Positions 1 to 64,000 of a stretch of 64,000 nucleotides of DNA are shown here, in pieces. A model generated the notes under the pieces. That model saw only the letters and a list, made by a program, of their open reading frames with translations, did not search any database and was not told the DNA's origin. Made by a program: the position numbers and the translations under genes. The stretch spans positions 64,001 through 128,000 of the forward strand of contig CAVUWD010000005.1 in the NCBI GenBank assembly GCA_963745025.1, read 5' to 3'. The stretch is from an uncultured delta proteobacterium (GTDB taxonomy: Bacteria > Desulfobacterota > Binatia > JACPRU01). The stretch's first letter is position 1; each line of letters opens with the position of its first letter.

Positions 1-557
1 TCGCTCTGATCCTTCACCTTGATCAGGTGAGCCGTCACCCGCACGTGGCGGTTCCCGCGCCGAGCGCTGCCGCCGACCAGGTAGTCGACGCCGAGCTCGC
101 GGCCGATCTCGTCGGCGCGCTTCTTTGTTCCCTTGTATGCCATGGCGGACTGGCGGGCGATCACCCCGAGGCGCTCGGGATTCAGCCGGCCGAGCTCGAC
201 GATCATCTCTTCGGTGATACCGTCGCTCAGGTACTCGTGCGCCGGCTCGCGGCTCCAGTTCTCGATCGGCAGCACGGCGATCATGATGCGCCGCTGCTCC
301 GCGGCGCGCTCGAGATCGGAGCGCCGCGCCTTCCACCACGCGTCGAGCTCGGAGCGATAGGCGTACACCGAGCCGAGCCGCTGATGGAGATGGCGGTGAA
401 CGGGCAGGCCCTCGCTCTTCTCCCAGCGCTGGACGGTACGGACCTCTCGGCGAAGCTGAGCGGCGATCTCCTTCCAGGAGTCGAGGCGGTCCGCGTCCGG
501 GGAACCGGGCGATGGCGGGGCGCCGTCGTTTGCCGTCCTTCGGTCTGCACCGCCCAC
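1..557 (-). CDS. N-terminal HTH plus TolB-like (adenylate cyclase/TPR-associated) domain protein, 5' part; runs off the window start
   Basis: Not in the ORF track. Manual translation gives RLDSWKEIAAQLRREVRTVQRWEKSEGLPVHRH...IAVLPIENWSREPAHEYLSDGITEEMIVELGRLNPERLGVIARQSAMAYKGTKK. GTG start at 557 is tentative. Confidence 0.85.
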   Translation of the reverse strand, partial: MGGADRRTANDGAPPSPGSPDADRLDSWKEIAAQLRREVRTVQRWEKSEGLPVHRHLHQRLGSVYAYRSELDAWWKARRSDLERAAEQRRIMIAVLPIENWSREPAHEYLSDGITEEMIVELGRLNPERLGVIARQSAMAYKGTKKRADEIGRELGVDYLVGGSARRGNRHVRVTAHLIKVKDQS

Positions 558-745
558 CGGGGCATCATCGCAAACAGGATCCGCCGCGGTCAAAGCGGCC
601 GAGCCTGCTTGTGGCTGCCGTGGCCGCGCCTGCTATGCCCGCGCTGCGCGTCCGTCCGGGGCCCGGCGTGACAGCGAGGCGGCTTCGGGGGTATGCAGCG
701 CACAGGCCGTCTGGAGGGCGGCCGCCGCTCGCCTTCGACGCGACC

Positions 746-1693
746 GTGAAGAGGATCCGCTTCCGCAAGCTCAGCCGGCGTTACCTGGACCTCGAATTCG
801 CCACCGAGGGCGACGTCGCGGTACGGATCGTGGAGCGGCCGGGACGATGGATGGCGGCGGACGAGGTCGCCAAGATGGTGGAAGAGCTGCGCTCGGTCAT
901 CGCGCGGGCGCTCGGCGGCCGAGCCTTGGACTACGGCGTCTTCACCGGCGAGAAACAAACGCTCGATCGAGCGGTCGTCACCCTGCTCTGCGAGCGTGCG
1001 ACCGGCAAGCCGATCGCCTTCAACGCGCTGTCGCTCCTCAGCCTGCCGCTGCGCGGACGCAGTGTGGACGTGGTCCATCTCGGGCTGGCGATGGTCGATC
1101 CGGCGCACCGCGGCCGCAGGCTCTCGGCGGTTCTCTACGGGGTCACCTGCATGCTACTGTTCTTCCGCAACCAGCTGCGGCCGATGTGGGTGACCAGCGT
1201 TTCGCAGGTGCCGTCGGTCGTCGGCATGGTGACGGAGACCTTCAGCAACGTCTTCCCGTCCCCCGACCCGCGCAAGCGTCGCTCCTACGACCACTTGATG
1301 ATCGCCCGCGAGATCATGAGGTCGCATCGCGCGGTGTTCGGCGTGAGCGAGCACGCCGGGTTCGACGAGCAGCGGTTCGTCATCACCGACGCCTACACCG
1401 GCGGTTCCGACAACCTGAGGAAGTCGCTCGCCGAAGCGCAGCCGCACCGCATCGACGCCTACAACCAGATGTGCGCGCGCCAGCTCGACTATGCGGTCGG
1501 CGACGATTTCCTGCAGGTCGGACAGATCGACCTGCAGACCGCGCGAAACTTCCTGCTGCGCGACGTCCCGCGCGCCTGGCTGCGGTCGCTCGTCTATCCG
1601 CTGATCTTCCTGCTGGTCGGCCACTCGCTCCTCCCGGTGCTGCACTGGCTGAGCCCGGGGCGCTCGATGGGGGATCTCAGACCACGCACGTGA
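746..1693 (+). CDS. Hypothetical protein with GNAT-like acyltransferase motif
   Basis: Within ORF 512..1693, probable GTG start at 746. HLGLAMVDPAHRGRRLSAVL resembles GNAT motif A. Confidence 0.65.
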   Translation: MKRIRFRKLSRRYLDLEFATEGDVAVRIVERPGRWMAADEVAKMVEELRSVIARALGGRALDYGVFTGEKQTLDRAVVTLLCERATGKPIAFNALSLLSLPLRGRSVDVVHLGLAMVDPAHRGRRLSAVLYGVTCMLLFFRNQLRPMWVTSVSQVPSVVGMVTETFSNVFPSPDPRKRRSYDHLMIAREIMRSHRAVFGVSEHAGFDEQRFVITDAYTGGSDNLRKSLAEAQPHRIDAYNQMCARQLDYAVGDDFLQVGQIDLQTARNFLLRDVPRAWLRSLVYPLIFLLVGHSLLPVLHWLSPGRSMGDLRPRT

Positions 1694-2979
1694 CGACGCC
1701 GGCGAGTGCCCGCGTCCCGTTCGGAAGGAGTCCGTCGATGCTCTCGAACCTCTCGGGCCGCGACATCACCGACATCTTCGTCACGTGGGCGGCTGCGTTC
1801 GGCGTGCTCGCCTACGCGACGCACCTCGGCCGCGGCCGCACGCGCAGCACGCTCGAGAGCCGAACCCTCTTTCTTCTCTACTGTGCCGGAGCACTGTTTC
1901 TGGTGCGCGGATTCTACTGGCTGAACGACGAGAAGCCGCTGCTCGGGATGCTGACCTTCGCGCCGGTGACGCTCTTTCCGCTGGCCTCGACGCTGTTCGT
2001 CGAAGCGTTGTTGCGCAGGCACCTGCACATCCTCCTCAAGCTCTACATCGCCGTCGGAACGATCGCGTTTCTCTACGCGGACCTTTTCGCTCGGCTGGTG
2101 TCCCGAACGGACTTGCTGCTCGGGCTGCTGCTCTTCCAGGTTTCGACGCTCGCCGCCCTGACCGTTCAAGTGGTGATGCGCGATCGGCGGCAACTCTCCG
2201 CCGCGGAAAATCGCTTCATCGACGTGATCGCGGCCGCGTCGGTGGCGCTGATTCCGTTGACCGTCACGGACTACCGCAAGGTCTTCACCTGGATCTCCGT
2301 GCCGCGCATGGGCGGGATCGCCGGGCTGCTGTTCATCTACGCGCTGATGAAGCCGGGCGGCGACACGCGGCCGATACGGGCCGTGGGACTCGAAGGTCTC
2401 GGCTTGGTGGCGCGCGGCATGATCGTCGCCATCGTGCTGATCCTCGCCCTGGGCAGGGCGGACGGCGCATCCTTCGCCGACGCGCTGGCCATCGCCTTGG
2501 CCGCGATCTTGACGACGATCGTGCTCGAGCGGCTGAGAGCTCTGCAGCTCGAAAGCCGCGAGGCCTCGTTCCTCCACTGGTTGCTGCGAGCCGACACCCG
2601 CTCGTTCGAGGGCCTGATCGGCTCTCTGCGCGACCTTCCGCTCACCGAAGAGCACGTCACGCTGAAGGGAGCCGACTTGGAGGATTACGACAGCGCGGCG
2701 ATCTCGCGGATGTTCGCCGAGGGCAGCGCGGTGCTGAGCCTGTCGTCGCTGCGACACGAGATCGCCGTGCGCGGCGAAACGGCCGCGGAAGCCATGGAGG
2801 AGCTGGTCGACATTCTCGAGAAATACGACATGACGCACGTCGCGCTGCTGTGTCGCCAGCCGCCGACGCTTCTGCTGCTCAATCTCCCGCTGGTCGGCAC
2901 GCAGCTACACGAGACGCAGATGCTTCTGATCCAGAAGCAATTTCGGCTGCTGGAGCGAGATGCGGCGGCGGTCGCGTGA
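1690..2979 (+). CDS. Hypothetical multi-pass membrane protein (about 8 TM) with a soluble C-terminal domain
   Basis: C-terminal part of ORF 847..2979. GTG at 1690 overlaps the upstream stop (alternative ATG at 1738). Repeated hydrophobic segments. Confidence 0.75.
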   Translation: MTTPASARVPFGRSPSMLSNLSGRDITDIFVTWAAAFGVLAYATHLGRGRTRSTLESRTLFLLYCAGALFLVRGFYWLNDEKPLLGMLTFAPVTLFPLASTLFVEALLRRHLHILLKLYIAVGTIAFLYADLFARLVSRTDLLLGLLLFQVSTLAALTVQVVMRDRRQLSAAENRFIDVIAAASVALIPLTVTDYRKVFTWISVPRMGGIAGLLFIYALMKPGGDTRPIRAVGLEGLGLVARGMIVAIVLILALGRADGASFADALAIALAAILTTIVLERLRALQLESREASFLHWLLRADTRSFEGLIGSLRDLPLTEEHVTLKGADLEDYDSAAISRMFAEGSAVLSLSSLRHEIAVRGETAAEAMEELVDILEKYDMTHVALLCRQPPTLLLLNLPLVGTQLHETQMLLIQKQFRLLERDAAAVA

Positions 2980-3114
2980 GGGCGAGCCGAGGCGCGGCTC
3001 CTCGGCTCGCGGGCTTTCAGTCGCCCTCGAACGTGATCCGCTTTGGGCGAGAGCTCGAAATGCGCGTTGTAGGGCGTCTCGATGATCATAGGCGGTTCCT
3101 CGTGGCCGCGCCGG

Positions 3115-3645
3115 TCAGCTCCCGCAGCCGCTCACGCTCGTCTCGACGCGGCCCAGCAGCTGACACGAGACCTCCTGCAGCGGCTGAGTGAGGCGCACTT
3201 CGCCCCAAAAGACCTCAAAGACCGTGCCTTCGGGGCAGCGGTCGGCGTTTGGCACCAGGAAATGCGTGGTAGATGCGGGCGCGGACCTGGCGGCGGGCTC
3301 GATGGAGGGCTGGCGCTCGCCGCGGCAGATCCGCAGGTCGAAGCGGATGTGCTCCCCTGGAGGATAGAAGAGCGCGTTGTTCAGGTTCGAAGGGTCGAGC
3401 GTCTCGACTTCGAGCTCGCTGCCCGCCGCGTCGAACAAGTGAAAGGCGACGAACGACAGGCAGGTCCCTCCGGGAACATCCTCTCCCGTGTACACTTCCG
3501 CCTGGATCGTGCAGCCCGCGGCGTCCGCAACCAGCGCCTCGGAAACGGTCCTCGGTCCGCCACCGCCGCCGCCACAGCCCTGCAGCAACAGCGGGATCGC
3601 GAGCGCCGCGCATCCAGCCCAACTCGATGATCTCTTTCCCGTCAT
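3115..3645 (-). CDS. Hypothetical Cys-rich lipoprotein
   Basis: ATG at 3645 preceded by GGAGG. Signal peptide with lipobox LLQGC followed by a poly-Gly linker. Confidence 0.7.
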   Translation of the reverse strand: MTGKRSSSWAGCAALAIPLLLQGCGGGGGGPRTVSEALVADAAGCTIQAEVYTGEDVPGGTCLSFVAFHLFDAAGSELEVETLDPSNLNNALFYPPGEHIRFDLRICRGERQPSIEPAARSAPASTTHFLVPNADRCPEGTVFEVFWGEVRLTQPLQEVSCQLLGRVETSVSGCGS

Positions 3646-4100
3646 GGCTCTCCTCCCTGAGGCTTTCGCCTCTCGCCTTCGTCGGGCGGAACTCTGGAGC
3701 CAGAGCGGCGGCGGGAAAAGCGACAAGGCACGGCAGAGCGCGGATGTCGCCGTTTGTCGCCTCGACCGCGGGTGGGGTGGGAAGCAGGTCGTCGGGGTCA
3801 GCCGACGGAAGGCCCGGGCGGCATGCCGCCCGCCGGGCACCGGCCGCCCAGGGGCATGGCGGCTACGAAGCCCGGAAAGTAATCGGCGTGGGCTGACGCC
3901 GCACGGCGTGCCCCGCACGTGAACCGCGGGCGCCGGCTGCTCAGCAGACTCCCGAAGCCTGCTCTCGAGCGGCTCGGAGTGGCGGGTATCCTGGATTACG
4001 TGCTCGACGGTGCGGAGTCGCCCGAATTCTGGATCCGCATCGTGCACCACGACGTGCGCAGTGGACGGTTGCCGCTGCTGAAGCGCGGACCGTGAAAAAA

Positions 4101-4155
4101 CGGCTGCCGGCTACCGCAAGAGACTCAAGAAGTCTTTGCCGGTAGCCGGTAGCCG
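4101..4155. repeat. REP-like palindrome built from CCGGCTA/TAGCCGG heptamers, downstream of pcs; possible terminator
   Basis: cggctgccggctaccgcaagagact-caaga-agtctttgccggtagccggtagccg forms a long stem-loop. Confidence 0.7.
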
Positions 4156-4164
4156 CGATTGCTT

Positions 4165-4872
4165 TCACTGCCCTCTGCGCCCGAAGTGCAGGTAGAACGA
4201 GAGCGCGAAGTAGTAGAGCGGAAACGCGAGCGAGCCGTAGACGAGAGCGGGGGAGGGCTCGGGTAGGCGAGCGAGCGCGACCATCAATGCCACGCCCCAG
4301 GCGAGTCCGAGCGCGATCGTCAGCGGCCGCAGAAACGGCTGGCGCGTCGGGTAGACGTAGCCGATCGGCACGAAGACCAGGAGCGACAGCAGGGCGAGGG
4401 CAACGGCGTTCGCACTCGGCGGAGCGCCGAGCGCGTACATGTAGAAGACCGTGATGTTCCAGTACGACGGAAAGCCCGTGAAGAAGAAGTCGGCGGTCTT
4501 GGCCGCGCTCTGGCAGAAGCCGTAGGCGCTGGCGAGGAGTGGCAAGGCGGCGATCGCCACCGCCCAACGGTCGGGCAGGAGCTTCATCTCGACGGCGAAG
4601 AAGATCGGCACCAGGACGTAGTTCAGGTAGTCGACGATGTCGTCGAGCTTGCTGCCGTCGTAGCTCGGCACGACCTCTTTGACCCGTGCGGCGCGCGCTA
4701 GCGTGCCGTCGGACGAGTCGATGGCGAGCGCTGCCGCCATCCACAGAAACGCCGCCCGGGCGTCGCCGCGAACCATGGCGACGAGAGCCTCGAGCGCGAT
4801 CACCGCGCCGAGGGCCGTGTAGAGATGCACGGACCACGCGAGGGTGCGCGAAGCCGCCGAGGAGCCGTTCAT
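4165..4872 (-). CDS. pcs: Phosphatidylcholine synthase (CDP-alcohol phosphatidyltransferase family)
   Basis: AWSVHLYTALG...IDSSDGTLARAARVKEVVPSYDGSKLDDIVDYLNY and FFTGFPSYWN. ATG at 4872 overlaps the upstream stop. Confidence 0.85.
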   Translation of the reverse strand: MNGSSAASRTLAWSVHLYTALGAVIALEALVAMVRGDARAAFLWMAAALAIDSSDGTLARAARVKEVVPSYDGSKLDDIVDYLNYVLVPIFFAVEMKLLPDRWAVAIAALPLLASAYGFCQSAAKTADFFFTGFPSYWNITVFYMYALGAPPSANAVALALLSLLVFVPIGYVYPTRQPFLRPLTIALGLAWGVALMVALARLPEPSPALVYGSLAFPLYYFALSFYLHFGRRGQ

Positions 4873-6110
4873 TCCCGCAACGCGTTCGGCTCGAAGAGCA
4901 CCTGGACGACGTTGCCGTCCGGATCTTCGAGGTAGAGCGAGCAGCTGCCGTCGCGATGGCGACGCGGCGGCCGGACGACCGCGATCCCGCGGCGCGACAG
5001 CGCGCGGGCGATCGCGAAGACGTGCTCGGCGCTGTCGACGAAGAACCCGAGGTGATCGAGCGGCGATCCCTGCGCGGCACGCGGCTCGCGCGCGCGATGC
5101 AGGGCCAAATTGTCGCGGCCGCTCGACAGGTAGACGTTGTCGGCATCCGGCTGCCAGACGACGCGCATGCCGAACACGTCCTGGTAGAAGCGGACGGTCT
5201 CCTCGAGCTTCGAGACGTTGAGCGCCAGATGCGCAAGGCCGCGGGTCGCGATCGGCAGCTCCTTCTCCGTGAACTCGAGGATCGCCGCGGCGACCGCCTC
5301 GGGCGACTCCATCGGGAACATGTGCGTCGTGGCGGGAAGCGTGCGCCGCTCGCCGTGGACGAGGCGGCCGACGGCGGCCTCCGCGTCGCTTTCGGAAAAT
5401 GCGTCGCTCTCCGCGCCGCGCAGGACCAGACCCGGCACCGTGAGTCGCTCGAGGGCTCCCCAGCCGTCGAAGCCCGGCTCGGGGGCCATGCGGAAGACGC
5501 GGGCCTCGATCGTCGGCGGACATTTCAGGCGCACGCCGCCGTCGTCGGCGGCGAGGCCGTGATCCACGTAGAGGCGAAGCACGTCGTCGCGCCACTTCAC
5601 GAACGGACCGCGCCCGCGGTAGCTCTCGAAGACCTCGTCGTGGCTCCCCCACACCTCACGGCGCTTGAGTGCGCCGTTCGCCATTGGGTTGTCGCCGATC
5701 GATAAGTTGCGAAACTCGCGCGGAAACAGGATCGGATCGAGCAGTGCAACCGCGCGGAATAGGTCGGGCCGATCGGCTGCCGCTCCGGCCGTCGTCGTGC
5801 CGCCGAGCGAGTGGCCGACACCGAGCACCCGACCGAGCCCGAGCGCTTCGACGAACGCGACGAGATCGGCGATGAAGGTCTCCCAGCGATAGCCGTCGGG
5901 CGGCTTCTCGCTGTCGCCGTGTCCCCGGGCGTCGAGCGCGAATACGCGATAGCGGGTCGACAGCGCCTCGGCGATCGGCGTCCACACCCATGCGTGAAAA
6001 CCGGTCGCGTGGTGGAGAACCGCCGGCGGTCCACTTCCCCCGTAGTCGAGATAGTGGAGGCGGACGCCGTTCACGGAGACGAAGCCGCTAGCCGGAGTTG
6101 GGCGAGCCAT
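4869..6110 (-). CDS. Alpha/beta hydrolase fused to a C-terminal VOC/glyoxalase domain
   Basis: GHSLG nucleophile elbow and DARGHGDS. C-terminus has LAHLALNV...LDHLGF...YLEDPDGNVVQ. Confidence 0.85.
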   Translation of the reverse strand: MARPTPASGFVSVNGVRLHYLDYGGSGPPAVLHHATGFHAWVWTPIAEALSTRYRVFALDARGHGDSEKPPDGYRWETFIADLVAFVEALGLGRVLGVGHSLGGTTTAGAAADRPDLFRAVALLDPILFPREFRNLSIGDNPMANGALKRREVWGSHDEVFESYRGRGPFVKWRDDVLRLYVDHGLAADDGGVRLKCPPTIEARVFRMAPEPGFDGWGALERLTVPGLVLRGAESDAFSESDAEAAVGRLVHGERRTLPATTHMFPMESPEAVAAAILEFTEKELPIATRGLAHLALNVSKLEETVRFYQDVFGMRVVWQPDADNVYLSSGRDNLALHRAREPRAAQGSPLDHLGFFVDSAEHVFAIARALSRRGIAVVRPPRRHRDGSCSLYLEDPDGNVVQVLFEPNALRE

Positions 6111-6196
6111 GAGCGCCGCTCCTGTTTAGCCGCGGCTCCGGGGCGAGGCAATCACGGGTTGAGCTGGTCGTTGCGGGCTGGTAGCAGGTTCCCCTC

Positions 6197-6976
6197 GTGA
6201 CGACTCTCGAGGACATCTTCGGGCTCCGCGGGCATCGCGCCGTCGTCACCGGGGCGTCGAGCGGCCTCGGCGTGGATCTCGCCGAAGCGCTTGCGATCGC
6301 CGGCTGCGACGTAGCGCTGGTGGCCCGCCGTGCGGATCGCCTCGGCGAGGTCGCTCGCCGCCTCGAGCCGCACGGCATTCGCGCGATTTCGGTGCCGGGC
6401 GATCTCGCCGATCTGGCATCGATCCCGGCGATCTTCGAGCGCTGCGAGCAGGCGCTCGGGTCGATCGACATTCTCGTCAACAATGCGGGCCTGCTCGATT
6501 CGATGCGCGCGGAGAAGACCACCGTGGAGCGTTGGTCCCGCATGCTCGACGTGAACCTCAGCGCAGCCTTCCTGCTCTGCCAGGAATTCGCCAAGCATCG
6601 CTTCGCACGAAGCGAGCCGGGGCGCATCGTCAACGTCGGCTCGATCTTCGGAGCGGTGGCCAGCTCGACTCCCGGCCTCGCGCCGTACGCGGCGACGAAG
6701 GGCGCGATCACCATGCTCACCCGCCAGTTGGCGATCGAATGGGCAAGCCGGGGCATCACCGTCAACGCACTGGCTCCGGGTTTTTTCCCGACCGAGCTGA
6801 ACGTCAAGGATTTCGAGAGACCGGGTGTGCGCGAGCGCGCCGAGGCGTTCATCCCGCTCGGTCGGCTCGGTCGCCCGGGTGAGCTCGCCGCCGCGCTCCT
6901 CTTCCTGGTGTCGCCGACGGCGAGCTACGTGACCGGCTCGACCGTGTTCGTCGACGGCGGATACACGGCCTGGTGA
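6197..6976 (+). CDS. Short-chain dehydrogenase/reductase
   Basis: TGASSGLG, NNAG and YAATK motifs. Confidence 0.9.
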   Translation: MTTLEDIFGLRGHRAVVTGASSGLGVDLAEALAIAGCDVALVARRADRLGEVARRLEPHGIRAISVPGDLADLASIPAIFERCEQALGSIDILVNNAGLLDSMRAEKTTVERWSRMLDVNLSAAFLLCQEFAKHRFARSEPGRIVNVGSIFGAVASSTPGLAPYAATKGAITMLTRQLAIEWASRGITVNALAPGFFPTELNVKDFERPGVRERAEAFIPLGRLGRPGELAAALLFLVSPTASYVTGSTVFVDGGYTAW

Positions 6977-8652
6977 CGACGCCCGCGCGCCTCCTCGCGC
7001 CGGCTCTGTGGCTCATCGCCAGCGCGGGCCTGGCACAGACCGACTCTGCGTTCCCGCGCATCCGGTCGATCGTCATTGAGCACGCGTCGGTGTTCGGCCC
7101 CGAGGAGAGGCTGGACGAGATCCCCCATGTTCCCGACCTGACGTTCATCTTCCGCCTCGCGAACCTGCTGCACATCGAGACCAAGGAGGAGGTGATCCGC
7201 CGCGAGCTCTTGGTGCACGAAGGAGAGTTTGCCGATCCCGTCTTGATCGCCGAGTCGGAGCGCAACCTGCGAGCGCTGCCGTACATCCGGCAGGTGAAGA
7301 TCTTGGCGTCGCCGGCTCCCGAGGGACAAGTCGACCTGCACGTGCTCGCCCAGGATACCTGGACGACGCAGCCGCGCGCCTCGTTCAGCTTTGGAGGCGG
7401 CTCGCACCGCGCCACCTTTGGGATCGTCGAGGACAACGTCCTCGGCTACGGGAAGAAGGTCCGCCTGCTCTACCGGTCCGGAATCGACCGCGACTCGGCG
7501 ATCTTCGCATACAGCGACCCGCGCGTGCTCGGCAGCCGCTGGGTGGCCGGCGGCGATTACCAAGTTACGAGCGACGGCCACGTGGCAGAAGGGATTCTCG
7601 AGTACCCGTTTTATTCGCTCGACACACCGTGGTCGGTCCGCGGCGGCTATTCGGAGCGGCGCGAGCGCAACAAGGAGTTCGACCACTTCGGGAACGAGAC
7701 CGCGAGCTTTCGGCGCCAGCAGCAGATCACTGCCCCGCGCATCGGGCACCGCCTGGAGATGCTATCCGATGCCGACGTCGTCTGGCGGGCGGGGCCCTTC
7801 TATCGCTGGAACGACGAGACGTTCTCCGACCTGTCGCCGTCGACCGCTCCACCCACGGACCTGCCGGTCGACCAGCGCCAGAGCGAGCCCGGCCTGTTCC
7901 TGCACCGCGAAGTCGTGGACTACGTCCGTGAGCGGCATCTGAACCTCTTCGACAAGATCGAGGACCTCAACCTCGGCAACACGTTCGATGCCGAGATGGG
8001 CTATTCCTGGCGCGCGCTCGGTGCACGGGTCGACGAGCCGATCCTCACCGCTTTCGACCGCCAAGGCTTCGGCTTCGGCGAGGGTCGGAAGTCATTCCTC
8101 TATGCCTTCGTCACCGGTCGCTACCACGATGGGGACGTGCGCAACGCGGTCGCCGAGGTCGAGGGGATCTCCTACTATCGCTTCCACTGGCTCTACGAGC
8201 ACACGCTCGTGTCGCGAGTGAAGCTCGACCTCGCCCGCAATCTCGACCGCGAAGTGCAGATCTTCCTCGGCAACTTCAACGGCCTGCGCGGCTTTGACAC
8301 CCGCCAGTTCGTCGGCGAGAAGCGCTTCATCTTCAACCTCGAGGACCGACTGTTCTTCGTCAACGATCTCTTCCATCTGGTATCGCTCGGCGCGGTCGTC
8401 TTTTTCGACAGCGGATACGTCTGGGCGCCGAATCAGGGCGTCGACTTCCGGCGCTTGGCGACGAGCGCCGGCATCGGGCTTCGCGTCGATGCGCTGCGTA
8501 GCTCGGGTGAGGCGCTCTTCCGCCTCGACCTGGGGTTCCCGATGACGGACGGCGGCTCGGGGCAGCACGGTCTCGGGGTCACGCTCGGGTCCGGCCAGGC
8601 GTTCGAAGCCTTCGATGGACCCTTCGACCTGCAGAGCACGTCGGGACCGTGA
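6973..8652 (+). CDS. Omp85/BamA-TamA family outer-membrane protein (POTRA plus beta-barrel)
   Basis: Signal peptide, POTRA-like TKEEVIRRELL...ESERNLR, barrel motif GLRGF and GIGLRV. Confidence 0.8.
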   Translation: MTTPARLLAPALWLIASAGLAQTDSAFPRIRSIVIEHASVFGPEERLDEIPHVPDLTFIFRLANLLHIETKEEVIRRELLVHEGEFADPVLIAESERNLRALPYIRQVKILASPAPEGQVDLHVLAQDTWTTQPRASFSFGGGSHRATFGIVEDNVLGYGKKVRLLYRSGIDRDSAIFAYSDPRVLGSRWVAGGDYQVTSDGHVAEGILEYPFYSLDTPWSVRGGYSERRERNKEFDHFGNETASFRRQQQITAPRIGHRLEMLSDADVVWRAGPFYRWNDETFSDLSPSTAPPTDLPVDQRQSEPGLFLHREVVDYVRERHLNLFDKIEDLNLGNTFDAEMGYSWRALGARVDEPILTAFDRQGFGFGEGRKSFLYAFVTGRYHDGDVRNAVAEVEGISYYRFHWLYEHTLVSRVKLDLARNLDREVQIFLGNFNGLRGFDTRQFVGEKRFIFNLEDRLFFVNDLFHLVSLGAVVFFDSGYVWAPNQGVDFRRLATSAGIGLRVDALRSSGEALFRLDLGFPMTDGGSGQHGLGVTLGSGQAFEAFDGPFDLQSTSGP

Positions 8653-8714
8653 GGCGCTCAGGAGGTTTCACCAGCGCCGTGAATCCGGTCGGAGTCTCGT
8701 CCCGCGCCCCGCAC

Positions 8715-9884
8715 TCAGCGCGCGCACTTGCGCGGCACGAGGAAGTAGAGCTCGCCCCGCGAGCTCATCGAGCCCGCTACGAGCCCCGCGGCTTCGCCGG
8801 TGCCGAAGAAGAGGTCGACTCGGCCCGGGCCGGTAATTGCCGCCCCGCTGTCTTGCGCCAGGACCAGGCGACGGAGCGGCCGCCGGCCGGTCGGCTGACC
8901 CGCGGGATCGACCAGCGGCGCCTCCGTCTCGACGTAGGCGAGCGTGCCGAGGGGGTAGAGCGAGACGTCGACCGCGATCGACCGTCCTGCGGTGAGCTTC
9001 ACGCCGAGGCGGCCGATCGGCCCGTCGGCGACCTCGCGAAGGAAGACGTAGCGCTCGTTGTGAAACAGGATCTCGTCGCGCCGCTCGGGGTGCGCGCGCA
9101 AGAATGCCTGAATCGCCGGAGCGGTCGCCTGTCCCGCAAGGAGCGAGCCGTCGTTCACCAGCAGCCGGCCGATCGACGTGTACGGCTTGCCGTTCGAGCC
9201 GGCGAAGCCGACGCGGAGCTCGGTGCCGTCCTCGAGGCGGAGGATTCCCGAGCCCTGCACCTGCAGGAAATACCGTGCGACCGGATCGTCGAGCCACGCC
9301 GTCTCGAGCCCTCGACCGTCGAGAACGTGATCCCCGTCGATCTCTCGCCGCGTGTAATAGGGAGCGAGCTTGCCGTCCGCGACCCGACCGTAAATCGTGA
9401 CGCCCGCCCATCCGTCCGCGAAATCGCCGAGCCGAATCTCGATGAGATCGTCGGGTCGGCGGTAGAGCGGATGAACGAAGGCTCCCTCGTGCCGTCTTCG
9501 GCCGTCGAGAATCGGCTCGAAGTAGCCCGTGAAGAGCGCTCCGCCCTCCCTGCCTCCCGAGCGGTAGAACTCGAAATGGGCGCGAACGTAATCGGCGAGA
9601 TCCGTGTCCGGCAGCGAAGCCGCCTGACGCAGATCGCCGAGCGAGCGCGCCCGGTCGGCCGCCGAGCAGGAGACGGAGCCGATCCGCGTCGCGGCTTCGA
9701 GGTCGCGGTCAATGGCCGCGACGAGGGTGTCGCGACCCAGATCGTCGTCGATCTCCGGCGGCTCGACACGCACCAAGTCGGGTGTCGGCGTGGGCGGCGG
9801 CGTCGGCAGTGGCGGAGGGGCGGGGAGGGTGCGGCAGGAGGAGACGAGAAGGAGAAGTGCCGCCGCCCGCCGTCTCAGAAGCAC
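8715..9884 (-). CDS. mltA: Membrane-bound lytic murein transglycosylase A
   Basis: [15 protein letters not shown] and 3D domain [19 protein letters not shown]. Lipobox VSSC. GTG at 9884. Confidence 0.9.
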
Positions 9885-11067
9885 GCCTCTGCGGCCCCGG
9901 CCGCGACGCCCGCGCGCACGGGCACTCCGGCGCCCGGCAGGATCTGCTCGAGCGCGGAGAACAGCCGTAAGACCTTCTCGCGCCGGCTCGATTCCCCCAT
10001 CAGGCCGATCCGCCAGATCTTCCCCTTGAACGCGCCGAGCCCGCCGCCGATCTCGATGCGAGAACTCGTCGAGCAGCCGCCGGCGAAGACGTGCTTCGTC
10101 CTGCCCGACACCGGCGGCGGCAGGAACACGCTGTTCAGCATCCACAGACGGTGGCCGGGCTGCGACGACGAAGCGGAAGCCGAGCGCCTCGAGTCCGGCG
10201 GCGAGGGCCACGTGGTTCCGGCGATGACGCTCGAAGCGCGCCTCGAGGCCCTCCTCCACGACCAGCCGCAGCGCCTCCGCGAGCGCGTAGTTCATCGAGA
10301 TCGGCGCCGTGTGATGGTAGACGCGCTCGTCGCCCCAGTACTTCTCGATCATCGTCAGGTCGAGGTACCAGCTCTGCACCTTGGAGCGCCGGCGCCGGCA
10401 GGGCCTCGAGCGCGCGCGGCCCGAACGTCACCGGCGCGAGGCCGGGCGGGCAGGACAGGCACTTCTGCGTGCCGCTGTAGCAGGCGTCGATCTCCCAGCT
10501 CGTCGACCTCGACCGGGCAGCCGCCGAGCGAGGTCACGGTGTCGACGACGAAGAGCGCGCCGGCGCGCTGCGACGAGTCGGCGCGATCTCCTCGAGCGGC
10601 TGCCACGCGCCGGTCGACGTCTCGGCGTGGACCATCGCCACGAGCTTCGGCCGGCGCGCCTGCGCGAGCGCCTTTTCGACGTCCTCCGGCTCGACCGACG
10701 CGCCCCCACGGCGCCTCGACGCGGAACCGCGTCGAGCGCCGACAGCGCTCGACGATGTCGGCCATGCGCGTGCCGAACACGCCGTTCACGCCGACGACCA
10801 CCTCGTCGCCCGGCTCGAGGAGGTTCACGAGGCAGGCTTCCATGCCGGCGCTGCCCGTGCCGGAGATCGGCGAAGGTGAGCTCGTTCTCGGTCTGGAACA
10901 CGTGGCGAAGCAGCCGCTTCACGTCTCGTCCATCAGCGCGACGAACGCCGGATCGAGGTGGCCGATCAGCGGGCTGCCGAGAGCGCGCGCAGCACGCGCG
11001 GGTGCGACATCGCTCGGTCCCGGGCCGAGCAGCAGGCGCGTGCGGAGGCTCGAAATTCGCCAGTCAT
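9875..11067 (-). CDS. Alanine/serine-glyoxylate aminotransferase (class V PLP), with several frameshifts
   Basis: Pieces in different frames: [36 protein letters not shown]...[25 protein letters not shown]. Confidence 0.85.
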
Positions 11068-11125
11068 CAGCACGGCTCACGACGGCGTATCTATTCACGC
11101 TGAGGCAGTCGTTGCGAACTCGTCG

Positions 11126-12570
11126 ATGCCCGCGGATGCTCGTCGACGCAGATTTGCGCGATCGTCGGCGCCGACGGCGATCGTCGCTCGGCGCCGAGGC
11201 GCTGCTGGTCTACGAGTGCGACGGCTACACGCTCGAGCGCGCGCGCGCCGGAGCTCGTCGTGCTGCCGCGCACGACCGGCGGAGGTGGCCGCGGTCGTGC
11301 GCCTGCTGCGCCGCCGACGACGTCGCGCTTCGTGCCGCGCGGCGCCGGCACCGGGCTCTCGGGCGGCACCTGCCGGTCGCGGCGCCGGTGATGATCTGCA
11401 CGAGTCGCGCATGAATCGCATCGAGGCGATCGACGTCGCGAACCGCCGCGTCGTCGTCGAGGCGGGCGTCGTGAACCGCGGGTCACGCGCGCGGTGCGGC
11501 GCCGCACGGCCTCTACTACGCGCCCGATCCGTCGAGCCAGCCCGCGTGCACGATCGGCGGCAACGTGGCCGAGAACTCGGGCGGGCCGCACACGCTCAAG
11601 TACGGCGTCACGACGAACCACGTGCTCGGCGTCGAGCTCGTGCTGCCCCGACGGCGAGGTCGTCGAGCTCGGCGGCGCGGTCGAGGACCGTCCGGGCTAC
11701 GATCTTCGCGGCGTCGTCGTCGGCGCCGAGGGCACGTTCGGGATCGTCACGCGCGCGACGCTCCGCCTGCGTGCCGCATGCCCGAAGGCGTGCCGGACGC
11801 TGCTCGCCGTCTTCGAGTCGGTCGACGACGCGAGCGAGGCGGTCTCGGGCATCATCGCGCGCCGGCATCGTGCCGGCCGCGCTCGAGATGATGGACCGGC
11901 TCATCATCGAGGCCGTCGAGGCGGCGTACCACTTCGGCTTCCCGACCGACGCCGGCGCGGTGCTGCTCGTCGAGCTCGACGGGCTCGCGGCCGGCCTCGA
12001 CGCGCAGGCCGAGCGCGTCGTCGCCATCTGCCGCGAGCACGGCGCACGCGAGGTGCGCGATCGCCGCGACGAGGCCGAGCGCGCCGCGCTCTGGAAGAGC
12101 CGCAAGCGCGCCTTCGGCGCCGTCGGCCGGCTGGCGCCGAACTACTGCACGCAGGACGGCGTCGTGCCGCGCACCAGCGTGCCGGACATCCTGCGCGTCA
12201 TCGCTGCGTCGCCGGCGAGCGCCATCGCCTGCGCATCGCCAACGTCTTCCACGCCGGCGACGGCAACATCCATCCGATCCTGCTCTTCGACGAGCGCGAC
12301 CGCCGACGAGGTCGAGCGCGTGCTCGCCGCCGGGCGCGAGATCCTCGAGGCGTGCGTCGCGCTCGGCGGCAGCCTCACCGGCGAGCACGGCATCGGCGTC
12401 GAGAAGATGGACGCAGATGCCGCTGCTCTTCTCCGAGGCCGATCTCGCTCTCATGCGCCGCGTCCGGCGCGGTCTTCGACCCGGAGCGCCGCGCGAATCC
12501 CCACAAGATCTTTCCCGCGGAGTCGGCCTGCGTCGCGGTGCGCGAGCCGCAGCGGCGGGCGGCGTTGTGA
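11126..12570 (+). CDS. glcD: Glycolate oxidase FAD-linked subunit GlcD-like, with frameshifts
   Basis: [27 protein letters not shown] and [14 protein letters not shown] across frames. Confidence 0.85.
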
Positions 12571-13877
12571 GCCTGTCCACCCCGGTAGAGCGAGACTTCC
12601 TCGGCCTGTCGCGGCGGTTCCTCGACTTGCTCGGAGCCGACGGGCTCGGCTCGGAATCGGATCAGCGACACTTCGCGGTCGACGGCACCGAGCCCCCGTG
12701 GGTCGTGTTGCCCGGAGGGGCGAACGAAACCGCCCAGGCGCTGCGCGTCTGCGCGGAGCACGACCTCGCGGTGGTTCCGGCGGGGGCGGGCCTCCGTCTC
12801 GGCCGCGGGCTTCCGCCGGAGCGGCTTGACGTCGTGCTGTCGACGTCGCGCATGGATCGCATCGTCGCGCACGCGGCGGCCGACCTGACGCTCACCGTGG
12901 AGGCGGGCGCGACGCTCGCCGCGGTGAACGAGGCGTTACGTCCGTCCGGACAGTGGCTTCCCTTCGATCCACCGCTGCCGGCCGAGACGACGATCGGCGG
13001 CCTCATCGCCGCGCGGGCCTCGGGGCCGAGCCGTCAGGCCTTCGGCACCGTTCGCGACTGGCTTCTCGGCCTAGCCGCGGTGCTCGCCGACGGCACGCCC
13101 GTCAAGAGCGGCGGCCGGGTGGTGAAGAACGTGGCGGGCTACGATCTTCACAAACTCCTCGTCGGATCGTGCGGCACGCTCGCGGTGATCGTCGAGGCGA
13201 CGTTCAAGCTGCAGCCCTTACCGGAAGCGAAGCGGATCGTCTGCTTCGGTTCGCAGACCCTCGAGTCGCTCTGCCAACTCGCCCTCGCGCTCGCCGATTC
13301 GGTCGTCGCGCCGCAGCTTCTCGAGATCCTCGCGGGCTCGGATCGCCCGCCGACGCTGGTTGCGGGGTTTGCCGGCACGCGCGAGGAGGTGGACGACGCG
13401 GCGACACGCGCCGCGTCGATCGGCCGAGAACGCGCGGTGGAGGAATCGAGCGGGCCGATCGACGAAGCGGCGCTCCGAGCCTCGCTCGACGGTGTGGAAC
13501 GAGGCCGCGAGCCGTCCGTGGTCCTTCGGGTCGGCGTGCCGCGAAGCGCGCTCGGCCGCTGGCTTTCGTCGGCGCTCCGGGAATGCAGTCGCGTCGCTGG
13601 CGACGTCGCCTTGCATGCACACGCAGGCGTCGGCGTGGCGCGCCTCCGTCTCGAAGCCGCGAAACGCGAACACGTGCGCGAGGTCGTCGGCGGCCTCCGC
13701 AGCGATGCCTGCGCCCGCGGCGGCTACCTCGTCGTCGACAGCGCGCCGAGCGCTTGGAAGAGCGAGGTGGACGTCTGGGGCCCGCCGCCCGCCGGTTTCG
13801 ATCTCATGAAAGGACTCAAGGCCGCCTTCGATCCCCGCCGGCTTCTCAGCCCCGGGCGGTTCGTCGGCGGACTGTGA
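12567..13877 (+). CDS. glcE: Glycolate oxidase FAD-binding subunit GlcE-like
   Basis: GGRVVKNVAGYDLHKL and LKAAFDP. GTG at 12567 overlaps the upstream stop. Confidence 0.85.
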   Translation: MSLSTPVERDFLGLSRRFLDLLGADGLGSESDQRHFAVDGTEPPWVVLPGGANETAQALRVCAEHDLAVVPAGAGLRLGRGLPPERLDVVLSTSRMDRIVAHAAADLTLTVEAGATLAAVNEALRPSGQWLPFDPPLPAETTIGGLIAARASGPSRQAFGTVRDWLLGLAAVLADGTPVKSGGRVVKNVAGYDLHKLLVGSCGTLAVIVEATFKLQPLPEAKRIVCFGSQTLESLCQLALALADSVVAPQLLEILAGSDRPPTLVAGFAGTREEVDDAATRAASIGRERAVEESSGPIDEAALRASLDGVERGREPSVVLRVGVPRSALGRWLSSALRECSRVAGDVALHAHAGVGVARLRLEAAKREHVREVVGGLRSDACARGGYLVVDSAPSAWKSEVDVWGPPPAGFDLMKGLKAAFDPRRLLSPGRFVGGL

Positions 13878-13881
13878 TTCG

Positions 13882-15150
13882 ATGAGCCGGAGCGAGGACA
13901 CACCGAAGATCGCTTCGCTCGACGAGTTCCTCGCGTGCGTGCACTGCGGGCTCTGCCTCTCTTCCTGCCCGACCTACATCGAGACCGGCGCGGAGGCCGA
14001 CTCGCCGCGCGGGCGGATCTATCTCATGAAGGCGTTGGAGGAAGGACGAACCACCCTCACCGAGGGCGTCGTCCGCCACCTCGACCTCTGCCTCGGCTGT
14101 CGCGCCTGCGAAACGGCGTGCCCGTCGGGAGTCCAGTACGGCGCGCTGATCGAGGGCGGGCGCCAGTACGTTGCGGCGCATGCACGCCGTGGCGGCGGCG
14201 AGCGCTGGAGGCGAGCGATGCTGGCGCGCTGGCTGCCCGATGCGAATCGGCTCGCGCCGGTCGCGGACGTCTTCCGTCTCGCCTCCCGGCTCGGCATGCC
14301 GCGACTGGCCCGCGTTCGATGGGTGCCGCGGCCGATTCGCCGTTTGCTCGCGTTGATGCCGGATGTCGTGCCGTCGCGTCGGCCACCCGCGATCCTCGAG
14401 CCGGACGGTCCGCCGCGCGCCACGGTGGCGCTGCTCACGGGGTGCGTGAGCCAGGCGTTCTTCGCGCGCGTGAACGAGCTCACGGCGAAGCTGCTCGTCC
14501 TCGCGGGCTATCGCGTGGTCGTGCCGCGCGGGCAGACGTGCTGCGGAGCGCTGCTCGCGCATCTCGGCGAGCGTGACGAGGCCGAGCGCAGAGCCCGGCG
14601 CAACGTCAACGTGTTCCTGCGTGACGAGGCCGACTTCATCGTCTCCAATGCCGCCGGCTGCGGGGCGATGTTGCGCGAGTACGGGCGCTGGCTCGAGAAC
14701 GATGCCACCTATGCGAAAGGCGCGCGCGACGTCGCCGCGAAGGCCCGCGACGTGAGCGAGCTTCTCGCTGCGGGCGCGCTGCCCGCGCCGAAGCACGAGG
14801 TCCGTATGCGCGTCGCGTATCACGACGCCTGCCACCTCGCCCACGGCCAGGGCGTGCGCCGCGAGCCGCGTGCTCTGCTTCGCGGGATACCCGGCCTCGA
14901 GCTCGTGGAGATCGCGGACGGCGAGTTCTGCTGCGGCAGTGCCGGCACGTACAACCTGACCGAGCCGGCAATGGCGTGGCGCCTCGGGGAGCGCAAGGCG
15001 CAGGCGGTGCTCGACAGCGGCGCCGAGATCGTCGCGGCGGGAAACCCCGGCTGCATCCTGCAGATTCGCGCGGCGCTCCGTCTCCGCGGCCGCGAGCTTG
15101 CGGTCGTACACCCGGTCGAGCTGCTCGCCCGCGCCTACGGCCTCGGCTGA
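13882..15150 (+). CDS. glcF: Glycolate oxidase Fe-S subunit GlcF-like
   Basis: CVHCGLCLSSCP, CLGCRACETACP and two CCG domains. Confidence 0.9.
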   Translation: MSRSEDTPKIASLDEFLACVHCGLCLSSCPTYIETGAEADSPRGRIYLMKALEEGRTTLTEGVVRHLDLCLGCRACETACPSGVQYGALIEGGRQYVAAHARRGGGERWRRAMLARWLPDANRLAPVADVFRLASRLGMPRLARVRWVPRPIRRLLALMPDVVPSRRPPAILEPDGPPRATVALLTGCVSQAFFARVNELTAKLLVLAGYRVVVPRGQTCCGALLAHLGERDEAERRARRNVNVFLRDEADFIVSNAAGCGAMLREYGRWLENDATYAKGARDVAAKARDVSELLAAGALPAPKHEVRMRVAYHDACHLAHGQGVRREPRALLRGIPGLELVEIADGEFCCGSAGTYNLTEPAMAWRLGERKAQAVLDSGAEIVAAGNPGCILQIRAALRLRGRELAVVHPVELLARAYGLG

Positions 15151-15249
15151 CGGGAATAAAGGGACCCGCCCGCTTCATTTCGACGCAACGGGCCAAGGGG
15201 ATTCGTGGAGGCGAACGCGTGGCCGGTAAACGAGTCTTGCTTCAATGAA

Positions 15250-15270
15250 ACAGATGTTTTAAACGTCTGT
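15250..15270. promoter_or_regulatory. Probable TetR operator palindrome
   Basis: acagatgttttaaacgtctgt is a near-perfect AT-rich inverted repeat 4 bp before the TetR ATG. Confidence 0.7.
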
Positions 15271-15274
15271 ATTA

Positions 15275-15946
15275 ATGGGGCGATCGAACGACGGCACCCG
15301 TCAGCGCCTGATCGCGGCGGCGAGCGAGCTCTTTGCCGAGCGCGGGTTCCACGCCACTACGGCGCGCGACATCGCTCGCCGTGCCCGGGTCAACCTGGCC
15401 GCCGGCCACTATCACTACGGCTCCAAGAAGGACCTCTACCTCGAGGTGCTCCGCGCGCAGTTTGCGACCATCCAGACCGAGCTCGAGCGGCGCGGCGGGA
15501 CGCGGCCGGCGGCGGAAATCGACCGGCTCGACCGCGCCGCGCTCGCGGAGCTGCTGTTCACTCGTATCAAGGTGATGCTCGACATGTTGATCGGGCCTCC
15601 CCCGGGGCTGCACGGCGCGCTCATGCAGCGGGAGATGACGGATCCCAGCCAGGCGCTGCCGATGATCGTTGCCGAGTTCATCGATCCGATGATGCGCGAG
15701 ACGGAGCAGATCGTCGCGCGGCTCATGCCGCGTCTCGGCCGGCGAGAGGTCGAGAGCTGCGCGATCAGCATCGTCTCCCAGGCGATCTTCTACCGGTTCG
15801 CGATGCCGGGGATCCTCCATCGCAAGCGCTGGAAGTCCTACCCGGCGGGCTTCGGTGCCGATCTGGCGCGGCACATCGCGGAATTCTCGCTGGGCGGCAT
15901 GGAGCGCGTCGGCGCGCGACGAGCGGGGAAACGACGTGCGTGCTAG
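15275..15946 (+). CDS. TetR-family regulator (CecR/YbiH-like)
   Basis: N-terminal HTH LIAAASELFAERGFHATTARDIA...YHYGSKKDLY. First gene of the efflux operon. Confidence 0.9.
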   Translation: MGRSNDGTRQRLIAAASELFAERGFHATTARDIARRARVNLAAGHYHYGSKKDLYLEVLRAQFATIQTELERRGGTRPAAEIDRLDRAALAELLFTRIKVMLDMLIGPPPGLHGALMQREMTDPSQALPMIVAEFIDPMMRETEQIVARLMPRLGRREVESCAISIVSQAIFYRFAMPGILHRKRWKSYPAGFGADLARHIAEFSLGGMERVGARRAGKRRAC

Positions 15947-17462
15947 GAGCCTGCGTTACCGATCGCTCCCGTTGGTCGCGATCGCGGCTCCGGCCGGAGC
16001 ATCCTATCGAGCGAGCGTGGGCGTTCGAGCGGCGGTGGCGGCGATCGGCGTCTGCCTCGCCAGCTGCGCGTCGGTTGCGGATTTCGAGCGACCGAGCGGG
16101 GACGGCGGCTGGAGCGCGGCACGGCGAGTGGAGGAGCTCGGTGCGCTTGCTCGCCGCGCGGGCGTCGACTTCGGCGCCGCGCCCGAACCGACGCCCCCAA
16201 CGTCCCGGCCGCTCGACCTGGAGACGGCGCTCTCGATGGCGACCAAGGGGAACCGGCGGATCGCGATTTCGAAGAGTCAGCTCCAGGGCGTCGCGGAGCA
16301 GGTGCGGGACGTTCGCGGGCGCCTGCTACCGAGCACGGTCGGGTTCGGGCGCTACACCTGGTACACCGACGCCGAGCGCAACGCCGTCCAGCTGCCCGCC
16401 GGCCTCGCTCCCCCGGGCGGCGCCTCCATCGAGATCCGTCCGGTCGATGTCGGCACTCTGAATGGCACGCTCACGCTCCCGCTCGACGTGAGCGGCGAGC
16501 TCCGCTATGCGCTGGCGGCCGCGCAGGCCGGCTATCGCGGCGAGCAGGCGCGCGTGTGGGCAACGACGCTCGACCAGCAACTCGCCGTCGTGCGTGCCTA
16601 TTTCCAGCTGCTGGAGAACGAGCGCCTGCGCGAGGTCACGGAGACGAACGTGACGCTCGATCGCGAACAGCTGGCGAATGCGCAAGCGAAGTTCCAGAGC
16701 GGCCGCCTGACCAAGAACGAGCTCCTGGTCGTTCAGGTCGCGTTGCAGACCGACGAAGAGCAGCTGGACCAACGCGCGCTGGCGATCGCGCAAGCGCGGT
16801 ATGCGCTGAACCAGGCGATCGGCGCCGACGTGAACGCGCCGACCGAGCTCGCGGACGTCGCCGAGCGGCCGGTCGTACCGCCGGTCGAAGAGGCGCTGCG
16901 TGTCGCCTATGCGGACAATCCGGTTCTTCACTCGCTCGTCGAGGAGCAGCAGCGCCTGGAGGGGACGGCCCGCTCGCTCGTCCGTAGCCGCCTGCCGCGG
17001 CTCTCCGCCGGCGGCGCGATCGACTATTCCAACTCGCCGATCCTCGAGCCCCAAGACATCGGCTCGGGCTTCGTCGGCTTCAGCTGGGATCTCGGCACCG
17101 ACGGGCGGCGCGAGGCCGAGATCGCCGAGGCGCGGATCACGGCGGAGCGGAATCGTCTGGAGATCGAACGGCAGCTGCGCGAGCTCGAGGCGCGGTGCGC
17201 TCCACTCGCCAGGCGGCCGCCGAGCGCCTCGCCGCGCTCGCCGCCGCGGAGACGGCCGTCGGCCAGGCGGAGGAGAATCTGGCATCCGCCGGCAGCAGTT
17301 CGACGCCGGCCGCGCCACGAGCGAAGACGTTCTCGACGCCCAGGCGCTTCTGTCCGGGCAGCGCGCGATGCTCGCGAGCGCCCTCTACCAGGCCCACGTC
17401 GTCGCGCCGAGCTGCGGAGCTTGATGGGGCAGAGCACCGCATCCGAATCGAACCCGAGGTGA
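15936..17462 (+). CDS. TolC-family outer-membrane efflux protein; frameshifts near the C-terminus
   Basis: Lipobox LASC and OEP repeats (VVRAYFQLL, FQSGRLTKNELL, FDAGRATSEDVLDAQ). Confidence 0.85.
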   Translation: MRARSLRYRSLPLVAIAAPAGASYRASVGVRAAVAAIGVCLASCASVADFERPSGDGGWSAARRVEELGALARRAGVDFGAAPEPTPPTSRPLDLETALSMATKGNRRIAISKSQLQGVAEQVRDVRGRLLPSTVGFGRYTWYTDAERNAVQLPAGLAPPGGASIEIRPVDVGTLNGTLTLPLDVSGELRYALAAAQAGYRGEQARVWATTLDQQLAVVRAYFQLLENERLREVTETNVTLDREQLANAQAKFQSGRLTKNELLVVQVALQTDEEQLDQRALAIAQARYALNQAIGADVNAPTELADVAERPVVPPVEEALRVAYADNPVLHSLVEEQQRLEGTARSLVRSRLPRLSAGGAIDYSNSPILEPQDIGSGFVGFSWDLGTDGRREAEIAEARITAERNRLEIERQLRELEARCAPLARRPPSASPRSPPRRRPSARRRRIWHPPAAVRRRPRHERRRSRRPGASVRAARDARERPLPGPRRRAELRSLMGQSTASESNPR

Positions 17463-17466
17463 GCTC

Positions 17467-18488
17467 ATGAACGCGAAATGGATCGTCGCCGTCGTGCTCG
17501 CGGGCGCAGCCGCCGGCGGTTACCTCTACTGGGGAAGCGATCCCCGTCCTGCCTACTACACGGGTTTCGTCGAAGGCGAGGAGCGGGTCCTGCGCAGCGA
17601 GGTCACGGGCCGCGTGCTGGAAGTTCGCTTCGGCGAGGGAGCGACGATCGCCGCCGGCGCGGTCGTGGCGGTGCTCGACGCGCGCGACGTCGAGACGCAG
17701 ATCGAGACCAAGAAGCGCGAGATCGCGATGTTCGAGGCAGAGATCCGCACGCAAGCGGAGCGCGCCACGATGATCGACAGCACCTGGAAGCGGGACGTGA
17801 GCGCGCAGCGGGCCGGGCTCGAGCAGGCGCAGGCGGCGCTGGAGCTCGCGGAACGGACGTTCGTGCGCGAGCAGGCGCTGGTCGAGACCGGCGCCAGCAC
17901 CGCGCAGCTGCTCGACGACGCCCGCGCCGCCGCGACCAGGCGCGAAGCGCCGTCGACCGCGCGCGGCAAATGCTCGCCCGCGCCGAGGCGCGCTCAGCCG
18001 CTCGGGGATGGCCGCGCAGCGAGCTCGAGATGCTGCGCCGCAAGCGCGAGCTCGCGCGCGCCCAGCTCGCCGAGCTCGAGGTGACGCACGCGAAGTACGA
18101 GATCCGCGCGCCGGACGTCGCCACCGTCGTGCAGACGCAGTACATCTGGCCGGGCGAGCTCGCGCAGCCCGGAACGCCGATCGTCTCGGTGCTCGATCCG
18201 CTCGACAAGTACGTGCAGATCTACGTGCCGGTCGCCGACGTCGAGCGCTTCCGCGTCGGCCAGCGCGTCGAGATCGAGCTCGACAGCGGCCGGGCCGCCG
18301 CGTCCCGGGCGAGGTGAGCTTCGTCGCCGACCAGGCGAACTTCACGCCCGAGAAGATCGAGACGCGGAGCGACCGCATCGGCCAGGTCTATCGCGCCAAG
18401 GTCCGCATCCTCGAGGACGTCGAGCGCTTCCAGCCCGGCACCGAGGGCAACGTCTACCTCGCCGCGGCGACGGCAAGGATCACGGTGA
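17467..18488 (+). CDS. HlyD/YbhG-like membrane fusion protein, with frameshifts
   Basis: N-terminal TM, lipoyl-like SEVTGRVLEVRFGEG and ANFTPEKIETRSDR. Confidence 0.85.
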
Positions 18489-19429
18489 GCGCGCCGCTGC
18501 TCCGCTGCGCGGCCTCGAGAAGCGCTACGGCGCGACGCCGCGCTCTCGCCGGCGATCGATCTCGAGCTCGACGCGCGAGATCGTCGGCGTCGTCGGTCCC
18601 GACGGCGCCGGCAAGACGACGCTGCTGCGCTCGCTCGCCGGGCTGCTCGAGGTCGAGGCCGCCGACGCCGCGCGTGCTCGGCCACGACCTGCGCGGCGAC
18701 GTCACGGCGCTGAAGGCGCGGATCGGCTACGTGCCGCAGGTCTTCAGCCTGCATCGCGATCTCTCGGTGATCGAGAACCTCCGCTTCACGGCGCCGCCTC
18801 CACCGCTTGCCGGCGGAGGAGTTCGACGGCGCGCGGGCCGCGCTGCTCGAGCGCACGGGACTCGCGCCGTTCGCCGACCGGGCCGCCGGCGCGCTCTCCG
18901 GCGGCATGAAGCAGAAGCTGGCGATCGCGAACGCGCTGCTGCCCGAGCCGCGCGCTGCTCGTGCTCGACGAGCCGACCGCCGGCGTCGACGTGGTGGCGC
19001 GCGGCGAGATCTGGGCGCTGCTCGAGCGCGGCGCGAGCACGCTCGCTGGTCGCTCATCAGCACGAGCTATCTCGACGAGGCCGCCGCCTGCGACCGGCTC
19101 GTCTACCTCGACGACGGGCGCGTCGTCGCGATCGGGACGCCCGGCCGAGCTGCGCGCGCGCGTGCCGCTCGAGCTCTACCGCGCCTGGGGCGAGGACCCG
19201 CGCGCCATCGCGCGCGCGGCGCGCGCGCTTCCCTACGTCAGCGCGCGCGCGCGCCAGCGGCCGCTTCGCGCGCGTCGAGGTGGCGCGGCGCACGGACCCC
19301 CGGCGCGAGCCGAGTCCTCGCGACCTGGCCGCGCTCCCCGGCGCGCGCGCTTCGCCGAGCCGCACGCCGGTCGACATGGAGTCGACGCTGCTCGCGCTCG
19401 CGCGCGACGACGCCGAGAGCCTGGCATGA
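18485..19429 (+). CDS. ABC transporter ATP-binding protein, with frameshifts
   Basis: GPDGAGKTT, LSGGMKQKL and LDEPTAGVD in different frames. Confidence 0.85.
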   Translation: MSAPLLRCAASRSATARRRALAGDRSRARRARSSASSVPTAPARRRCCARSPGCSRSRPPTPRVLGHDLRGDVTALKARIGYVPQVFSLHRDLSVIENLRFTAPPPPLAGGGVRRRAGRAARAHGTRAVRRPGRRRALRRHEAEAGDRERAAARAARCSCSTSRPPASTWWRAARSGRCSSAARARSLVAHQHELSRRGRRLRPARLPRRRARRRDRDARPSCARACRSSSTAPGARTRAPSRARRARFPTSARARASGRFARVEVARRTDPRREPSPRDLAALPGARASPSRTPVDMESTLLALARDDAESLA

Positions 19430-20388
19430 CCGACGCCGATCATCCCGCCGCACGGCCTCACCAAGCGCTTCGGCGACTTCACCGCCGTCGACGCCCTCGA
19501 CCTCGTCGGTCGAGCGCGGGCATCGATCTTCGCCTTCCTCGGCGCCAACGGCTCGGGCAAGAGCACGACGATCCGCATGCTGATCGGCCTGCTCCGACCG
19601 ACGGCGGGCGACGATCGAGGTCGACGGCGTCGACGTCATCGCAGAGCCGCGCCGCGTGCGCGACCGCATCGGCTACATGGGCCAGAAGGTGAGCCTCTAC
19701 CAGGGCCTCTCGCTGCGCGAGAACGTCGAGTTCTACGCCGGCCTGTACGGCCTCACGGGCGCGCGAGCTCGAGCGCGCGCTGGGGGGCGGTGCGCGAGCG
19801 CTTCGCTCTCGGCGACGGCCGAGCAGCGAGCGGCCCGAGGACCTGCCCGCCGGCGTCCGCCAGCGCGCCGGCCTCGCGCTCGCGACGCTGCACGGCCGCG
19901 CCTGCTCTTCCTCGACGAGCCGACGGCGGGCGTCGACGTCCAGAGCCGCGGCCTCTTCTGGGAGATCATCCAGGAGGAGGCCGACGCGGGCGTCACCGTC
20001 TTCGTCACCACGCACTTCCTCGAGGAGGCCGACTACTGCGACTGGGTGCGCTTCATCGACGCCGGCCGGCTGATCGCCGAACGCCACGCCGGAGGAGCTG
20101 CGCAGCGCGTTCTCCGACGGCTACCGGATCGAGATCGACGTCACGGCCGGCGCGCGCCCGCGCGTGCTCGCGCGGCTCGCCGGCGCGGTCCCCGCGCCCG
20201 AGCCAACCGCGACGGGCGCTGCGCTGCGCGGCTGCCGACATTCGAGCCCGACCTTCTCGGACGGCTCGCGCGCGCTGGCGCAGGAAGCGCCGAGCGCGCG
20301 CATTGCAATCGAGCAGCCGACGATGACCGACGTGTTCCGCCGCGTGCTCGCGAGCGTGGCATCGCAGGATCCGCGAGGCGCGCCGTGA
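19426..20388 (+). CDS. ABC transporter ATP-binding protein, with frameshifts
   Basis: [20 protein letters not shown] and VTTHFLEEA. Confidence 0.85.
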
Positions 20389-21538
20389 ATCGCCGCCGGC
20401 TGCGGACGCTCGTCCGGCGCGAGGTCCAGGCGACGCTCCGCGATCCGTTCACGGTGACGATCCTCATCGCGTGCCGCTCGGCGCGCTCCTGCTCTTCGGC
20501 TTCATGCTCTCCACCGAGGTCAAGCACCTCGCGCTCGGCGTCTACGACGCGAGCGAGATCGGCGGCGAGCCGCCGCCTCGTCGCCGATCTCGCGGCGAGC
20601 GGAACCTTCGCTCACCGCGTACGCGTCGCCCGAGAGCGATCGAGCACGCGCTCGGATCGCGGGCCGATCAGCGTCGGCGTGGTGATCCCCGCCGGACTTC
20701 GACGCGATCGCGACACTCGAGGCCGGGCGCGGCGCCGCCCCGCAGTCCAGGTCCTCTACGACGGCGCCGAGGCGGTGCTCGCCGGCAACGCCGAGGCCTT
20801 CGTAAACTCCCTGCTGCAGGCGAGCGCGCCCGCCCTCGGCGATCAGCGCGCGATCCCCGGCGCTCGATCGTCCCGGGCGCCGAGCGCGCGGGCGGCGGGA
20901 TCGGCGTCGTGACGCGCGCGCTCTTCAACCCGGGCCTCGACGGCACGCCGTTCATGGTCGCCGGCACCTTCGGCTTCGTGCTCTCGTTCCTGACCACGCT
21001 CATCACCGCGGTGTCGATCGTCAACGAGCGCCTCGCCGGCACCTTCGACCAGCTCCAGGTGACGCCCGCGACGACGCTCGAGATCCTGCTCGGCAAGCTG
21101 CTGCCGCTCGGCGCCGTGTTCGCCTTCGACGTCGTCGCTGATGGTGGTGGTCGCCGGCTTGGTGCTGGCGTCTGGCCCGCAGGGCAGCGCGCTGCTTCTT
21201 CGTGGTCGTCTCGGCCTTCTACGTGCTGATCTCGCTCGCGCTCGGGCTGATCTTCTCGGCCACCTCGGCGACCGCCGCCGAGGCGGTGCAGAAGACCGTG
21301 CTGTTCAGCATTCCGCTCGTCCAGCTCTCCGGCTTCGCTCTTCCCGATCCGCAACATGCCGACTGTCGTGCAGTGGCTCGCGAAGCTGATCCCGGCCACC
21401 CACTACATCCGGGTCAGCCGCGCGATCTACCTGCGCGCGGAAGGGCCGGATCGACTGCTGCCCGAGCTCTTGTTCCTCTTCGTCTGCGGCGTCGGCTTGA
21501 TCTACTACGCGCGCCGCACGATCGAGGCCCGCGCATGA
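20385..21538 (+). CDS. ABC-2 permease (YbhS-like), with frameshifts
   Basis: IVNERLAGTFDQLQVTP.TTLEILLGKL and multiple TM segments. Confidence 0.85.
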
Positions 21539-22673
21539 GCCGCTGGCGCCGTTCGTCGTCGAACGTGCTCGCGATCGCCTACAAGGAGGCGGCGTCATCC
21601 GGCACGACAAGGCGTTCCTCGGCATGGTGCTGATCCAGCCGATGATGATGCTCCTGCTCTTCGGCGACGCGCTCTCGAACAAGCCGGCCAACGTCCCCTG
21701 GGCGGTGCTCGACCAGAGCCACACCGCGCTGTCGCGCCGGCTCGTTCAGAGCGTCCAGGCGACCGGCTACTTCCTGCCGCCGCAGACGCGAACCGAGCTA
21801 CGAGAGCGCCCGCGAGCTGCTGCGCGAGGGAAAGGCTCTGGTCGTGCTCGTGATTCCGCAGAGCTTCGCGCGCGACGCCGAGCGCGGCGAGCCGCGCGTG
21901 CAGCTCCTGCTCGACGGCAGCGACCCGCTCACGGCGGCGCGCGTCGGCGGCTACGTTCCGCAGGTGGCGGCGTCTTTCGAGCCGCGCATCGGCCCCGGTC
22001 GCCCGCGATCCCGACCGCCCGATCCGGCGCCGGCCCGATCGACATCCGCCAGCGCTTCTGGTTCAACCCGACGCTCGCGACCGCGACTTCTTCCTCGCCG
22101 CGCTCGCCGGCATGCTGCTCACCAACCTCTGCCTCTCGGTGACCAGCCTCGGTCTCGTCGGCGAGCGCGAGAGCGGGACCTACGAGCAGATGCTCGTCGC
22201 TGCCGACGCGCCGCTCGAGATCGTGCTCGGCAAGCTCGTGCCGTACGTCGGCGTCTGCTACGTGCTGCTGCTCTTCGCGATCGTCGTGCCGGGACTCGTG
22301 CTTCGGGATCTGGCCGCACGGCAGCTGGCTCGCGCTCTTGTGGCGACGCTGCCCTTCGTGCTCGCGTCGCTCGCGATCGGCGTGTTGGTCTCCACGCTCG
22401 CGAGACCTCGGCGCAGGCGGTCTTCATCACGGTCTTCTTCATCTTGCCGTCGTTCGTGCTCTCCGGCGTGATGATGCCGTACCAGCTCATGCCGCACGGC
22501 GTCCGCGAGATCGGCGCGGTGCTGCCGCTGCGCTGGTACCAGATCGCGTGCGCCGCATCATCGAGCGCGGCGGCGGCATCGTCGACACGGCCGGGCCGAC
22601 GCTGGCGCTGTTCGCGATCTTCGCGGTGCTGCTCGCGCTCATCCGCTGGCGGATGAAGCCGCGGCTCGGATGA
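21535..22673 (+). CDS. ABC-2 permease (YbhR-like), with frameshifts
   Basis: LVGERESGTYEQML...EIVLGKLVPY and PSFVLSG. Confidence 0.85.
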
Positions 22674-22758
22674 GCGCAGCGGTGACGAACGATAACGGAA
22701 TCGGCTGGACGGCCCGGATGCGTTGCCATGCGATGAGCCCGTTCGGGCTCGCCGCGGC

Positions 22759-25113
22759 TCAAGCGACGATCTTCTCCGCGCGGAGCTCGGTGATCTCGCT
22801 CGCCGAGAGCCCGAGCACGTCGCGCAGTACGCGGTCCGTGTGCTCGCCATGGAGCGGTCCTGGCGAGTCGATGAAACCCGGAGTGTCGGAGAGCTTCAGC
22901 GGCAGACCGTCGAGCTGAAGGACGCGCCCCTCGGGGTCGCGGAGGCGCGCCCAGTAGCCTCGCCACTGGAGGTGCGGGTCACGGGCGCAGAGATCTTCGC
23001 CGTTGGCCACCGTGAACGCGGCGACGCCGAAACGCTGACAGAGGGCCGTCACTTCTTCGGGGCCCCGCGTGCTCGTCCAGCGCTCGATGGCGTCGTCGAG
23101 CGCACGCGTGTGTTGCAGACGCGCACCGTTCGTCGTGAAGCGAGGGTCGGTGGTCCACGGTTCCCCGACGAGGTCCGCGAAGCGGCGCCACTCTTCGTCG
23201 CACAAAATCGAGATTGCCACCCAGCGGTCGTCGCCGCTGCAACGATACACGCCGTGCGGCGCGCCGGGTGCCTCCTGGGAACGGTTGACCGTCGGCTCGG
23301 GGACCGTCCCGTTGTTGGCGAGGTCGAGGAGCATGGGCCCCATGTAGGCGGCGACGCTCTCGAGCTGGGAGAGGTCGATGAATTGTCCCTCGCCGGTCCG
23401 CGCCCGATGATGGAGCGCGGCGAGCACGGCGAGCGCACCGTTCAGGCCGCCGCAGATGTCGGAGTGGGAGAAGCCCCAGCCGGCCGGATCCTTTCCGGGA
23501 GGCCGCATCAACAGGGTGTGACCGCAGAGCGCATGCAGCGTGGGGCCGAAGCTCACGTAGTCCTTCTGCGGGCCCGTCCTGCCGAAGCCCGACATGCCGA
23601 CGGCGATGATGTCCGGCCGGAGCTTGCGCAAGCCCTCGTAGTCGAGACCCCAGTTGCCCATGACCCGCGCGCTGAAGTTGTCGGCGACCACGTCGCTGGT
23701 GGCCGCCAGGCGCTTGGCGAGATCGACGCCGCGAGGATCGCTCATGTTGAGGATGAGGCTCCGCTTGCCGCGATTCAGGTTGCCGAAGAAGCCGCCGCGG
23801 CGCTCGCCGAGGTCCAGCGTCACGGTGCGCTCGACCTTGATCACCTCGGCGCCGTGGTCGGCGAGGATGCGCGTGGCGATCGGGCCGGCGACGACGTGGG
23901 TGAAGTCGAGGACGCGAATGCCGTCGAGGATCCGGCGGGAACTCTCCCCGTTGCACGCGCGTCGCGCGGCCTGCCCCCCGGGGAGAGAAGCGGATGCCGG
24001 CCACGACGAGCTTCCGAGTCGTGGCGCTTCGGACCGCGTCACGAACGGCGTCTTCGACATCCGAAAGGGCGCCCCGGGGAAGCGAAGGCTCGTTCCGCGA
24101 ATCGGCGCGAAGAACCCTCGATCGGCGAGCTGCGCATCCTCGAGCAACGCTTCCGGCGGCCGCACCGCGGCGAACGGCAGGCGCCGAAGCTGCGCGCCTT
24201 CGAGGATCTCCTCCGCCGTCTGCTCCGCCGCCCAGCGATCGAGCACGGCGTAAATCTCCTCCCAGTGCTCGCGGCGATAGTAGAAATCGTGCCACTCTTC
24301 GCCGGCGAGCTCGGTGCCGAAGCCCCGTTCCATCATCCAGCCGACGAGCGTCGTCCAGTCGCAGAGGAGGCAGAGCATCACGTAGCCGTCCCGGCAGCGG
24401 CTGGTGCGGAACACGCGCGTCCAGTGGACCGGCCCGCGGCGGATCTCGATCCGTCGCTCGCTGTTCCAGGCGGCGCTGGTCTCCTCGAGCGCGCCGGCCA
24501 CCGCTTCTTGAAGGCTCACGTCGATGACCTGGCCTCGGCCGCTTCGCTCCCTCTCGAGGAGCGCGAGCAGGGTGCCGATCACGGAATACGCGGACGCGGC
24601 GTGATAGGCCTGCAGGCCGAAACCCTGTAGCGGCGTGTCGTTCGGAAAACCGTTGGTGAAGACCATGCCGCCCGCCGCCTGCGCGACGAGATCCGAAGAA
24701 CGGAAGCCGGCGTACGGCCCGGTCAGGCCGAACGGTGTGACGCGCACGATCACCAGGCGTGGATTCGCTGCGCGGAGGTTGTGGACGTCCAGCTCCCAGG
24801 GCAGCGGTTCGCTCGGGGGAGTCGAGTCGAGCCAGACGTCGGATGAAGCGATGAGCCTCCCGACGCCTTCGCGGTCCGCGCGACGCGACGGGTCGGCGAC
24901 GAGGCTCCGTTTACCCGCATTGTAGAAGGTGAACGAGAGGCTCTGCGTGCGATCTCCGCCCAGAAACGGCGGGAAGCGACGCGACGCTGCGCCCTCGGGC
25001 GGCTCGATCTTCCATACCTCGGCACCGAGGTCGGCGAGCAGGCGGCCGGCGAATTCCGCTGCGATGCCGGCGGTCTCCACCACGCGAACGCCTCCGAGCG
25101 CGTGGTCAGACAC
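22759..25113 (-). CDS. Family III (CaiB/BaiF) CoA-transferase, two fused copies
   Basis: LADLGAEVWKIEPP...YNAGKRS in the first half and LADHGAEVIKVE...LNRGKRS in the second half. Confidence 0.9.
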   Translation of the reverse strand: MSDHALGGVRVVETAGIAAEFAGRLLADLGAEVWKIEPPEGAASRRFPPFLGGDRTQSLSFTFYNAGKRSLVADPSRRADREGVGRLIASSDVWLDSTPPSEPLPWELDVHNLRAANPRLVIVRVTPFGLTGPYAGFRSSDLVAQAAGGMVFTNGFPNDTPLQGFGLQAYHAASAYSVIGTLLALLERERSGRGQVIDVSLQEAVAGALEETSAAWNSERRIEIRRGPVHWTRVFRTSRCRDGYVMLCLLCDWTTLVGWMMERGFGTELAGEEWHDFYYRREHWEEIYAVLDRWAAEQTAEEILEGAQLRRLPFAAVRPPEALLEDAQLADRGFFAPIRGTSLRFPGAPFRMSKTPFVTRSEAPRLGSSSWPASASLPGGQAARRACNGESSRRILDGIRVLDFTHVVAGPIATRILADHGAEVIKVERTVTLDLGERRGGFFGNLNRGKRSLILNMSDPRGVDLAKRLAATSDVVADNFSARVMGNWGLDYEGLRKLRPDIIAVGMSGFGRTGPQKDYVSFGPTLHALCGHTLLMRPPGKDPAGWGFSHSDICGGLNGALAVLAALHHRARTGEGQFIDLSQLESVAAYMGPMLLDLANNGTVPEPTVNRSQEAPGAPHGVYRCSGDDRWVAISILCDEEWRRFADLVGEPWTTDPRFTTNGARLQHTRALDDAIERWTSTRGPEEVTALCQRFGVAAFTVANGEDLCARDPHLQWRGYWARLRDPEGRVLQLDGLPLKLSDTPGFIDSPGPLHGEHTDRVLRDVLGLSASEITELRAEKIVA

Positions 25114-26689
25114 GAGTGAACAGATCGCGCACGCCGTCGTCGGTGAGCTCCGAGACCCGCGAGATGCGGTCGGCGATCTCGGCGAGCGTCTCGAGCGTCG
25201 ATCCGCCGACGTCGATCAGGATCGCGTAGAGCGAGAAGTCGAGCCGTTTCTTCTCGCGGAGGAAGCGCTCTCGCCACTCCTCGCTCACGCGGCACTCCCC
25301 GTCGGTGATGAGCACGATGTCGCCGCGGCGGAAGCGCGAGGAGCCGAGGCAGTCGAGCGCGGCGTCGAGCGGATGCTCGAAGTCGGTGCCGCCGCCGGCG
25401 AAGTAGTCGGCGAGATCGAGAGCACCCTCGAGGTCCGACGCATAGCGCTCGCCGCGGTTCAGATCGAGCGTGTAGAGGCCGGTCTCCGGCGAAGAGAAGA
25501 GGATGGCGCGGAAGCGGCGCCGCTCGCGCCGTGCGATGTCCAGGAGCGTGAGCGCGACCGCCTTCGACCAGATCTCCTTCGGGCCCGCCATCGAGGAGCT
25601 GGTGTCGAGGCAGACGATCATCGGCCCCCGGCCGCGCTCGTCGTCGCCGCGCAGGCGATACTGCAGGAGCGAGCCCTCGACGTAGCGCCGCTGCCAGTCG
25701 CGGCGAAGCGCGGGATGATGAAGCGCGAGCAGCTCTTGCGGCAGCATGCGCGCGATGTCGCGGCCGGTTTCGACCTCGTAGACTTCCTCGGTCGGCCGCT
25801 CGAACAGCCGGTGGCGGAGCGCGAGGGCCTGCTCGCGCATGCGGCCGAGCAGCGCCGCTAGCTTGCGGAGCTTCGGATTGCGCGCCAGCCGACGGCCGAG
25901 CTCCAGGCTCCGTCCGACGGAGCCCGAGCCCTTGGCGCCGAGCGCTCGGCCCCAGCTCTCGGCCTCGTCGGCGGCCTCGTCGAGCGTTTGCGCCACGCCG
26001 AGGGCTTCGGCCTCGAGCCGCTTCTTCGCCGTCTGCGCCTTGGCGGCGACGTCGCGGGAAGTCTCGCCCGCCTTGCGCGCCAGGCGCCGCTCGGCCATGC
26101 GGGATTCGCGGCTGAGCCGCTCGCGCAACTGGTCGAATGTGTGGCGCGACTCGTCACCGAGAGACGGATCTTCGGCCGCCTCGGCCGCCCGTGCCGCTTC
26201 GCGCAGGCGCTCGGCGTCCTCCTCTTCGTCGCGTTGCAGCGCGAAGTGATCGAGCAGATCACGGCGTGAGAACAGCTTCTCCGATTTGAGCAGTTCCAGG
26301 GCGCGCTCGCCGAGCAAGACGGTCGCGAGCCCGGCGCGCGCCTCGTCGAGCTGCGTGCGGGTCTTCAGATGCTCGTACGGAGCGGAGGCGAGCAGCCCGT
26401 CGAGCAGCACTCGGTTGACGCGTGCGCTCGGAGCGATCGCCGGGGTCGCGAGAAAGAGAACGTTGTACTTGAAGAGCGCGGCGAAGACGTCGCGCAGGAG
26501 CGCACCGAAATGCGGAAGCAAGACGCGTCCCTGTTCCTCCAGCGCCCGCAGCGAGCCGGAATCCCGCCGCAGATCTTCGAAGCGCGCGCGATCGTACGAA
26601 TCGGTCTCGATCCAGGCCGTGCCGCTCGGAACCGTGACCGGCAGGGTCGGGGCGGCGGGCGCTGCGGGGGATTTGCGGCGGCGGCTCAG
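25106..26689 (-). CDS. VWA-domain protein (ViaA-like partner of a MoxR/RavA ATPase)
   Basis: MIDAS elements CLDTSSSM, GGGTDF and LITDG. Start inferred at CTG 26689 (see findings). Confidence 0.85.
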   Translation of the reverse strand: MSRRRKSPAAPAAPTLPVTVPSGTAWIETDSYDRARFEDLRRDSGSLRALEEQGRVLLPHFGALLRDVFAALFKYNVLFLATPAIAPSARVNRVLLDGLLASAPYEHLKTRTQLDEARAGLATVLLGERALELLKSEKLFSRRDLLDHFALQRDEEEDAERLREAARAAEAAEDPSLGDESRHTFDQLRERLSRESRMAERRLARKAGETSRDVAAKAQTAKKRLEAEALGVAQTLDEAADEAESWGRALGAKGSGSVGRSLELGRRLARNPKLRKLAALLGRMREQALALRHRLFERPTEEVYEVETGRDIARMLPQELLALHHPALRRDWQRRYVEGSLLQYRLRGDDERGRGPMIVCLDTSSSMAGPKEIWSKAVALTLLDIARRERRRFRAILFSSPETGLYTLDLNRGERYASDLEGALDLADYFAGGGTDFEHPLDAALDCLGSSRFRRGDIVLITDGECRVSEEWRERFLREKKRLDFSLYAILIDVGGSTLETLAEIADRISRVSELTDDGVRDLFTRV

Positions 26690-26892
26690 TGGTGGAACTC
26701 CTTCTTCGCATAGAACTGCTCGAGGCCGGACAGTACCTCGACGAGGTGCGCGAACTCGTCCTCGTTCAGGTAGACGTCGAGCCCGTGGTTGTAGAGCGAG
26801 AAGGCAATGTTCGTCTGCCCCTCCTCGTCCCAGTACCGAAGCACGCGGAAGCAGTCGCACTCGTAGAGAACTTTTTCGTCCTTTTCGCCCAT
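26686..26892 (-). CDS. Small acidic hypothetical protein (68 aa)
   Basis: MGEKDEKVLYECDCF...KKEFHH with a purine-rich RBS and protein-like composition, between the AAA+ and VWA genes. Confidence 0.7.
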   Translation of the reverse strand: MGEKDEKVLYECDCFRVLRYWDEEGQTNIAFSLYNHGLDVYLNEDEFAHLVEVLSGLEQFYAKKEFHH

Positions 26893-26920
26893 GGAGCTTC
26901 CTTTCCCGTTCAGCGGAGCG

Positions 26921-28039
26921 TTATACGGATCGCAGCGTCTCCTGCTCGATTGCGGCGATTTCGCCGCGGATCTCGAGCGCGCGATCGAGCGGCCGGCCGC
27001 CCTCGCGGGCGGAGTGGAGGATCGCGTCGACACGCTCGAGGATGTGACGGAGCTTGGTTTGCACCTCGAGCACCGCCCGGGAGCGCATCTCCCGAGTCTC
27101 CCACTCGCGCAGCGCGTAGTCGCGGAGCTCGCGGCTCTGGAAGAGAAGTTCCTGCACCTCGTCCTCGTGGCCGCGAACGAGCGCACGCAGCGTCGCCCGC
27201 ACCTCGGCGCGCTCGCCGGGATCCCGCCAGAGCGCGTGCTCGAGAAACAGCAGATCTTCCTCTTCGACTGCGGAGCGGCCGGCGAGGAGCGCCCGCGCCC
27301 GCAGCACCGCGAGCGCCTGGCGGTAGCGACGATCCGATGCGACGATCTGCTTGCGGCCGAGCTCGCGGCGCAGGTCGGCGAGGCGGCGCAGCACCGCCGG
27401 CGGGATCGGCAGGCTCGCGGCGGCGTTCTGCAGCTCGGCCAGCGCGGCGAGCGGAAGCGTGGTTCGCTGCGTTGCCGACTGCGCTTCGAGCATGCGCAGG
27501 AAGCGGAAATCCTCCTGCACGTAGCCGAGCACGAAGCGCAACAGAAAGCGATCGTAGAGCGCGGCGAGCTCGTCTTCTTCGGGAAGCTCGTTGGTCGCGC
27601 CGAACAGCGTGACCAACGGGACGGGCTCCACCGATCGCCCGTTGTGGAAGAAGCGCTCGTTCACGATCGTGAGGATGGCGTTCAAGATCGAGGAATTCGC
27701 CTTGAAGACCTCGTCGAGGAAGGCGATGTGCGCCTTCGGCAGCTTGCCGGTCGTCACGCGCCGGTATTCGTCCGCTTCGAGCGCCTTCAAGCTGACCGCC
27801 CCGAAAATCTCTTCGGGCGTGGTGAACTTCGTGAGCAGCCATTGAAAGTAGACACCGCCCTCGATCCGTCGGCAGAGCTCGTCGGCGAGCATCGACTTGG
27901 CGGTGCCGGGCGGACCGATCAGCAGCACGTGTGCACGCGCGAGCAGCGCGACCAGCGCGCCTTCGATCACTTCGCTGCGCTCGACGAACGCCTGCTCCAG
28001 CTCGTCGCGGACGCGCGCCAGTGTCTCGATCGGGGTCAT
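26921..28039 (-). CDS. MoxR-family AAA+ ATPase, RavA-like
   Basis: GPPGTAKS, TTPEEIFG, FLDEVFKANSSILN and ALYDRF. ATG at 28039. Confidence 0.9.
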   Translation of the reverse strand: MTPIETLARVRDELEQAFVERSEVIEGALVALLARAHVLLIGPPGTAKSMLADELCRRIEGGVYFQWLLTKFTTPEEIFGAVSLKALEADEYRRVTTGKLPKAHIAFLDEVFKANSSILNAILTIVNERFFHNGRSVEPVPLVTLFGATNELPEEDELAALYDRFLLRFVLGYVQEDFRFLRMLEAQSATQRTTLPLAALAELQNAAASLPIPPAVLRRLADLRRELGRKQIVASDRRYRQALAVLRARALLAGRSAVEEEDLLFLEHALWRDPGERAEVRATLRALVRGHEDEVQELLFQSRELRDYALREWETREMRSRAVLEVQTKLRHILERVDAILHSAREGGRPLDRALEIRGEIAAIEQETLRSV

Positions 28040-28058
28040 GGCGGCGCCGGGGGAAAGG

Positions 28059-28340
28059 TCAGTCGACGCGGTCGATGTCGGCGGCGAGCTGGAAGTCGCG
28101 CTCGGTGAGGCCACCCGCCGCGTGCGTCCAGAGAACGAGCGTCACGTCGCGATAGTGGATGAGGATGTCGGGGTGGTGGTCTTCGACCTCCGCCAGATCG
28201 GCCACCCGATTGACGAACCCCATCGCCGCGCGGAAATCCACGAAGCGAAACTTCTTCTCGATCGTCTTGCCCTTCAGCTGCCATCCGGCGAGCGAGGCCA
28301 GGCGACGAGCGATCTCTTCCGACGAGAGGAGGGCCGGCAT
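28059..28340 (-). CDS. phhB: Pterin-4-alpha-carbinolamine dehydratase
   Basis: EDHHPDI...LWTHAAGGLTERDF. Confidence 0.9.
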   Translation of the reverse strand: MPALLSSEEIARRLASLAGWQLKGKTIEKKFRFVDFRAAMGFVNRVADLAEVEDHHPDILIHYRDVTLVLWTHAAGGLTERDFQLAADIDRVD

Positions 28341-28468
28341 CCTCTCGTCATCCTATCGGGGCTCGCCGGCAGCGACAAGGCGATGAGGCGGCCGCTGACT
28401 CCTCAAAGCCCGCGCATCGCTTGAGGCTCCGGCTCGGATCTTTCCCGTAGCCCGAAGCCCGTAGCTTC

Positions 28469-28873
28469 CTAGGGCCTGGCCGTCGGCTTGCCGGCGTCGT
28501 TCCAGCCCTTGATACCGTCGGCCATCACGCTCACGTCCGTGTAGCCCGCTTCGGCCGCCCGCCGGGCGGCCTCGTGAGAGGCCATTCAATGCGTGTTCGC
28601 GCAGTAGAATACGAGCTTGGCGTCCTTCGCGGGAGGAAGGTCCTCGGCGACGTCGAAGCTGTCGGACGAGGACAACAGCCGCGCTCCCGGCACGATGCCT
28701 TCCCTCGCTCGTACGCTCGGCGGATTGACGTCATAGATCCACACGGTACTCGAGTTGGCGGCGGTCAGTGCCGCGAGATCATCGACGTGGATGATCTTGA
28801 ACGACTCGACGGCCTGGCCGCGCCCGGTGAAGGCGAGGGCGAGTGCCACGACCAGCATGACGATCTTCGGCAT
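28469..28873 (-). CDS. Secreted rhodanese-domain protein with an in-frame TGA, probable selenoprotein
   Basis: Reading through TGA 28586-28588 gives LVFYCANTH-U-MASHEAARRAAEAGYTDVSVMADGIKGWKDAG, completing the rhodanese fold. Signal peptide present. Confidence 0.8.
28553..28571 (-). promoter_or_regulatory. Candidate bacterial SECIS hairpin
   Basis: GGCCGCCC-GGC-GGGCGGCC begins 14 nt after the UGA, with G at the start of the loop. Confidence 0.55.
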
Positions 28874-29229
28874 GACCTCGTGGTTAGCCTCCCCGAAGCC
28901 GCGACGCAAGGCCAGCGCCCAGAGCGAAGTCGCTCCGACTTTGCGGTGCCACGTCGCCGCCGGATAGATCCTTCGTCGCGCCGATCAAATCGACGCGCTG
29001 CTCGCAGGCTGAGTCGGCCACCGATCCGAAACAAGGGCGCACTACGAAGTTAAGAAGTTATACGAAGCACGAAACTAGCTCTCCCGGGAACGTAATGCAC
29101 TCCGGATCTTGCTCTCGAATTTGTCGCGCAGATGCTCGCCGGCGTCGCCCTCGCGAATCGACGCCGCCTCACCGAGGCTCTCTGCAAAACTTGGGGTACA
29201 CCCGAAAGAACGAGCCTGAGCAGCTCGCG

Positions 29230-30243
29230 TCACCCCGGTCGGGCCGCCGCGGCGCGCGCGCGTGCCACCATGAATGCGATGGTGTCGCTCATGCCGACCG
29301 GCTCGAGCGTCACGTGCGGATGGGACCCAGAAAAGACACGGAAGACCTCGTCGCAGAAGCCCTGCCCCACGACCTCCACCCCCGAGAAGTCGAGCGTGAC
29401 GTGCGTGAAGTCGGTCAGCCGGGCAACCAGCCGCTTTGCCTCCGATCGGGAAACGAGCACGGTGCCGACGGCGGCAAGTTTGATCGTCGCACGGGTGCGG
29501 GTAAACCGCAGGGTCTCGGGATCCGTGTAGGCGGCAAACACGTCCTCGAGCCGCGGCACGTGCCCCGAGACGACCTCGAGCGTCACACGCGTACCCCGCC
29601 GCACCTCGCTCGGGCCGATGCCGCTGTCCTTCACGTCGTTGTCCACGATCCAGGCGATCCCTTGGCTCTCCAGCCGAAAACGCGTGACGGCCTTGGAGGA
29701 GAAGAACAGGCCCTCGCCGCTGTGCCGTGACGGATCGCTGGTGAGCTTGCCCTTCTCGAGCTGGACGATGGCTTCGCGGGGCGTGGCGTAGCCGAAATCG
29801 TCACACACCCGCCGAAACACCCCGATCCCGTCGTCCTGCACCGTCGTGACAGTCGTTCCACCCCCCTCGAACGCGACGCCGACCTCGACCGCTCGTCCGC
29901 CCGAGTGATCGACGGCGTTGTTGACGATCTCCGACGCGGCATACGCGAGACTGTGCGCCGCATCGGGGTCGAGCGGGCGAATGCGCGCGATCTCCGAGGC
30001 CACGTTCTGCCAGACCAGATGCTCGTCGAGCCCCTGCCGGCGAAAGCGACGGCGTAGCGCCCGCAAACGATATTGCGCCGCCCGACCCTTCCCGTGGCGT
30101 TGGAGCACGCCCCCGAGGACGAGTGCCTGGAGGAGCCGATGCGCCGTGGCGGGGGAGATGCGCAGGGCGGCCGCCACGTGGCGATTCTGAACGACGCCGC
30201 GACGGTCGACGAGCCGCCGCAGGCGCTCGGCGGGGGTCACCAT
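29230..30243 (-). CDS. wHTH-HATPase_c-STAS-like (DUF4325) fusion protein
   Basis: N-terminal HTH, SEIVNNAVDHS, DDGIG, HSGEGLFFSS and C-terminal LVSRSEAKRL...LDFSGVEVVGQGFCDEVFRVF. Confidence 0.85.
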   Translation of the reverse strand: MVTPAERLRRLVDRRGVVQNRHVAAALRISPATAHRLLQALVLGGVLQRHGKGRAAQYRLRALRRRFRRQGLDEHLVWQNVASEIARIRPLDPDAAHSLAYAASEIVNNAVDHSGGRAVEVGVAFEGGGTTVTTVQDDGIGVFRRVCDDFGYATPREAIVQLEKGKLTSDPSRHSGEGLFFSSKAVTRFRLESQGIAWIVDNDVKDSGIGPSEVRRGTRVTLEVVSGHVPRLEDVFAAYTDPETLRFTRTRATIKLAAVGTVLVSRSEAKRLVARLTDFTHVTLDFSGVEVVGQGFCDEVFRVFSGSHPHVTLEPVGMSDTIAFMVARARAAAARPG

Positions 30244-30295
30244 GGACGCGATACTAATAGAATCACCTCATAATGTCGAGGTGATATAAGGGGAA

Positions 30296-30988
30296 TCATC
30301 TCACGGCCCGTGGGCTTACCACGGGATCGTCTCGGCATGCGGCGGCGACTCCAGCGTAGAGCAGCATCACCAGCCACGCGACGGCGTTGCCGGCCGATAG
30401 CGCTGCCCGCGCCGGGATCGAAGCGAGGCCGGCGACGACCATTAGCCCACCGGCGACGCACACGGCACCAGCGAAACGAGCGACCGAACTCCCACGCGCA
30501 AACATTGCGACACCGGCGCAGATACACAGCACGGCAAGGGCAAGGAACTTCCCGGTGCTGCCGATCGCCAGGAGCGTGAGCGACGTGGGACTGCCCGGTA
30601 GCTCCGACGTGATCCGCAACTGCGTCGCGGTCTCGAGCACGTCGAAGGTGAGCGCGGCCCCGACGCAGGCGAGCCCGATGCGGGCCACACCCGCCCCCGC
30701 CCGCAGCAAGGCGACAAAGAAGCATGCGAGGAAAGCGCTGTAGGTGGCGATGAAACCGACGAGGTCGACGGTGTTCGCCCGGTCCATCGCCGCGATCATC
30801 GATGCCCGGCACGGATCTCCGGCAGCACCAAAGACCGCCTCGATGTCAGCCGGTGTGCGCGACAGCTGGTATGTGAGCAGCGCCGACACCCCGGCCGGGA
30901 GCGGGCCGCTGCACGTCGCAGTTGGAATGACCCCGCCAAACCACACGACGAAGGCGATGACGCCCACACCAAAAAGCGCGCAGAGCAC
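30296..30988 (-). CDS. Hypothetical membrane protein
   Basis: About 6 hydrophobic helices. Start uncertain. Confidence 0.65.
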   Translation of the reverse strand: MLCALFGVGVIAFVVWFGGVIPTATCSGPLPAGVSALLTYQLSRTPADIEAVFGAAGDPCRASMIAAMDRANTVDLVGFIATYSAFLACFFVALLRAGAGVARIGLACVGAALTFDVLETATQLRITSELPGSPTSLTLLAIGSTGKFLALAVLCICAGVAMFARGSSVARFAGAVCVAGGLMVVAGLASIPARAALSAGNAVAWLVMLLYAGVAAACRDDPVVSPRAVR

Positions 30989-31231
30989 CCACCAGCGTCG
31001 CGATTGGTCGCTCGTCGTCGTCGTGTCGGCTTCCCCCTACCCTCAGGGTGTGCCCCGGAGCGGGAGAAAAAATCAACCACCGATGTTGTCTCAGTTTGGT
31101 GAATCGCCCCGGGTTTCCCGGAGATCTTGGGCTGCCCGAGCCTGGACCGCTCCTTGCCGTGCGGGGGCTCGCGAGCGTGCGCCCCTCGGGGTCCTTGAAC
31201 CCCGGGCCCCGCAAATGGCATCTTGCGCGCG

Positions 31232-32017
31232 ATGGCGGACCCGCACGCAGGACCGTACGATCACGTCGTCTTCTTGCACATTCAAAAGACGGCGGGGACG
31301 TCTCTTTTCAGGATGCTGGTGGAGCGCCTCGGCAAGCCGGCGATCTCACACGGCGATTTTCTCCGCTACCAGCCGACGGACCTCGCCCCGTTCCGGCTCA
31401 TCGCGGGACACTTCGGATACGAGTACCTGCGGGCGATACCCGGTCGCAACTTCACCTTCACGTTCCTGCGCGAGCCCGTGGATCGAGTCGTTTCGCTGTA
31501 CCATTTCATGCAGAACCGGGATCCGAAGGAGTACGAGATCTATAAGCTCGCCCAGCAGATGAGCTTCAGCGAGTTCGTCCGCTCCGAGCACCCCGTCGTG
31601 AGCGCGCACATCGACGACGCGCAGGTGTGGCAGCTGGCGCACGGTTGGCCGGACGGGCAATGGCAACCGACGCGCGAGGAGCTACTCGCGCGGGCGGTCG
31701 CGAACCTCGAGACCCTCTGCTTCTTCGGATTCCAGGAGACGTTCGACGGCGACGTGGTCGAATTGGCGCGGTGCCTCGGCTTGGAGATCTCACCGCATCA
31801 GCTGTCGCGCTACAACCGCTCCGAACGCCCCGCGGTGGACGCCTTGCCGACCGACGTCGTCGAGGTGATCCGTCGGCGCACTGCGCTCGATCGGCGGCTC
31901 TACGAAGGCGCCCTCGCACGGCGCGGCGCCCGGGCGGGGCGCCGGCGCCTGGAGATCGGCGCGCTTCGCCAAGGGCTCGGGTGCGCAATTGTCGCGCTGG
32001 TTTCCGCTCTCGGCTGA
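31232..32017 (+). CDS. Sulfotransferase family 2 protein
   Basis: 5'-PSB motif FLHIQKTAGTS and 3'-PB motif TFLREPVDRVVSLY. Confidence 0.85.
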   Translation: MADPHAGPYDHVVFLHIQKTAGTSLFRMLVERLGKPAISHGDFLRYQPTDLAPFRLIAGHFGYEYLRAIPGRNFTFTFLREPVDRVVSLYHFMQNRDPKEYEIYKLAQQMSFSEFVRSEHPVVSAHIDDAQVWQLAHGWPDGQWQPTREELLARAVANLETLCFFGFQETFDGDVVELARCLGLEISPHQLSRYNRSERPAVDALPTDVVEVIRRRTALDRRLYEGALARRGARAGRRRLEIGALRQGLGCAIVALVSALG

Positions 32018-32158
32018 GAGCGCCGTGCGCCGAACCGCACGTCGCCCTCCGTTTCACTTGCCGATACCCAGCCGAGCCGGCGGTGCCCGAGGTCGTTCGC
32101 CGGCGGCGTCTGCCGCGGCGGCGGACCGCGAAATAGGCCGGAGAGCCGCGTCAACGCG

Positions 32159-35100
32159 CTACGCACCATCGACTGCGGGCGCTGACACCTCTCCTTCCCA
32201 GTCCACGTCTTCGAGCAGGTACGCGAGCATCCGCGGATCGTCGTTGTCGGGTAGCTCTCGCTTCGGGATCAGCCACCGCGATGCGCGGATGTGGGCGTCG
32301 ATCACGGATGCCGCTTCCGACACCGGAACGCGAATCTCGAACTCTCCCGGCCCGAAGCGGAATTCGCCGGCGGCGCGACCGTCGACGCAGACCTTGAGGG
32401 TCTGCGGGCTGAGCGACGGGTAACATTCGGGAACCCTGACTCGCAGCCGCAAGCCGTGCCCGCGCCGGGGCAAGACGAGGTGCAGGTTCGGCGAGGCCCA
32501 GCGGTCGGAATACCACTGAGCCGCCGAATCCGCCTTGCAGTACCTGGGGATAAACGTTTCGTAGCCGCGCGTCTGGACGAACGCGTCGAAGTACTCGGGA
32601 TCGTGGCGCTGATGCGGCACCCCCGCCCGCAACTCGCCCGCCTGGGTCGCGTCGAAGAACCGGCGCAGCACGGCCTCGGTCTCTTCGACGCTGGCGTCGC
32701 CGCTGCCGCGGAACGAATTCTCCCCGTGTATCCGATGGAAGTAGAGACGATCCGGGACGAACGTCGGGCTGGTGTATCGCAGGGCCGTCAGCAGGAAATC
32801 CCAATCGTAGCACAGGCGCAGATCGCGGAAGCCGCCGACCAGGTCGAACAGCTCGCGGCGGAAGAACAGGTTTCCCGTGGACAGCGCGACGTTGAAATCG
32901 AGCAGTGCATATTCGAGCCGCGGATATCGCAGGGCTTCATCGACTTTCGCCCGTAGACGATCCGCGTAGGGATCGCCTGGCGAGATCGCCGAGCCTTCCG
33001 CATCCACCAGATCCACCCCCGAGAACGACAGCGAGGAATCCGATCCGTCGAGCGCTCGGTGAAGCCGCGCGAGCCGCTCGGGATGATAAGAATCGTCCGA
33101 GTTCAGCACCGCGATGAAATCGCCCGCCGCGCTCTCCACGGCGCGATTGAGCGCCGCGGCGGGCCCCGCGTTGTGCTGCGCGACGATCTCCACCGGCAGC
33201 TTCGGGTTGCGCTCCGCAAACGACTTCGACAGCGCGAGAGTCGCATCGCTCGACCCGTCGTCGACGACCACGATCTCGAAATCGGACCACGTCTGGCGCA
33301 GCACCGATTCGAGCGCAAAGGAGACGTACGCCGCGTGATTGTAGGCCGGCACGACGACGGAGATCGCAGGGCGCGGCTTCCCGTACCGCCGCGACCGCGC
33401 CGTCACCTTGCGCAATGCCGCGGCGGTCGCGTTCAGGTACGCATAGCCGTAGCGCTTGTCCGGCTCGAGATGCGCTCCCTCGGCCCATTCGTTCCACGAG
33501 TTGACGAACACCAGCCGCCGGCTCGGCGGCTGATGCGCGACGGCGTCCTCGCATGCGCTCTGCAGCCATTGCTGATAGAGCCGCGGGCTGGCGCCCACGT
33601 ACACGTTGCCCAGTGCGCCGCGCCGCGGCGTGTTGTCCCAACCCGGCATGACGGCGCGGAACAACGGATACGCTTCTGGCCTCGATTGCATCTTGTCGAG
33701 CACGACGTCTTCGTAGTGGTACGCCGATCCCTCGTATCGCGGGTTCAGCAGCGCGAGCGAACCCGAGACCTGGCTCGCGCTCGTGCCGTGCGGCGGGAAC
33801 TCCACGGCGGCGTCGAATCCGAGCGGCACGGGGTCTTTCAGGCCGAAGGTCTGCGCGGCGACCAGGAACAGATCCCCGATGCCCGACTGGCGGCAATGAT
33901 GCCGCCAGCGCTCCACGGTGTCGCGCGGCTCGGGCAAGATGTCCGCTCGATAGACGACGAGCAGCGGCCTGCCCTCCACGCGGATGTAGCGCGGATCGCG
34001 GAAGATCGCCTCCACGTCGCGGATGAACGCGAAGTCGCTCTCGGGCGAATGCTCCTGGCCGAGCAGCAACTCCTGCTCCGCGCCGTCCCACCGTCGCGTC
34101 CAGTTCTCGTTCGCCCAGCAGATGCAGAACGGGCGATCGAGCCGCGGATTGTCGAGGAGCTGGCGCAGCGGGCGGTCGAGAAGCTTTCTGCCGTTGAACC
34201 AATAATAGTGATAACAGAACGCGTACACGCCGTAGTGCGTGGCGAGCTCCAACTGGCGGGCCTGGATCTCCTCACCGACCCGCAGATCGTAGAAGCCGAG
34301 CTCGCCCGGCAAGTGAGGCTGATAGTGGCCGACGAACTGCGGCTTCGCGCGCGTGACGTTGGTCCACTCAGTGAATCCCTTTCCCCACCATTCGTTGTTC
34401 TCGGGGATGGGATGAAACTGCGGCAGATAGAACGCGATCAGGCGCACCGTCGTCTCGCCGACCGCCGTCGCGGAGATGGGTTGATAGTCGGCGGAGGCTT
34501 CGGCGTAGAGCTCGCGCACCAGGTCCGCGTCGAGCAGATCGCGATCCGCATGGGCTGCGCCGGTGGCGGACCGGGGACGAGACGCTTCGCGGACAGCGGT
34601 CGACGGCTGCGGATCCGAGCGCGCTTGCGGCGGCGGGCCCAGCGCTTCCGAGATCGGCGCCGCAGCGGAGCCGGGGTCCGGCGTGGAGGGCGCGCCTCCG
34701 TTGCGGTCGAGGAACTTCGCCGCCGATCCCTTGAGGGCGCCGTAGAGAGCGCGGAGCGCGCTGCCCTCTGGGGCGACCCGGTCGAGGCGGCGTCGCAAGG
34801 ACTCGAGCGCCTGCCACCCCGCGGTGCCGCGGAACACGGACAGCTGCTCGTCGAGCCGAGCAACGATCCGTCCCCGCTCCTCGGCGCGCTCGATCTCCTC
34901 TTCGAGGCGGCGCGCCAGCTCGAGCCGCTCTCGCTCCGTCTCGTCGAGCCGGCGCTCGAGGATCCGCTGCCTGGTGTCGAGCATCGTGCGGACCTGCGTC
35001 AGCTCCCATCGCGCCCTCGCAGCGTCTCGCGCAGATTCACCAAGCCGCATCTCGAGCATTCGCCGCTTGTTGTCGCGGTTCGACCGCAGCTGCTCGACCT

Positions 35101-35938
35101 GGCGCCCGGGGTCGGCGAGCTCCAGCGCGCGCTCGCCGAGCCGTCGCTCGAGCTGCGAGACGTGCCCCTGATACCGCGCTGCGAGCAGCGATTCGGCGCG
35201 GCTCGCGCTGGGCAGCGCGGCGACGACGAAGAACTGATACGTGGTCGCCAGCGGGTCGCTTCGCAGCTCGGCCACCAGTTGCTCGGGGTATTTCGTGAGG
35301 TCGAGGCGCGTCTCGGTCTGATCGATGCCGCGCACGATGCGCGTCTGGCTTTGGATGGAGTACCCGGCGTCGCGGAACAAGCTCTGCACCGCCGTTTCGT
35401 CGAAGAAGCGGATGTGATCGCGGTCGAGAAGCCCGGTGTCCGTGTAGCGAAATGCGCCGGACAGAAGCGCGAGCCGCACCGCCCCGTGGGCGACGTTCGG
35501 GATCGACGCGAGGAGCCGCGCCTGCGGCGCCAGCACCGCCGCCAGCCGTCGCAGCACCTCGCCCGGATTGCGCAGATGCTCGAGGACGTCCAACGCCAGG
35601 ACGACGTCGAACCGTTCCGGGAAAGCCGCCGCGAAATCGAACGACTCGAGATCGGCGACGACGACCCTCTGGCAATGCGGCCGTGCGACGTCCGCGGCGG
35701 CCGGGTCGGCGTCCACCCCCCACACCGAGCAGCCCCGCGCCGCGAGAGCCGACGCGACGACGCCCGGCCCGCAGCCGACGTCCAGCACCTTGCTGCCGAC
35801 CGGGACGCTCAGCACGGCCAGGGTATGCGCGTTGTTGAGGTCGTTCAGGTTCAGCGGGACGAGGTATCGCAGCGCCGAAGCCTTGTCCGCACTGCCCGTC
35901 TGCTCGGCGCGCCGTTTTCGTACAACCGCTGGTTTCAA
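32159..35938 (-). CDS. Multidomain glycan enzyme: SAM methyltransferase, coiled coil, WbsX/GH99-like glycosyltransferase, GT2 and a C-terminal beta domain
   Basis: VLDVGCGPG and DVLEHL; heptad-rich E/R/L segment; IAFYLPQFHPIPENNEWWGKGFTEW...NSWNEWAEGAHLEPD; ISVVVPAYNH...VVDDGSSD. Confidence 0.9.
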   Translation of the reverse strand: MKPAVVRKRRAEQTGSADKASALRYLVPLNLNDLNNAHTLAVLSVPVGSKVLDVGCGPGVVASALAARGCSVWGVDADPAAADVARPHCQRVVVADLESFDFAAAFPERFDVVLALDVLEHLRNPGEVLRRLAAVLAPQARLLASIPNVAHGAVRLALLSGAFRYTDTGLLDRDHIRFFDETAVQSLFRDAGYSIQSQTRIVRGIDQTETRLDLTKYPEQLVAELRSDPLATTYQFFVVAALPSASRAESLLAARYQGHVSQLERRLGERALELADPGRQVEQLRSNRDNKRRMLEMRLGESARDAARARWELTQVRTMLDTRQRILERRLDETERERLELARRLEEEIERAEERGRIVARLDEQLSVFRGTAGWQALESLRRRLDRVAPEGSALRALYGALKGSAAKFLDRNGGAPSTPDPGSAAAPISEALGPPPQARSDPQPSTAVREASRPRSATGAAHADRDLLDADLVRELYAEASADYQPISATAVGETTVRLIAFYLPQFHPIPENNEWWGKGFTEWTNVTRAKPQFVGHYQPHLPGELGFYDLRVGEEIQARQLELATHYGVYAFCYHYYWFNGRKLLDRPLRQLLDNPRLDRPFCICWANENWTRRWDGAEQELLLGQEHSPESDFAFIRDVEAIFRDPRYIRVEGRPLLVVYRADILPEPRDTVERWRHHCRQSGIGDLFLVAAQTFGLKDPVPLGFDAAVEFPPHGTSASQVSGSLALLNPRYEGSAYHYEDVVLDKMQSRPEAYPLFRAVMPGWDNTPRRGALGNVYVGASPRLYQQWLQSACEDAVAHQPPSRRLVFVNSWNEWAEGAHLEPDKRYGYAYLNATAAALRKVTARSRRYGKPRPAISVVVPAYNHAAYVSFALESVLRQTWSDFEIVVVDDGSSDATLALSKSFAERNPKLPVEIVAQHNAGPAAALNRAVESAAGDFIAVLNSDDSYHPERLARLHRALDGSDSSLSFSGVDLVDAEGSAISPGDPYADRLRAKVDEALRYPRLEYALLDFNVALSTGNLFFRRELFDLVGGFRDLRLCYDWDFLLTALRYTSPTFVPDRLYFHRIHGENSFRGSGDASVEETEAVLRRFFDATQAGELRAGVPHQRHDPEYFDAFVQTRGYETFIPRYCKADSAAQWYSDRWASPNLHLVLPRRGHGLRLRVRVPECYPSLSPQTLKVCVDGRAAGEFRFGPGEFEIRVPVSEAASVIDAHIRASRWLIPKRELPDNDDPRMLAYLLEDVDWEGEVSAPAVDGA

Positions 35939-36130
35939 TACCGATGGCTCCGGCCGAGGATGCGACGAAACGTTGCCATCTTCCCGCGCTCCTGTAAAGG
36001 GCGCCCGTCGGTGCGCTGCGAGGGCGCGCGACTCAGGAAGCGATGAACAAGCGGCGGTTCTCCGCTTCCCGGTTGAGGACGAGGGCAGTGCGCCTCTGCG
36101 ACTCGCAGCGCGCGAGCAAGCTCGACCACA

Positions 36131-36265
36131 CTAGAGCTCCCGGTGGCCGAGCCGGCGGACGCGAAGGCAGAAGGCGACGTCTTCGTCGCCGTTGAAGTAG
36201 AGCGGGTCGAATCCACCGCAGCGCTCGAAGATCTCGCTCTTCGTCAGCAGGCATGCCCACGTTTC
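36131..36265 (-). pseudogene. Internal fragment of a GT2 glycosyltransferase
   Basis: Manual translation: WACLLTKSEIFERCGGFDPLYFNGDEDVAFCLRVRRLGHREL*. Confidence 0.65.
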
Positions 36266-36295
36266 ATCCTTCAGGGTGCGTATGCGAATCCAAAC

Positions 36296-36560
36296 TCAGA
36301 AGTCGATGGCCAATCCGATGAGCGGGCCCCGGAACTGGAGGTCGATATTTGCCGCGCCCTTCGACTTGTTGAAGTCGAGCAGGCGGTAACCCGCCGCCAG
36401 GTGGAGGGTGGTGTTCTTGGGCTTCCAGGGGCAGCTCTACTGGAAGGCCGAACTATATCCCAGCAGAAGTCGGATCCCGTCTGGAAGGGAGCCGCGTCGC
36501 CGCGGAAGGACCAATCGGCCTTGTCGAAGAGGTTCAAGGTGATGCGCCCGCCGTGGATGG
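36296..36560 (-). pseudogene. C-terminal fragment of an outer-membrane beta-barrel protein
   Basis: Ends LHLAAGYRLLDFNKSKGAANIDLQFRGPLIGLAIDF* with a terminal Phe. Frameshift and stop upstream, no start. Confidence 0.55.
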
Positions 36561-36827
36561 CCGTTTCAAAGCCCCTCTCCCTTGGGGCTATCGTCGCAGC
36601 GCGGGCCTCGATGGCAACGGCTCGCGACGTTGCAGCGACAACGGCTCGCCGACTCGCTCGCGCGGAATCTCGAACGACTCGGATTGAAGCGCCGACCGAA
36701 GCAGCTTCCGACGTTGCCGTCGTCGGAGACCCGCGGTCGTAACGTCGCCTGCGTCAGGTGCTTGCGGGTACGGCGGCCGTAAAAGCGACGAGTTTCCTGT
36801 CTTAAGCGGCACTGGTACAATTGCCCC

Positions 36828-39524
36828 ATGACGCGTCGCGACGGTTGCGAGGTGCTGAGCTTCCGGGCGCGAGGGCTCTACCCGAACCTGCGGTGCATGC
36901 TCGCCAGCCTGTCCGAGCAGAGTCGACGGCGCCCCGCAGACGGTAAGTTGCCCGGCGACGTGGCGTCCGTGGTCGAGTGCACGGTTCGTGAGGATGGCCG
37001 CACGCGGAGCATCGAGCTGCCCGTAGGCGCTGCCGACCTGCTCGCGTTGCGCCACTCCGATCAGCCCGCCGCGCTTCACCACCTCTCCCTCATCCTCCGT
37101 GCCCAAAAGGGGGACGAGGCCAGCCGGAATGAGCTCCAAAGCATTGCCCAGAAGCGGTTTCGCAAGCTGCAGGATCGCCTCGACCGCCTCGAGCAGTTGG
37201 ATGACCGGTATCTGATCTTATCCAGCGACCAGCAGCAGTACCCCTCCGAAACGGCGAGCCACAAAGGGTCGATGCTGCTCCGGCTCAGCCAGCAGGGGTA
37301 TCCGGTTCCGGATTTCGTCATCCTCACCGCCGATGCCTATCCAGAGAGCGAGCAGCGCCTGAAGCAGCACGTCACCCGCGCCGTCGAAGCGCTCGAAGGC
37401 CTAGTCGGGCGTCGGCTCGGAGCACCGACGGAGCCCCTTGTGCTCGCCATGCGCTGCGCAATGCCTCAGTACTACCCAGGCTTGATGCCGACCTACCTCA
37501 ACGTGGGCATCACGGAGAGGACGCTGCCTGGCCTGGAGAGCCTTTTTGGCCGTCGTGCGTCCAATATGATGTACCTGAATAACCTCAAGAACCTTCTCGT
37601 CGCCTTGGGCGAGGAGACAGGCACGGTCCTCCGCAAAGCGGACGAGACGCCACCTGAGGACGCGGAGGAGTTCCTCGTCCGGCGCGTCGAAGAGGCATCG
37701 GCGAGGGTGCGCAAGCACGATCCCCGATTGCTTCAGGACGGATTCCATCAGGTTGCCTTCCTCGCTTTGGAGGCCTACCGCAACTTCGAGAGCAACGCCG
37801 ATCTCGTGGCCACCCTTTCGCGCGGCACGATCCAACGCCCGGCGATCATCATGCAAATGATGGTCTGCTCGGTCAGGGAAGAGAGGTCCTATGTGGGTGT
37901 GCTTTACAGCCGCAACCCGATGACCGGCTCAGGGTGCGAGATCGAGACCGCGATGGGGACCTTCGGGGAAGACATCATGACGGGGTCGGTGGAGACGACG
38001 CGGACCGACTTCGATGGTCCCGAGGAGATCCGCGAGGCTTTCCCTTCCGTGTTCAGCTTCATGCCCCTCGTACCCAAGCTGGAGCAGGAGTTTCAGTTCC
38101 CGGTCACCATCGAGTTTGCGGCCGAGGCCGGCGCCTACACCGAGCTCTTCGCGCTCCTCCAGCTCAACCAGACCGGCATGACCGGCCGCGCTGCCTTCAT
38201 CTCGGCAGTGGATCTTCACAAGGCCGGTACCATCTCCCGGAAGCGCATCCTCGAGCTGATCCAGCCGTACCACGTCAAGCAGATCGAGTCCGACACCATC
38301 GATACCCGCTCCTTCCAGGATCTCTACCGCTTCGGCGACGGCATCTCGATTCTCCCTCGCGCCGCCATCTGTGCCCGCGTTTACTTCTCTGCCGAGGAAG
38401 CCCTGAACGCCAAGCGGCGGGGCGAGAGCGTCTGTTTCTGCAAGCCGACATTCGCGCCCACCGACACCGTCGTCATGCAGGAGGTCGACGCCATCCTCAG
38501 CCTGAGCGCCGCCGCCATCCACGTGGTCACGATCTGCCAGAGCTTCGGCACCCCGGCCCTCTTGAACCTGGAGCGGGATGGCATCGCGTTGAAGCCCGAG
38601 CGATGCCTTGTCAACGCCGACGGGGTGGAGATCCACGAGGGAGACTTCGTGACCATCTCGTCGCGCCGGCAGGCGTTATTCAAAGGCAAGGCTCGGTTCG
38701 AGCCCGCCCGCTTCATCCGCTACCTGCAGGGCGAGGAGCCTGAGCTTACCGAGGCGGAGCGGAAGGCCTTCGAGGACATGGCCTATGCCTACCGCTACTA
38801 TTTCAAGCTCGTCAGTACACTCAGGCAGGAGCAGGTGACGAGCTTGTGGGAGCTCATCCGCCTGGTCAACCTCGAACTCCGCGGCAAAGAGGAGGAAGCC
38901 CGACAGTTCGTGCGGGCGTGGTGCGATAGTCACGAGCAGTTCTACGTCGACGAGGTGCTGCGCAGCGAGCTCGGCGATCACCTCAATCAGCACAGAGTGT
39001 TCGAGATGCTGACCGTGGATCAGAAGATCCGCTTCTTCGCCAAAGCTCTGGATCGTTGCGAGCGCGAGAAGATGTTCGGCTACGCCGCCGGCGCCTTCAT
39101 GCTTGGACGGTTCATCTCGACTCCCCTGCCGGTTGCCTTCTGGCGCTCATTCGGGCCAAGCAAGACCGCTCTCCTGCTGAACGAGTGGCTGCTTTTCGAG
39201 AAGTACATGCACGTGCTGCACAGCGTGGGCGAGCGGAAAATCAACCGCGCCCGGAAGCGCATCCTCAGCGAAGGGCTGCCCGAGATCCAGTTGGCACCGC
39301 CGGCGTTGACGGTGCTTGTCCCTTTGAAGCTGGCGGCAGCCGACATCACGTCTGTTCGCAAGTCGGTTCCCCAGTGGTGCGACCCGCAGCTCCCCAAGCT
39401 CCTGGACCTTCTCGAGAGGCCCTACAAGGCGTTCTTCGACTTCAAGGCGCCCTGGTCGCGCGGTAAGCTGGAGGCCATCTGCGACGAGGCCGGCCTCAAG
39501 ATGCCCGGCCCAGACGACCGGTAG
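36828..39524 (+). CDS. Divergent PPDK-like protein: ATP-grasp domain, phospho-His swivel domain and an unknown C-terminal domain, lacking the pyruvate-binding TIM barrel
   Basis: HKGSML...GYPVPDF, PLVLAMRCAMP..PGLMPTYLNVG, GVLYSRNPMTG, FGEDIMTG, IEFA, AIHVVTICQSFGTPAL and EGDFVTIS align with the PPDK N-terminal and central domains. Confidence 0.85.
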   Translation: MTRRDGCEVLSFRARGLYPNLRCMLASLSEQSRRRPADGKLPGDVASVVECTVREDGRTRSIELPVGAADLLALRHSDQPAALHHLSLILRAQKGDEASRNELQSIAQKRFRKLQDRLDRLEQLDDRYLILSSDQQQYPSETASHKGSMLLRLSQQGYPVPDFVILTADAYPESEQRLKQHVTRAVEALEGLVGRRLGAPTEPLVLAMRCAMPQYYPGLMPTYLNVGITERTLPGLESLFGRRASNMMYLNNLKNLLVALGEETGTVLRKADETPPEDAEEFLVRRVEEASARVRKHDPRLLQDGFHQVAFLALEAYRNFESNADLVATLSRGTIQRPAIIMQMMVCSVREERSYVGVLYSRNPMTGSGCEIETAMGTFGEDIMTGSVETTRTDFDGPEEIREAFPSVFSFMPLVPKLEQEFQFPVTIEFAAEAGAYTELFALLQLNQTGMTGRAAFISAVDLHKAGTISRKRILELIQPYHVKQIESDTIDTRSFQDLYRFGDGISILPRAAICARVYFSAEEALNAKRRGESVCFCKPTFAPTDTVVMQEVDAILSLSAAAIHVVTICQSFGTPALLNLERDGIALKPERCLVNADGVEIHEGDFVTISSRRQALFKGKARFEPARFIRYLQGEEPELTEAERKAFEDMAYAYRYYFKLVSTLRQEQVTSLWELIRLVNLELRGKEEEARQFVRAWCDSHEQFYVDEVLRSELGDHLNQHRVFEMLTVDQKIRFFAKALDRCEREKMFGYAAGAFMLGRFISTPLPVAFWRSFGPSKTALLLNEWLLFEKYMHVLHSVGERKINRARKRILSEGLPEIQLAPPALTVLVPLKLAAADITSVRKSVPQWCDPQLPKLLDLLERPYKAFFDFKAPWSRGKLEAICDEAGLKMPGPDDR

Positions 39525-39533
39525 GTCGCGACG

Positions 39534-41972
39534 TCAGCTGTTGCGTGAGGACTGCTCGGGAGCGGCCTGATCATTGCCGCCGTACAGGAACCCGCGGTCC
39601 ACCTTGGGCTCCAGCTCGCCGAGTACGTCAGGGAGCTCCCCGCCTCCCCGTGCCGCCAACAGCCGGCCCATGGCGAGGGAGACGGAGAGAACCGCATTCA
39701 TTCCCAGGTTCGCCTTGCGCTGCATGACGGCGATCCGCTCCGCCACGGGCGCGTCGCGCGCGATCTTGCCGCGCTTGACTGCCAGATCCAGCTCCAACTC
39801 GAGAAGCTGACGATCGATGTGGACAAGGCTCTTGAACTCCGAGATGCGCTTTCCCATGAAGCGCGGTGCAATGACCTCCTCGACATTGGCCACGGCGTTG
39901 AGACAGCCCTTGCCGTCGTAACGCTTCGCCCTCATCCACAGCCCCGCCAGCTCGTCGTCGTTCTTCGCCGATATCGACTCCGCCCGGAGCCCGTCCCGGA
40001 AGTGGTAGACCTTCTCGGCCTCGTCATAGCGGAAGAGTTCGGGGTACTTCCGCGTGATGGGGCCGGCCTCGATCATGCTGTCGACGAGGTGGATGGCCTC
40101 GTCGGTTCCCGCCGAGGTCCCGAGGGGCGTCGCCGCCGTGAACTTGGTGCCGTTGTCGAGCCGGACGACTACCCCGACGGTAGGAATCCCCGCGTTGGTG
40201 GGCTCCTCATGGGCGCTGATGTCGCTGATGATGAGGTCGCCAGGCAGCCCCCGCGATGAGCGCACACCCTTCTCGGCCATGTGGATCAACTCCACGATGC
40301 GACCGTACTTGATGAGCCGCTCGGTGTTGCTGCCGCCTCCGCACTTGAGCCCGAGCGCGCCCACCGCGAAGGCGATGTCGGCTTCCATGACCTCGTTGGG
40401 CGATTTGGATCGATGGGAGACTACAAGCGCGAGGCCGTGCTCCTTGGCGGCGCGGGTGGCCAGCAGCGTCTCGCTGAGCGTGCCGATCTGGTTCGCCTTG
40501 ATGAGGGCGGTGTTGATGAGCCCCTCTTCGGCAGCGTGGATTATGGACGTGTCCTTGGTGGTGACGAGGTCGTCGCCGATGATCAGGATCTCATCGTCCA
40601 GCTCGGCCATGAGGCGCTTCCAGCCCTCGGGGTCGTCCTCGGAGAAGGCATCCTCCAAGGAGACGATGGGGTACTCGCGTATCCATCGCTTGTAAAGGTC
40701 CAGGAGTTCGTCGGTCGTCATCACCCGGGGATCCTCGGCGCGCCAGAAGAGGTACTTCCCGATGGACTCCTTCTCTCCGGTCTCCTCGCGGTAGGCCAGG
40801 CTGAGCTCACTGGCGGCCGGGTCGAGCGCCAGGCAGACATCGCGGTCGGGAACGAAGCCACACTCCTCGATGGCCTGCACCGCCACTTTGAGGGCGCGCT
40901 CCTCGGGGATGAGATCGCCCACACGGCGGGCGTAGGATGCGACGACGCCTCCTTCAAGACCGACGCCCACGAAGTTGAGCCCTTCCGAGTCCTGGATGAT
41001 CTGAATGACCCGGCTCTGGAGCGCGTTGGTCACGCGCTGGGCCTCGATGTAGTCCCTGGCTGTGAGGGGGATGAACATCAGCTCCTGGAAGCTGAGGTTG
41101 CCGCCCATGTCCTCCGTGTGTCTCCCGCCCATGATGGAGTTCCTGAACTCCCATGGCGCGAATACGAGCCTGCCATCGGGCAGCTCGACCTCCTGGAGGC
41201 GGTGGATCTGGAGCTTGCGCTTGATGCGCACAGACAGGGCGGTGTCGCGCAGCGTCTCCGAATCACCTCCGCTCTTCGCGGCTATCTCATGCACGGCCTT
41301 GGCCTTGCGGGCTGCCTCTCCCTGTCGCTCGCGAAACGCCCTGTACTTGCCTGGATCCGCAAGCAGGAAGTCGAACAACGCCACCGCGCCTACGGTGAAG
41401 AGCAGGCGTCCCCCAACTACCATGGGTTCGATATTCCCCATGCGGCCGAAGGCCATGAGGGCGACACCGGAGGGGAAAGCGGCCAACGCCAGCCACTTGC
41501 TGGCGTTGGGGCCGGCGGCCGAGACGGCGAGGTTCTGGGCTTTTACGGCCGGATGGTAGCTGCCAGCCTCCTTGGTGACTCCCATGGCGGCGCCCCAGGG
41601 TATCTTGAGGAACAGCTCGAGATAGAAGAGCCACCTGGCCCAGAACCCCTCCGCCATCCTGGCTTGGGCCGGGCCCAGGAACTCGGGGCGGAGGTTGTTG
41701 GTGCGCACGGCCGCGAGGTAGTGACCCATCTCATGGAGCGCAATGTTGGCATGCCAGGCCGCGTACCAGATGGCGGCTGAGATGACCACCTCAATGCTGA
41801 AGAACATCTGCCGGGCGACATCCGCCCGCGAGCTGATCGACTCCGAGATGCTCAGTAGAGAGGTGAGAAATGCCGCGTGAAAGGAGACCAGCTTGTGGTT
41901 GGCGATGACCCAACCCCGGTCCAGCCGCGGCCAGCCCCCTTCCTCATGGCTCTGAGAAGCAAACAAGTTCAC
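39534..41972 (-). CDS. Membrane HExxH (M50-like) domain fused to a circularly permuted enolase
   Basis: HEMGH and SAAGP in the TM region, then the enolase barrel (GGRH, QELM, LEGG, LDPAASE, SLED, GDDL, IKANQIG, SHRS, LKCG), then the enolase N-domain (GIPTV, PLGTSAG.DEA, RYDGKG, LGMNAVLSVSLA). Confidence 0.9.
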   Translation of the reverse strand: MNLFASQSHEEGGWPRLDRGWVIANHKLVSFHAAFLTSLLSISESISSRADVARQMFFSIEVVISAAIWYAAWHANIALHEMGHYLAAVRTNNLRPEFLGPAQARMAEGFWARWLFYLELFLKIPWGAAMGVTKEAGSYHPAVKAQNLAVSAAGPNASKWLALAAFPSGVALMAFGRMGNIEPMVVGGRLLFTVGAVALFDFLLADPGKYRAFRERQGEAARKAKAVHEIAAKSGGDSETLRDTALSVRIKRKLQIHRLQEVELPDGRLVFAPWEFRNSIMGGRHTEDMGGNLSFQELMFIPLTARDYIEAQRVTNALQSRVIQIIQDSEGLNFVGVGLEGGVVASYARRVGDLIPEERALKVAVQAIEECGFVPDRDVCLALDPAASELSLAYREETGEKESIGKYLFWRAEDPRVMTTDELLDLYKRWIREYPIVSLEDAFSEDDPEGWKRLMAELDDEILIIGDDLVTTKDTSIIHAAEEGLINTALIKANQIGTLSETLLATRAAKEHGLALVVSHRSKSPNEVMEADIAFAVGALGLKCGGGSNTERLIKYGRIVELIHMAEKGVRSSRGLPGDLIISDISAHEEPTNAGIPTVGVVVRLDNGTKFTAATPLGTSAGTDEAIHLVDSMIEAGPITRKYPELFRYDEAEKVYHFRDGLRAESISAKNDDELAGLWMRAKRYDGKGCLNAVANVEEVIAPRFMGKRISEFKSLVHIDRQLLELELDLAVKRGKIARDAPVAERIAVMQRKANLGMNAVLSVSLAMGRLLAARGGGELPDVLGELEPKVDRGFLYGGNDQAAPEQSSRNS

Positions 41973-42178
41973 CGGCGCAGCAAGGTCGTCAGGTCAGACG
42001 CCGGGGAGCCTAGCAGAAGCGAACGAGGTGCGTCAAAATAGCCCCCGTGCGACTGTTTGCGTTCTGGATCCAGCCCGGCGTCATCGCTCAACTGATGCAG
42101 TCGGGAGATTCGTAGCAAATACCAAATATCACAGCGCAGAGCCGGCTTTGCTTATCTGCGGCAAGTGGAATTGTCCCG

Positions 42179-42310
42179 GAGGTGGTGCGTGTGCTCACCG
42201 CGCTGCAACCACTGCAGGTGTCGCCGGAGACGCCCGTGTTCACCAATACCACCGGAGATCCGATCGAGCCGAAGGCGTTCTCGCGGCACTGGTACGACTG
42301 CTTGCGGGGG
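42179..42310 (+). mobile_element. Probable tyrosine integrase remnant
   Basis: VRVLTALQPLQVSPETPVFTNTTGDPIEPKAFSRHWYDCLR resembles the segment preceding box II of phage integrases, then breaks off. Recognised from memory only. Confidence 0.5.
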
Positions 42311-42482
42311 GATAGATCCTTTCTCCCCATCATCCCCATCATCCCGAGCCGGTTGACGAGCGCCTCATGCACCCCGTAAAAGCGGGCGTTACGTGGGGGA
42401 GATGGGATTGGGTGAGCGTCTGCCAACGCAGGTTCTGTAGCTTTCGGCCCCTCTAGCCATGCATGAGCGCCAGCGCGCAACG

Positions 42483-43505
42483 ATGAACGCCGCAGCGGCG
42501 ATCACCCTCGTGGTCGTCGGATCGTCAGCCTGTGCGGTGCCGTCCGGCGGGGGTCGCGGCGGGCCCCCGGCGGCCACCGCCGTCGTCGCCACCATTCCGC
42601 TCAGCAACTACGGTACCGACGTGGCGGTGCGTCCCGACGGCACGCGCGCCTACGTGCCGCTTCAGACCGGCAGTGTCCTCGCCCTCGACCTAACCAGCAG
42701 GCAGGTCGCCAGTACGATCACGACGGACGGGCGACCTTCCGCGATCGCCCTCACCAGCGACGGCGCGCACGCCTACGTGACGGACTTGACCGCTCAGTCC
42801 CTCTTCGTGCTCGACACGACCAACGACAGCCTGGCCAAGAGCATATCGATCGGAACGATCGCGCGGCCGACCCGGACGCCGGCGGTGGCGGTCAGCCGTG
42901 ACGGCCGGTGGGCATATGTTACCAACGCCACGGTCATGGACGACCATCTCCTCGTCATCGACACCGCGACCAACACCGTCGTAGGCAACCATTCCCTGGA
43001 CGTCCATCCCGTGGGAATCGCGGTGAGCCCGGACGGACGGCGCCTGTACGTCGCCGGGTGCAAGTTGTCGTGCGTCGACGGCGCCCTGCTCGTCCTCGAC
43101 GCGGCGAGCGCCAACGTCGTCTCCAGTATCCCTCTGCAGGCGGCTCCCGCCGGCTTCGTCCTGGCCCCCGACGGCTCTCGTGCGTACGCCTCGACCGGGC
43201 TTTCGGGAACGGTTCTGGCCATCGATCTCACCACCGGCACCGTCACGACGATCCCCGTCGACGCCGAGCCTCTCGGCGTTGCCATCGACCCGCGCGGCGT
43301 CTTCGTTTACGTGACCTGCTACGGCGCGAGCGACGTAGCCGTCATTGACACCCGCACGAACACGGTGGTCTCGACGGTCCCCGTGGCCAATGAACCGCGG
43401 GCGATCGCCGTGAGCCCCGATGGCCGGCTTGCCTACGTGACGCACTCTTCACCGACCTGTTCGGTGATCGACCTGCAGCGCGTCACGGGAGGCCCCGGCA
43501 CGTGA
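42483..43505 (+). CDS. YVTN/YncE-type beta-propeller repeat lipoprotein
   Basis: Seven repeats like AVSPDGRRLYV and AYVTN...VIDTATNTVV. Lipobox-like SSAC. Confidence 0.9.
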   Translation: MNAAAAITLVVVGSSACAVPSGGGRGGPPAATAVVATIPLSNYGTDVAVRPDGTRAYVPLQTGSVLALDLTSRQVASTITTDGRPSAIALTSDGAHAYVTDLTAQSLFVLDTTNDSLAKSISIGTIARPTRTPAVAVSRDGRWAYVTNATVMDDHLLVIDTATNTVVGNHSLDVHPVGIAVSPDGRRLYVAGCKLSCVDGALLVLDAASANVVSSIPLQAAPAGFVLAPDGSRAYASTGLSGTVLAIDLTTGTVTTIPVDAEPLGVAIDPRGVFVYVTCYGASDVAVIDTRTNTVVSTVPVANEPRAIAVSPDGRLAYVTHSSPTCSVIDLQRVTGGPGT

Positions 43506-43631
43506 CGGGCGGCGCGTCGCCCGAGTGACGGTCCCCCCCGTCCTCGGACCGTCGGCGTACGTATGGACGCGTCGTGCGCCGGAAACGGTTTATCTGAATT
43601 GCCCGATCCACGGAGGCTCTGAGGTGTGGCC

Positions 43632-44378
43632 ATGACTTGTGCTTCGTGCGGCGTGAGAAACGTCGATTTCGCTTCCACGTGCTTCTCATGCCGACAGCCG
43701 CTCGGGAAGCTCTCGGCGGTCACCGCTTCCGCTGCCCCACGTGAAGCCCTCGAGGCGCGGAAATCGGCGCCCCCCGGCATGACCCGCAGCGGCGCGGATG
43801 CGCCGCGCGTGCCGCGCGGCGCCATCATGCCCCTGCTGCTCGTGGCCGCGGTCGCTTGGGTCGTTGCGCGCGGTCTTCCGCTGCGCATGAGGTCGGTTTC
43901 GCCTCATTCGGCCGACGCGCCCGCGGAGCCAGCGAAGGAGGTTCGCTCGCTCCCGCTCACCGAGCCCGCTCCGCGGGAGCCCGCGGCTCCCCTGCCCGAG
44001 GAGCAGAACGGCTTCCGGCTCAGCCACTTCGAGTGGGGCGTTCCCGCTGCGGGACCGGGCAGTAGCTTCCGCACCGGCGAGACGGTGAGCGGCCGCAGCG
44101 AGATTCAAGGCTTCGGTGTGACCGCGGACGGCAAGATCGACGTGAGCGTCGCGTTCGCGTTCCGCGATTCCATGGGCAAGCTCGTAGAGCCGATCTCGCC
44201 GACGGTGCTCCGCCAGCCCATGGAGTCGGAGACGCTGTTCACGAGCTTCGACTACGCGATCCCGGTCGACGGGCCTACGGGTAAGTACGACCTCGAGATG
44301 GCGGTCGACGACGCCGTGAGCACCCGCTCGGCGCACTTTCACCGTAAGATCACCGTCGAAGCGGCGAAACCTCAATAG
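43632..44378 (+). CDS. Hypothetical zinc-ribbon, TM and Ig-like domain protein
   Basis: CASC..N.....CFSC, one TM, Pro-rich linker and beta-rich C-terminus (GKYDLEMAVDD). Confidence 0.7.
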   Translation: MTCASCGVRNVDFASTCFSCRQPLGKLSAVTASAAPREALEARKSAPPGMTRSGADAPRVPRGAIMPLLLVAAVAWVVARGLPLRMRSVSPHSADAPAEPAKEVRSLPLTEPAPREPAAPLPEEQNGFRLSHFEWGVPAAGPGSSFRTGETVSGRSEIQGFGVTADGKIDVSVAFAFRDSMGKLVEPISPTVLRQPMESETLFTSFDYAIPVDGPTGKYDLEMAVDDAVSTRSAHFHRKITVEAAKPQ

Positions 44379-44575
44379 CCGTAAAAACGGACGTTCCGAG
44401 GCATCACAAAACGGCCAAAACGGCGGCGGTCCAACGGGTCGCCTCTTGGCGTCTTGTCCGGTCTGCCTACTCGGTAGGACCGGTCTACCTGCCTGTGATA
44501 ACAACGTCGTCGCTAGCCCGAGTGCGGCGGCGCAGCGCGCAGTCGACAAAACCAAATCAAGAGGAAGGATCTCAT

Positions 44576-47079
44576 ATGAACGCAGTCAAGCAGGTCGTCG
44601 CGATAGCGCTTTCAGGTGTCGCGTTTGCGCTTCCTTCCTCATCCTGCATCGCGCAGCAAGTTACCGGTGAGTTGGGTTCGCCCAGCGCCACCACCACGAT
44701 CAGCGGAAAACAACTTCCGCCGCCCGATCCGAAGTTCGGCGGGGTGATCAAGGAGAAGGCCTCGGAGTCGAAGGCGTGGTGGCCGCCGCGCGTCGTGCCG
44801 CCGAAGGGCGCGCCCAACGTGCTGCTCATCATGACGGACGATGCCGGGTTCGGCGCGCCGAGCACGTTCGGCGGCGTCGTCCCGACCCCGGCCTTGGATC
44901 GCATCGCGAACAACGGGCTGCGGTACACGCAGTTTCACTCCACGTCGCTGTGCTCACCGACGCGGGCGGCGTTGATCACCGGACGCAACCATCACGTGGC
45001 CGGCTTTGGGGTCGTGGGCGAAGCGGCGACGGGGTTCCCGGGTTACGACTCGATCATCAGGAAGGATACCGGCACGATCGGCACGATCCTGAAGGAGAAC
45101 GGGTACGCGACCTCGTGGTTCGGCAAGGACCACAACACGCCCTTCTACCTGGCGAGCCAGGCCGGGCCGTTCGATCAATGGCCCATCGGGATGGGCTTCG
45201 AGTATTTCTACGGGTTCGTCGGCGGCGACACCAGCCAGTGGCAACCGAACCTGTTCCGCAACACGACCGCCATCTATCCCTTCCAGGGGAATCCCGGCTG
45301 GAATCTGACCACGGCGATGGCCGATGACGCGATCCAGTACATGAAGCAGCTCAAGGAGATCGCGCCCGACAAACCGTTCTTTGTCTATTACGTACCGGGC
45401 GGCACACACGCGCCGCATCATCCGACGCCGGAGTGGATCAAGAAGATCAGCGACATGCACCTGTTCGACGGCGGCTGGAACAAACTGCGCGAGACCATCT
45501 TCGCCAACCAGAAACGGCTCGGCATCATGCCCGCCGATGCCAAGCTGACGCCGTGGCCGAAGGATCTGCCGGAGTGGGATTCGCTCAGTTGGGACGAGAA
45601 GAAGCTCTTCATCAAGCAAGCCGACGTCTACGGGGCGTACCTCGCGTACACCGACCACGAGATCGGCCGGGTGATCCAGGCCGTCGAAGACCTGGGCGAA
45701 CTCGACAACACGCTTGATCATCTACATCAGCGGCGACAACGGCGCGAGCGCCGAAGGCATGCTCAACGGGACACCGAACGAGTTCACCACCTTCAATGGT
45801 GTTCCCGTGCCGGTCAAGGATCAGTTTCTCTGGTACGAGTTCTGGGGATCGGAACGGACCTTTCCGCACTTTGCGGCGGGCTGGGCGTGGGCGATGGACA
45901 CGCCGTTCAAGTGGACCAAGCAGGTGGCGTCGCATTTCGGCGGGACGGCCCAGGGCGTTGGCCATGTCCTGGCCCGGCCACATCAAGGACGTGGGCGGCA
46001 TCCGCAACCAGTTCCACCACGTCATCGATATCGTGCCGACGATCCTCGAAGCGACCGGCGTCTCTGCGCCCGAAACGATCGACGGCATCAGGCAGCGCCC
46101 GATCGAAGGCGTGAGCATGGCGTACACGTGGGACAAGGCGAACGCCAACGCGCCCACCAAACACACCACGCAGTACTTCGAGATGCTCGGCAATCGCGCC
46201 ATCTATCACGACGGTTGGGTGGCGGCGACGACCCCGGTGACCATCCCGTGGGAACTGAACACCGCCACGCCTCCGGACGTGATCACCGGCTACAAGTGGG
46301 AGCTCTACAACATCAAAGAGGACGTCACCGAGGCCAACGATCTCGCGGCCAAGATGCCGGACAAGCTCAAGCAAATGCAGGACGTCTTCTACGCCGAGGC
46401 GAAGAAGTACGACGTGCTGCCGCTCGACAACTCGACGCTCGCGCGCTTCCTCACGCCTCGTCCGAGCGCAACTGCGGGACGGAAGGTCTTCACGTATTCG
46501 GGCGAATTGACCGGCGTGCCGGCCAGCGCCGCCCCGAACATCCTGGACAAGTCCTACACCATCACCGCCGAGGTCGAGATTCCCGAGGGCGGCGCGGAAG
46601 GCATGATCGTCACCGAGGGCGGTCGCTTCGGCGGCTACGGCCTGTTCCTGAGCAAGGGCGAGTTCGGAATCGGCCGCGGCAAGGTGGTGTTTCTCTACAA
46701 CCTGCTCGATCTCAAGCGGACGGCCTGGGAAGGGCCGGAGCTGAGCGCCGGCAAGCACACCATCGTGTTCGACTTCAAGTTCGACGGCCCCGGTCTCGGC
46801 AAGGGCGGCACGGGCGTGCTGTCCGTGGACGGCAAGGAAGTGGCCAAGAACTCCATGGAGCACACCACCCCCATCATGTTCCCCGAAGACGAAGACTTCG
46901 ACGTCGGGCAAGACACGCGCACCCCGTTGGCGCTCATCGAGTATCGCTACGATTGTCCGTTCAAGTTCACGGGCAAGATCGACAAGCTGACCTTCGACCT
47001 CGGCCCGGCGCAGTACACGGAAGCGGAGCGCAAGCAACTTCCGGTCATTGCCGACCGGGTCGCCCGCGCGAAGGACTGA
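44576..47079 (+). CDS. Secreted arylsulfatase with a C-terminal LamG-like extension; two compensating frameshifts at about 45715 and 45960
   Basis: MTDDAGF, formylglycine motif CSPTRAALITGR, FGKDH and ISGDNG. Signal peptide. Confidence 0.9.
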
Positions 47080-47263
47080 GCGTTACCGGCGCGCACCGCT
47101 GTCGGCGAAGCTGCCACCTGACGCCTCCGGAGACAGCGGCGGCGCTAGCTGATGCCATCCGGCGCACACGTCGGCGCCGGAAACGGCGGGATATGCGGCT
47201 CGGACGTGGCGCGCGCTTTGCATACTCCATCGTGGGAGGCTCTGACCCAAGGTCCGGGCCGCA

Positions 47264-48202
47264 ATGACTATGAGTTCGCACACGCCAGCGGCCGAGCTCA
47301 AAGGGACCGTATTCGACATCGAGCGCTGTGCGATCTACGACGGACCGGGCATCCGAACGCTCGTCTTCCTGAAGGGATGTCCGCTTCGCTGCCTCTGGTG
47401 TGCGAATCCCGAATCCCAGCGTCGCGCCCCGGAGCTCATGTTCCACGAGAAGGATTGCACTCCGTGCGGGCGATGCATCCCCGCGTGTCCCGAACACGCG
47501 CTCTCGATCGGACCGGACGAAGCGTTCTCGATCGAATGGGCGCGCTGCACGAATTGCGGTGCCTGCTGCGACGTCTGCCCGCCGCGCGCCCTTCGCATGG
47601 CCGGCAGGGAGATGACCGTCGGCGAAGTCGTCGAGGAGATCGAGAAGGACCGGCTGTTCTACCGCCGCTCCGGCGGAGGCGTGACGCTCGGCGGAGGCGA
47701 GCCGACCCTCCAGGCGGCTTTCGCGGCCGCGCTCCTCCGGGAGCTCCGGCGCCGCTTCCTCGACACGGCGATCGAGACGTGCGGCTACGCGCGGCCCGAG
47801 GCGCTGCTGAGTGTCGTCGAGCACTGCGACCTCGTCTACTTCGACGTCAAGTTCCTGGATCCCGAGACGCACGCCGCGCTGACGGGCGTCCGGAACGAGC
47901 TCATCCTCGAAAACCTCGAACGGGTCGCGGAGCGGACGTCCGTCGTCGTTCGGATCCCGGTCGTCCCCGGCTGCACGGACCCGGACCTCAACATCCGCCG
48001 GACGACCGAGCTCGTCGCCCGCCTCGGTCCGAACGTCCAGCGGATCGAGCTCCTGCCGTATCACAATTTTGGCGAGCCGAAGTACCGGCGGCTCGGCCGT
48101 CCGTATCCCTTGCCCGATACCGTCCGCCCGGACGGCGATCGGCTCCTCGATCTCCGCCACATCGTCGAAGGCTACGGTGTCAGGGCAGCGGTCGGTCACT
48201 GA
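47264..48202 (+). CDS. Glycyl radical enzyme activating enzyme (radical SAM with a ferredoxin insert)
   Basis: DGPGIRTLVFLKGCPLRCLWCANPE, two CxxCxxCxxxC motifs and GGGEP. Confidence 0.95.
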   Translation: MTMSSHTPAAELKGTVFDIERCAIYDGPGIRTLVFLKGCPLRCLWCANPESQRRAPELMFHEKDCTPCGRCIPACPEHALSIGPDEAFSIEWARCTNCGACCDVCPPRALRMAGREMTVGEVVEEIEKDRLFYRRSGGGVTLGGGEPTLQAAFAAALLRELRRRFLDTAIETCGYARPEALLSVVEHCDLVYFDVKFLDPETHAALTGVRNELILENLERVAERTSVVVRIPVVPGCTDPDLNIRRTTELVARLGPNVQRIELLPYHNFGEPKYRRLGRPYPLPDTVRPDGDRLLDLRHIVEGYGVRAAVGH

Positions 48203-48232
48203 CGCCGCTCCCCCCAGAAAGCGAGGTCCCCG

Positions 48233-50734
48233 ATGGCAGCACCAATGCGCGCTCTCCGCTCTCCGGCTCGTGCGACGTCGCCCGAGGAATGTTTCGAGAT
48301 GCAACCGACGGACCGCGTCCGGCGCCTCCGGGAGGCGTTCTTCACCTACAAGCCAACCGTCGAGCTCGAGCGCATGCGTATCGTCACCCGGATCTTCCGG
48401 GAGACCGAAGGCGAGCCGATGGTCTTCCGCCGCGCGAAAGCGTTCGCCGCGGTAATCGAGGCGATTCCGGCGCGAATCTTTCCGGACGAGCTCATCGTCG
48501 GCTTCCAGGCGAGCCGGCCGCGGGGCAACAGCGTCTACGTCGATCAGGGAGGCGGCTGGTACGAAGCCGAGCTCGCGACCCTCTCGACGAGGCAGTGGGA
48601 CCAGTTCGCGATCTCGGACGAAGAGCGGCGCGAGCTCGAAGAGGAGATCTTCCCCTACTGGAAAGGGACCGGGCGGTACGAGAAGACCGTCGACGGGCGG
48701 ATCGCCCAGATGCTCGCCGCATACCCGGAGACGAACGAGCTTCTCCACGCCGATCCGCGGGCATACCCGACGTTCGGCGCCGGGTTGATCGACGTCGACG
48801 CCATTCGCGTCATGCACATCGGCCACCTCTCGGTCGACTATCCGAAGGTGCTCCGGAAGGGGTTCGCCGGCATTCTCAAGGACGTCGAAGCGCGGATCGC
48901 CCGCTCCGACCCCGCGAATCCCGACGACCTCTCGAAGCTGCCGTTCCTCCGGGCCGTCGCCCAGGCGATGGAGGCTGCCGCGGGAATCGGCGCGCGCTTC
49001 GCGATGGCCGCCCGCGACATGCTCCGCGTGACGCCCGACCCCGCGCGGCGGCGCGACCTCGAGACGATCGCCGAGGTGTGCGAGCGCGTGCCCGCCCATC
49101 CGGCGCGCACGTTCCACGAGGCGCTGCAGGCGCTCTGGTTCACGCAGATCCTCCTCAAGTACGAAGCGAACGCGGATGCGCTCTCGCCGGGGCGCATCGA
49201 TCAGTATCTCTACCCGTATTACGAGGAAGACCTCCGCCAGGGGCGGCTCACGAAGGAGGAAGCGCAGGAGCTCGCGGACTGTCTCTTCTTGAAGTTCGCG
49301 ACCGTCGTCGATCTCTGGCCGACGAATGCCTGCCGGTTCTACGCGGGCTTCCCGGTCACCCAGCAGGTGAACGTCGGCGGGGTGACCCGGAACGGCAGCG
49401 ACGCGACGAACGACCTCTCGTACCTCTTCATCGAGGCGATGATGCACACGCGCCTCCAGCAACCGACGTTCTCGGTCCGGGTGCACGACGGGAGCCCCGA
49501 ACGGTTTCTCCTGAAGGCCGCGGAGCTGACGGCGCTCGGCACCGGGCATCCGTCGTATTTCAACGACGAGGTCGTCATTCCCTCGCTGATGGCGCGGACG
49601 ACGCTCGGCGGCCCCGCCGTTTCGCTCGAGGCCGCGCGCGACTACGCGATGATCGGCTGCGTCGAGCCGATGCTCGCGGGGATGGACGCGGGGTACAGCA
49701 ACGGCGGCATCCTGAACCTCGCCGGCGCCATGGAGCTGGCGCTGACCAACGGCGTTCATCGGGCGACGGGAAGAAAGGTCGGCGCCGACAGCGGGGATCC
49801 GCGCTCGTTCTCCTCGTTCGGGGACGTGCAGGAGGCGTTCGCGAAGCAGGTGCGATGGTTCGTGAGGCACCTGGCGATCGCCGACAACCTGTGCGAGCTC
49901 GCGCAGGCAGAGCTTTATCCGACGGTATATCTCTCGGCGCTCCTCGACGACTGCATCGAAGCCGGAATCACCCGCGAGGCGGGCGGAGCCCGGTACAACT
50001 TCGGACCCTGCCCACTCGCCGTCGGGGTGGCGGATTGTGGCGATTCGCTCGCGGCGATCCGGAAGGTCGTCTTCGAAGACCGTGCCCTCACGATGTCCGA
50101 GCTCTGCGACGCGCTCGAAAACGACTTCCGGGGTTGCGAAGACGTCCGCCGGTTGCTCCTCGCGGCACCGAAATTCGGCAACGACGACGACGCCGTAGAC
50201 GGTCTCGCCGCTTGGGTCGTCCACGTCTTCGCCGCGGAGATGGTCAAGTACCGGAACACGCGCGGGGGGCATCTCCTGCCGGGCGTGATCCCGGTCTCGG
50301 CCAACGTCCCGCTCGGAATGGTGATCGGCGCGCTGCCGAGCGGGCGAAAGTCGGGCGTGCCGCTGGCGGAGGGTTGCTCACCGTCCCCCGGGATGGACCG
50401 GAAGGGGCCGACGGGCAGCATGAAGTCCGTAAGCAAGATCGACCACGCCGAGGTCTTCGATGGCACGCAGTACAACATGCGGATCGAGCCGTCGGCATTC
50501 CGCGAGACGGCCGGGATCAAGCGGCTCGCCGACCTCGTGCGGACGTTCGTCGATCTCAAGGGATGGCACGTTCAGTTCAACGTCGTGTCGTCCGACACCT
50601 TGCGCGCCGCGCAGAAGGAGCCGGACAAGTATCGCGACATCGTCGTCAAGGTCGCCGGTTACAACGCGTTCTTCGTCGAGCTCGACGAGACGATCCAGAA
50701 CAACATCATCGCTCGGACCGAGCACCTGATCTGA
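48233..50734 (+). CDS. Glycyl radical enzyme of unassigned function (eliminase-like)
   Basis: Cys loop IGCVEP, Gly loop IVVKVAGY and HVQFNVVS. Confidence 0.95.
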   Translation: MAAPMRALRSPARATSPEECFEMQPTDRVRRLREAFFTYKPTVELERMRIVTRIFRETEGEPMVFRRAKAFAAVIEAIPARIFPDELIVGFQASRPRGNSVYVDQGGGWYEAELATLSTRQWDQFAISDEERRELEEEIFPYWKGTGRYEKTVDGRIAQMLAAYPETNELLHADPRAYPTFGAGLIDVDAIRVMHIGHLSVDYPKVLRKGFAGILKDVEARIARSDPANPDDLSKLPFLRAVAQAMEAAAGIGARFAMAARDMLRVTPDPARRRDLETIAEVCERVPAHPARTFHEALQALWFTQILLKYEANADALSPGRIDQYLYPYYEEDLRQGRLTKEEAQELADCLFLKFATVVDLWPTNACRFYAGFPVTQQVNVGGVTRNGSDATNDLSYLFIEAMMHTRLQQPTFSVRVHDGSPERFLLKAAELTALGTGHPSYFNDEVVIPSLMARTTLGGPAVSLEAARDYAMIGCVEPMLAGMDAGYSNGGILNLAGAMELALTNGVHRATGRKVGADSGDPRSFSSFGDVQEAFAKQVRWFVRHLAIADNLCELAQAELYPTVYLSALLDDCIEAGITREAGGARYNFGPCPLAVGVADCGDSLAAIRKVVFEDRALTMSELCDALENDFRGCEDVRRLLLAAPKFGNDDDAVDGLAAWVVHVFAAEMVKYRNTRGGHLLPGVIPVSANVPLGMVIGALPSGRKSGVPLAEGCSPSPGMDRKGPTGSMKSVSKIDHAEVFDGTQYNMRIEPSAFRETAGIKRLADLVRTFVDLKGWHVQFNVVSSDTLRAAQKEPDKYRDIVVKVAGYNAFFVELDETIQNNIIARTEHLI

Positions 50735-50817
50735 GGTCGCGGGCGGAGGTCAGCAGCGCGATCAAGCCCAAAACCGGGATGCTTACGAGCGAGTGTGACC
50801 TCATTGAAGCGACTTCC

Positions 50818-51237
50818 TCAACACCCGCCGAGGCGGCGACCGTTCAGATTGATCGTCATGCTGCCGTCGTCGGAGGTGAACTTGATCGCTCCGGAGTAGG
50901 TATCGGGGGTGTCCCGGGTGATCTCGCCGTGGCCGGTCATCGCCGGCTCCGAACACGTCACGGTCCAGGTGGCTGTCTTGCCCGCTATCTTGAAGTCCGA
51001 GTTCCGGCACGTTTGCCGCTCGTCCGCTCCGCCGGGGGGTTCCTTCCACTCCTTCGCGGCGCAGACCTTCATCGTTTGCGCCGGTATTTCCATCGGCATT
51101 TCCTCCATCGCCATCTTGGAGGTCACTTCCCAGAGGTCCTTCTGCTCGTTCGCCGTGGCCGGCTCGGCAGGAAGCTGATTCGGCACCGCGAGTAGCGCCG
51201 TGAACGTTGCAAGCAGAAGCAAAGAACGCGAAGCCAT
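50818..51237 (-). CDS. DUF3617-like secreted protein
   Basis: Signal peptide, LWEVTSKM, four Cys and terminal GRRLGGC. Confidence 0.7.
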   Translation of the reverse strand: MASRSLLLLATFTALLAVPNQLPAEPATANEQKDLWEVTSKMAMEEMPMEIPAQTMKVCAAKEWKEPPGGADERQTCRNSDFKIAGKTATWTVTCSEPAMTGHGEITRDTPDTYSGAIKFTSDDGSMTINLNGRRLGGC

Positions 51238-51447
51238 GAGATCCCCCCTTCATGAAACGGTTTGTTTGCCTGAAGACTACTCCTCGCTTCGAAGCGGGTG
51301 CAATCAAGCTGCAGCATCGCCGCGCCGCGCGCGCGGAGCGCGGCCGCGCCGGCGTCGATCGCTTCGTCGATCGGAAACGATTCGTGCGAAGACGCGCCCT
51401 GGGAGCTACGGAAGCTCTGATCAAGTTCTACTACGATCCGACGCCGC

Positions 51448-53190
51448 TCAAGTAGAGTCGGCGGACCCCGCCTGCCGGCGGCGAGGCGCCGACAGGCGTG
51501 CGCTCGGCGAGGTCTCCGAGATCTCCTCGAGCTCGAGCCCGCGTGTTTCCGGGACCGCGAGTAGGCTTGCCGCCGACAGGAGCGGCAGGAGCGCGCAGAG
51601 CCGGATCACGCGATCCGCGCCGCCGAGGGTCTCGCTCAGCAGGCCAACGGCGGCCATGCCGGCGACCGCGCCGAGCACGCCGGCGTTCGTGATCCAGGAC
51701 TTGGCGGTGCTCCGCAAGCGGGTCGGGAAGACCTCCGTTCCGAGCGCGTTCAGCGCCACCAGGGCGCCCGCCTCCATGAAAACGAGCAGCGCGAACGCCG
51801 GCGCCAGCCAGGGGGTAGCGTAGTAGAGCCAGGTTGCGCCTGCCGTGCCGGCGAGCGCTGCCGCTCCGACGGAGCGCCGGCCGATCCGCTCGGCGAGCAG
51901 GCCCCAGCAGAACCAACCGGCCATCCCGAGGCCGCCCCCGAAAAGAACCATGGCGCTCACCTCGGCGGGCGACCAGCCGAAGGCCTCGGTCGCGCGGTAC
52001 GACGCGAAGCCGAATCCGGGCGACGCCGCACATCCGACCGCGAACGCCATCGCCAGGAGACAGACGAATCGGGGGCTCATTTCGCCGCTCACGAGCTCGC
52101 TCACACGGGCTCGCAGGGTCTCGCCTCGCCGCCGAGCGTCGTGCCAGCGCGCAGTCTCGGGCAGCGAGCGCCTCAGGTACGCGGTCAAGAGCAGCGGGGC
52201 GATGCCGACGAAGTAGAGCCCCCGCCAGCCGAGCGGCGTCGCCTGGAAAAGCGGGAAGAAGACCGCGGCGAGGCCCGCGCCGAGCGCGCCGAAGGTGCCG
52301 AGCAGCCCCTGCCCGAGCGACCGGAAGGCGACCGGGAACTCCTCGGTGATGACCACCTGCGCGACCGAGAGCTCGGTGACGAGGAAGATTTGCGCGAGCA
52401 GCTGGAGAACCACGAAGTCGGTGATCCCGCGCGACAGGCCCGTCGCGGCGGTGGCGAGCGTATAGGCGACGATCGTGACGAGCAGCATGCCGCGGCGGCC
52501 CCGGCGATCGGCAACCCGGCCGAACACGATCGAGACCAGCGCTCCCACGCGGATCGCGGAGAGAGCGAGGCCCAGAGTGCCCTGCGAAGCGCCGAGGTCG
52601 CGGCCGATGTAGGGCAGGGCCATCGACGCGATGAAATGGTCGTAGCCCTGGAAGAGGGTCGCCGTACCGAGCAGGAAGAGCAGCGTGCGGTGGCGCGGAG
52701 TCAAGCCGAAAGCCGACGTCTCGGCGACGGCCGCCGCGGGCTGGCGCTGCGCGATCAGCAGCAAAGCCAGGACCGCCAGCGAAAGCCCGAGCTCGACGCG
52801 ATGCCAAGAGCCCCAGCGCTCGAACAGGGGGAAGATCGCCTGCAGCGAACCCGACGTCGACACTCGCTCGATTTCGCGGACGAGGGGCTCCCCGACCAGC
52901 GTGGCGAGCAGCCCCGAGACGAACAGAACGAGGATCGCGACGCCCTGCAGCAACCCGCGACGCGAGGCGTAGGCCCCGTGCCGAAGCAGCACGATCAGCG
53001 TGACGATCGACGCGCCGACGCCGAGGGGAAACGAGGACAAGCGCTCTCGAGCGGCGAGCCGCGCGAACTCCTCGGCAAATGCCGAAAGCGCCTCGGTGTC
53101 CCGTGGCGGCGCCGGAAGCGCGAACCCGTAGAATGTCATTGCCGCGCACAAGAGGCCGGCGAGGAGGATCGGCAAGCGCTCGAGGTTCAA
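51448..53190 (-). CDS. MFS transporter with an extra N-terminal 4-TM domain
   Basis: Motif A GRVADRRGRR and GLLAERIGRR. An extra ~150 aa hydrophobic N-terminal domain precedes it. Start uncertain (TTG 53190 or GTG 53247). Confidence 0.85.
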   Translation of the reverse strand: MNLERLPILLAGLLCAAMTFYGFALPAPPRDTEALSAFAEEFARLAARERLSSFPLGVGASIVTLIVLLRHGAYASRRGLLQGVAILVLFVSGLLATLVGEPLVREIERVSTSGSLQAIFPLFERWGSWHRVELGLSLAVLALLLIAQRQPAAAVAETSAFGLTPRHRTLLFLLGTATLFQGYDHFIASMALPYIGRDLGASQGTLGLALSAIRVGALVSIVFGRVADRRGRRGMLLVTIVAYTLATAATGLSRGITDFVVLQLLAQIFLVTELSVAQVVITEEFPVAFRSLGQGLLGTFGALGAGLAAVFFPLFQATPLGWRGLYFVGIAPLLLTAYLRRSLPETARWHDARRRGETLRARVSELVSGEMSPRFVCLLAMAFAVGCAASPGFGFASYRATEAFGWSPAEVSAMVLFGGGLGMAGWFCWGLLAERIGRRSVGAAALAGTAGATWLYYATPWLAPAFALLVFMEAGALVALNALGTEVFPTRLRSTAKSWITNAGVLGAVAGMAAVGLLSETLGGADRVIRLCALLPLLSAASLLAVPETRGLELEEISETSPSARLSAPRRRQAGSADST

Positions 53191-53253
53191 GGGAGCGGGA
53201 TAGGACCACCCTGACCGCGTGCCGGCACGGCCTTGCTGCCTCGTCACGGCAGA

Positions 53254-53757
53254 CTACTGCACTGGATCTTCAGCCACGGCCCCAGCCACCGCGGCACCGG
53301 CCCCGGCAGGTATTGCGCCGAACGTCGAGGCGAACCACGAACCGTCGGTAAGATCGAGGAAATCCACGTGGACGAACTTTCCCGGGAAGGGATTTCCACC
53401 CGGGAGTATCGTCTTAAACACCCCCGCGCCAGTGGCGTCCGTTTTGAACGAGCCCAGGTAGAAGTCACCACAAGTACTCTCGTGGCAGCCACCAGAGACG
53501 TCTGTGCACAGCCAGACCACATCAAAGGAGTGCCGCGCCGGCCCGCTGGTGACCTTGACCTTCACCTTCGTACCACCATTATCCAGGTCTTTGATGATCG
53601 TCTTGCCGATTTTCGGGCCCGAGCAATTAAAATCAAAATCCGGCCCCCTGAGCGGTGACCTTTGCTTCTGGGCCAATGCGTCCGTCGGCGACCCTAGCAA
53701 CCAGACCCCGGCAATCAGCAACACGAGCGCACCCGACGAAAATCCTTTGCTTCTCAT
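53254..53757 (-). CDS. Hypothetical secreted protein
   Basis: Signal peptide ending ALA, GGAG RBS, four Cys and visibly lower GC. Confidence 0.7.
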   Translation of the reverse strand: MRSKGFSSGALVLLIAGVWLLGSPTDALAQKQRSPLRGPDFDFNCSGPKIGKTIIKDLDNGGTKVKVKVTSGPARHSFDVVWLCTDVSGGCHESTCGDFYLGSFKTDATGAGVFKTILPGGNPFPGKFVHVDFLDLTDGSWFASTFGAIPAGAGAAVAGAVAEDPVQ

Positions 53758-53933
53758 CGCTGCTGTCTCCTATCGCTGAATAACGCAGTCATTTTAGTAT
53801 GATCGACCTCGGTGGTGTCTGTCAATTTCTCTCACGACGGAGGTGGCCCTGCCCCAGCGAGGGCACTGCCTGCTCACGGCGATCGGCCTTCGGCGTTCGG
53901 CCAGAAGAGTGCGTCGCCGACGGCCGTAAGCCG

Positions 53934-54560
53934 GTAGGCGATGTCCGGTTCAAACGTCGCCGCCCAGGTAGACGCGTTGTACCCTCTCGTCGTCCACGAG
54001 ATCCTTCGTCGCGCCGGCGAGCGCGACGCTACCCGTTTCGAGGACATAGGCGCGATCCGCCGCCTCGAGCGCCATGCGGGCGTTCTGCTCGACGAGCAAG
54101 AGCGTCGTGCCGCGGCTGCGGATCACGCGGATGATCTCGAAGATCGCGCGCACGAGCTTCGGGGCCAGACCGAGCGAAGGCTCGTCGAGCAGCAGCAGAG
54201 TCGGCGCCGCCATGAGCGCTCTCGCCATCGCGAGCATCTGCTGCTCGCCGCCGGACAAGGTGCCGGCGTTCTGCGCGAGCCGCTCCTTCAGGCGCGGAAA
54301 GAGCGAGAAGATTTCGCCGAGCTGGCGCTCGATCGCCTGGTGGTCCCTTCCGCAGGTACGCGCCGAGGCTCAGATTCTCGCGCACGGTCAAATTCTGGAA
54401 GATGCGCCGTCCCTCCGGGACGTGGCTGATGCCGCGGGCGACGACCTGACCGAGCTCGCGGAGGATCGCTCGCGTGGCCTCGCGCGCGTTCGCTTCGCAC
54501 CGACGATGCGCGGGCGCACAGGGTCGCGGCCACCAGGCCCGCCGTCAACTGCGCGTGGCG
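53934..54560 (-). pseudogene. Partial duplicate of livF (3' part) joined to a diverged livG fragment
   Basis: 53934-54448 is nearly identical to 56252-56765 with a few substitutions and a 1-bp insertion. 54450-54560 resembles 57372-57483. Confidence 0.9.
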
Positions 54561-54674
54561 GGTCTGGGGCACCTCAGCCAGCGTGAACATCACTCCGATG
54601 AAATTCACGAGCCGGGTGGCTCTCACGCCTCACAGGCGGGCGGAGCTTGACGGGCGCCGAGATGCCTTGCGATA

Positions 54675-54696
54675 GTAAGAATACGCCAAGTATTAC
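54675..54696. promoter_or_regulatory. Probable antitoxin operator overlapping the promoter
   Basis: Imperfect inverted repeat gtaagaatac-gccaa-gtattac upstream of the GAGGAG RBS. Confidence 0.5.
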
Positions 54697-54712
54697 CGTC
54701 GAGGAGACCGCC

Positions 54713-54949
54713 ATGCGCATTACATCGAAGGGACAGGTTACGATTCCGGTCGACATCCGCGAGCGGCTGGGGCTGCTACCCAACAGCGAGGTCGACTTCG
54801 AGGTCGAGGGCACCACCGTGCGGATCCGAAAGACTCGGGGCCGCCGCAACCGCGGACGCGGCCACAGTATCGTCGAACACCTCAGGGGCAAGGCGACCAG
54901 TGGCATGACCACGAACCAGATCATGGCGCTCACGCGCGGCGAGAGGTGA
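54713..54949 (+). CDS. vapB: AbrB/MazE-fold antitoxin (VapB-like)
   Basis: MRITSKGQVTIPVDIRERLGL. Confidence 0.9.
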   Translation: MRITSKGQVTIPVDIRERLGLLPNSEVDFEVEGTTVRIRKTRGRRNRGRGHSIVEHLRGKATSGMTTNQIMALTRGER

Positions 54950-55350
54950 TGCCGGTTCTGGTGGACAGTAACGTTCTCCTCGATGTGCTGACGGAGGATC
55001 CGCACTGGTGTGCGTGGTCGACGGAGGCACTGGCCGAGCAGGCCGAGCGAGAAGTGCTCGCGGTCAACCCGATCATCTATGCGGAGGTATCGATCGGGTT
55101 CGTGCGCATCGAGGACCTCGACGCCGCCATTCCCGCGCCGACCTTCCATCGGTTGGCGCTTCCGTGGGAAGCCGCCTTCCTTGCCGGCAAGTGCTTTCTG
55201 GCGTACCGCAAGCGCGGCGGCGCCCGCTCGTCCCCGTTGCCGGACTTCTACATCGGCGCTCACGCCAGCGTGTCGGGCATGAAGCTGCTCACACGCGACG
55301 CCGCGCGCTACCGGACCTACTTCCCCAAACTGCGACTCATTGCCCCATGA
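54946..55350 (+). CDS. vapC: PIN-domain toxin
   Basis: LVDSNVLLD, YAEV, LPDFYIGAHA and LLTRD. Confidence 0.9.
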   Translation: MMPVLVDSNVLLDVLTEDPHWCAWSTEALAEQAEREVLAVNPIIYAEVSIGFVRIEDLDAAIPAPTFHRLALPWEAAFLAGKCFLAYRKRGGARSSPLPDFYIGAHASVSGMKLLTRDAARYRTYFPKLRLIAP

Positions 55351-55581
55351 GGTACGCTCGCGTTCGCCCCCTTTGAGTACGATCAGCCCAGGTCCTTAGA
55401 CCCACCACAGGGGGATGTGGCGACAACCACGTACGTGGGTCCGTTCAAGCCTGGGACGCGACATTCACCTCGTCCGTCCTTTGCGGCTCCCCGCGGCTCG
55501 ACAAACAAAGGAGGAGACTTGAAGGCACGACGACCGCCGTCGTCACTTGACGAAGGGTCGTTCCATATCAGCTAGGAGCAT

Positions 55582-55634
55582 GTCCGACTAAAGTCGGACG
55601 CCACATGTGATGTGGAATCCGGCTTTAGCCGGAT
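55582..55634. repeat. Inverted pair of REP-like palindromes
   Basis: gtccgactaaagtcggacgccac and gtggaatccggctttagccggat. Each is a palindrome and each approximates the other's reverse complement. Confidence 0.7.
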
Positions 55635-55666
55635 TGGCCTAGAGGGGACAGCCAGAAAGGATCGCA

Positions 55667-56230
55667 ATGACGGCGAGCGTGAGGCACTTGACGAAAGAAG
55701 AACTGGCAGCGGGGCTGGACGAGATCCGGCGCTCGCCCAAGGACGACGGTGTGCTGGAGATGATTGTCCGTCGGCCTGAGATCGACACTCGGGAGGTGCT
55801 GGAACAGGGCGAGCTCGATCCCGCGGAAGGGCTTGTCGGCGACACATGGCGAATCCGATCCAGCGGGCGGACGCCGGACGGATCCCCGCATCCCGACATG
55901 CAGCTCAATATCATGAACGCCCGGGCCGTTGCCCTTGTGGCCCAGGAGAAGGATCGCTGGCCGCTCGCCGGTGATCAGCTGTTCATCAACATGGACCTGA
56001 GCGCGGACAATCTGCCGCCAGGCACGCAACTGACGCTTGGATCGGCGGTGATCGAGATCACGGCTCAGCCGCACACCGGCTGTAACAAATTCGTCGCCCG
56101 ATTTGGTCTCGATGCGATGGCGTGGGTGAATTCGCCGGTTGGCAGAGCGCTGAATCTGCGCGGCGTGAACGCCAGAGTGGTTCAAGGCGGCGTGATTCGG
56201 GTTGGTGATGTCGCCAGAAAACGCGGCTAG
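55667..56230 (+). CDS. MOSC-domain protein
   Basis: PHTGCNKF, NLRGVNARVVQGGVIRVGD and GDQLFINMDLS. Confidence 0.85.
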   Translation: MTASVRHLTKEELAAGLDEIRRSPKDDGVLEMIVRRPEIDTREVLEQGELDPAEGLVGDTWRIRSSGRTPDGSPHPDMQLNIMNARAVALVAQEKDRWPLAGDQLFINMDLSADNLPPGTQLTLGSAVIEITAQPHTGCNKFVARFGLDAMAWVNSPVGRALNLRGVNARVVQGGVIRVGDVARKRG

Positions 56231-56267
56231 CCCTCGGTTCTCTTGACCGCAGTAGGCGATGTCCGGT

Positions 56268-57020
56268 TCAAACGTCGCCGCCCAGGTAGACGCGTTGTAC
56301 CCTCTCGTCGTCCGCGAGATCCTTCGCCGCGCCGGCGAGCGCGACGCTGCCCGTCTCGAGGACGTAGGCGCGATCCGCCGCCTCGAGCGCCATGCGGGCG
56401 TTCTGCTCGACGAGCAAGAGCGTCGTGCCGCGGCTGCGGATCACGCGGATGATCTCGAAGATCGAGCGCACGAGCTTCGGGGCCAGACCGAGCGAAGGCT
56501 CGTCGAGCAGCAGCAGAGTCGGCGCCGCCATGAGCGCTCTCGCCATCGCGAGCATCTGCTGCTCGCCGCCGGACAAGGTGCCGGCGTTCTGCGCGAGCCG
56601 CTCCTTCAGGCGCGGAAAGAGCGAGAAGATTTCGCCGAGCTGGCGCTCGATCGCCTGGTGGTCCCTTCGCAGGTACGCGCCGAGGCTCAGATTCTCGCGC
56701 ACGGTCAAATTCTGGAAGATGCGCCGTCCCTCCGGGACGTGGCTGATGCCGCGGGCGACGACCTGGTGCGGCTTGAGGCTCGTGAGCTCGCAGGCGCCGT
56801 CATAGACGATGGCTCCCTCGGTGGCCGGCACGAGCCCGGAGATCGTCTTGAGGAGCGTCGTCTTGCCGGCGCCATTGGCACCGATCACGGTGACGATCTC
56901 GCCGCGAGCCACGGCCAGGTCGACCCCGTGGAGCGCCTCGATGACGCCGTAGCGGACCTTCAGACCGCGAACCTCGAGAAGCGGCGCGCCGATTCCGCCC
57001 GGAGCGTTCGCCGCTATCAC
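56268..57020 (-). CDS. livF: Branched-chain amino acid ABC transporter ATPase
   Basis: GANGAGKTT, VPEGRRIF, LSGGEQQML and LDEPSLGL. Confidence 0.92.
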   Translation of the reverse strand: MIAANAPGGIGAPLLEVRGLKVRYGVIEALHGVDLAVARGEIVTVIGANGAGKTTLLKTISGLVPATEGAIVYDGACELTSLKPHQVVARGISHVPEGRRIFQNLTVRENLSLGAYLRRDHQAIERQLGEIFSLFPRLKERLAQNAGTLSGGEQQMLAMARALMAAPTLLLLDEPSLGLAPKLVRSIFEIIRVIRSRGTTLLLVEQNARMALEAADRAYVLETGSVALAGAAKDLADDERVQRVYLGGDV

Positions 57021-57799
57021 CGCGTCGCCGCATCCTCGCCGAGATAGGCCGCAATCACTTCCGGGTTCGTCTGGACGTCCTGCGGCGAGCCTTCGGCGAT
57101 CACTTCCCCGTGATCCATGACGACGATCCGCTCCGAAATGCTCATCACCACCCGCATGTCGTGCTCGATCAGCAAGATCGTCAGCCCGCGGCGTGCACGG
57201 AGCTCCGCCACCGTCGCGGTGAGCTCGGCCTTCTCGCTCGGATTCATTCCGGCCGTCGGCTCGTCGAGCAAGAGCAGACGCGGACGCGTGGCGAGCGCGC
57301 GGGCGATCTCGAGACGTCGCTGATCGCCATACGACAGGTTGATCGCCCGCTCGTCGGCGGCGCGCTCGAGGCCGAGCTCATGGAGGATCGCCAACGCAGC
57401 CTCGCGCGCGTTCGCTTCGGAGCGACGATGCGCAGGCGTGCGCAGGGTCGCGGCCACCAGGCCCGCCGTCAGCTCCGCGTGGCAGCAGAGGAGCACGTTC
57501 TCGTAGGCAGTGAGGTTCGCGAACAGCCGGATGTTCTGGAACGTGCGCGCGATGCCGAGCCGGTTCACTTGCGCAGGCCTGCGGCCGCGGAGATTCTTTC
57601 CGTCGAAGACGATCTCGCCCGCAACCGGCTCGTAGATCCCGGTCAACATGTTGAACACCGTCGTCTTGCCGGCGCCGTTCGGCCCGATCAAGCCGACGAT
57701 GGAGCCCGAACCGATCTGCAAGGAAAGGCTCGAGACCGCCTTCAGCCCCGCGAACGCGACGGTGCAGCCGCGCGCCTCGAGCAGAATCGATGCGCTCAG
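57017..57799 (-). CDS. livG: Branched-chain amino acid ABC transporter ATPase
   Basis: GPNGAGKTT, ARTFQNIRLF, LSYGDQRRLEIA and VIAAYLG. Start inferred at CTG 57799. Confidence 0.9.
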   Translation of the reverse strand: MSASILLEARGCTVAFAGLKAVSSLSLQIGSGSIVGLIGPNGAGKTTVFNMLTGIYEPVAGEIVFDGKNLRGRRPAQVNRLGIARTFQNIRLFANLTAYENVLLCCHAELTAGLVAATLRTPAHRRSEANAREAALAILHELGLERAADERAINLSYGDQRRLEIARALATRPRLLLLDEPTAGMNPSEKAELTATVAELRARRGLTILLIEHDMRVVMSISERIVVMDHGEVIAEGSPQDVQTNPEVIAAYLGEDAATR

Positions 57800-58790
57800 A
57801 CGGCCTCCTCCCGCCGGCGGCGCCGCAGCCGGCTGACGAGCGGCCGGAGGTCGAGCTCCCGATCGCCGAGCACGCCTTGTGGGCGCGTGAGCATCAGCAC
57901 GATCAGCGTGAGCGAGTAGATCACCATGCGATACTCCCCGACCCGGCGCAGCAGCTCGGGGAGGAGCGTCAGGAGCGCGGCGGATGCCACCGAGCCGCTG
58001 ATGCTTCCCATGCCGCCGAGCACCACCATGACGATGATTTCGATCGAACGCATGAAGGTGAACGAGTTGGTGTGCAGGTACGCATCGAAGTGCGCGAACA
58101 GGCCGCCGGCGATGCCCGCGAAGAACGAGCCAACGAGAAACGCCGTGACCTTGTAGCGGGTCGAGTCGATGCCCATGACGTCCGCGGCGAGATCGTCTTC
58201 GCGCACGGCGAGGAACGCGAGACCGCGCGCCGAGCGGACCATGCGATGCACCGTGACGATCGTCCCGACGACGAACAGGTAGACCCAGGAGAATCCCGCC
58301 AACGCCGGAATGCCGGTGAAACCGCGGGCGCCGCCGACGACGTCGAGGTTGAGAATCAGCACGCGGATGATCTCGCCGAAGCCGAGCGTGCCGATCGCCA
58401 GGTAGTCGCTCTTGCAGCCGCAAGGTGGGAACGCCGACGAGCACGCCGGCCAACGCGGCGAGCGCGGAGCCCGCGGCGAGCGCGACGGTCAGCAGCACGA
58501 GGTCGGCACCCGCGGCGGCCGGTGATCGGATCGAGCGCGGCGTGGAGCCCGGGGCCGCCGTAGACGCTCACGGCCGCGGAGGTGTAGGCGCCGATCGCCA
58601 TGAACCCCGCGTGCCCGATCGAGAACTGGCCGGTGAAACCGTTGATCAGGTTCAGGCTGACGGCGAGGATGATGTTGATGCCGATACGGACGAGTACGTT
58701 CAGGTAATACGCGTTCAGATGGCGATCGAGCAGCCAACCGAGCGCCGCGAGCGCGGCCACCCCGAACGCGGCGCCCGCCAGCTGCTTCAC
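57796..58790 (-). CDS. livM: Branched-chain amino acid ABC permease, with frameshifts
   Basis: SLNLINGFTGQFSIGHAGF, AVREDDLAA and MVVLGGMGS. Confidence 0.9.
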
Positions 58791-59695
58791 TCAGACCTTC
58801 TCCTGACAGCGACGCCCCGAAGAGCCCCGAGGGTCGGACCAGGAGCACGACGATGAGGATCACGAAGGCGATCGCGTCCCGGTAGGTCGAGGAGACGTAG
58901 CCGACCACCAGCACCTCGGCGAGACCCATGAGGATGCCGCCCGCCATGGCGCCGGGGATGTTGCCGATCCCGCCGACCACCGCGGCGACGAACGCCTTCA
59001 AGCCGGGCATGATCCCCATGAGCGGGTCGATCTTCGGGTTGGAGAGCCCGACCAGCACTCCGGCGGCGCCGGCAAGCATCGAGCCGAGCACGAACGTGAG
59101 CGAGATGATGCGGTCGACGTCGATGCCCATCAGGCTCGCGGCCTCGGCGCTGTACGAGACGGCGCGCATGGCCGTGCCGACGCGCGTGCGAAGAACGAGG
59201 ACTTGCAAGCCGACCATCAGGGTGAGGGAGACGGCGAGGACGAGAAGCTGCACGTTCGTGACGACGATGCCGCGCCCGGAGAGAGCTCGTGCGTCTCGAG
59301 GAGCTGCGGAAAGAACTTCGGATCGGGACCGAACACGAGCTGGCCGCCGTTCTCGAGGAAGAGCGAGACGCCGATCGCGGTGATCAGCGCGGTGAGCCGC
59401 GGGGCGCGGCGGAGCGGGCGGTAGGCGAGGCGCTCGATCAAGAAGCCGAGGAGCGCCGCAGGCGACCATCGACAGCGCGAGCAGGGCGAAGAACGCCGCC
59501 GCCGACGAGGTCTCGGGCGCGAGCAGCGCTCGCGCGGCGTAATACGCGACCAACGCGCCGATCATGTAGACGTCGCCGTGCGCGAAGTTGATCAGGCGCA
59601 GGATGCCGTAGACCATGGTGTAGCCGAGCGCGATCAGCGCGTAGATGGCTGCCCCAGGCGATGCCGTTGACGATCTGCTGGAGGAGCTCGTTCAC
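58791..59695 (-). CDS. livH: Branched-chain amino acid ABC permease, with frameshifts
   Basis: MVYGILRLINFAHGD and KAFVAAVVGGIG. Confidence 0.9.
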
Positions 59696-59703
59696 GGACG
59701 GCT

Positions 59704-59770
59704 CCGGCTACCGGCTACCGGCCACCGGAAGGCGTCGGGCGTCTTCGCCGGTAGCCGGTAGCCGGTAGCT
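59704..59770. repeat. Heptamer-based REP-like palindrome between livK and livH
   Basis: (ccggcta)2-ccggcca ... (ccggtag)3, an inverted arrangement. Confidence 0.75.
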
Positions 59771-59779
59771 CGACAGCCG

Positions 59780-60922
59780 CTAGGGCTCGACCTTCGCGAA
59801 AAACTTCACCTTTCCGCCGTCGATCTTCAGCACCACGATCGACTTCCGCGCGTTGCGCTCGTCGTCGATCGTGATCTGACCCGAGACGCCGGGGAAGTCC
59901 TTGGTGGCGGCGATGGCATCGCGCAGCCGCCTGCCGTCGGTCGCGCCGGCGCGACGGATGGCGTCGGCGAGCACCTGCGTGGCGTCGTAGCCGAGCACGG
60001 CCATCGCATCGGGAATCTCGGCGTACTTCTGACGGAACTTCTGGATGAAGCTCTGCACGACCGGGTTCGGATCGTCCGCCGAGTAGTGGTTCGAGAAATA
60101 GCAGCCGTTGGCCGCCGCACCGCCGATCTCGACGGTGCGTGGCGAGTCCCAGCCGTCGCCGCCGAGCAGCGGCACGGTGATGCCGAGCTCGCGCGCCTGC
60201 CGCGCGATCAGCCCGACTTCGGTGTAGTAGCCGGGAACGAAGATCACGTCGGGGCGGACCCCGCGGATCGCGGTGAGCTGGGCCTTGAAGTCGATGTCGC
60301 CCTCGGAGTACGAGACGTCGGTCAGGATCTTGCCGCCGTGGCGCGTGAACTCGTCGCGGAAGAAGTCGGCGAGGCCGACGCTGTAGTCGTTCTTCACGTC
60401 GCGCAGAATCGCGGCGCTCTTGGCGTGCAGGGTCTCGGCCGCGAACTTCGCCATCGTCGAGCCCTGGAAGGGATCGATGAAGCAGACGCGGAAGATGTAG
60501 TCGCCGACTGCCGTGACCTTGGGATTGGTCGAGGCCGGCGAGATCATCGGCACTCCCGCGCGCTGGCATTCAGGAGCCGCGGCGAGGCTCCGCGAGCTCG
60601 CGACCTCGCCGAGCACCGCCACGACCTCGTCTTGCTTGAGTAGCTTCAGCACCGCGGTGCGCGCCTCTTCCGGCTTGCTCTGATCGTCCTCGACCACGAC
60701 GCGGATTTTCTTTCCGAGCAGGCCGCCGGCCGCGTTGATCTCGTTGACCGCGAGCTGAACGCCCGCATTGCTCGATCGGCCGAAGGTGGCGGTGCCGCCC
60801 GTCAGCGAGGCGAACTCTCCGATGACGATCTCGTCCGTCGGCTTGCTCTTGCACGCGCCGAGCGAGGCGGCGACTAGGAGCGCGGCGAAGAGAAGCGCGA
60901 GACGTCGAGCCATGGGATGCAT
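59780..60922 (-). CDS. livK: Branched-chain amino acid ABC substrate-binding lipoprotein
   Basis: Lipobox LGAC, EINAAGG, SPASTNP...YIFRVCFID and LGGDGWD. Confidence 0.9.
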   Translation of the reverse strand: MHPMARRLALLFAALLVAASLGACKSKPTDEIVIGEFASLTGGTATFGRSSNAGVQLAVNEINAAGGLLGKKIRVVVEDDQSKPEEARTAVLKLLKQDEVVAVLGEVASSRSLAAAPECQRAGVPMISPASTNPKVTAVGDYIFRVCFIDPFQGSTMAKFAAETLHAKSAAILRDVKNDYSVGLADFFRDEFTRHGGKILTDVSYSEGDIDFKAQLTAIRGVRPDVIFVPGYYTEVGLIARQARELGITVPLLGGDGWDSPRTVEIGGAAANGCYFSNHYSADDPNPVVQSFIQKFRQKYAEIPDAMAVLGYDATQVLADAIRRAGATDGRRLRDAIAATKDFPGVSGQITIDDERNARKSIVVLKIDGGKVKFFAKVEP

Positions 60923-60962
60923 CCTACTTACGCAAGCGACTCCGAGGCTGCAAGATGGGCGA

Positions 60963-61034
60963 TCGGCATTCCGCCGTCGGCTATCGGCAAGGACGTCGCG
61001 CAGTCTCTTGCCGATCGCCGGCAGCCGAAAGCCG
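60963..61034. repeat. Degenerate third copy of the heptamer REP-like palindrome
   Basis: cggctatcggcaaggac...gtctcttgccgatcgccggcagccg shares its core with 4101-4155. Confidence 0.55.
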
Positions 61035-61037
61035 CGT

Positions 61038-61793
61038 TCACGCGTTGCCGGGGAACTGTCCGCCGTCGACGTCGAGCGTGACGCCGGTCACCCAGCTCGC
61101 GCACGGCGAGGCGAGGAACGCGACCGCGTTCGCGACCTCTTCCGGCGTTCCCATGCGGGCCGACGGGATGGTGGCGAGGATGCCGTCGTACATCGGCCGG
61201 TCGTTCTTGCGCACGATGTCCCAGAAGCCGTCGGGGAAGTCGATTGCGCCCGGCGCCACGACGTTGACACGGATCTTCTTCGCGGCGAGCGCGGTCGACA
61301 GATTCTTGGCGTGGCTGATCATCGCCGCCTTGACGGCGGCGTACGCGGGCGGCTGGCCGCCCATGCGCCCCGAGATCGAGGAGATGTGGATGATCGCACC
61401 GCCGCCGACCTTCTCCATCCACGGCACGACCTTCCAGCTGGCGCGCACGGCCGCCATCAGGTCGATCTCGAAGCTCGCCTTCCACCCCGACTCGTCATCG
61501 GCGAGGGCGAGGGCGGACGGGTTGTTGACCAGCACGTCGATGCGGCCGAGTGCCTTCGCCGCTCCGTCGAGGAACGCGGCGAGCTGCTTCTCGTCGCCGA
61601 CGTCGCAGGCGGCGGCATGCACCTTCACGCCCTTCGCGGAGAGCTCCTCCGCGACCTTGCGCAACCCCTCCTCGCCGCGCGCGCAGATGGCGAGGTTCGC
61701 CTTTTCACCCGCGAAGGCAAACGCGATCGAGCGACCGATCCCCCGGCTCGCTCCGGTGACGATGACCCCCTTACCCCCGAGCTGTAAATCCAT
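61038..61793 (-). CDS. Short-chain dehydrogenase/reductase
   Basis: TGASRGIG and YAAVK motifs. Confidence 0.9.
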   Translation of the reverse strand: MDLQLGGKGVIVTGASRGIGRSIAFAFAGEKANLAICARGEEGLRKVAEELSAKGVKVHAAACDVGDEKQLAAFLDGAAKALGRIDVLVNNPSALALADDESGWKASFEIDLMAAVRASWKVVPWMEKVGGGAIIHISSISGRMGGQPPAYAAVKAAMISHAKNLSTALAAKKIRVNVVAPGAIDFPDGFWDIVRKNDRPMYDGILATIPSARMGTPEEVANAVAFLASPCASWVTGVTLDVDGGQFPGNA

Positions 61794-61936
61794 GGCGACT
61801 CCTTTCGGTTCTGGCGTTGCGGACCGTGCTACGAGCGGCTGGAACGCGGCGTCCGCTGGCTTGTTGCGCCGCAGCGGAGGTCCTATAGTCGACGTCCGAC
61901 CGCCTGTCGAGGAGGATGACCTGTCGAGGAGGACGA

Positions 61937-62203
61937 ATGGGAGTCCGGTTTCCGTCGGTGGAGTTTTTCGCGGCGCTGCAGAGTCGCATGCGCGACGCCG
62001 CAGAGCGGTTCCGTCGACTCGGGTACTTCGACACGACGTTCGGCGTTCACGTCCGAAACGGCGCCGATCGCTCGTTCGTCCTGGCGTTCGAGGTCTTCGA
62101 CTGCGTGGACGTCCGCGAGCTCGATGGCCTGACGAGTCACCCGGTGGACTTCACGCTCGAGGGCAGCTTCGCGGCGTGGCGCCGGCAAGTCCTCGCGGCG
62201 TGA
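61937..62203 (+). CDS. Small hypothetical protein, SCP2-like and possibly truncated
   Basis: GAGGAGG RBS, MGVRFPSVEFF...VDFTLEGSFAAW. Stop overlaps the next GTG. Confidence 0.6.
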   Translation: MGVRFPSVEFFAALQSRMRDAAERFRRLGYFDTTFGVHVRNGADRSFVLAFEVFDCVDVRELDGLTSHPVDFTLEGSFAAWRRQVLAA

Positions 62204-63180
62204 GCGCTGCTCCGATCCCCGTCGGCCTCGTCGGCGCGGGTAAGCACGGCGAGCGCTACCTTCGGCACATCCACGAAGAGGTGCCCGAGCTCTCGGTGCG
62301 CCTACTCTGTCGTCGCGACCGAGCCGCCGGGTACGCCCAGGCCGAACGTGTCGGCGCACGCTACCTCGATGACTTTCGCGAGCTCGTCACCTCGCCGGAG
62401 ATCGCGGCGGTCATCGCCGTGGTGCCGCCGACGCTGAATGTCGAGATCTGCACGGCGGCCGCCCGAGCGGGGAAGGCGATTCTCGTCGAGAAGCCGCTCG
62501 CCCCGGGCGTCGGCGCGGCCCTGGAGATCCGCCGCGCCGTCTGCGGCGCGGCGGTTCCGTGCATGGTCGCCCACACGCTGCGCTTCAACTCCGTCGTTCG
62601 AGCGGTTCGCGACGACCTCGGGCGCCTCGGCGCGCTTCACCAATTGTCGCTCACGCAGCGCTTCGAGCCCTCACGCCTCGACTGGCTCGACGATCCGCGC
62701 GTGTCGGGCGGGGGCAACCTGCTGCACACCGGCGTCCACAGCTTCGATCTGCTGCGCTTCTTCACCGGGGAGAACCCCCGCGCGGTCAGGGCCGAAACCT
62801 GCCGGGTCGTGACGCGGCGGAGCGAGGACAACTTCGCGGCGGTCTTCTCTTTTTCCGGGCCTCTCCTCGCGGTGGTGAGCGGGTCGCGTGCCACGGCCAG
62901 CCGCTCCGGGGGGATCGAGATCGTCGGCGAGAAGGGGCAGATCTTCGCCGATCACGTGCACGGTTCCGCGCTGCGCATCACCGGCACGAAGCGGGAGCCG
63001 CTCGAGGTGCCGCCGCCGGCACCGACGGTACGGGAGGCGCTCCGCGCCTTCGCCCGCATGCTGCGCGACGGCTCGCCGCCGCCGATCACGCTCGAAGACG
63101 GCCTGTGGAGCGTGGCGATGGCGGAAACGTGCTATCGATCCGCGGCATCGAGCTCGGTCGAGGCGATCGGGCTCGAGTGA
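62200..63180 (+). CDS. Gfo/Idh/MocA-family oxidoreductase
   Basis: VGLVGAGKHG, ILVEKPLA and GGGNLLHTGVHSFD. Confidence 0.9.
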   Translation: MSAAPIPVGLVGAGKHGERYLRHIHEEVPELSVRLLCRRDRAAGYAQAERVGARYLDDFRELVTSPEIAAVIAVVPPTLNVEICTAAARAGKAILVEKPLAPGVGAALEIRRAVCGAAVPCMVAHTLRFNSVVRAVRDDLGRLGALHQLSLTQRFEPSRLDWLDDPRVSGGGNLLHTGVHSFDLLRFFTGENPRAVRAETCRVVTRRSEDNFAAVFSFSGPLLAVVSGSRATASRSGGIEIVGEKGQIFADHVHGSALRITGTKREPLEVPPPAPTVREALRAFARMLRDGSPPPITLEDGLWSVAMAETCYRSAASSSVEAIGLE

Positions 63181-63254
63181 CCACGGAGTGAACTGCCGAC
63201 CGGACACCGTGTAGTTTCCGTGCGTCAACGCGAAATCCCGCTGGGCTCGACCGG

Positions 63255-64000
63255 CTATCCGGCGGCCGACAGACAGCTGGCGGGCTCCAGGCGCAGGTGC
63301 TGGCGGAGGAAGCGTGCGGTGTGGGAGCCCGCGCCGTCGACCAGGAGCTGCTCGGGCGGTCCCGAGAACACGATCCGTCCTCCCGCGCTGCCCCCTTCGG
63401 GCCCGAGATCGACCACGTAGTCGGCCTCTTTGACGATGTCGAGATTGTGCTCGATCGTCACCACGGTGTTGCCGCGGTCGACGAGGCGATGGAGCGCGCC
63501 GATCAGGCACTCGATGTCGGCGAAGTGGAGGCCGGTGGTCGGCTCGTCGAGCACGTAGAGGGTCGAGCCCTTCGACTCCTTCGAGAGCTCGTAGGCGAGC
63601 TTGATGCGCTGCGCTTCGCCGCCGGACAGCGTGTTCGAAGGCTGGCCGAGCGTGAGGTAGCCGAGTCCGATGTCGCAGAGGAGGCGCAGGCAGCGTTCGA
63701 TCGAGGGGACGGCGGAGAAGAGCTCCAGCGCCTCTTCCATCGTCATCGCCAGCACGTCGGCGATCGACTTGCCGCGGTAGGTCGCCGCGAGCGTCTCCTC
63801 GTTGAAGCGCCGATCGTTGCACTCTTCGCAGGCGACGTACACGTCGGGAAGGAAGCTCATCTCCATACGGATGCGTCCCTGACCGGCGCACCCCTCGCAC
63901 CGTCCGCCCTTGACGTTGAACGAGAACCGCGACGGGGTGTAGCCGCGGAGCCGCGCCTCCGGCGTGCCGGCGAAGAGCCGGCGGATCTCGTCGAAGAAGC
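63255..64000 (-). CDS. uvrA: Excinuclease ABC subunit A, 3' part; continues beyond the window
   Basis: [48 protein letters not shown] and DLGPEGG. Confidence 0.95.

Follow-up and report, generated by a model that had tools for sequence, protein, structure and literature searches.

Two long genes lie stop to stop within the 64,000-nt stretch of DNA that was analysed here (the window), and reading of its ORFs found both to be open from end to end. Gene A (P0001; 36828..39524, forward strand) starts with ATG and encodes an 898-aa protein that resembles a dikinase derived from pyruvate, phosphate dikinase (PPDK) but devoid of its PEP/pyruvate barrel. Gene B (P0002; 39534..41972, reverse strand) starts with GTG and encodes an 812-aa protein in which Pfam and NCBIfam matches point to an M50-like membrane domain and a circularly permuted enolase. 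The junction can be read directly from the sequence: the TAG stop codon of gene A (39522-39524) is separated by nine bases (39525..39533) from TCA, the reverse-strand stop codon of gene B (39534-39536). The original prediction of two long intact ORFs, converging with their stops 9 bp apart, is therefore correct, as is its remark that genes facing each other in this way cannot share an operon; the pair is not one transcript. Scanning positions 35900-42500 for promoters and terminators returned counts equal to shuffled expectation, and no terminator-like site in this interval, the 9-bp spacer included, exceeded that expectation.

The pair had also been described as less GC-rich than the genomic backbone and as part of a decayed island flanked by gene debris on both sides. 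The total G+C content is indeed lower (0.640 for the pair versus 0.679 for the window, with 1-kb bins between 37001 and 43000 ranging from 0.631 to 0.648), but the drop is confined to codon positions 1 and 2 (0.64/0.42 and 0.65/0.43), whereas third-position values (GC3) of 0.84 and 0.85 match the backbone and fall within the range of the other 31 ORFs passing the coding filter (0.78-0.91). Nothing in the composition of the pair thus hints at a foreign source. Nor do the immediate flanks bear out the description of gene debris: the pair is flanked by an intact 1259-aa methyltransferase-WbsX-GT2 protein (32159-35938, reverse strand) and by a 348-aa beta-propeller protein (42459-43505, forward strand), and it is farther away that a sulfatase is split between overlapping frames (44495-46114 and 45796-47079) and that a fragment of an ABC-ATPase occurs (139 aa; 53950-54369). 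A 199-aa ORF at 36143-36742 failed the GC3 filter and has no Pfam or PADLOC match.

The product of gene A begins with a conserved region (residues 1-130; 36828..37217, forward strand as for all gene A features) that has no family assignment: it gave no Pfam or NCBIfam match, and R15, G16, Y18, G43 and P47 are nearly invariant in an alignment of its relatives (alignment A2). It is followed by an ATP-grasp nucleotide-binding domain (residues 131-500; 37218..38327), which scores 26 bits against PF01326, just under the cut-off of 27, and in which K146, R209, Q343, R362, G380, E381, E429 and Q445 are invariant among the 20 sequences of alignment A2 and align with the matching motifs of the PPDK encoded by the same genome. 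Next comes a phosphohistidine swivel domain (residues 501-621; 38328..38690). PF00391 was not matched at E≤0.1 in the Pfam search; the assignment is based on His565 (codon CAC, checked at 38520-38522), which is invariant in the same 20 sequences and aligns to the 'TSH' histidine of the PPDK that this genome encodes. The BLASTP alignment to the latter protein covers residues 141-621 (E 3e-21) and ends at 621. TIGR01828 matches gene A only over profile positions 15-514 of 865, with 119.2 bits versus a cut-off of 843 (the true ppdK of the same genome scores 1231.6 bits), and the PEP/pyruvate barrel PF02896 was not detected at E≤0.1 in the Pfam search. Gene A thus shares with PPDK (EC 2.7.9.1) and PEP synthase the order of ATP-grasp and swivel domains and the position of the phospho-acceptor histidine, but the PF02896 TIM barrel is replaced by a 277-aa all-helical domain, a 130-aa N-terminal region is added, and the PPDK motif 'GGxTSH' reads 'SAAAIH'. 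Judged from these alignments, gene A is a plausible PPDK-derived dikinase from which the barrel is absent. Database entries name its relatives mostly 'hypothetical protein' and sometimes 'phosphohistidine swiveling domain-containing protein', and a Protein Atlas search returned only clusters labelled 'PEP synthase family' or 'hypothetical'. In one metatranscriptome library, contigs of 263 and 182 nt map to gene A (37901-38341) with one mismatch each, although carry-over of DNA is a possible source.

The domain standing in place of the PPDK barrel (residues 622-898; 38691..39521) is modelled by AlphaFold2 as 15 helices with no strands (pLDDT 88.2). It contains 50 invariant columns in 277 residues, many of them charged or aromatic, and was found in only 120 clusters among 1.84 billion representatives, the near-full-length ones (822-905 aa) bearing it at the C-terminus. 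Its predicted fold is solenoid-like and lacks a solved relative: Foldseek yielded no PDB match at E≤0.001 (best E 0.31), and a wide VIA search returned generic helical-repeat proteins only (best Z 7.0), so neither allowed the domain to be assigned to a family. As modelled, such a fold would not offer an obvious small-molecule site and would make an odd acceptor domain. Other dikinases are nevertheless known to have swapped acceptor domains: in rifampicin phosphotransferase and glucan water dikinase, an ATP-grasp domain and a phosphohistidine swivel feed an acceptor domain unlike that of PPDK, by the same logic as in gene A, although neither enzyme is, to our knowledge, tied to an enolase. With these precedents, and with so many invariant residues in a domain that occupies the acceptor position of PPDK, gene A could be a self-contained dikinase whose substrate, for example a cell-envelope or secondary metabolite, is unrelated to PEP or 2-phosphoglycerate (2-PG) and binds in the helical domain, the link to gene B being one of shared regulation or localisation only. 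The genomic evidence presented below makes this quite unlikely.

The first 260 residues of the gene B product (41193..41972, reverse strand as for all gene B features) form an M50/site-2-protease-like membrane domain, for which the match to PF02163 is marginal: the whole protein scores 26.1 bits and residues 1-260 alone 28.1 bits (cut-off 27.2), with matches in 16 of 22 relatives (E≤0.01). Five residues, H80, E81, H84, D201 and D206, are kept in all 78 sequences examined, across all three groups of the family. The first three belong to an HEMGH motif (codons 41721-41735) inside a predicted helix (60-90); D201 and D206 are placed by the model in helix 182-203 and just past it, respectively, and either is a candidate zinc ligand. 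In site-2 proteases, the third zinc ligand is an Asp in a later membrane helix. The domain model is helical (pLDDT 77.9), and its fold matches include the site-2 protease (S2P) of M. jannaschii (3b4r_B; Z 6.4, rmsd 3.9, 108 residues aligned) and RseP (7w6z_A; Z 6.3). These rank seventh and eighth, tied with unrelated membrane proteins (best Z 7.7), although none of the top matches exceeds them in sequence identity (16% and 14%). Foldseek gave no match at E≤0.001, and a profile built from alignment A4 of this domain gave none against PDB sequences at E≤1. Gene B has in common with S2P (3b4r) and RseP (7w6z) the HExxH in a membrane helix and invariant Asp farther on, but differs in an extra invariant N-terminal helix (GWxIANHKLVSFHAAF) and in an appendage that is a complete enzyme rather than a PDZ or CBS domain; its protease activity is putative.

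These features raise the possibility of metabolite-gated intramembrane proteolysis, in which the M50-like domain would be an active site-2-type protease, the enolase part its cytoplasmic sensor of 2-PG or PEP, and gene A a reader of ATP/AMP status that modulates the protease by phosphotransfer through His565, in keeping with the original suggestion that His-phosphotransfer gates the membrane protease. The invariance of the HExxH motif, D201 and D206, which have no role in a purely metabolic model, argues for it, as do the PF02163 matches among the relatives, the presence of S2P and RseP among the top fold matches, and the precedent of known site-2 proteases whose regulatory domains lie in the cytoplasm or periplasm (CBS in SpoIVFB, PDZ in RseP). 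Against it stand the tie of the fold match with unrelated membrane proteins and the empty profile search against PDB sequences, the lack of a conserved candidate substrate, such as an anti-sigma factor, beside the pair, and the genomes, described below, in which gene B is the only enolase found. Taken together, we consider gating of this kind unlikely.

The remainder of gene B is an enolase whose domains occur in reverse order, as seen from both the Pfam coordinates and the BLASTP alignment to the genome's own enolase. The TIM barrel comes first (residues 273-562; 40287..41156), matches PF00113 over residues 273-561 with 184.8 bits (cut-off 21.5), and is 36% identical to residues 139-404 of the own-genome enolase. 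The N-terminal (capping) domain follows (residues 585-790; 39603..40220) and is interrupted by two insertions; it scores 55.3 bits against PF03952 (cut-off 35; best stretch 682-774), its residues 681-766 align with residues 51-112 of the own-genome enolase, and positions 1-51 of TIGR01060 match downstream of the barrel. Compared with canonical enolase (EC 4.2.1.11; PF03952 and PF00113), gene B therefore has both domains and the active-site residues, but in permuted order, with the two capping-domain insertions and the 260-aa M50-like domain added at the N-terminus, and TIGR01060 matches it in three stretches totalling 240.1 bits, short of the 300-bit cut-off. Eleven active-site positions (E297, E340, D384, E440, D467, K492, H520, R521, S522, K543 and S620) align with motifs of the own-genome enolase and are unchanged in every one of the 78 family members; we take their roles to be those of the catalytic acid/base, Mg ligands, phosphate binders and loop serine, the positions having been mapped by alignment. 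This conservation makes gene B a plausible working enolase interconverting 2-PG and PEP. The best 120 homologues listed are 70-100% identical to it and are named 'enolase' or 'hypothetical protein'. In the sequencing runs, matches to gene B are stretches of at most 43 nt at a conserved motif and probably come from other organisms; the rest of the pair was uncovered, which carries no weight either way.

The association between the two genes extends well beyond this contig. Gene A lies within the flank in 51 of the 58 loci whose gene B shows 65% or more identity to P0002, and in 51 of 53 once loci with less than 3 kb of DNA downstream are set aside. All 51 pairs are convergent, with stops -43 to +174 bp apart in 42, and this stop-to-stop abutment is conserved across several phylum labels. 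Nucleotide similarity to a locus labelled Desulfurellales (L077) spans exactly the two genes (36838-41963), and in a sample of 301 Acidobacteriota genomes gene A adjoins gene B in all three genomes carrying the split type. The trees of the two proteins are congruent (Mantel r 0.87, a value reached by 0 of 999 permutations; 25 of 43 splits in common). All-against-all ORF clustering of 80 loci, after removal of shadow ORFs inside the two genes, revealed no third conserved gene, the neighbours being lineage-specific only.

Gene B has also been joined to a dikinase module within single polypeptides. A total of 284 long proteins match gene B. In a sister clade, uncharacterised proteins of about 2,000 aa from uncultured bacteria combine a membrane domain and permuted enolase like those of gene B (48% identical over 800 aa) with an ATP-grasp domain and a His swivel, as in gene A without a PEP barrel. 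In four of the six long proteins that were scanned, the M50-like region and the permuted enolase are followed, after some 750 unassigned residues, by PPDK_N and PEP-utilizers. The dikinase part is distant from gene A and ends with the His domain: 114 of the 120 fused proteins listed match an ATP-grasp HMM built from gene A, none of these 120 is matched by HMMs of its N-terminal, His or C-terminal regions, and BLASTP aligns only 102 residues. The possibility that the roughly 750-residue middle part corresponds to the helical domain of gene A accordingly found no support, the C-terminal HMM matching 0 of the 120. With a dikinase part only distantly related to gene A, the fusions may represent a parallel solution.

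Adjacency, fusions and congruent trees together identify the two genes as a co-inherited module, as had been anticipated. They also weigh against a self-contained dikinase, since a dikinase module was fused to gene B independently in the sister clade, the abutment persists across phylum labels, and no other conserved neighbour could supply a different pathway. The linkage is not obligate, however: gene A is missing from all eight group B loci and from all but one of the 14 in group C, the genomes with gene B alone bearing Planctomycetota-type record labels; its C-terminal domain was absent from five of five genomes with gene B only (and matched in five of five positive controls); and two Acidobacteriota genomes have gene A with a canonical enolase only and no gene B, a distribution that a self-contained dikinase would accommodate. 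No insertion or deletion in gene B was found that separates A-linked from A-free groups. A complex prediction for residues 250-812 of B with residues 495-898 of A (alignments A1 and A2) gave 0.00 in both runs, a value that, having no folded controls beside it, has no bearing on binding.

The genomes in which gene B occurs alone are informative as to its activity. Groups B and C include 21 genomes that have gene B without gene A; a canonical eno was found in only five of these and phosphoglycerate kinase (PGK) in 20. Gene B is thus the only enolase found in 16 of the 21, which argues that it is a working enolase and implies that, in these genomes, its enolase part must turn over substrate rather than merely sense it. 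Conversely, a canonical eno is present in all 11 tested genomes in which gene B adjoins or is fused to a dikinase module, and the present genome also encodes canonical eno and ppdK, a check that the original description had called for. Where a dikinase module is attached, gene B thus appears to be accessory to the canonical enolase. In a WOR-1 genome, the gene order is PFOR, eno, tpi, ppdK, the trio of A, an A-paralogue and B, then pgk, aldolase, FBPase and iPGM; the pair here sits inside a gluconeogenesis cluster, a context that again speaks against a dikinase acting on an unrelated substrate.

A role in anti-phage defence or dormancy, exerted by depleting PEP or ATP from a decaying island, had been put forward for the pair. 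Its accessory status relative to canonical eno and ppdK, its patchy occurrence (gene B is carried by 6 of the 301 Acidobacteriota genomes) and a MoxR-VWA pair 9-11 kb away would be compatible with such a role. Nevertheless, GC3 equals that of the backbone, no defence genes are conserved around the 80 loci, and gene B is the sole enolase found in many Planctomycetota. Moreover, gene B is 71-77% identical across this genome and four others whose canonical enolase is 58-68% identical, being more conserved than the housekeeping enzyme, unlike fast-evolving defence genes. No PADLOC-DB 2.0 family matches gene A, gene B or seven neighbouring ORFs, and tblastn with residues 1-260 of B and 622-898 of A found no match in 72,556 plasmids or 50,697 phage records, which is weak evidence as these come mostly from cultured hosts. 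Together with the WOR-1 cluster, these results leave defence or dormancy a highly improbable function.

We tentatively favour, at somewhat short of even chances, a conserved module of two chromosomally encoded enzymes acting at the PEP node, additional to the housekeeping eno and ppdK: a membrane-tethered shunt with phosphotransfer through His565. It is proposed on the grounds of observed architectures, conserved catalytic residues, adjacency, fusions and distribution relative to canonical enolase; from these we infer the enzymatic activities, which compound is the acceptor, which way flux runs and any contact between the two proteins. Gene B would be a true enolase, interconverting 2-PG and PEP, and would be tethered to the membrane by its site-2-protease/M50-like domain, which keeps the zinc-type HExxH...D site. 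Gene A would be charged by ATP on His565 of the swivel domain and would most likely give the phosphoryl group to, or take it from, a three-carbon acid made or consumed by gene B, with the acceptor site provided either by the helical domain of A or by the barrel of B. The result would be a membrane-tethered shunt between pyruvate, PEP and 2-PG. In a bolder version of this shunt, which we regard as rather unlikely, the permuted enolase barrel would take over from the missing PPDK barrel, its active site receiving the phosphorylated His565 swivel of gene A (or that of the fused dikinase module). The two would then form a single membrane-bound machine converting pyruvate and ATP directly into 2-PG (or, in reverse, harvesting ATP from 2-PG) without release of PEP, and the conserved zinc site within the membrane would link this flux to some membrane event.

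Full-text literature, subscription journals lying outside its coverage, yielded no description of a permuted enolase, an enolase-dikinase pair or a fusion of enolase with a site-2 protease. The architectures of enolase and PPDK, both textbook enzymes, are very stable, and the pair departs from them in three features: the enolase is circularly permuted and membrane-anchored, and in many Planctomycetota appears to have taken the place of the canonical enzyme; it carries a conserved membrane domain of zinc type; and it is repeatedly partnered, as a neighbour or within a fusion, by a dikinase whose own substrate barrel has been lost. Should phosphoryl groups indeed be channelled by the pair between ATP and the node of pyruvate, PEP and 2-PG, this would constitute a new route in central carbon metabolism and a new example of dikinases re-targeting their swivel domain. 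Its hosts belong to abundant uncultured lineages of soil, sediment and groundwater (labelled in the records as Acidobacteriota, Elusimicrobiota, Binatia and Planctomycetota), and the pair also bears on genome annotation and on metabolic models.

Gene A (36828-39524, + strand) and gene B (39534-41972, - strand) are open frames of 898 and 812 aa, respectively, which converge with only 9 bases between their stops (TAG at 39522-39524 and, on the reverse strand, TCA at 39534-39536; sequence read directly). The closest relative of the pair, whose B protein is 92% identical, belongs to a record titled Candidatus Binatia bacterium. The G+C content of the pair is lower than that of the window (0.640 vs 0.679); however, the GC3 values of A and B (0.84 and 0.85) fall within the 0.78-0.91 spanned by the window's remaining coding ORFs, so that the difference reflects amino-acid composition and not foreign codon usage. 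Both genes immediately beside the pair are intact, one encoding a methyltransferase-WbsX-GT2 protein and the other a beta-propeller protein. Genes that look broken are confined to two on the right: a sulfatase spread over two overlapping frames, 2.5 kb away, and a fragment of an ABC-ATPase gene at 12 kb. The "decayed island" on which the original prediction had placed the two genes therefore finds no support.

The sulfatase (44495-47079, + strand) is apparently split between an ORF at 44495-46114, which covers positions 1-234 of the 301 of PF00884, and an overlapping ORF at 45796-47079 with a weak SGSH_C match and coding-like GC3; a frameshift or a sequencing error may be responsible. The 139-aa ORF at 53950-54369 (- strand) contains solely the end part of the ABC ATPase domain (PF00005 positions 97-136) and is probably a gene fragment. 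To the left of the pair, at 25106-28114 and 29230-30243 (both - strand), lies a MoxR-VWA system, composed of a bpMoxR-type AAA ATPase and a VWA protein, followed by a HATPase_c protein that carries a STAS-like domain (DUF4325); PADLOC matched none of these. At 5 kb from the pair (47264-50734, + strand), a PFL-like glycyl radical enzyme of 833 aa is encoded together with a radical-SAM activase, a neighbourhood not conserved at the other loci.

The enolase domains of B occur in inverted order, Enolase_C (residues 273-561, 184.8 bits) preceding Enolase_N (682-774, 55.3 bits). In BLASTP comparison with the genome's own enolase, B 273-562 aligns to residues 139-404 (36% identity) and the later B 681-766 to residues 51-112, and by these alignments the enolase of B is a circular permutation. 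All motifs of the residues which, from the enolase literature, we take to be catalytic or metal-binding are present in the alignment (E297, E340, D384, E440, D467, K492, H520, R521, S522, K543 and S620), and they are kept in 78/78 family sequences (P0002, i.e. B itself, plus 77 ORFs from the loci, each of at least 700 aa, with shorter cluster ORFs left out).

The NCBIfam PPDK model (865 positions) aligns to gene A over positions 15-514 with 119 bits against a cut-off of 843, and PPDK_N is the only Pfam match (26 bits). Residues 141-621 align by BLASTP to residues 19-537 of the genome's own PPDK, an alignment that spans the ATP-grasp and swivel domains, ends where the PEP/pyruvate barrel would start, and places the His of the PPDK 'TSH' motif at His565. 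This residue is invariant in an alignment of 20 homologues, as are ATP-grasp residues K146, R209, Q343, R362, G380/E381, E429 and Q445. Residues 622-898 are predicted to form 15 helices and no strand (pLDDT 88.2), with no convincing solved relative (best Foldseek E 0.31; best VIA Z 7.0). When 1.84 billion representatives were searched exhaustively with a profile of this helical domain, only 120 clusters were retrieved; those of near-full length (822-905 aa) have it as their C-terminal end, and one match of 1,550 aa is by its appearance a tandem form. So far as this search goes, the domain is confined to the architecture of A. The N-terminal 130 aa are conserved, with no family match found. A 759-aa PPDK_N plus PEP-utilizers cluster of the Protein Atlas, with 447 members, is reported to be commonest in Uroviricota, which suggests that phages too have barrel-less dikinases.

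B has at least 949 homologues of comparable length; in the best 120 listed, identity ranges from 70 to 100%, and the source records name them 'enolase' or 'hypothetical protein'. A one-genome-per-species scan yielded 189 B relatives among 214 candidate stretches, from which 80 loci, all of them from MAGs, were kept. In group A (B at least 65% identical to P0002; records labelled Acidobacteriota/Terriglobia, Elusimicrobia, Deltaproteobacteria and Binatia), gene A is present at 51 of 58 loci, and at 51 of the 53 with at least 3 kb downstream. It is found at 0/8 loci of group B (55-65% identity; Planctomycetota/Phycisphaerae labels) and at 1/14 of group C (below 50%; Planctomycetota-type labels and WOR-1), the single case being WOR-1. 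The two genes are convergent at 51/51 loci, with stop-to-stop distances of -43 to +174 bp in 42 of them (overlaps of 4 or 24 bases being common) and of 481-6,900 bp in the other nine; matches in two records bear consecutive NCBI locus tags (ABIJ96_16455/16460 and VEV41_19735/19740). Among 301 Acidobacteriota genomes, unfused B occurs in three, with A adjoining in all three; another three carry fused forms, and two possess A and, as their sole enolase, the canonical form.

Trees of A and B, built without loci bearing truncated or N-containing ORFs and without the second WOR-1 paralogue, agree over 46 pairs (Mantel r 0.87, reached by 0/999 permutations; 25 of 43 splits in common). As both proteins would also track the species tree, this agreement shows co-inheritance and not co-evolution. 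One Terriglobales MAG carries two B copies on different contigs (L023 and L032), with A adjoining one and none within 8 kb of the other. In the closest, Binatia-labelled relative (L013:10522-17225), about 6.7 kb separates A from B and contains a canonical 443-aa enolase, a STAND/AAA fragment, a dynamin-family GTPase, DUF6062 and a HEAT-repeat ORF. The abutting 3' ends of A and B in our window (39448-39636) find a match on either side of this insert, 189 bp being duplicated; the insert may be genuine or may stem from faulty assembly.

A second association of B-like enolases with dikinases is seen in longer proteins matching B (284, of which the 120 listed span 1,532-2,360 aa). Four of six that were scanned consist of the membrane domain, permuted enolase, about 750 unassigned residues, PPDK_N and PEP-utilizers; the other two are tandem double enolases. 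P0123 and P0124 (1,844 and 1,666 aa) are proteins of this tandem form, in which Enolase_C occurs twice and a dikinase module is lacking. Over 800 residues, the enolase part of the fusions shares 48% identity with B. Their dikinase part is far removed from A, with only 102 residues aligned by BLASTP. HMMs derived from A matched 114 of 120 fused proteins with the ATP-grasp region and 0/120 with the N-terminal, His or C-terminal regions. The same membrane enolase is thus tied to two different dikinase lineages, which strengthens the functional link and indicates that the fusions are not simply A and B joined.

Canonical forms of both enzymes are encoded on other contigs of the genome, the enolase scoring 651 bits against a cut-off of 300 and the PPDK 1,232 bits against 843, in an assembly that is 92.65% complete with 7.6% contamination; the A-B pair is an extra copy beside them. 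Leaving WOR-1 aside, groups B and C comprise 21 genomes: B is present in all, the canonical enolase model matches in only five, and PGK, the completeness control, in 20. The C-terminal domain of A was found in none of five tested genomes of these groups with B and without A, all five positive controls being matched. Conversely, a canonical enolase is present in 11/11 tested genomes where a dikinase adjoins or is fused to B. Since canonical enolases are rare where B stands alone, B most likely catalyses the enolase reaction, and is most likely the housekeeping enzyme where alone and an accessory one where it has a dikinase beside or fused to it. When this genome is compared with four others, the identities of B are 72, 72, 77 and 71%, against 68, 66.5, 58 and 58% for the canonical enolases and 47-52% for A; judging from these identities, B is strongly constrained.

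Across the 80 loci, the surroundings of the pair contain no conserved third gene. In the 1.6-Mb WOR-1 genome, the pair sits in a gluconeogenic cluster that runs PFOR subunits, enolase, triose-phosphate isomerase, PPDK, A, a divergent A paralogue, B, PGK, a DeoC/LacD-type aldolase, FBPase and iPGM. The paralogue (genome G010, contig C21; L079 / L101-L102) is 848 aa long and 30% identical, has a degenerate C-terminal domain, and lies directly upstream of a 1,177-aa B on the same strand. At seven of 14 loci in group C (L082-L087 and L091), phospholipid head-group genes, namely CDP-alcohol phosphatidyltransferase and phosphatidylserine decarboxylase, are located just upstream of B on the opposite strand; the group B loci instead have in common a GT1 glycosyltransferase (8/8) and a DHDPS-family gene. 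A defence role, among those first proposed, was not borne out: PADLOC models matched neither A, B nor seven neighbours, and the two family-specific domains (A helical, B membrane) gave no match in the plasmid and phage collections. Full-text searches of articles outside subscription journals, supplements excepted, found no description of the module.

We tentatively propose, at somewhat less than even confidence, that B would interconvert 2-PG and PEP at the membrane, while A would be charged by ATP on His565 and trade its phosphoryl group with a three-carbon acid belonging to this node. Either the helical domain of A or the barrel of B would provide the acceptor site; as the swivel domain lies between the ATP-grasp and helical domains, the topology of PPDK, we favour the helical domain as acceptor site or docking platform. 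The membrane domain of B shows borderline similarity to site-2 proteases: Peptidase_M50 (residues 77-239) scores 26.1 bits against a cut-off of 27.2, residues 1-260 alone reach 28.1 bits with PF02163, and 16 of 22 relatives match. It is modelled as a helical bundle (pLDDT 77.9), for which S2P (3b4r, Z 6.4) and RseP (7w6z, Z 6.3) rank high in structural comparison but no higher than unrelated membrane proteins, so that the S2P fold is no more than a candidate. H80-E81-x-x-H84, D201 and D206 are kept in the same 78/78 sequences, and this invariant zinc-type motif, which has no role in the metabolic model, keeps alive a proteolytic or signalling function of the membrane domain, although we consider it unlikely. 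Overall, the evidence supports A-B as a conserved module at the PEP node, and not a defence system or an island.
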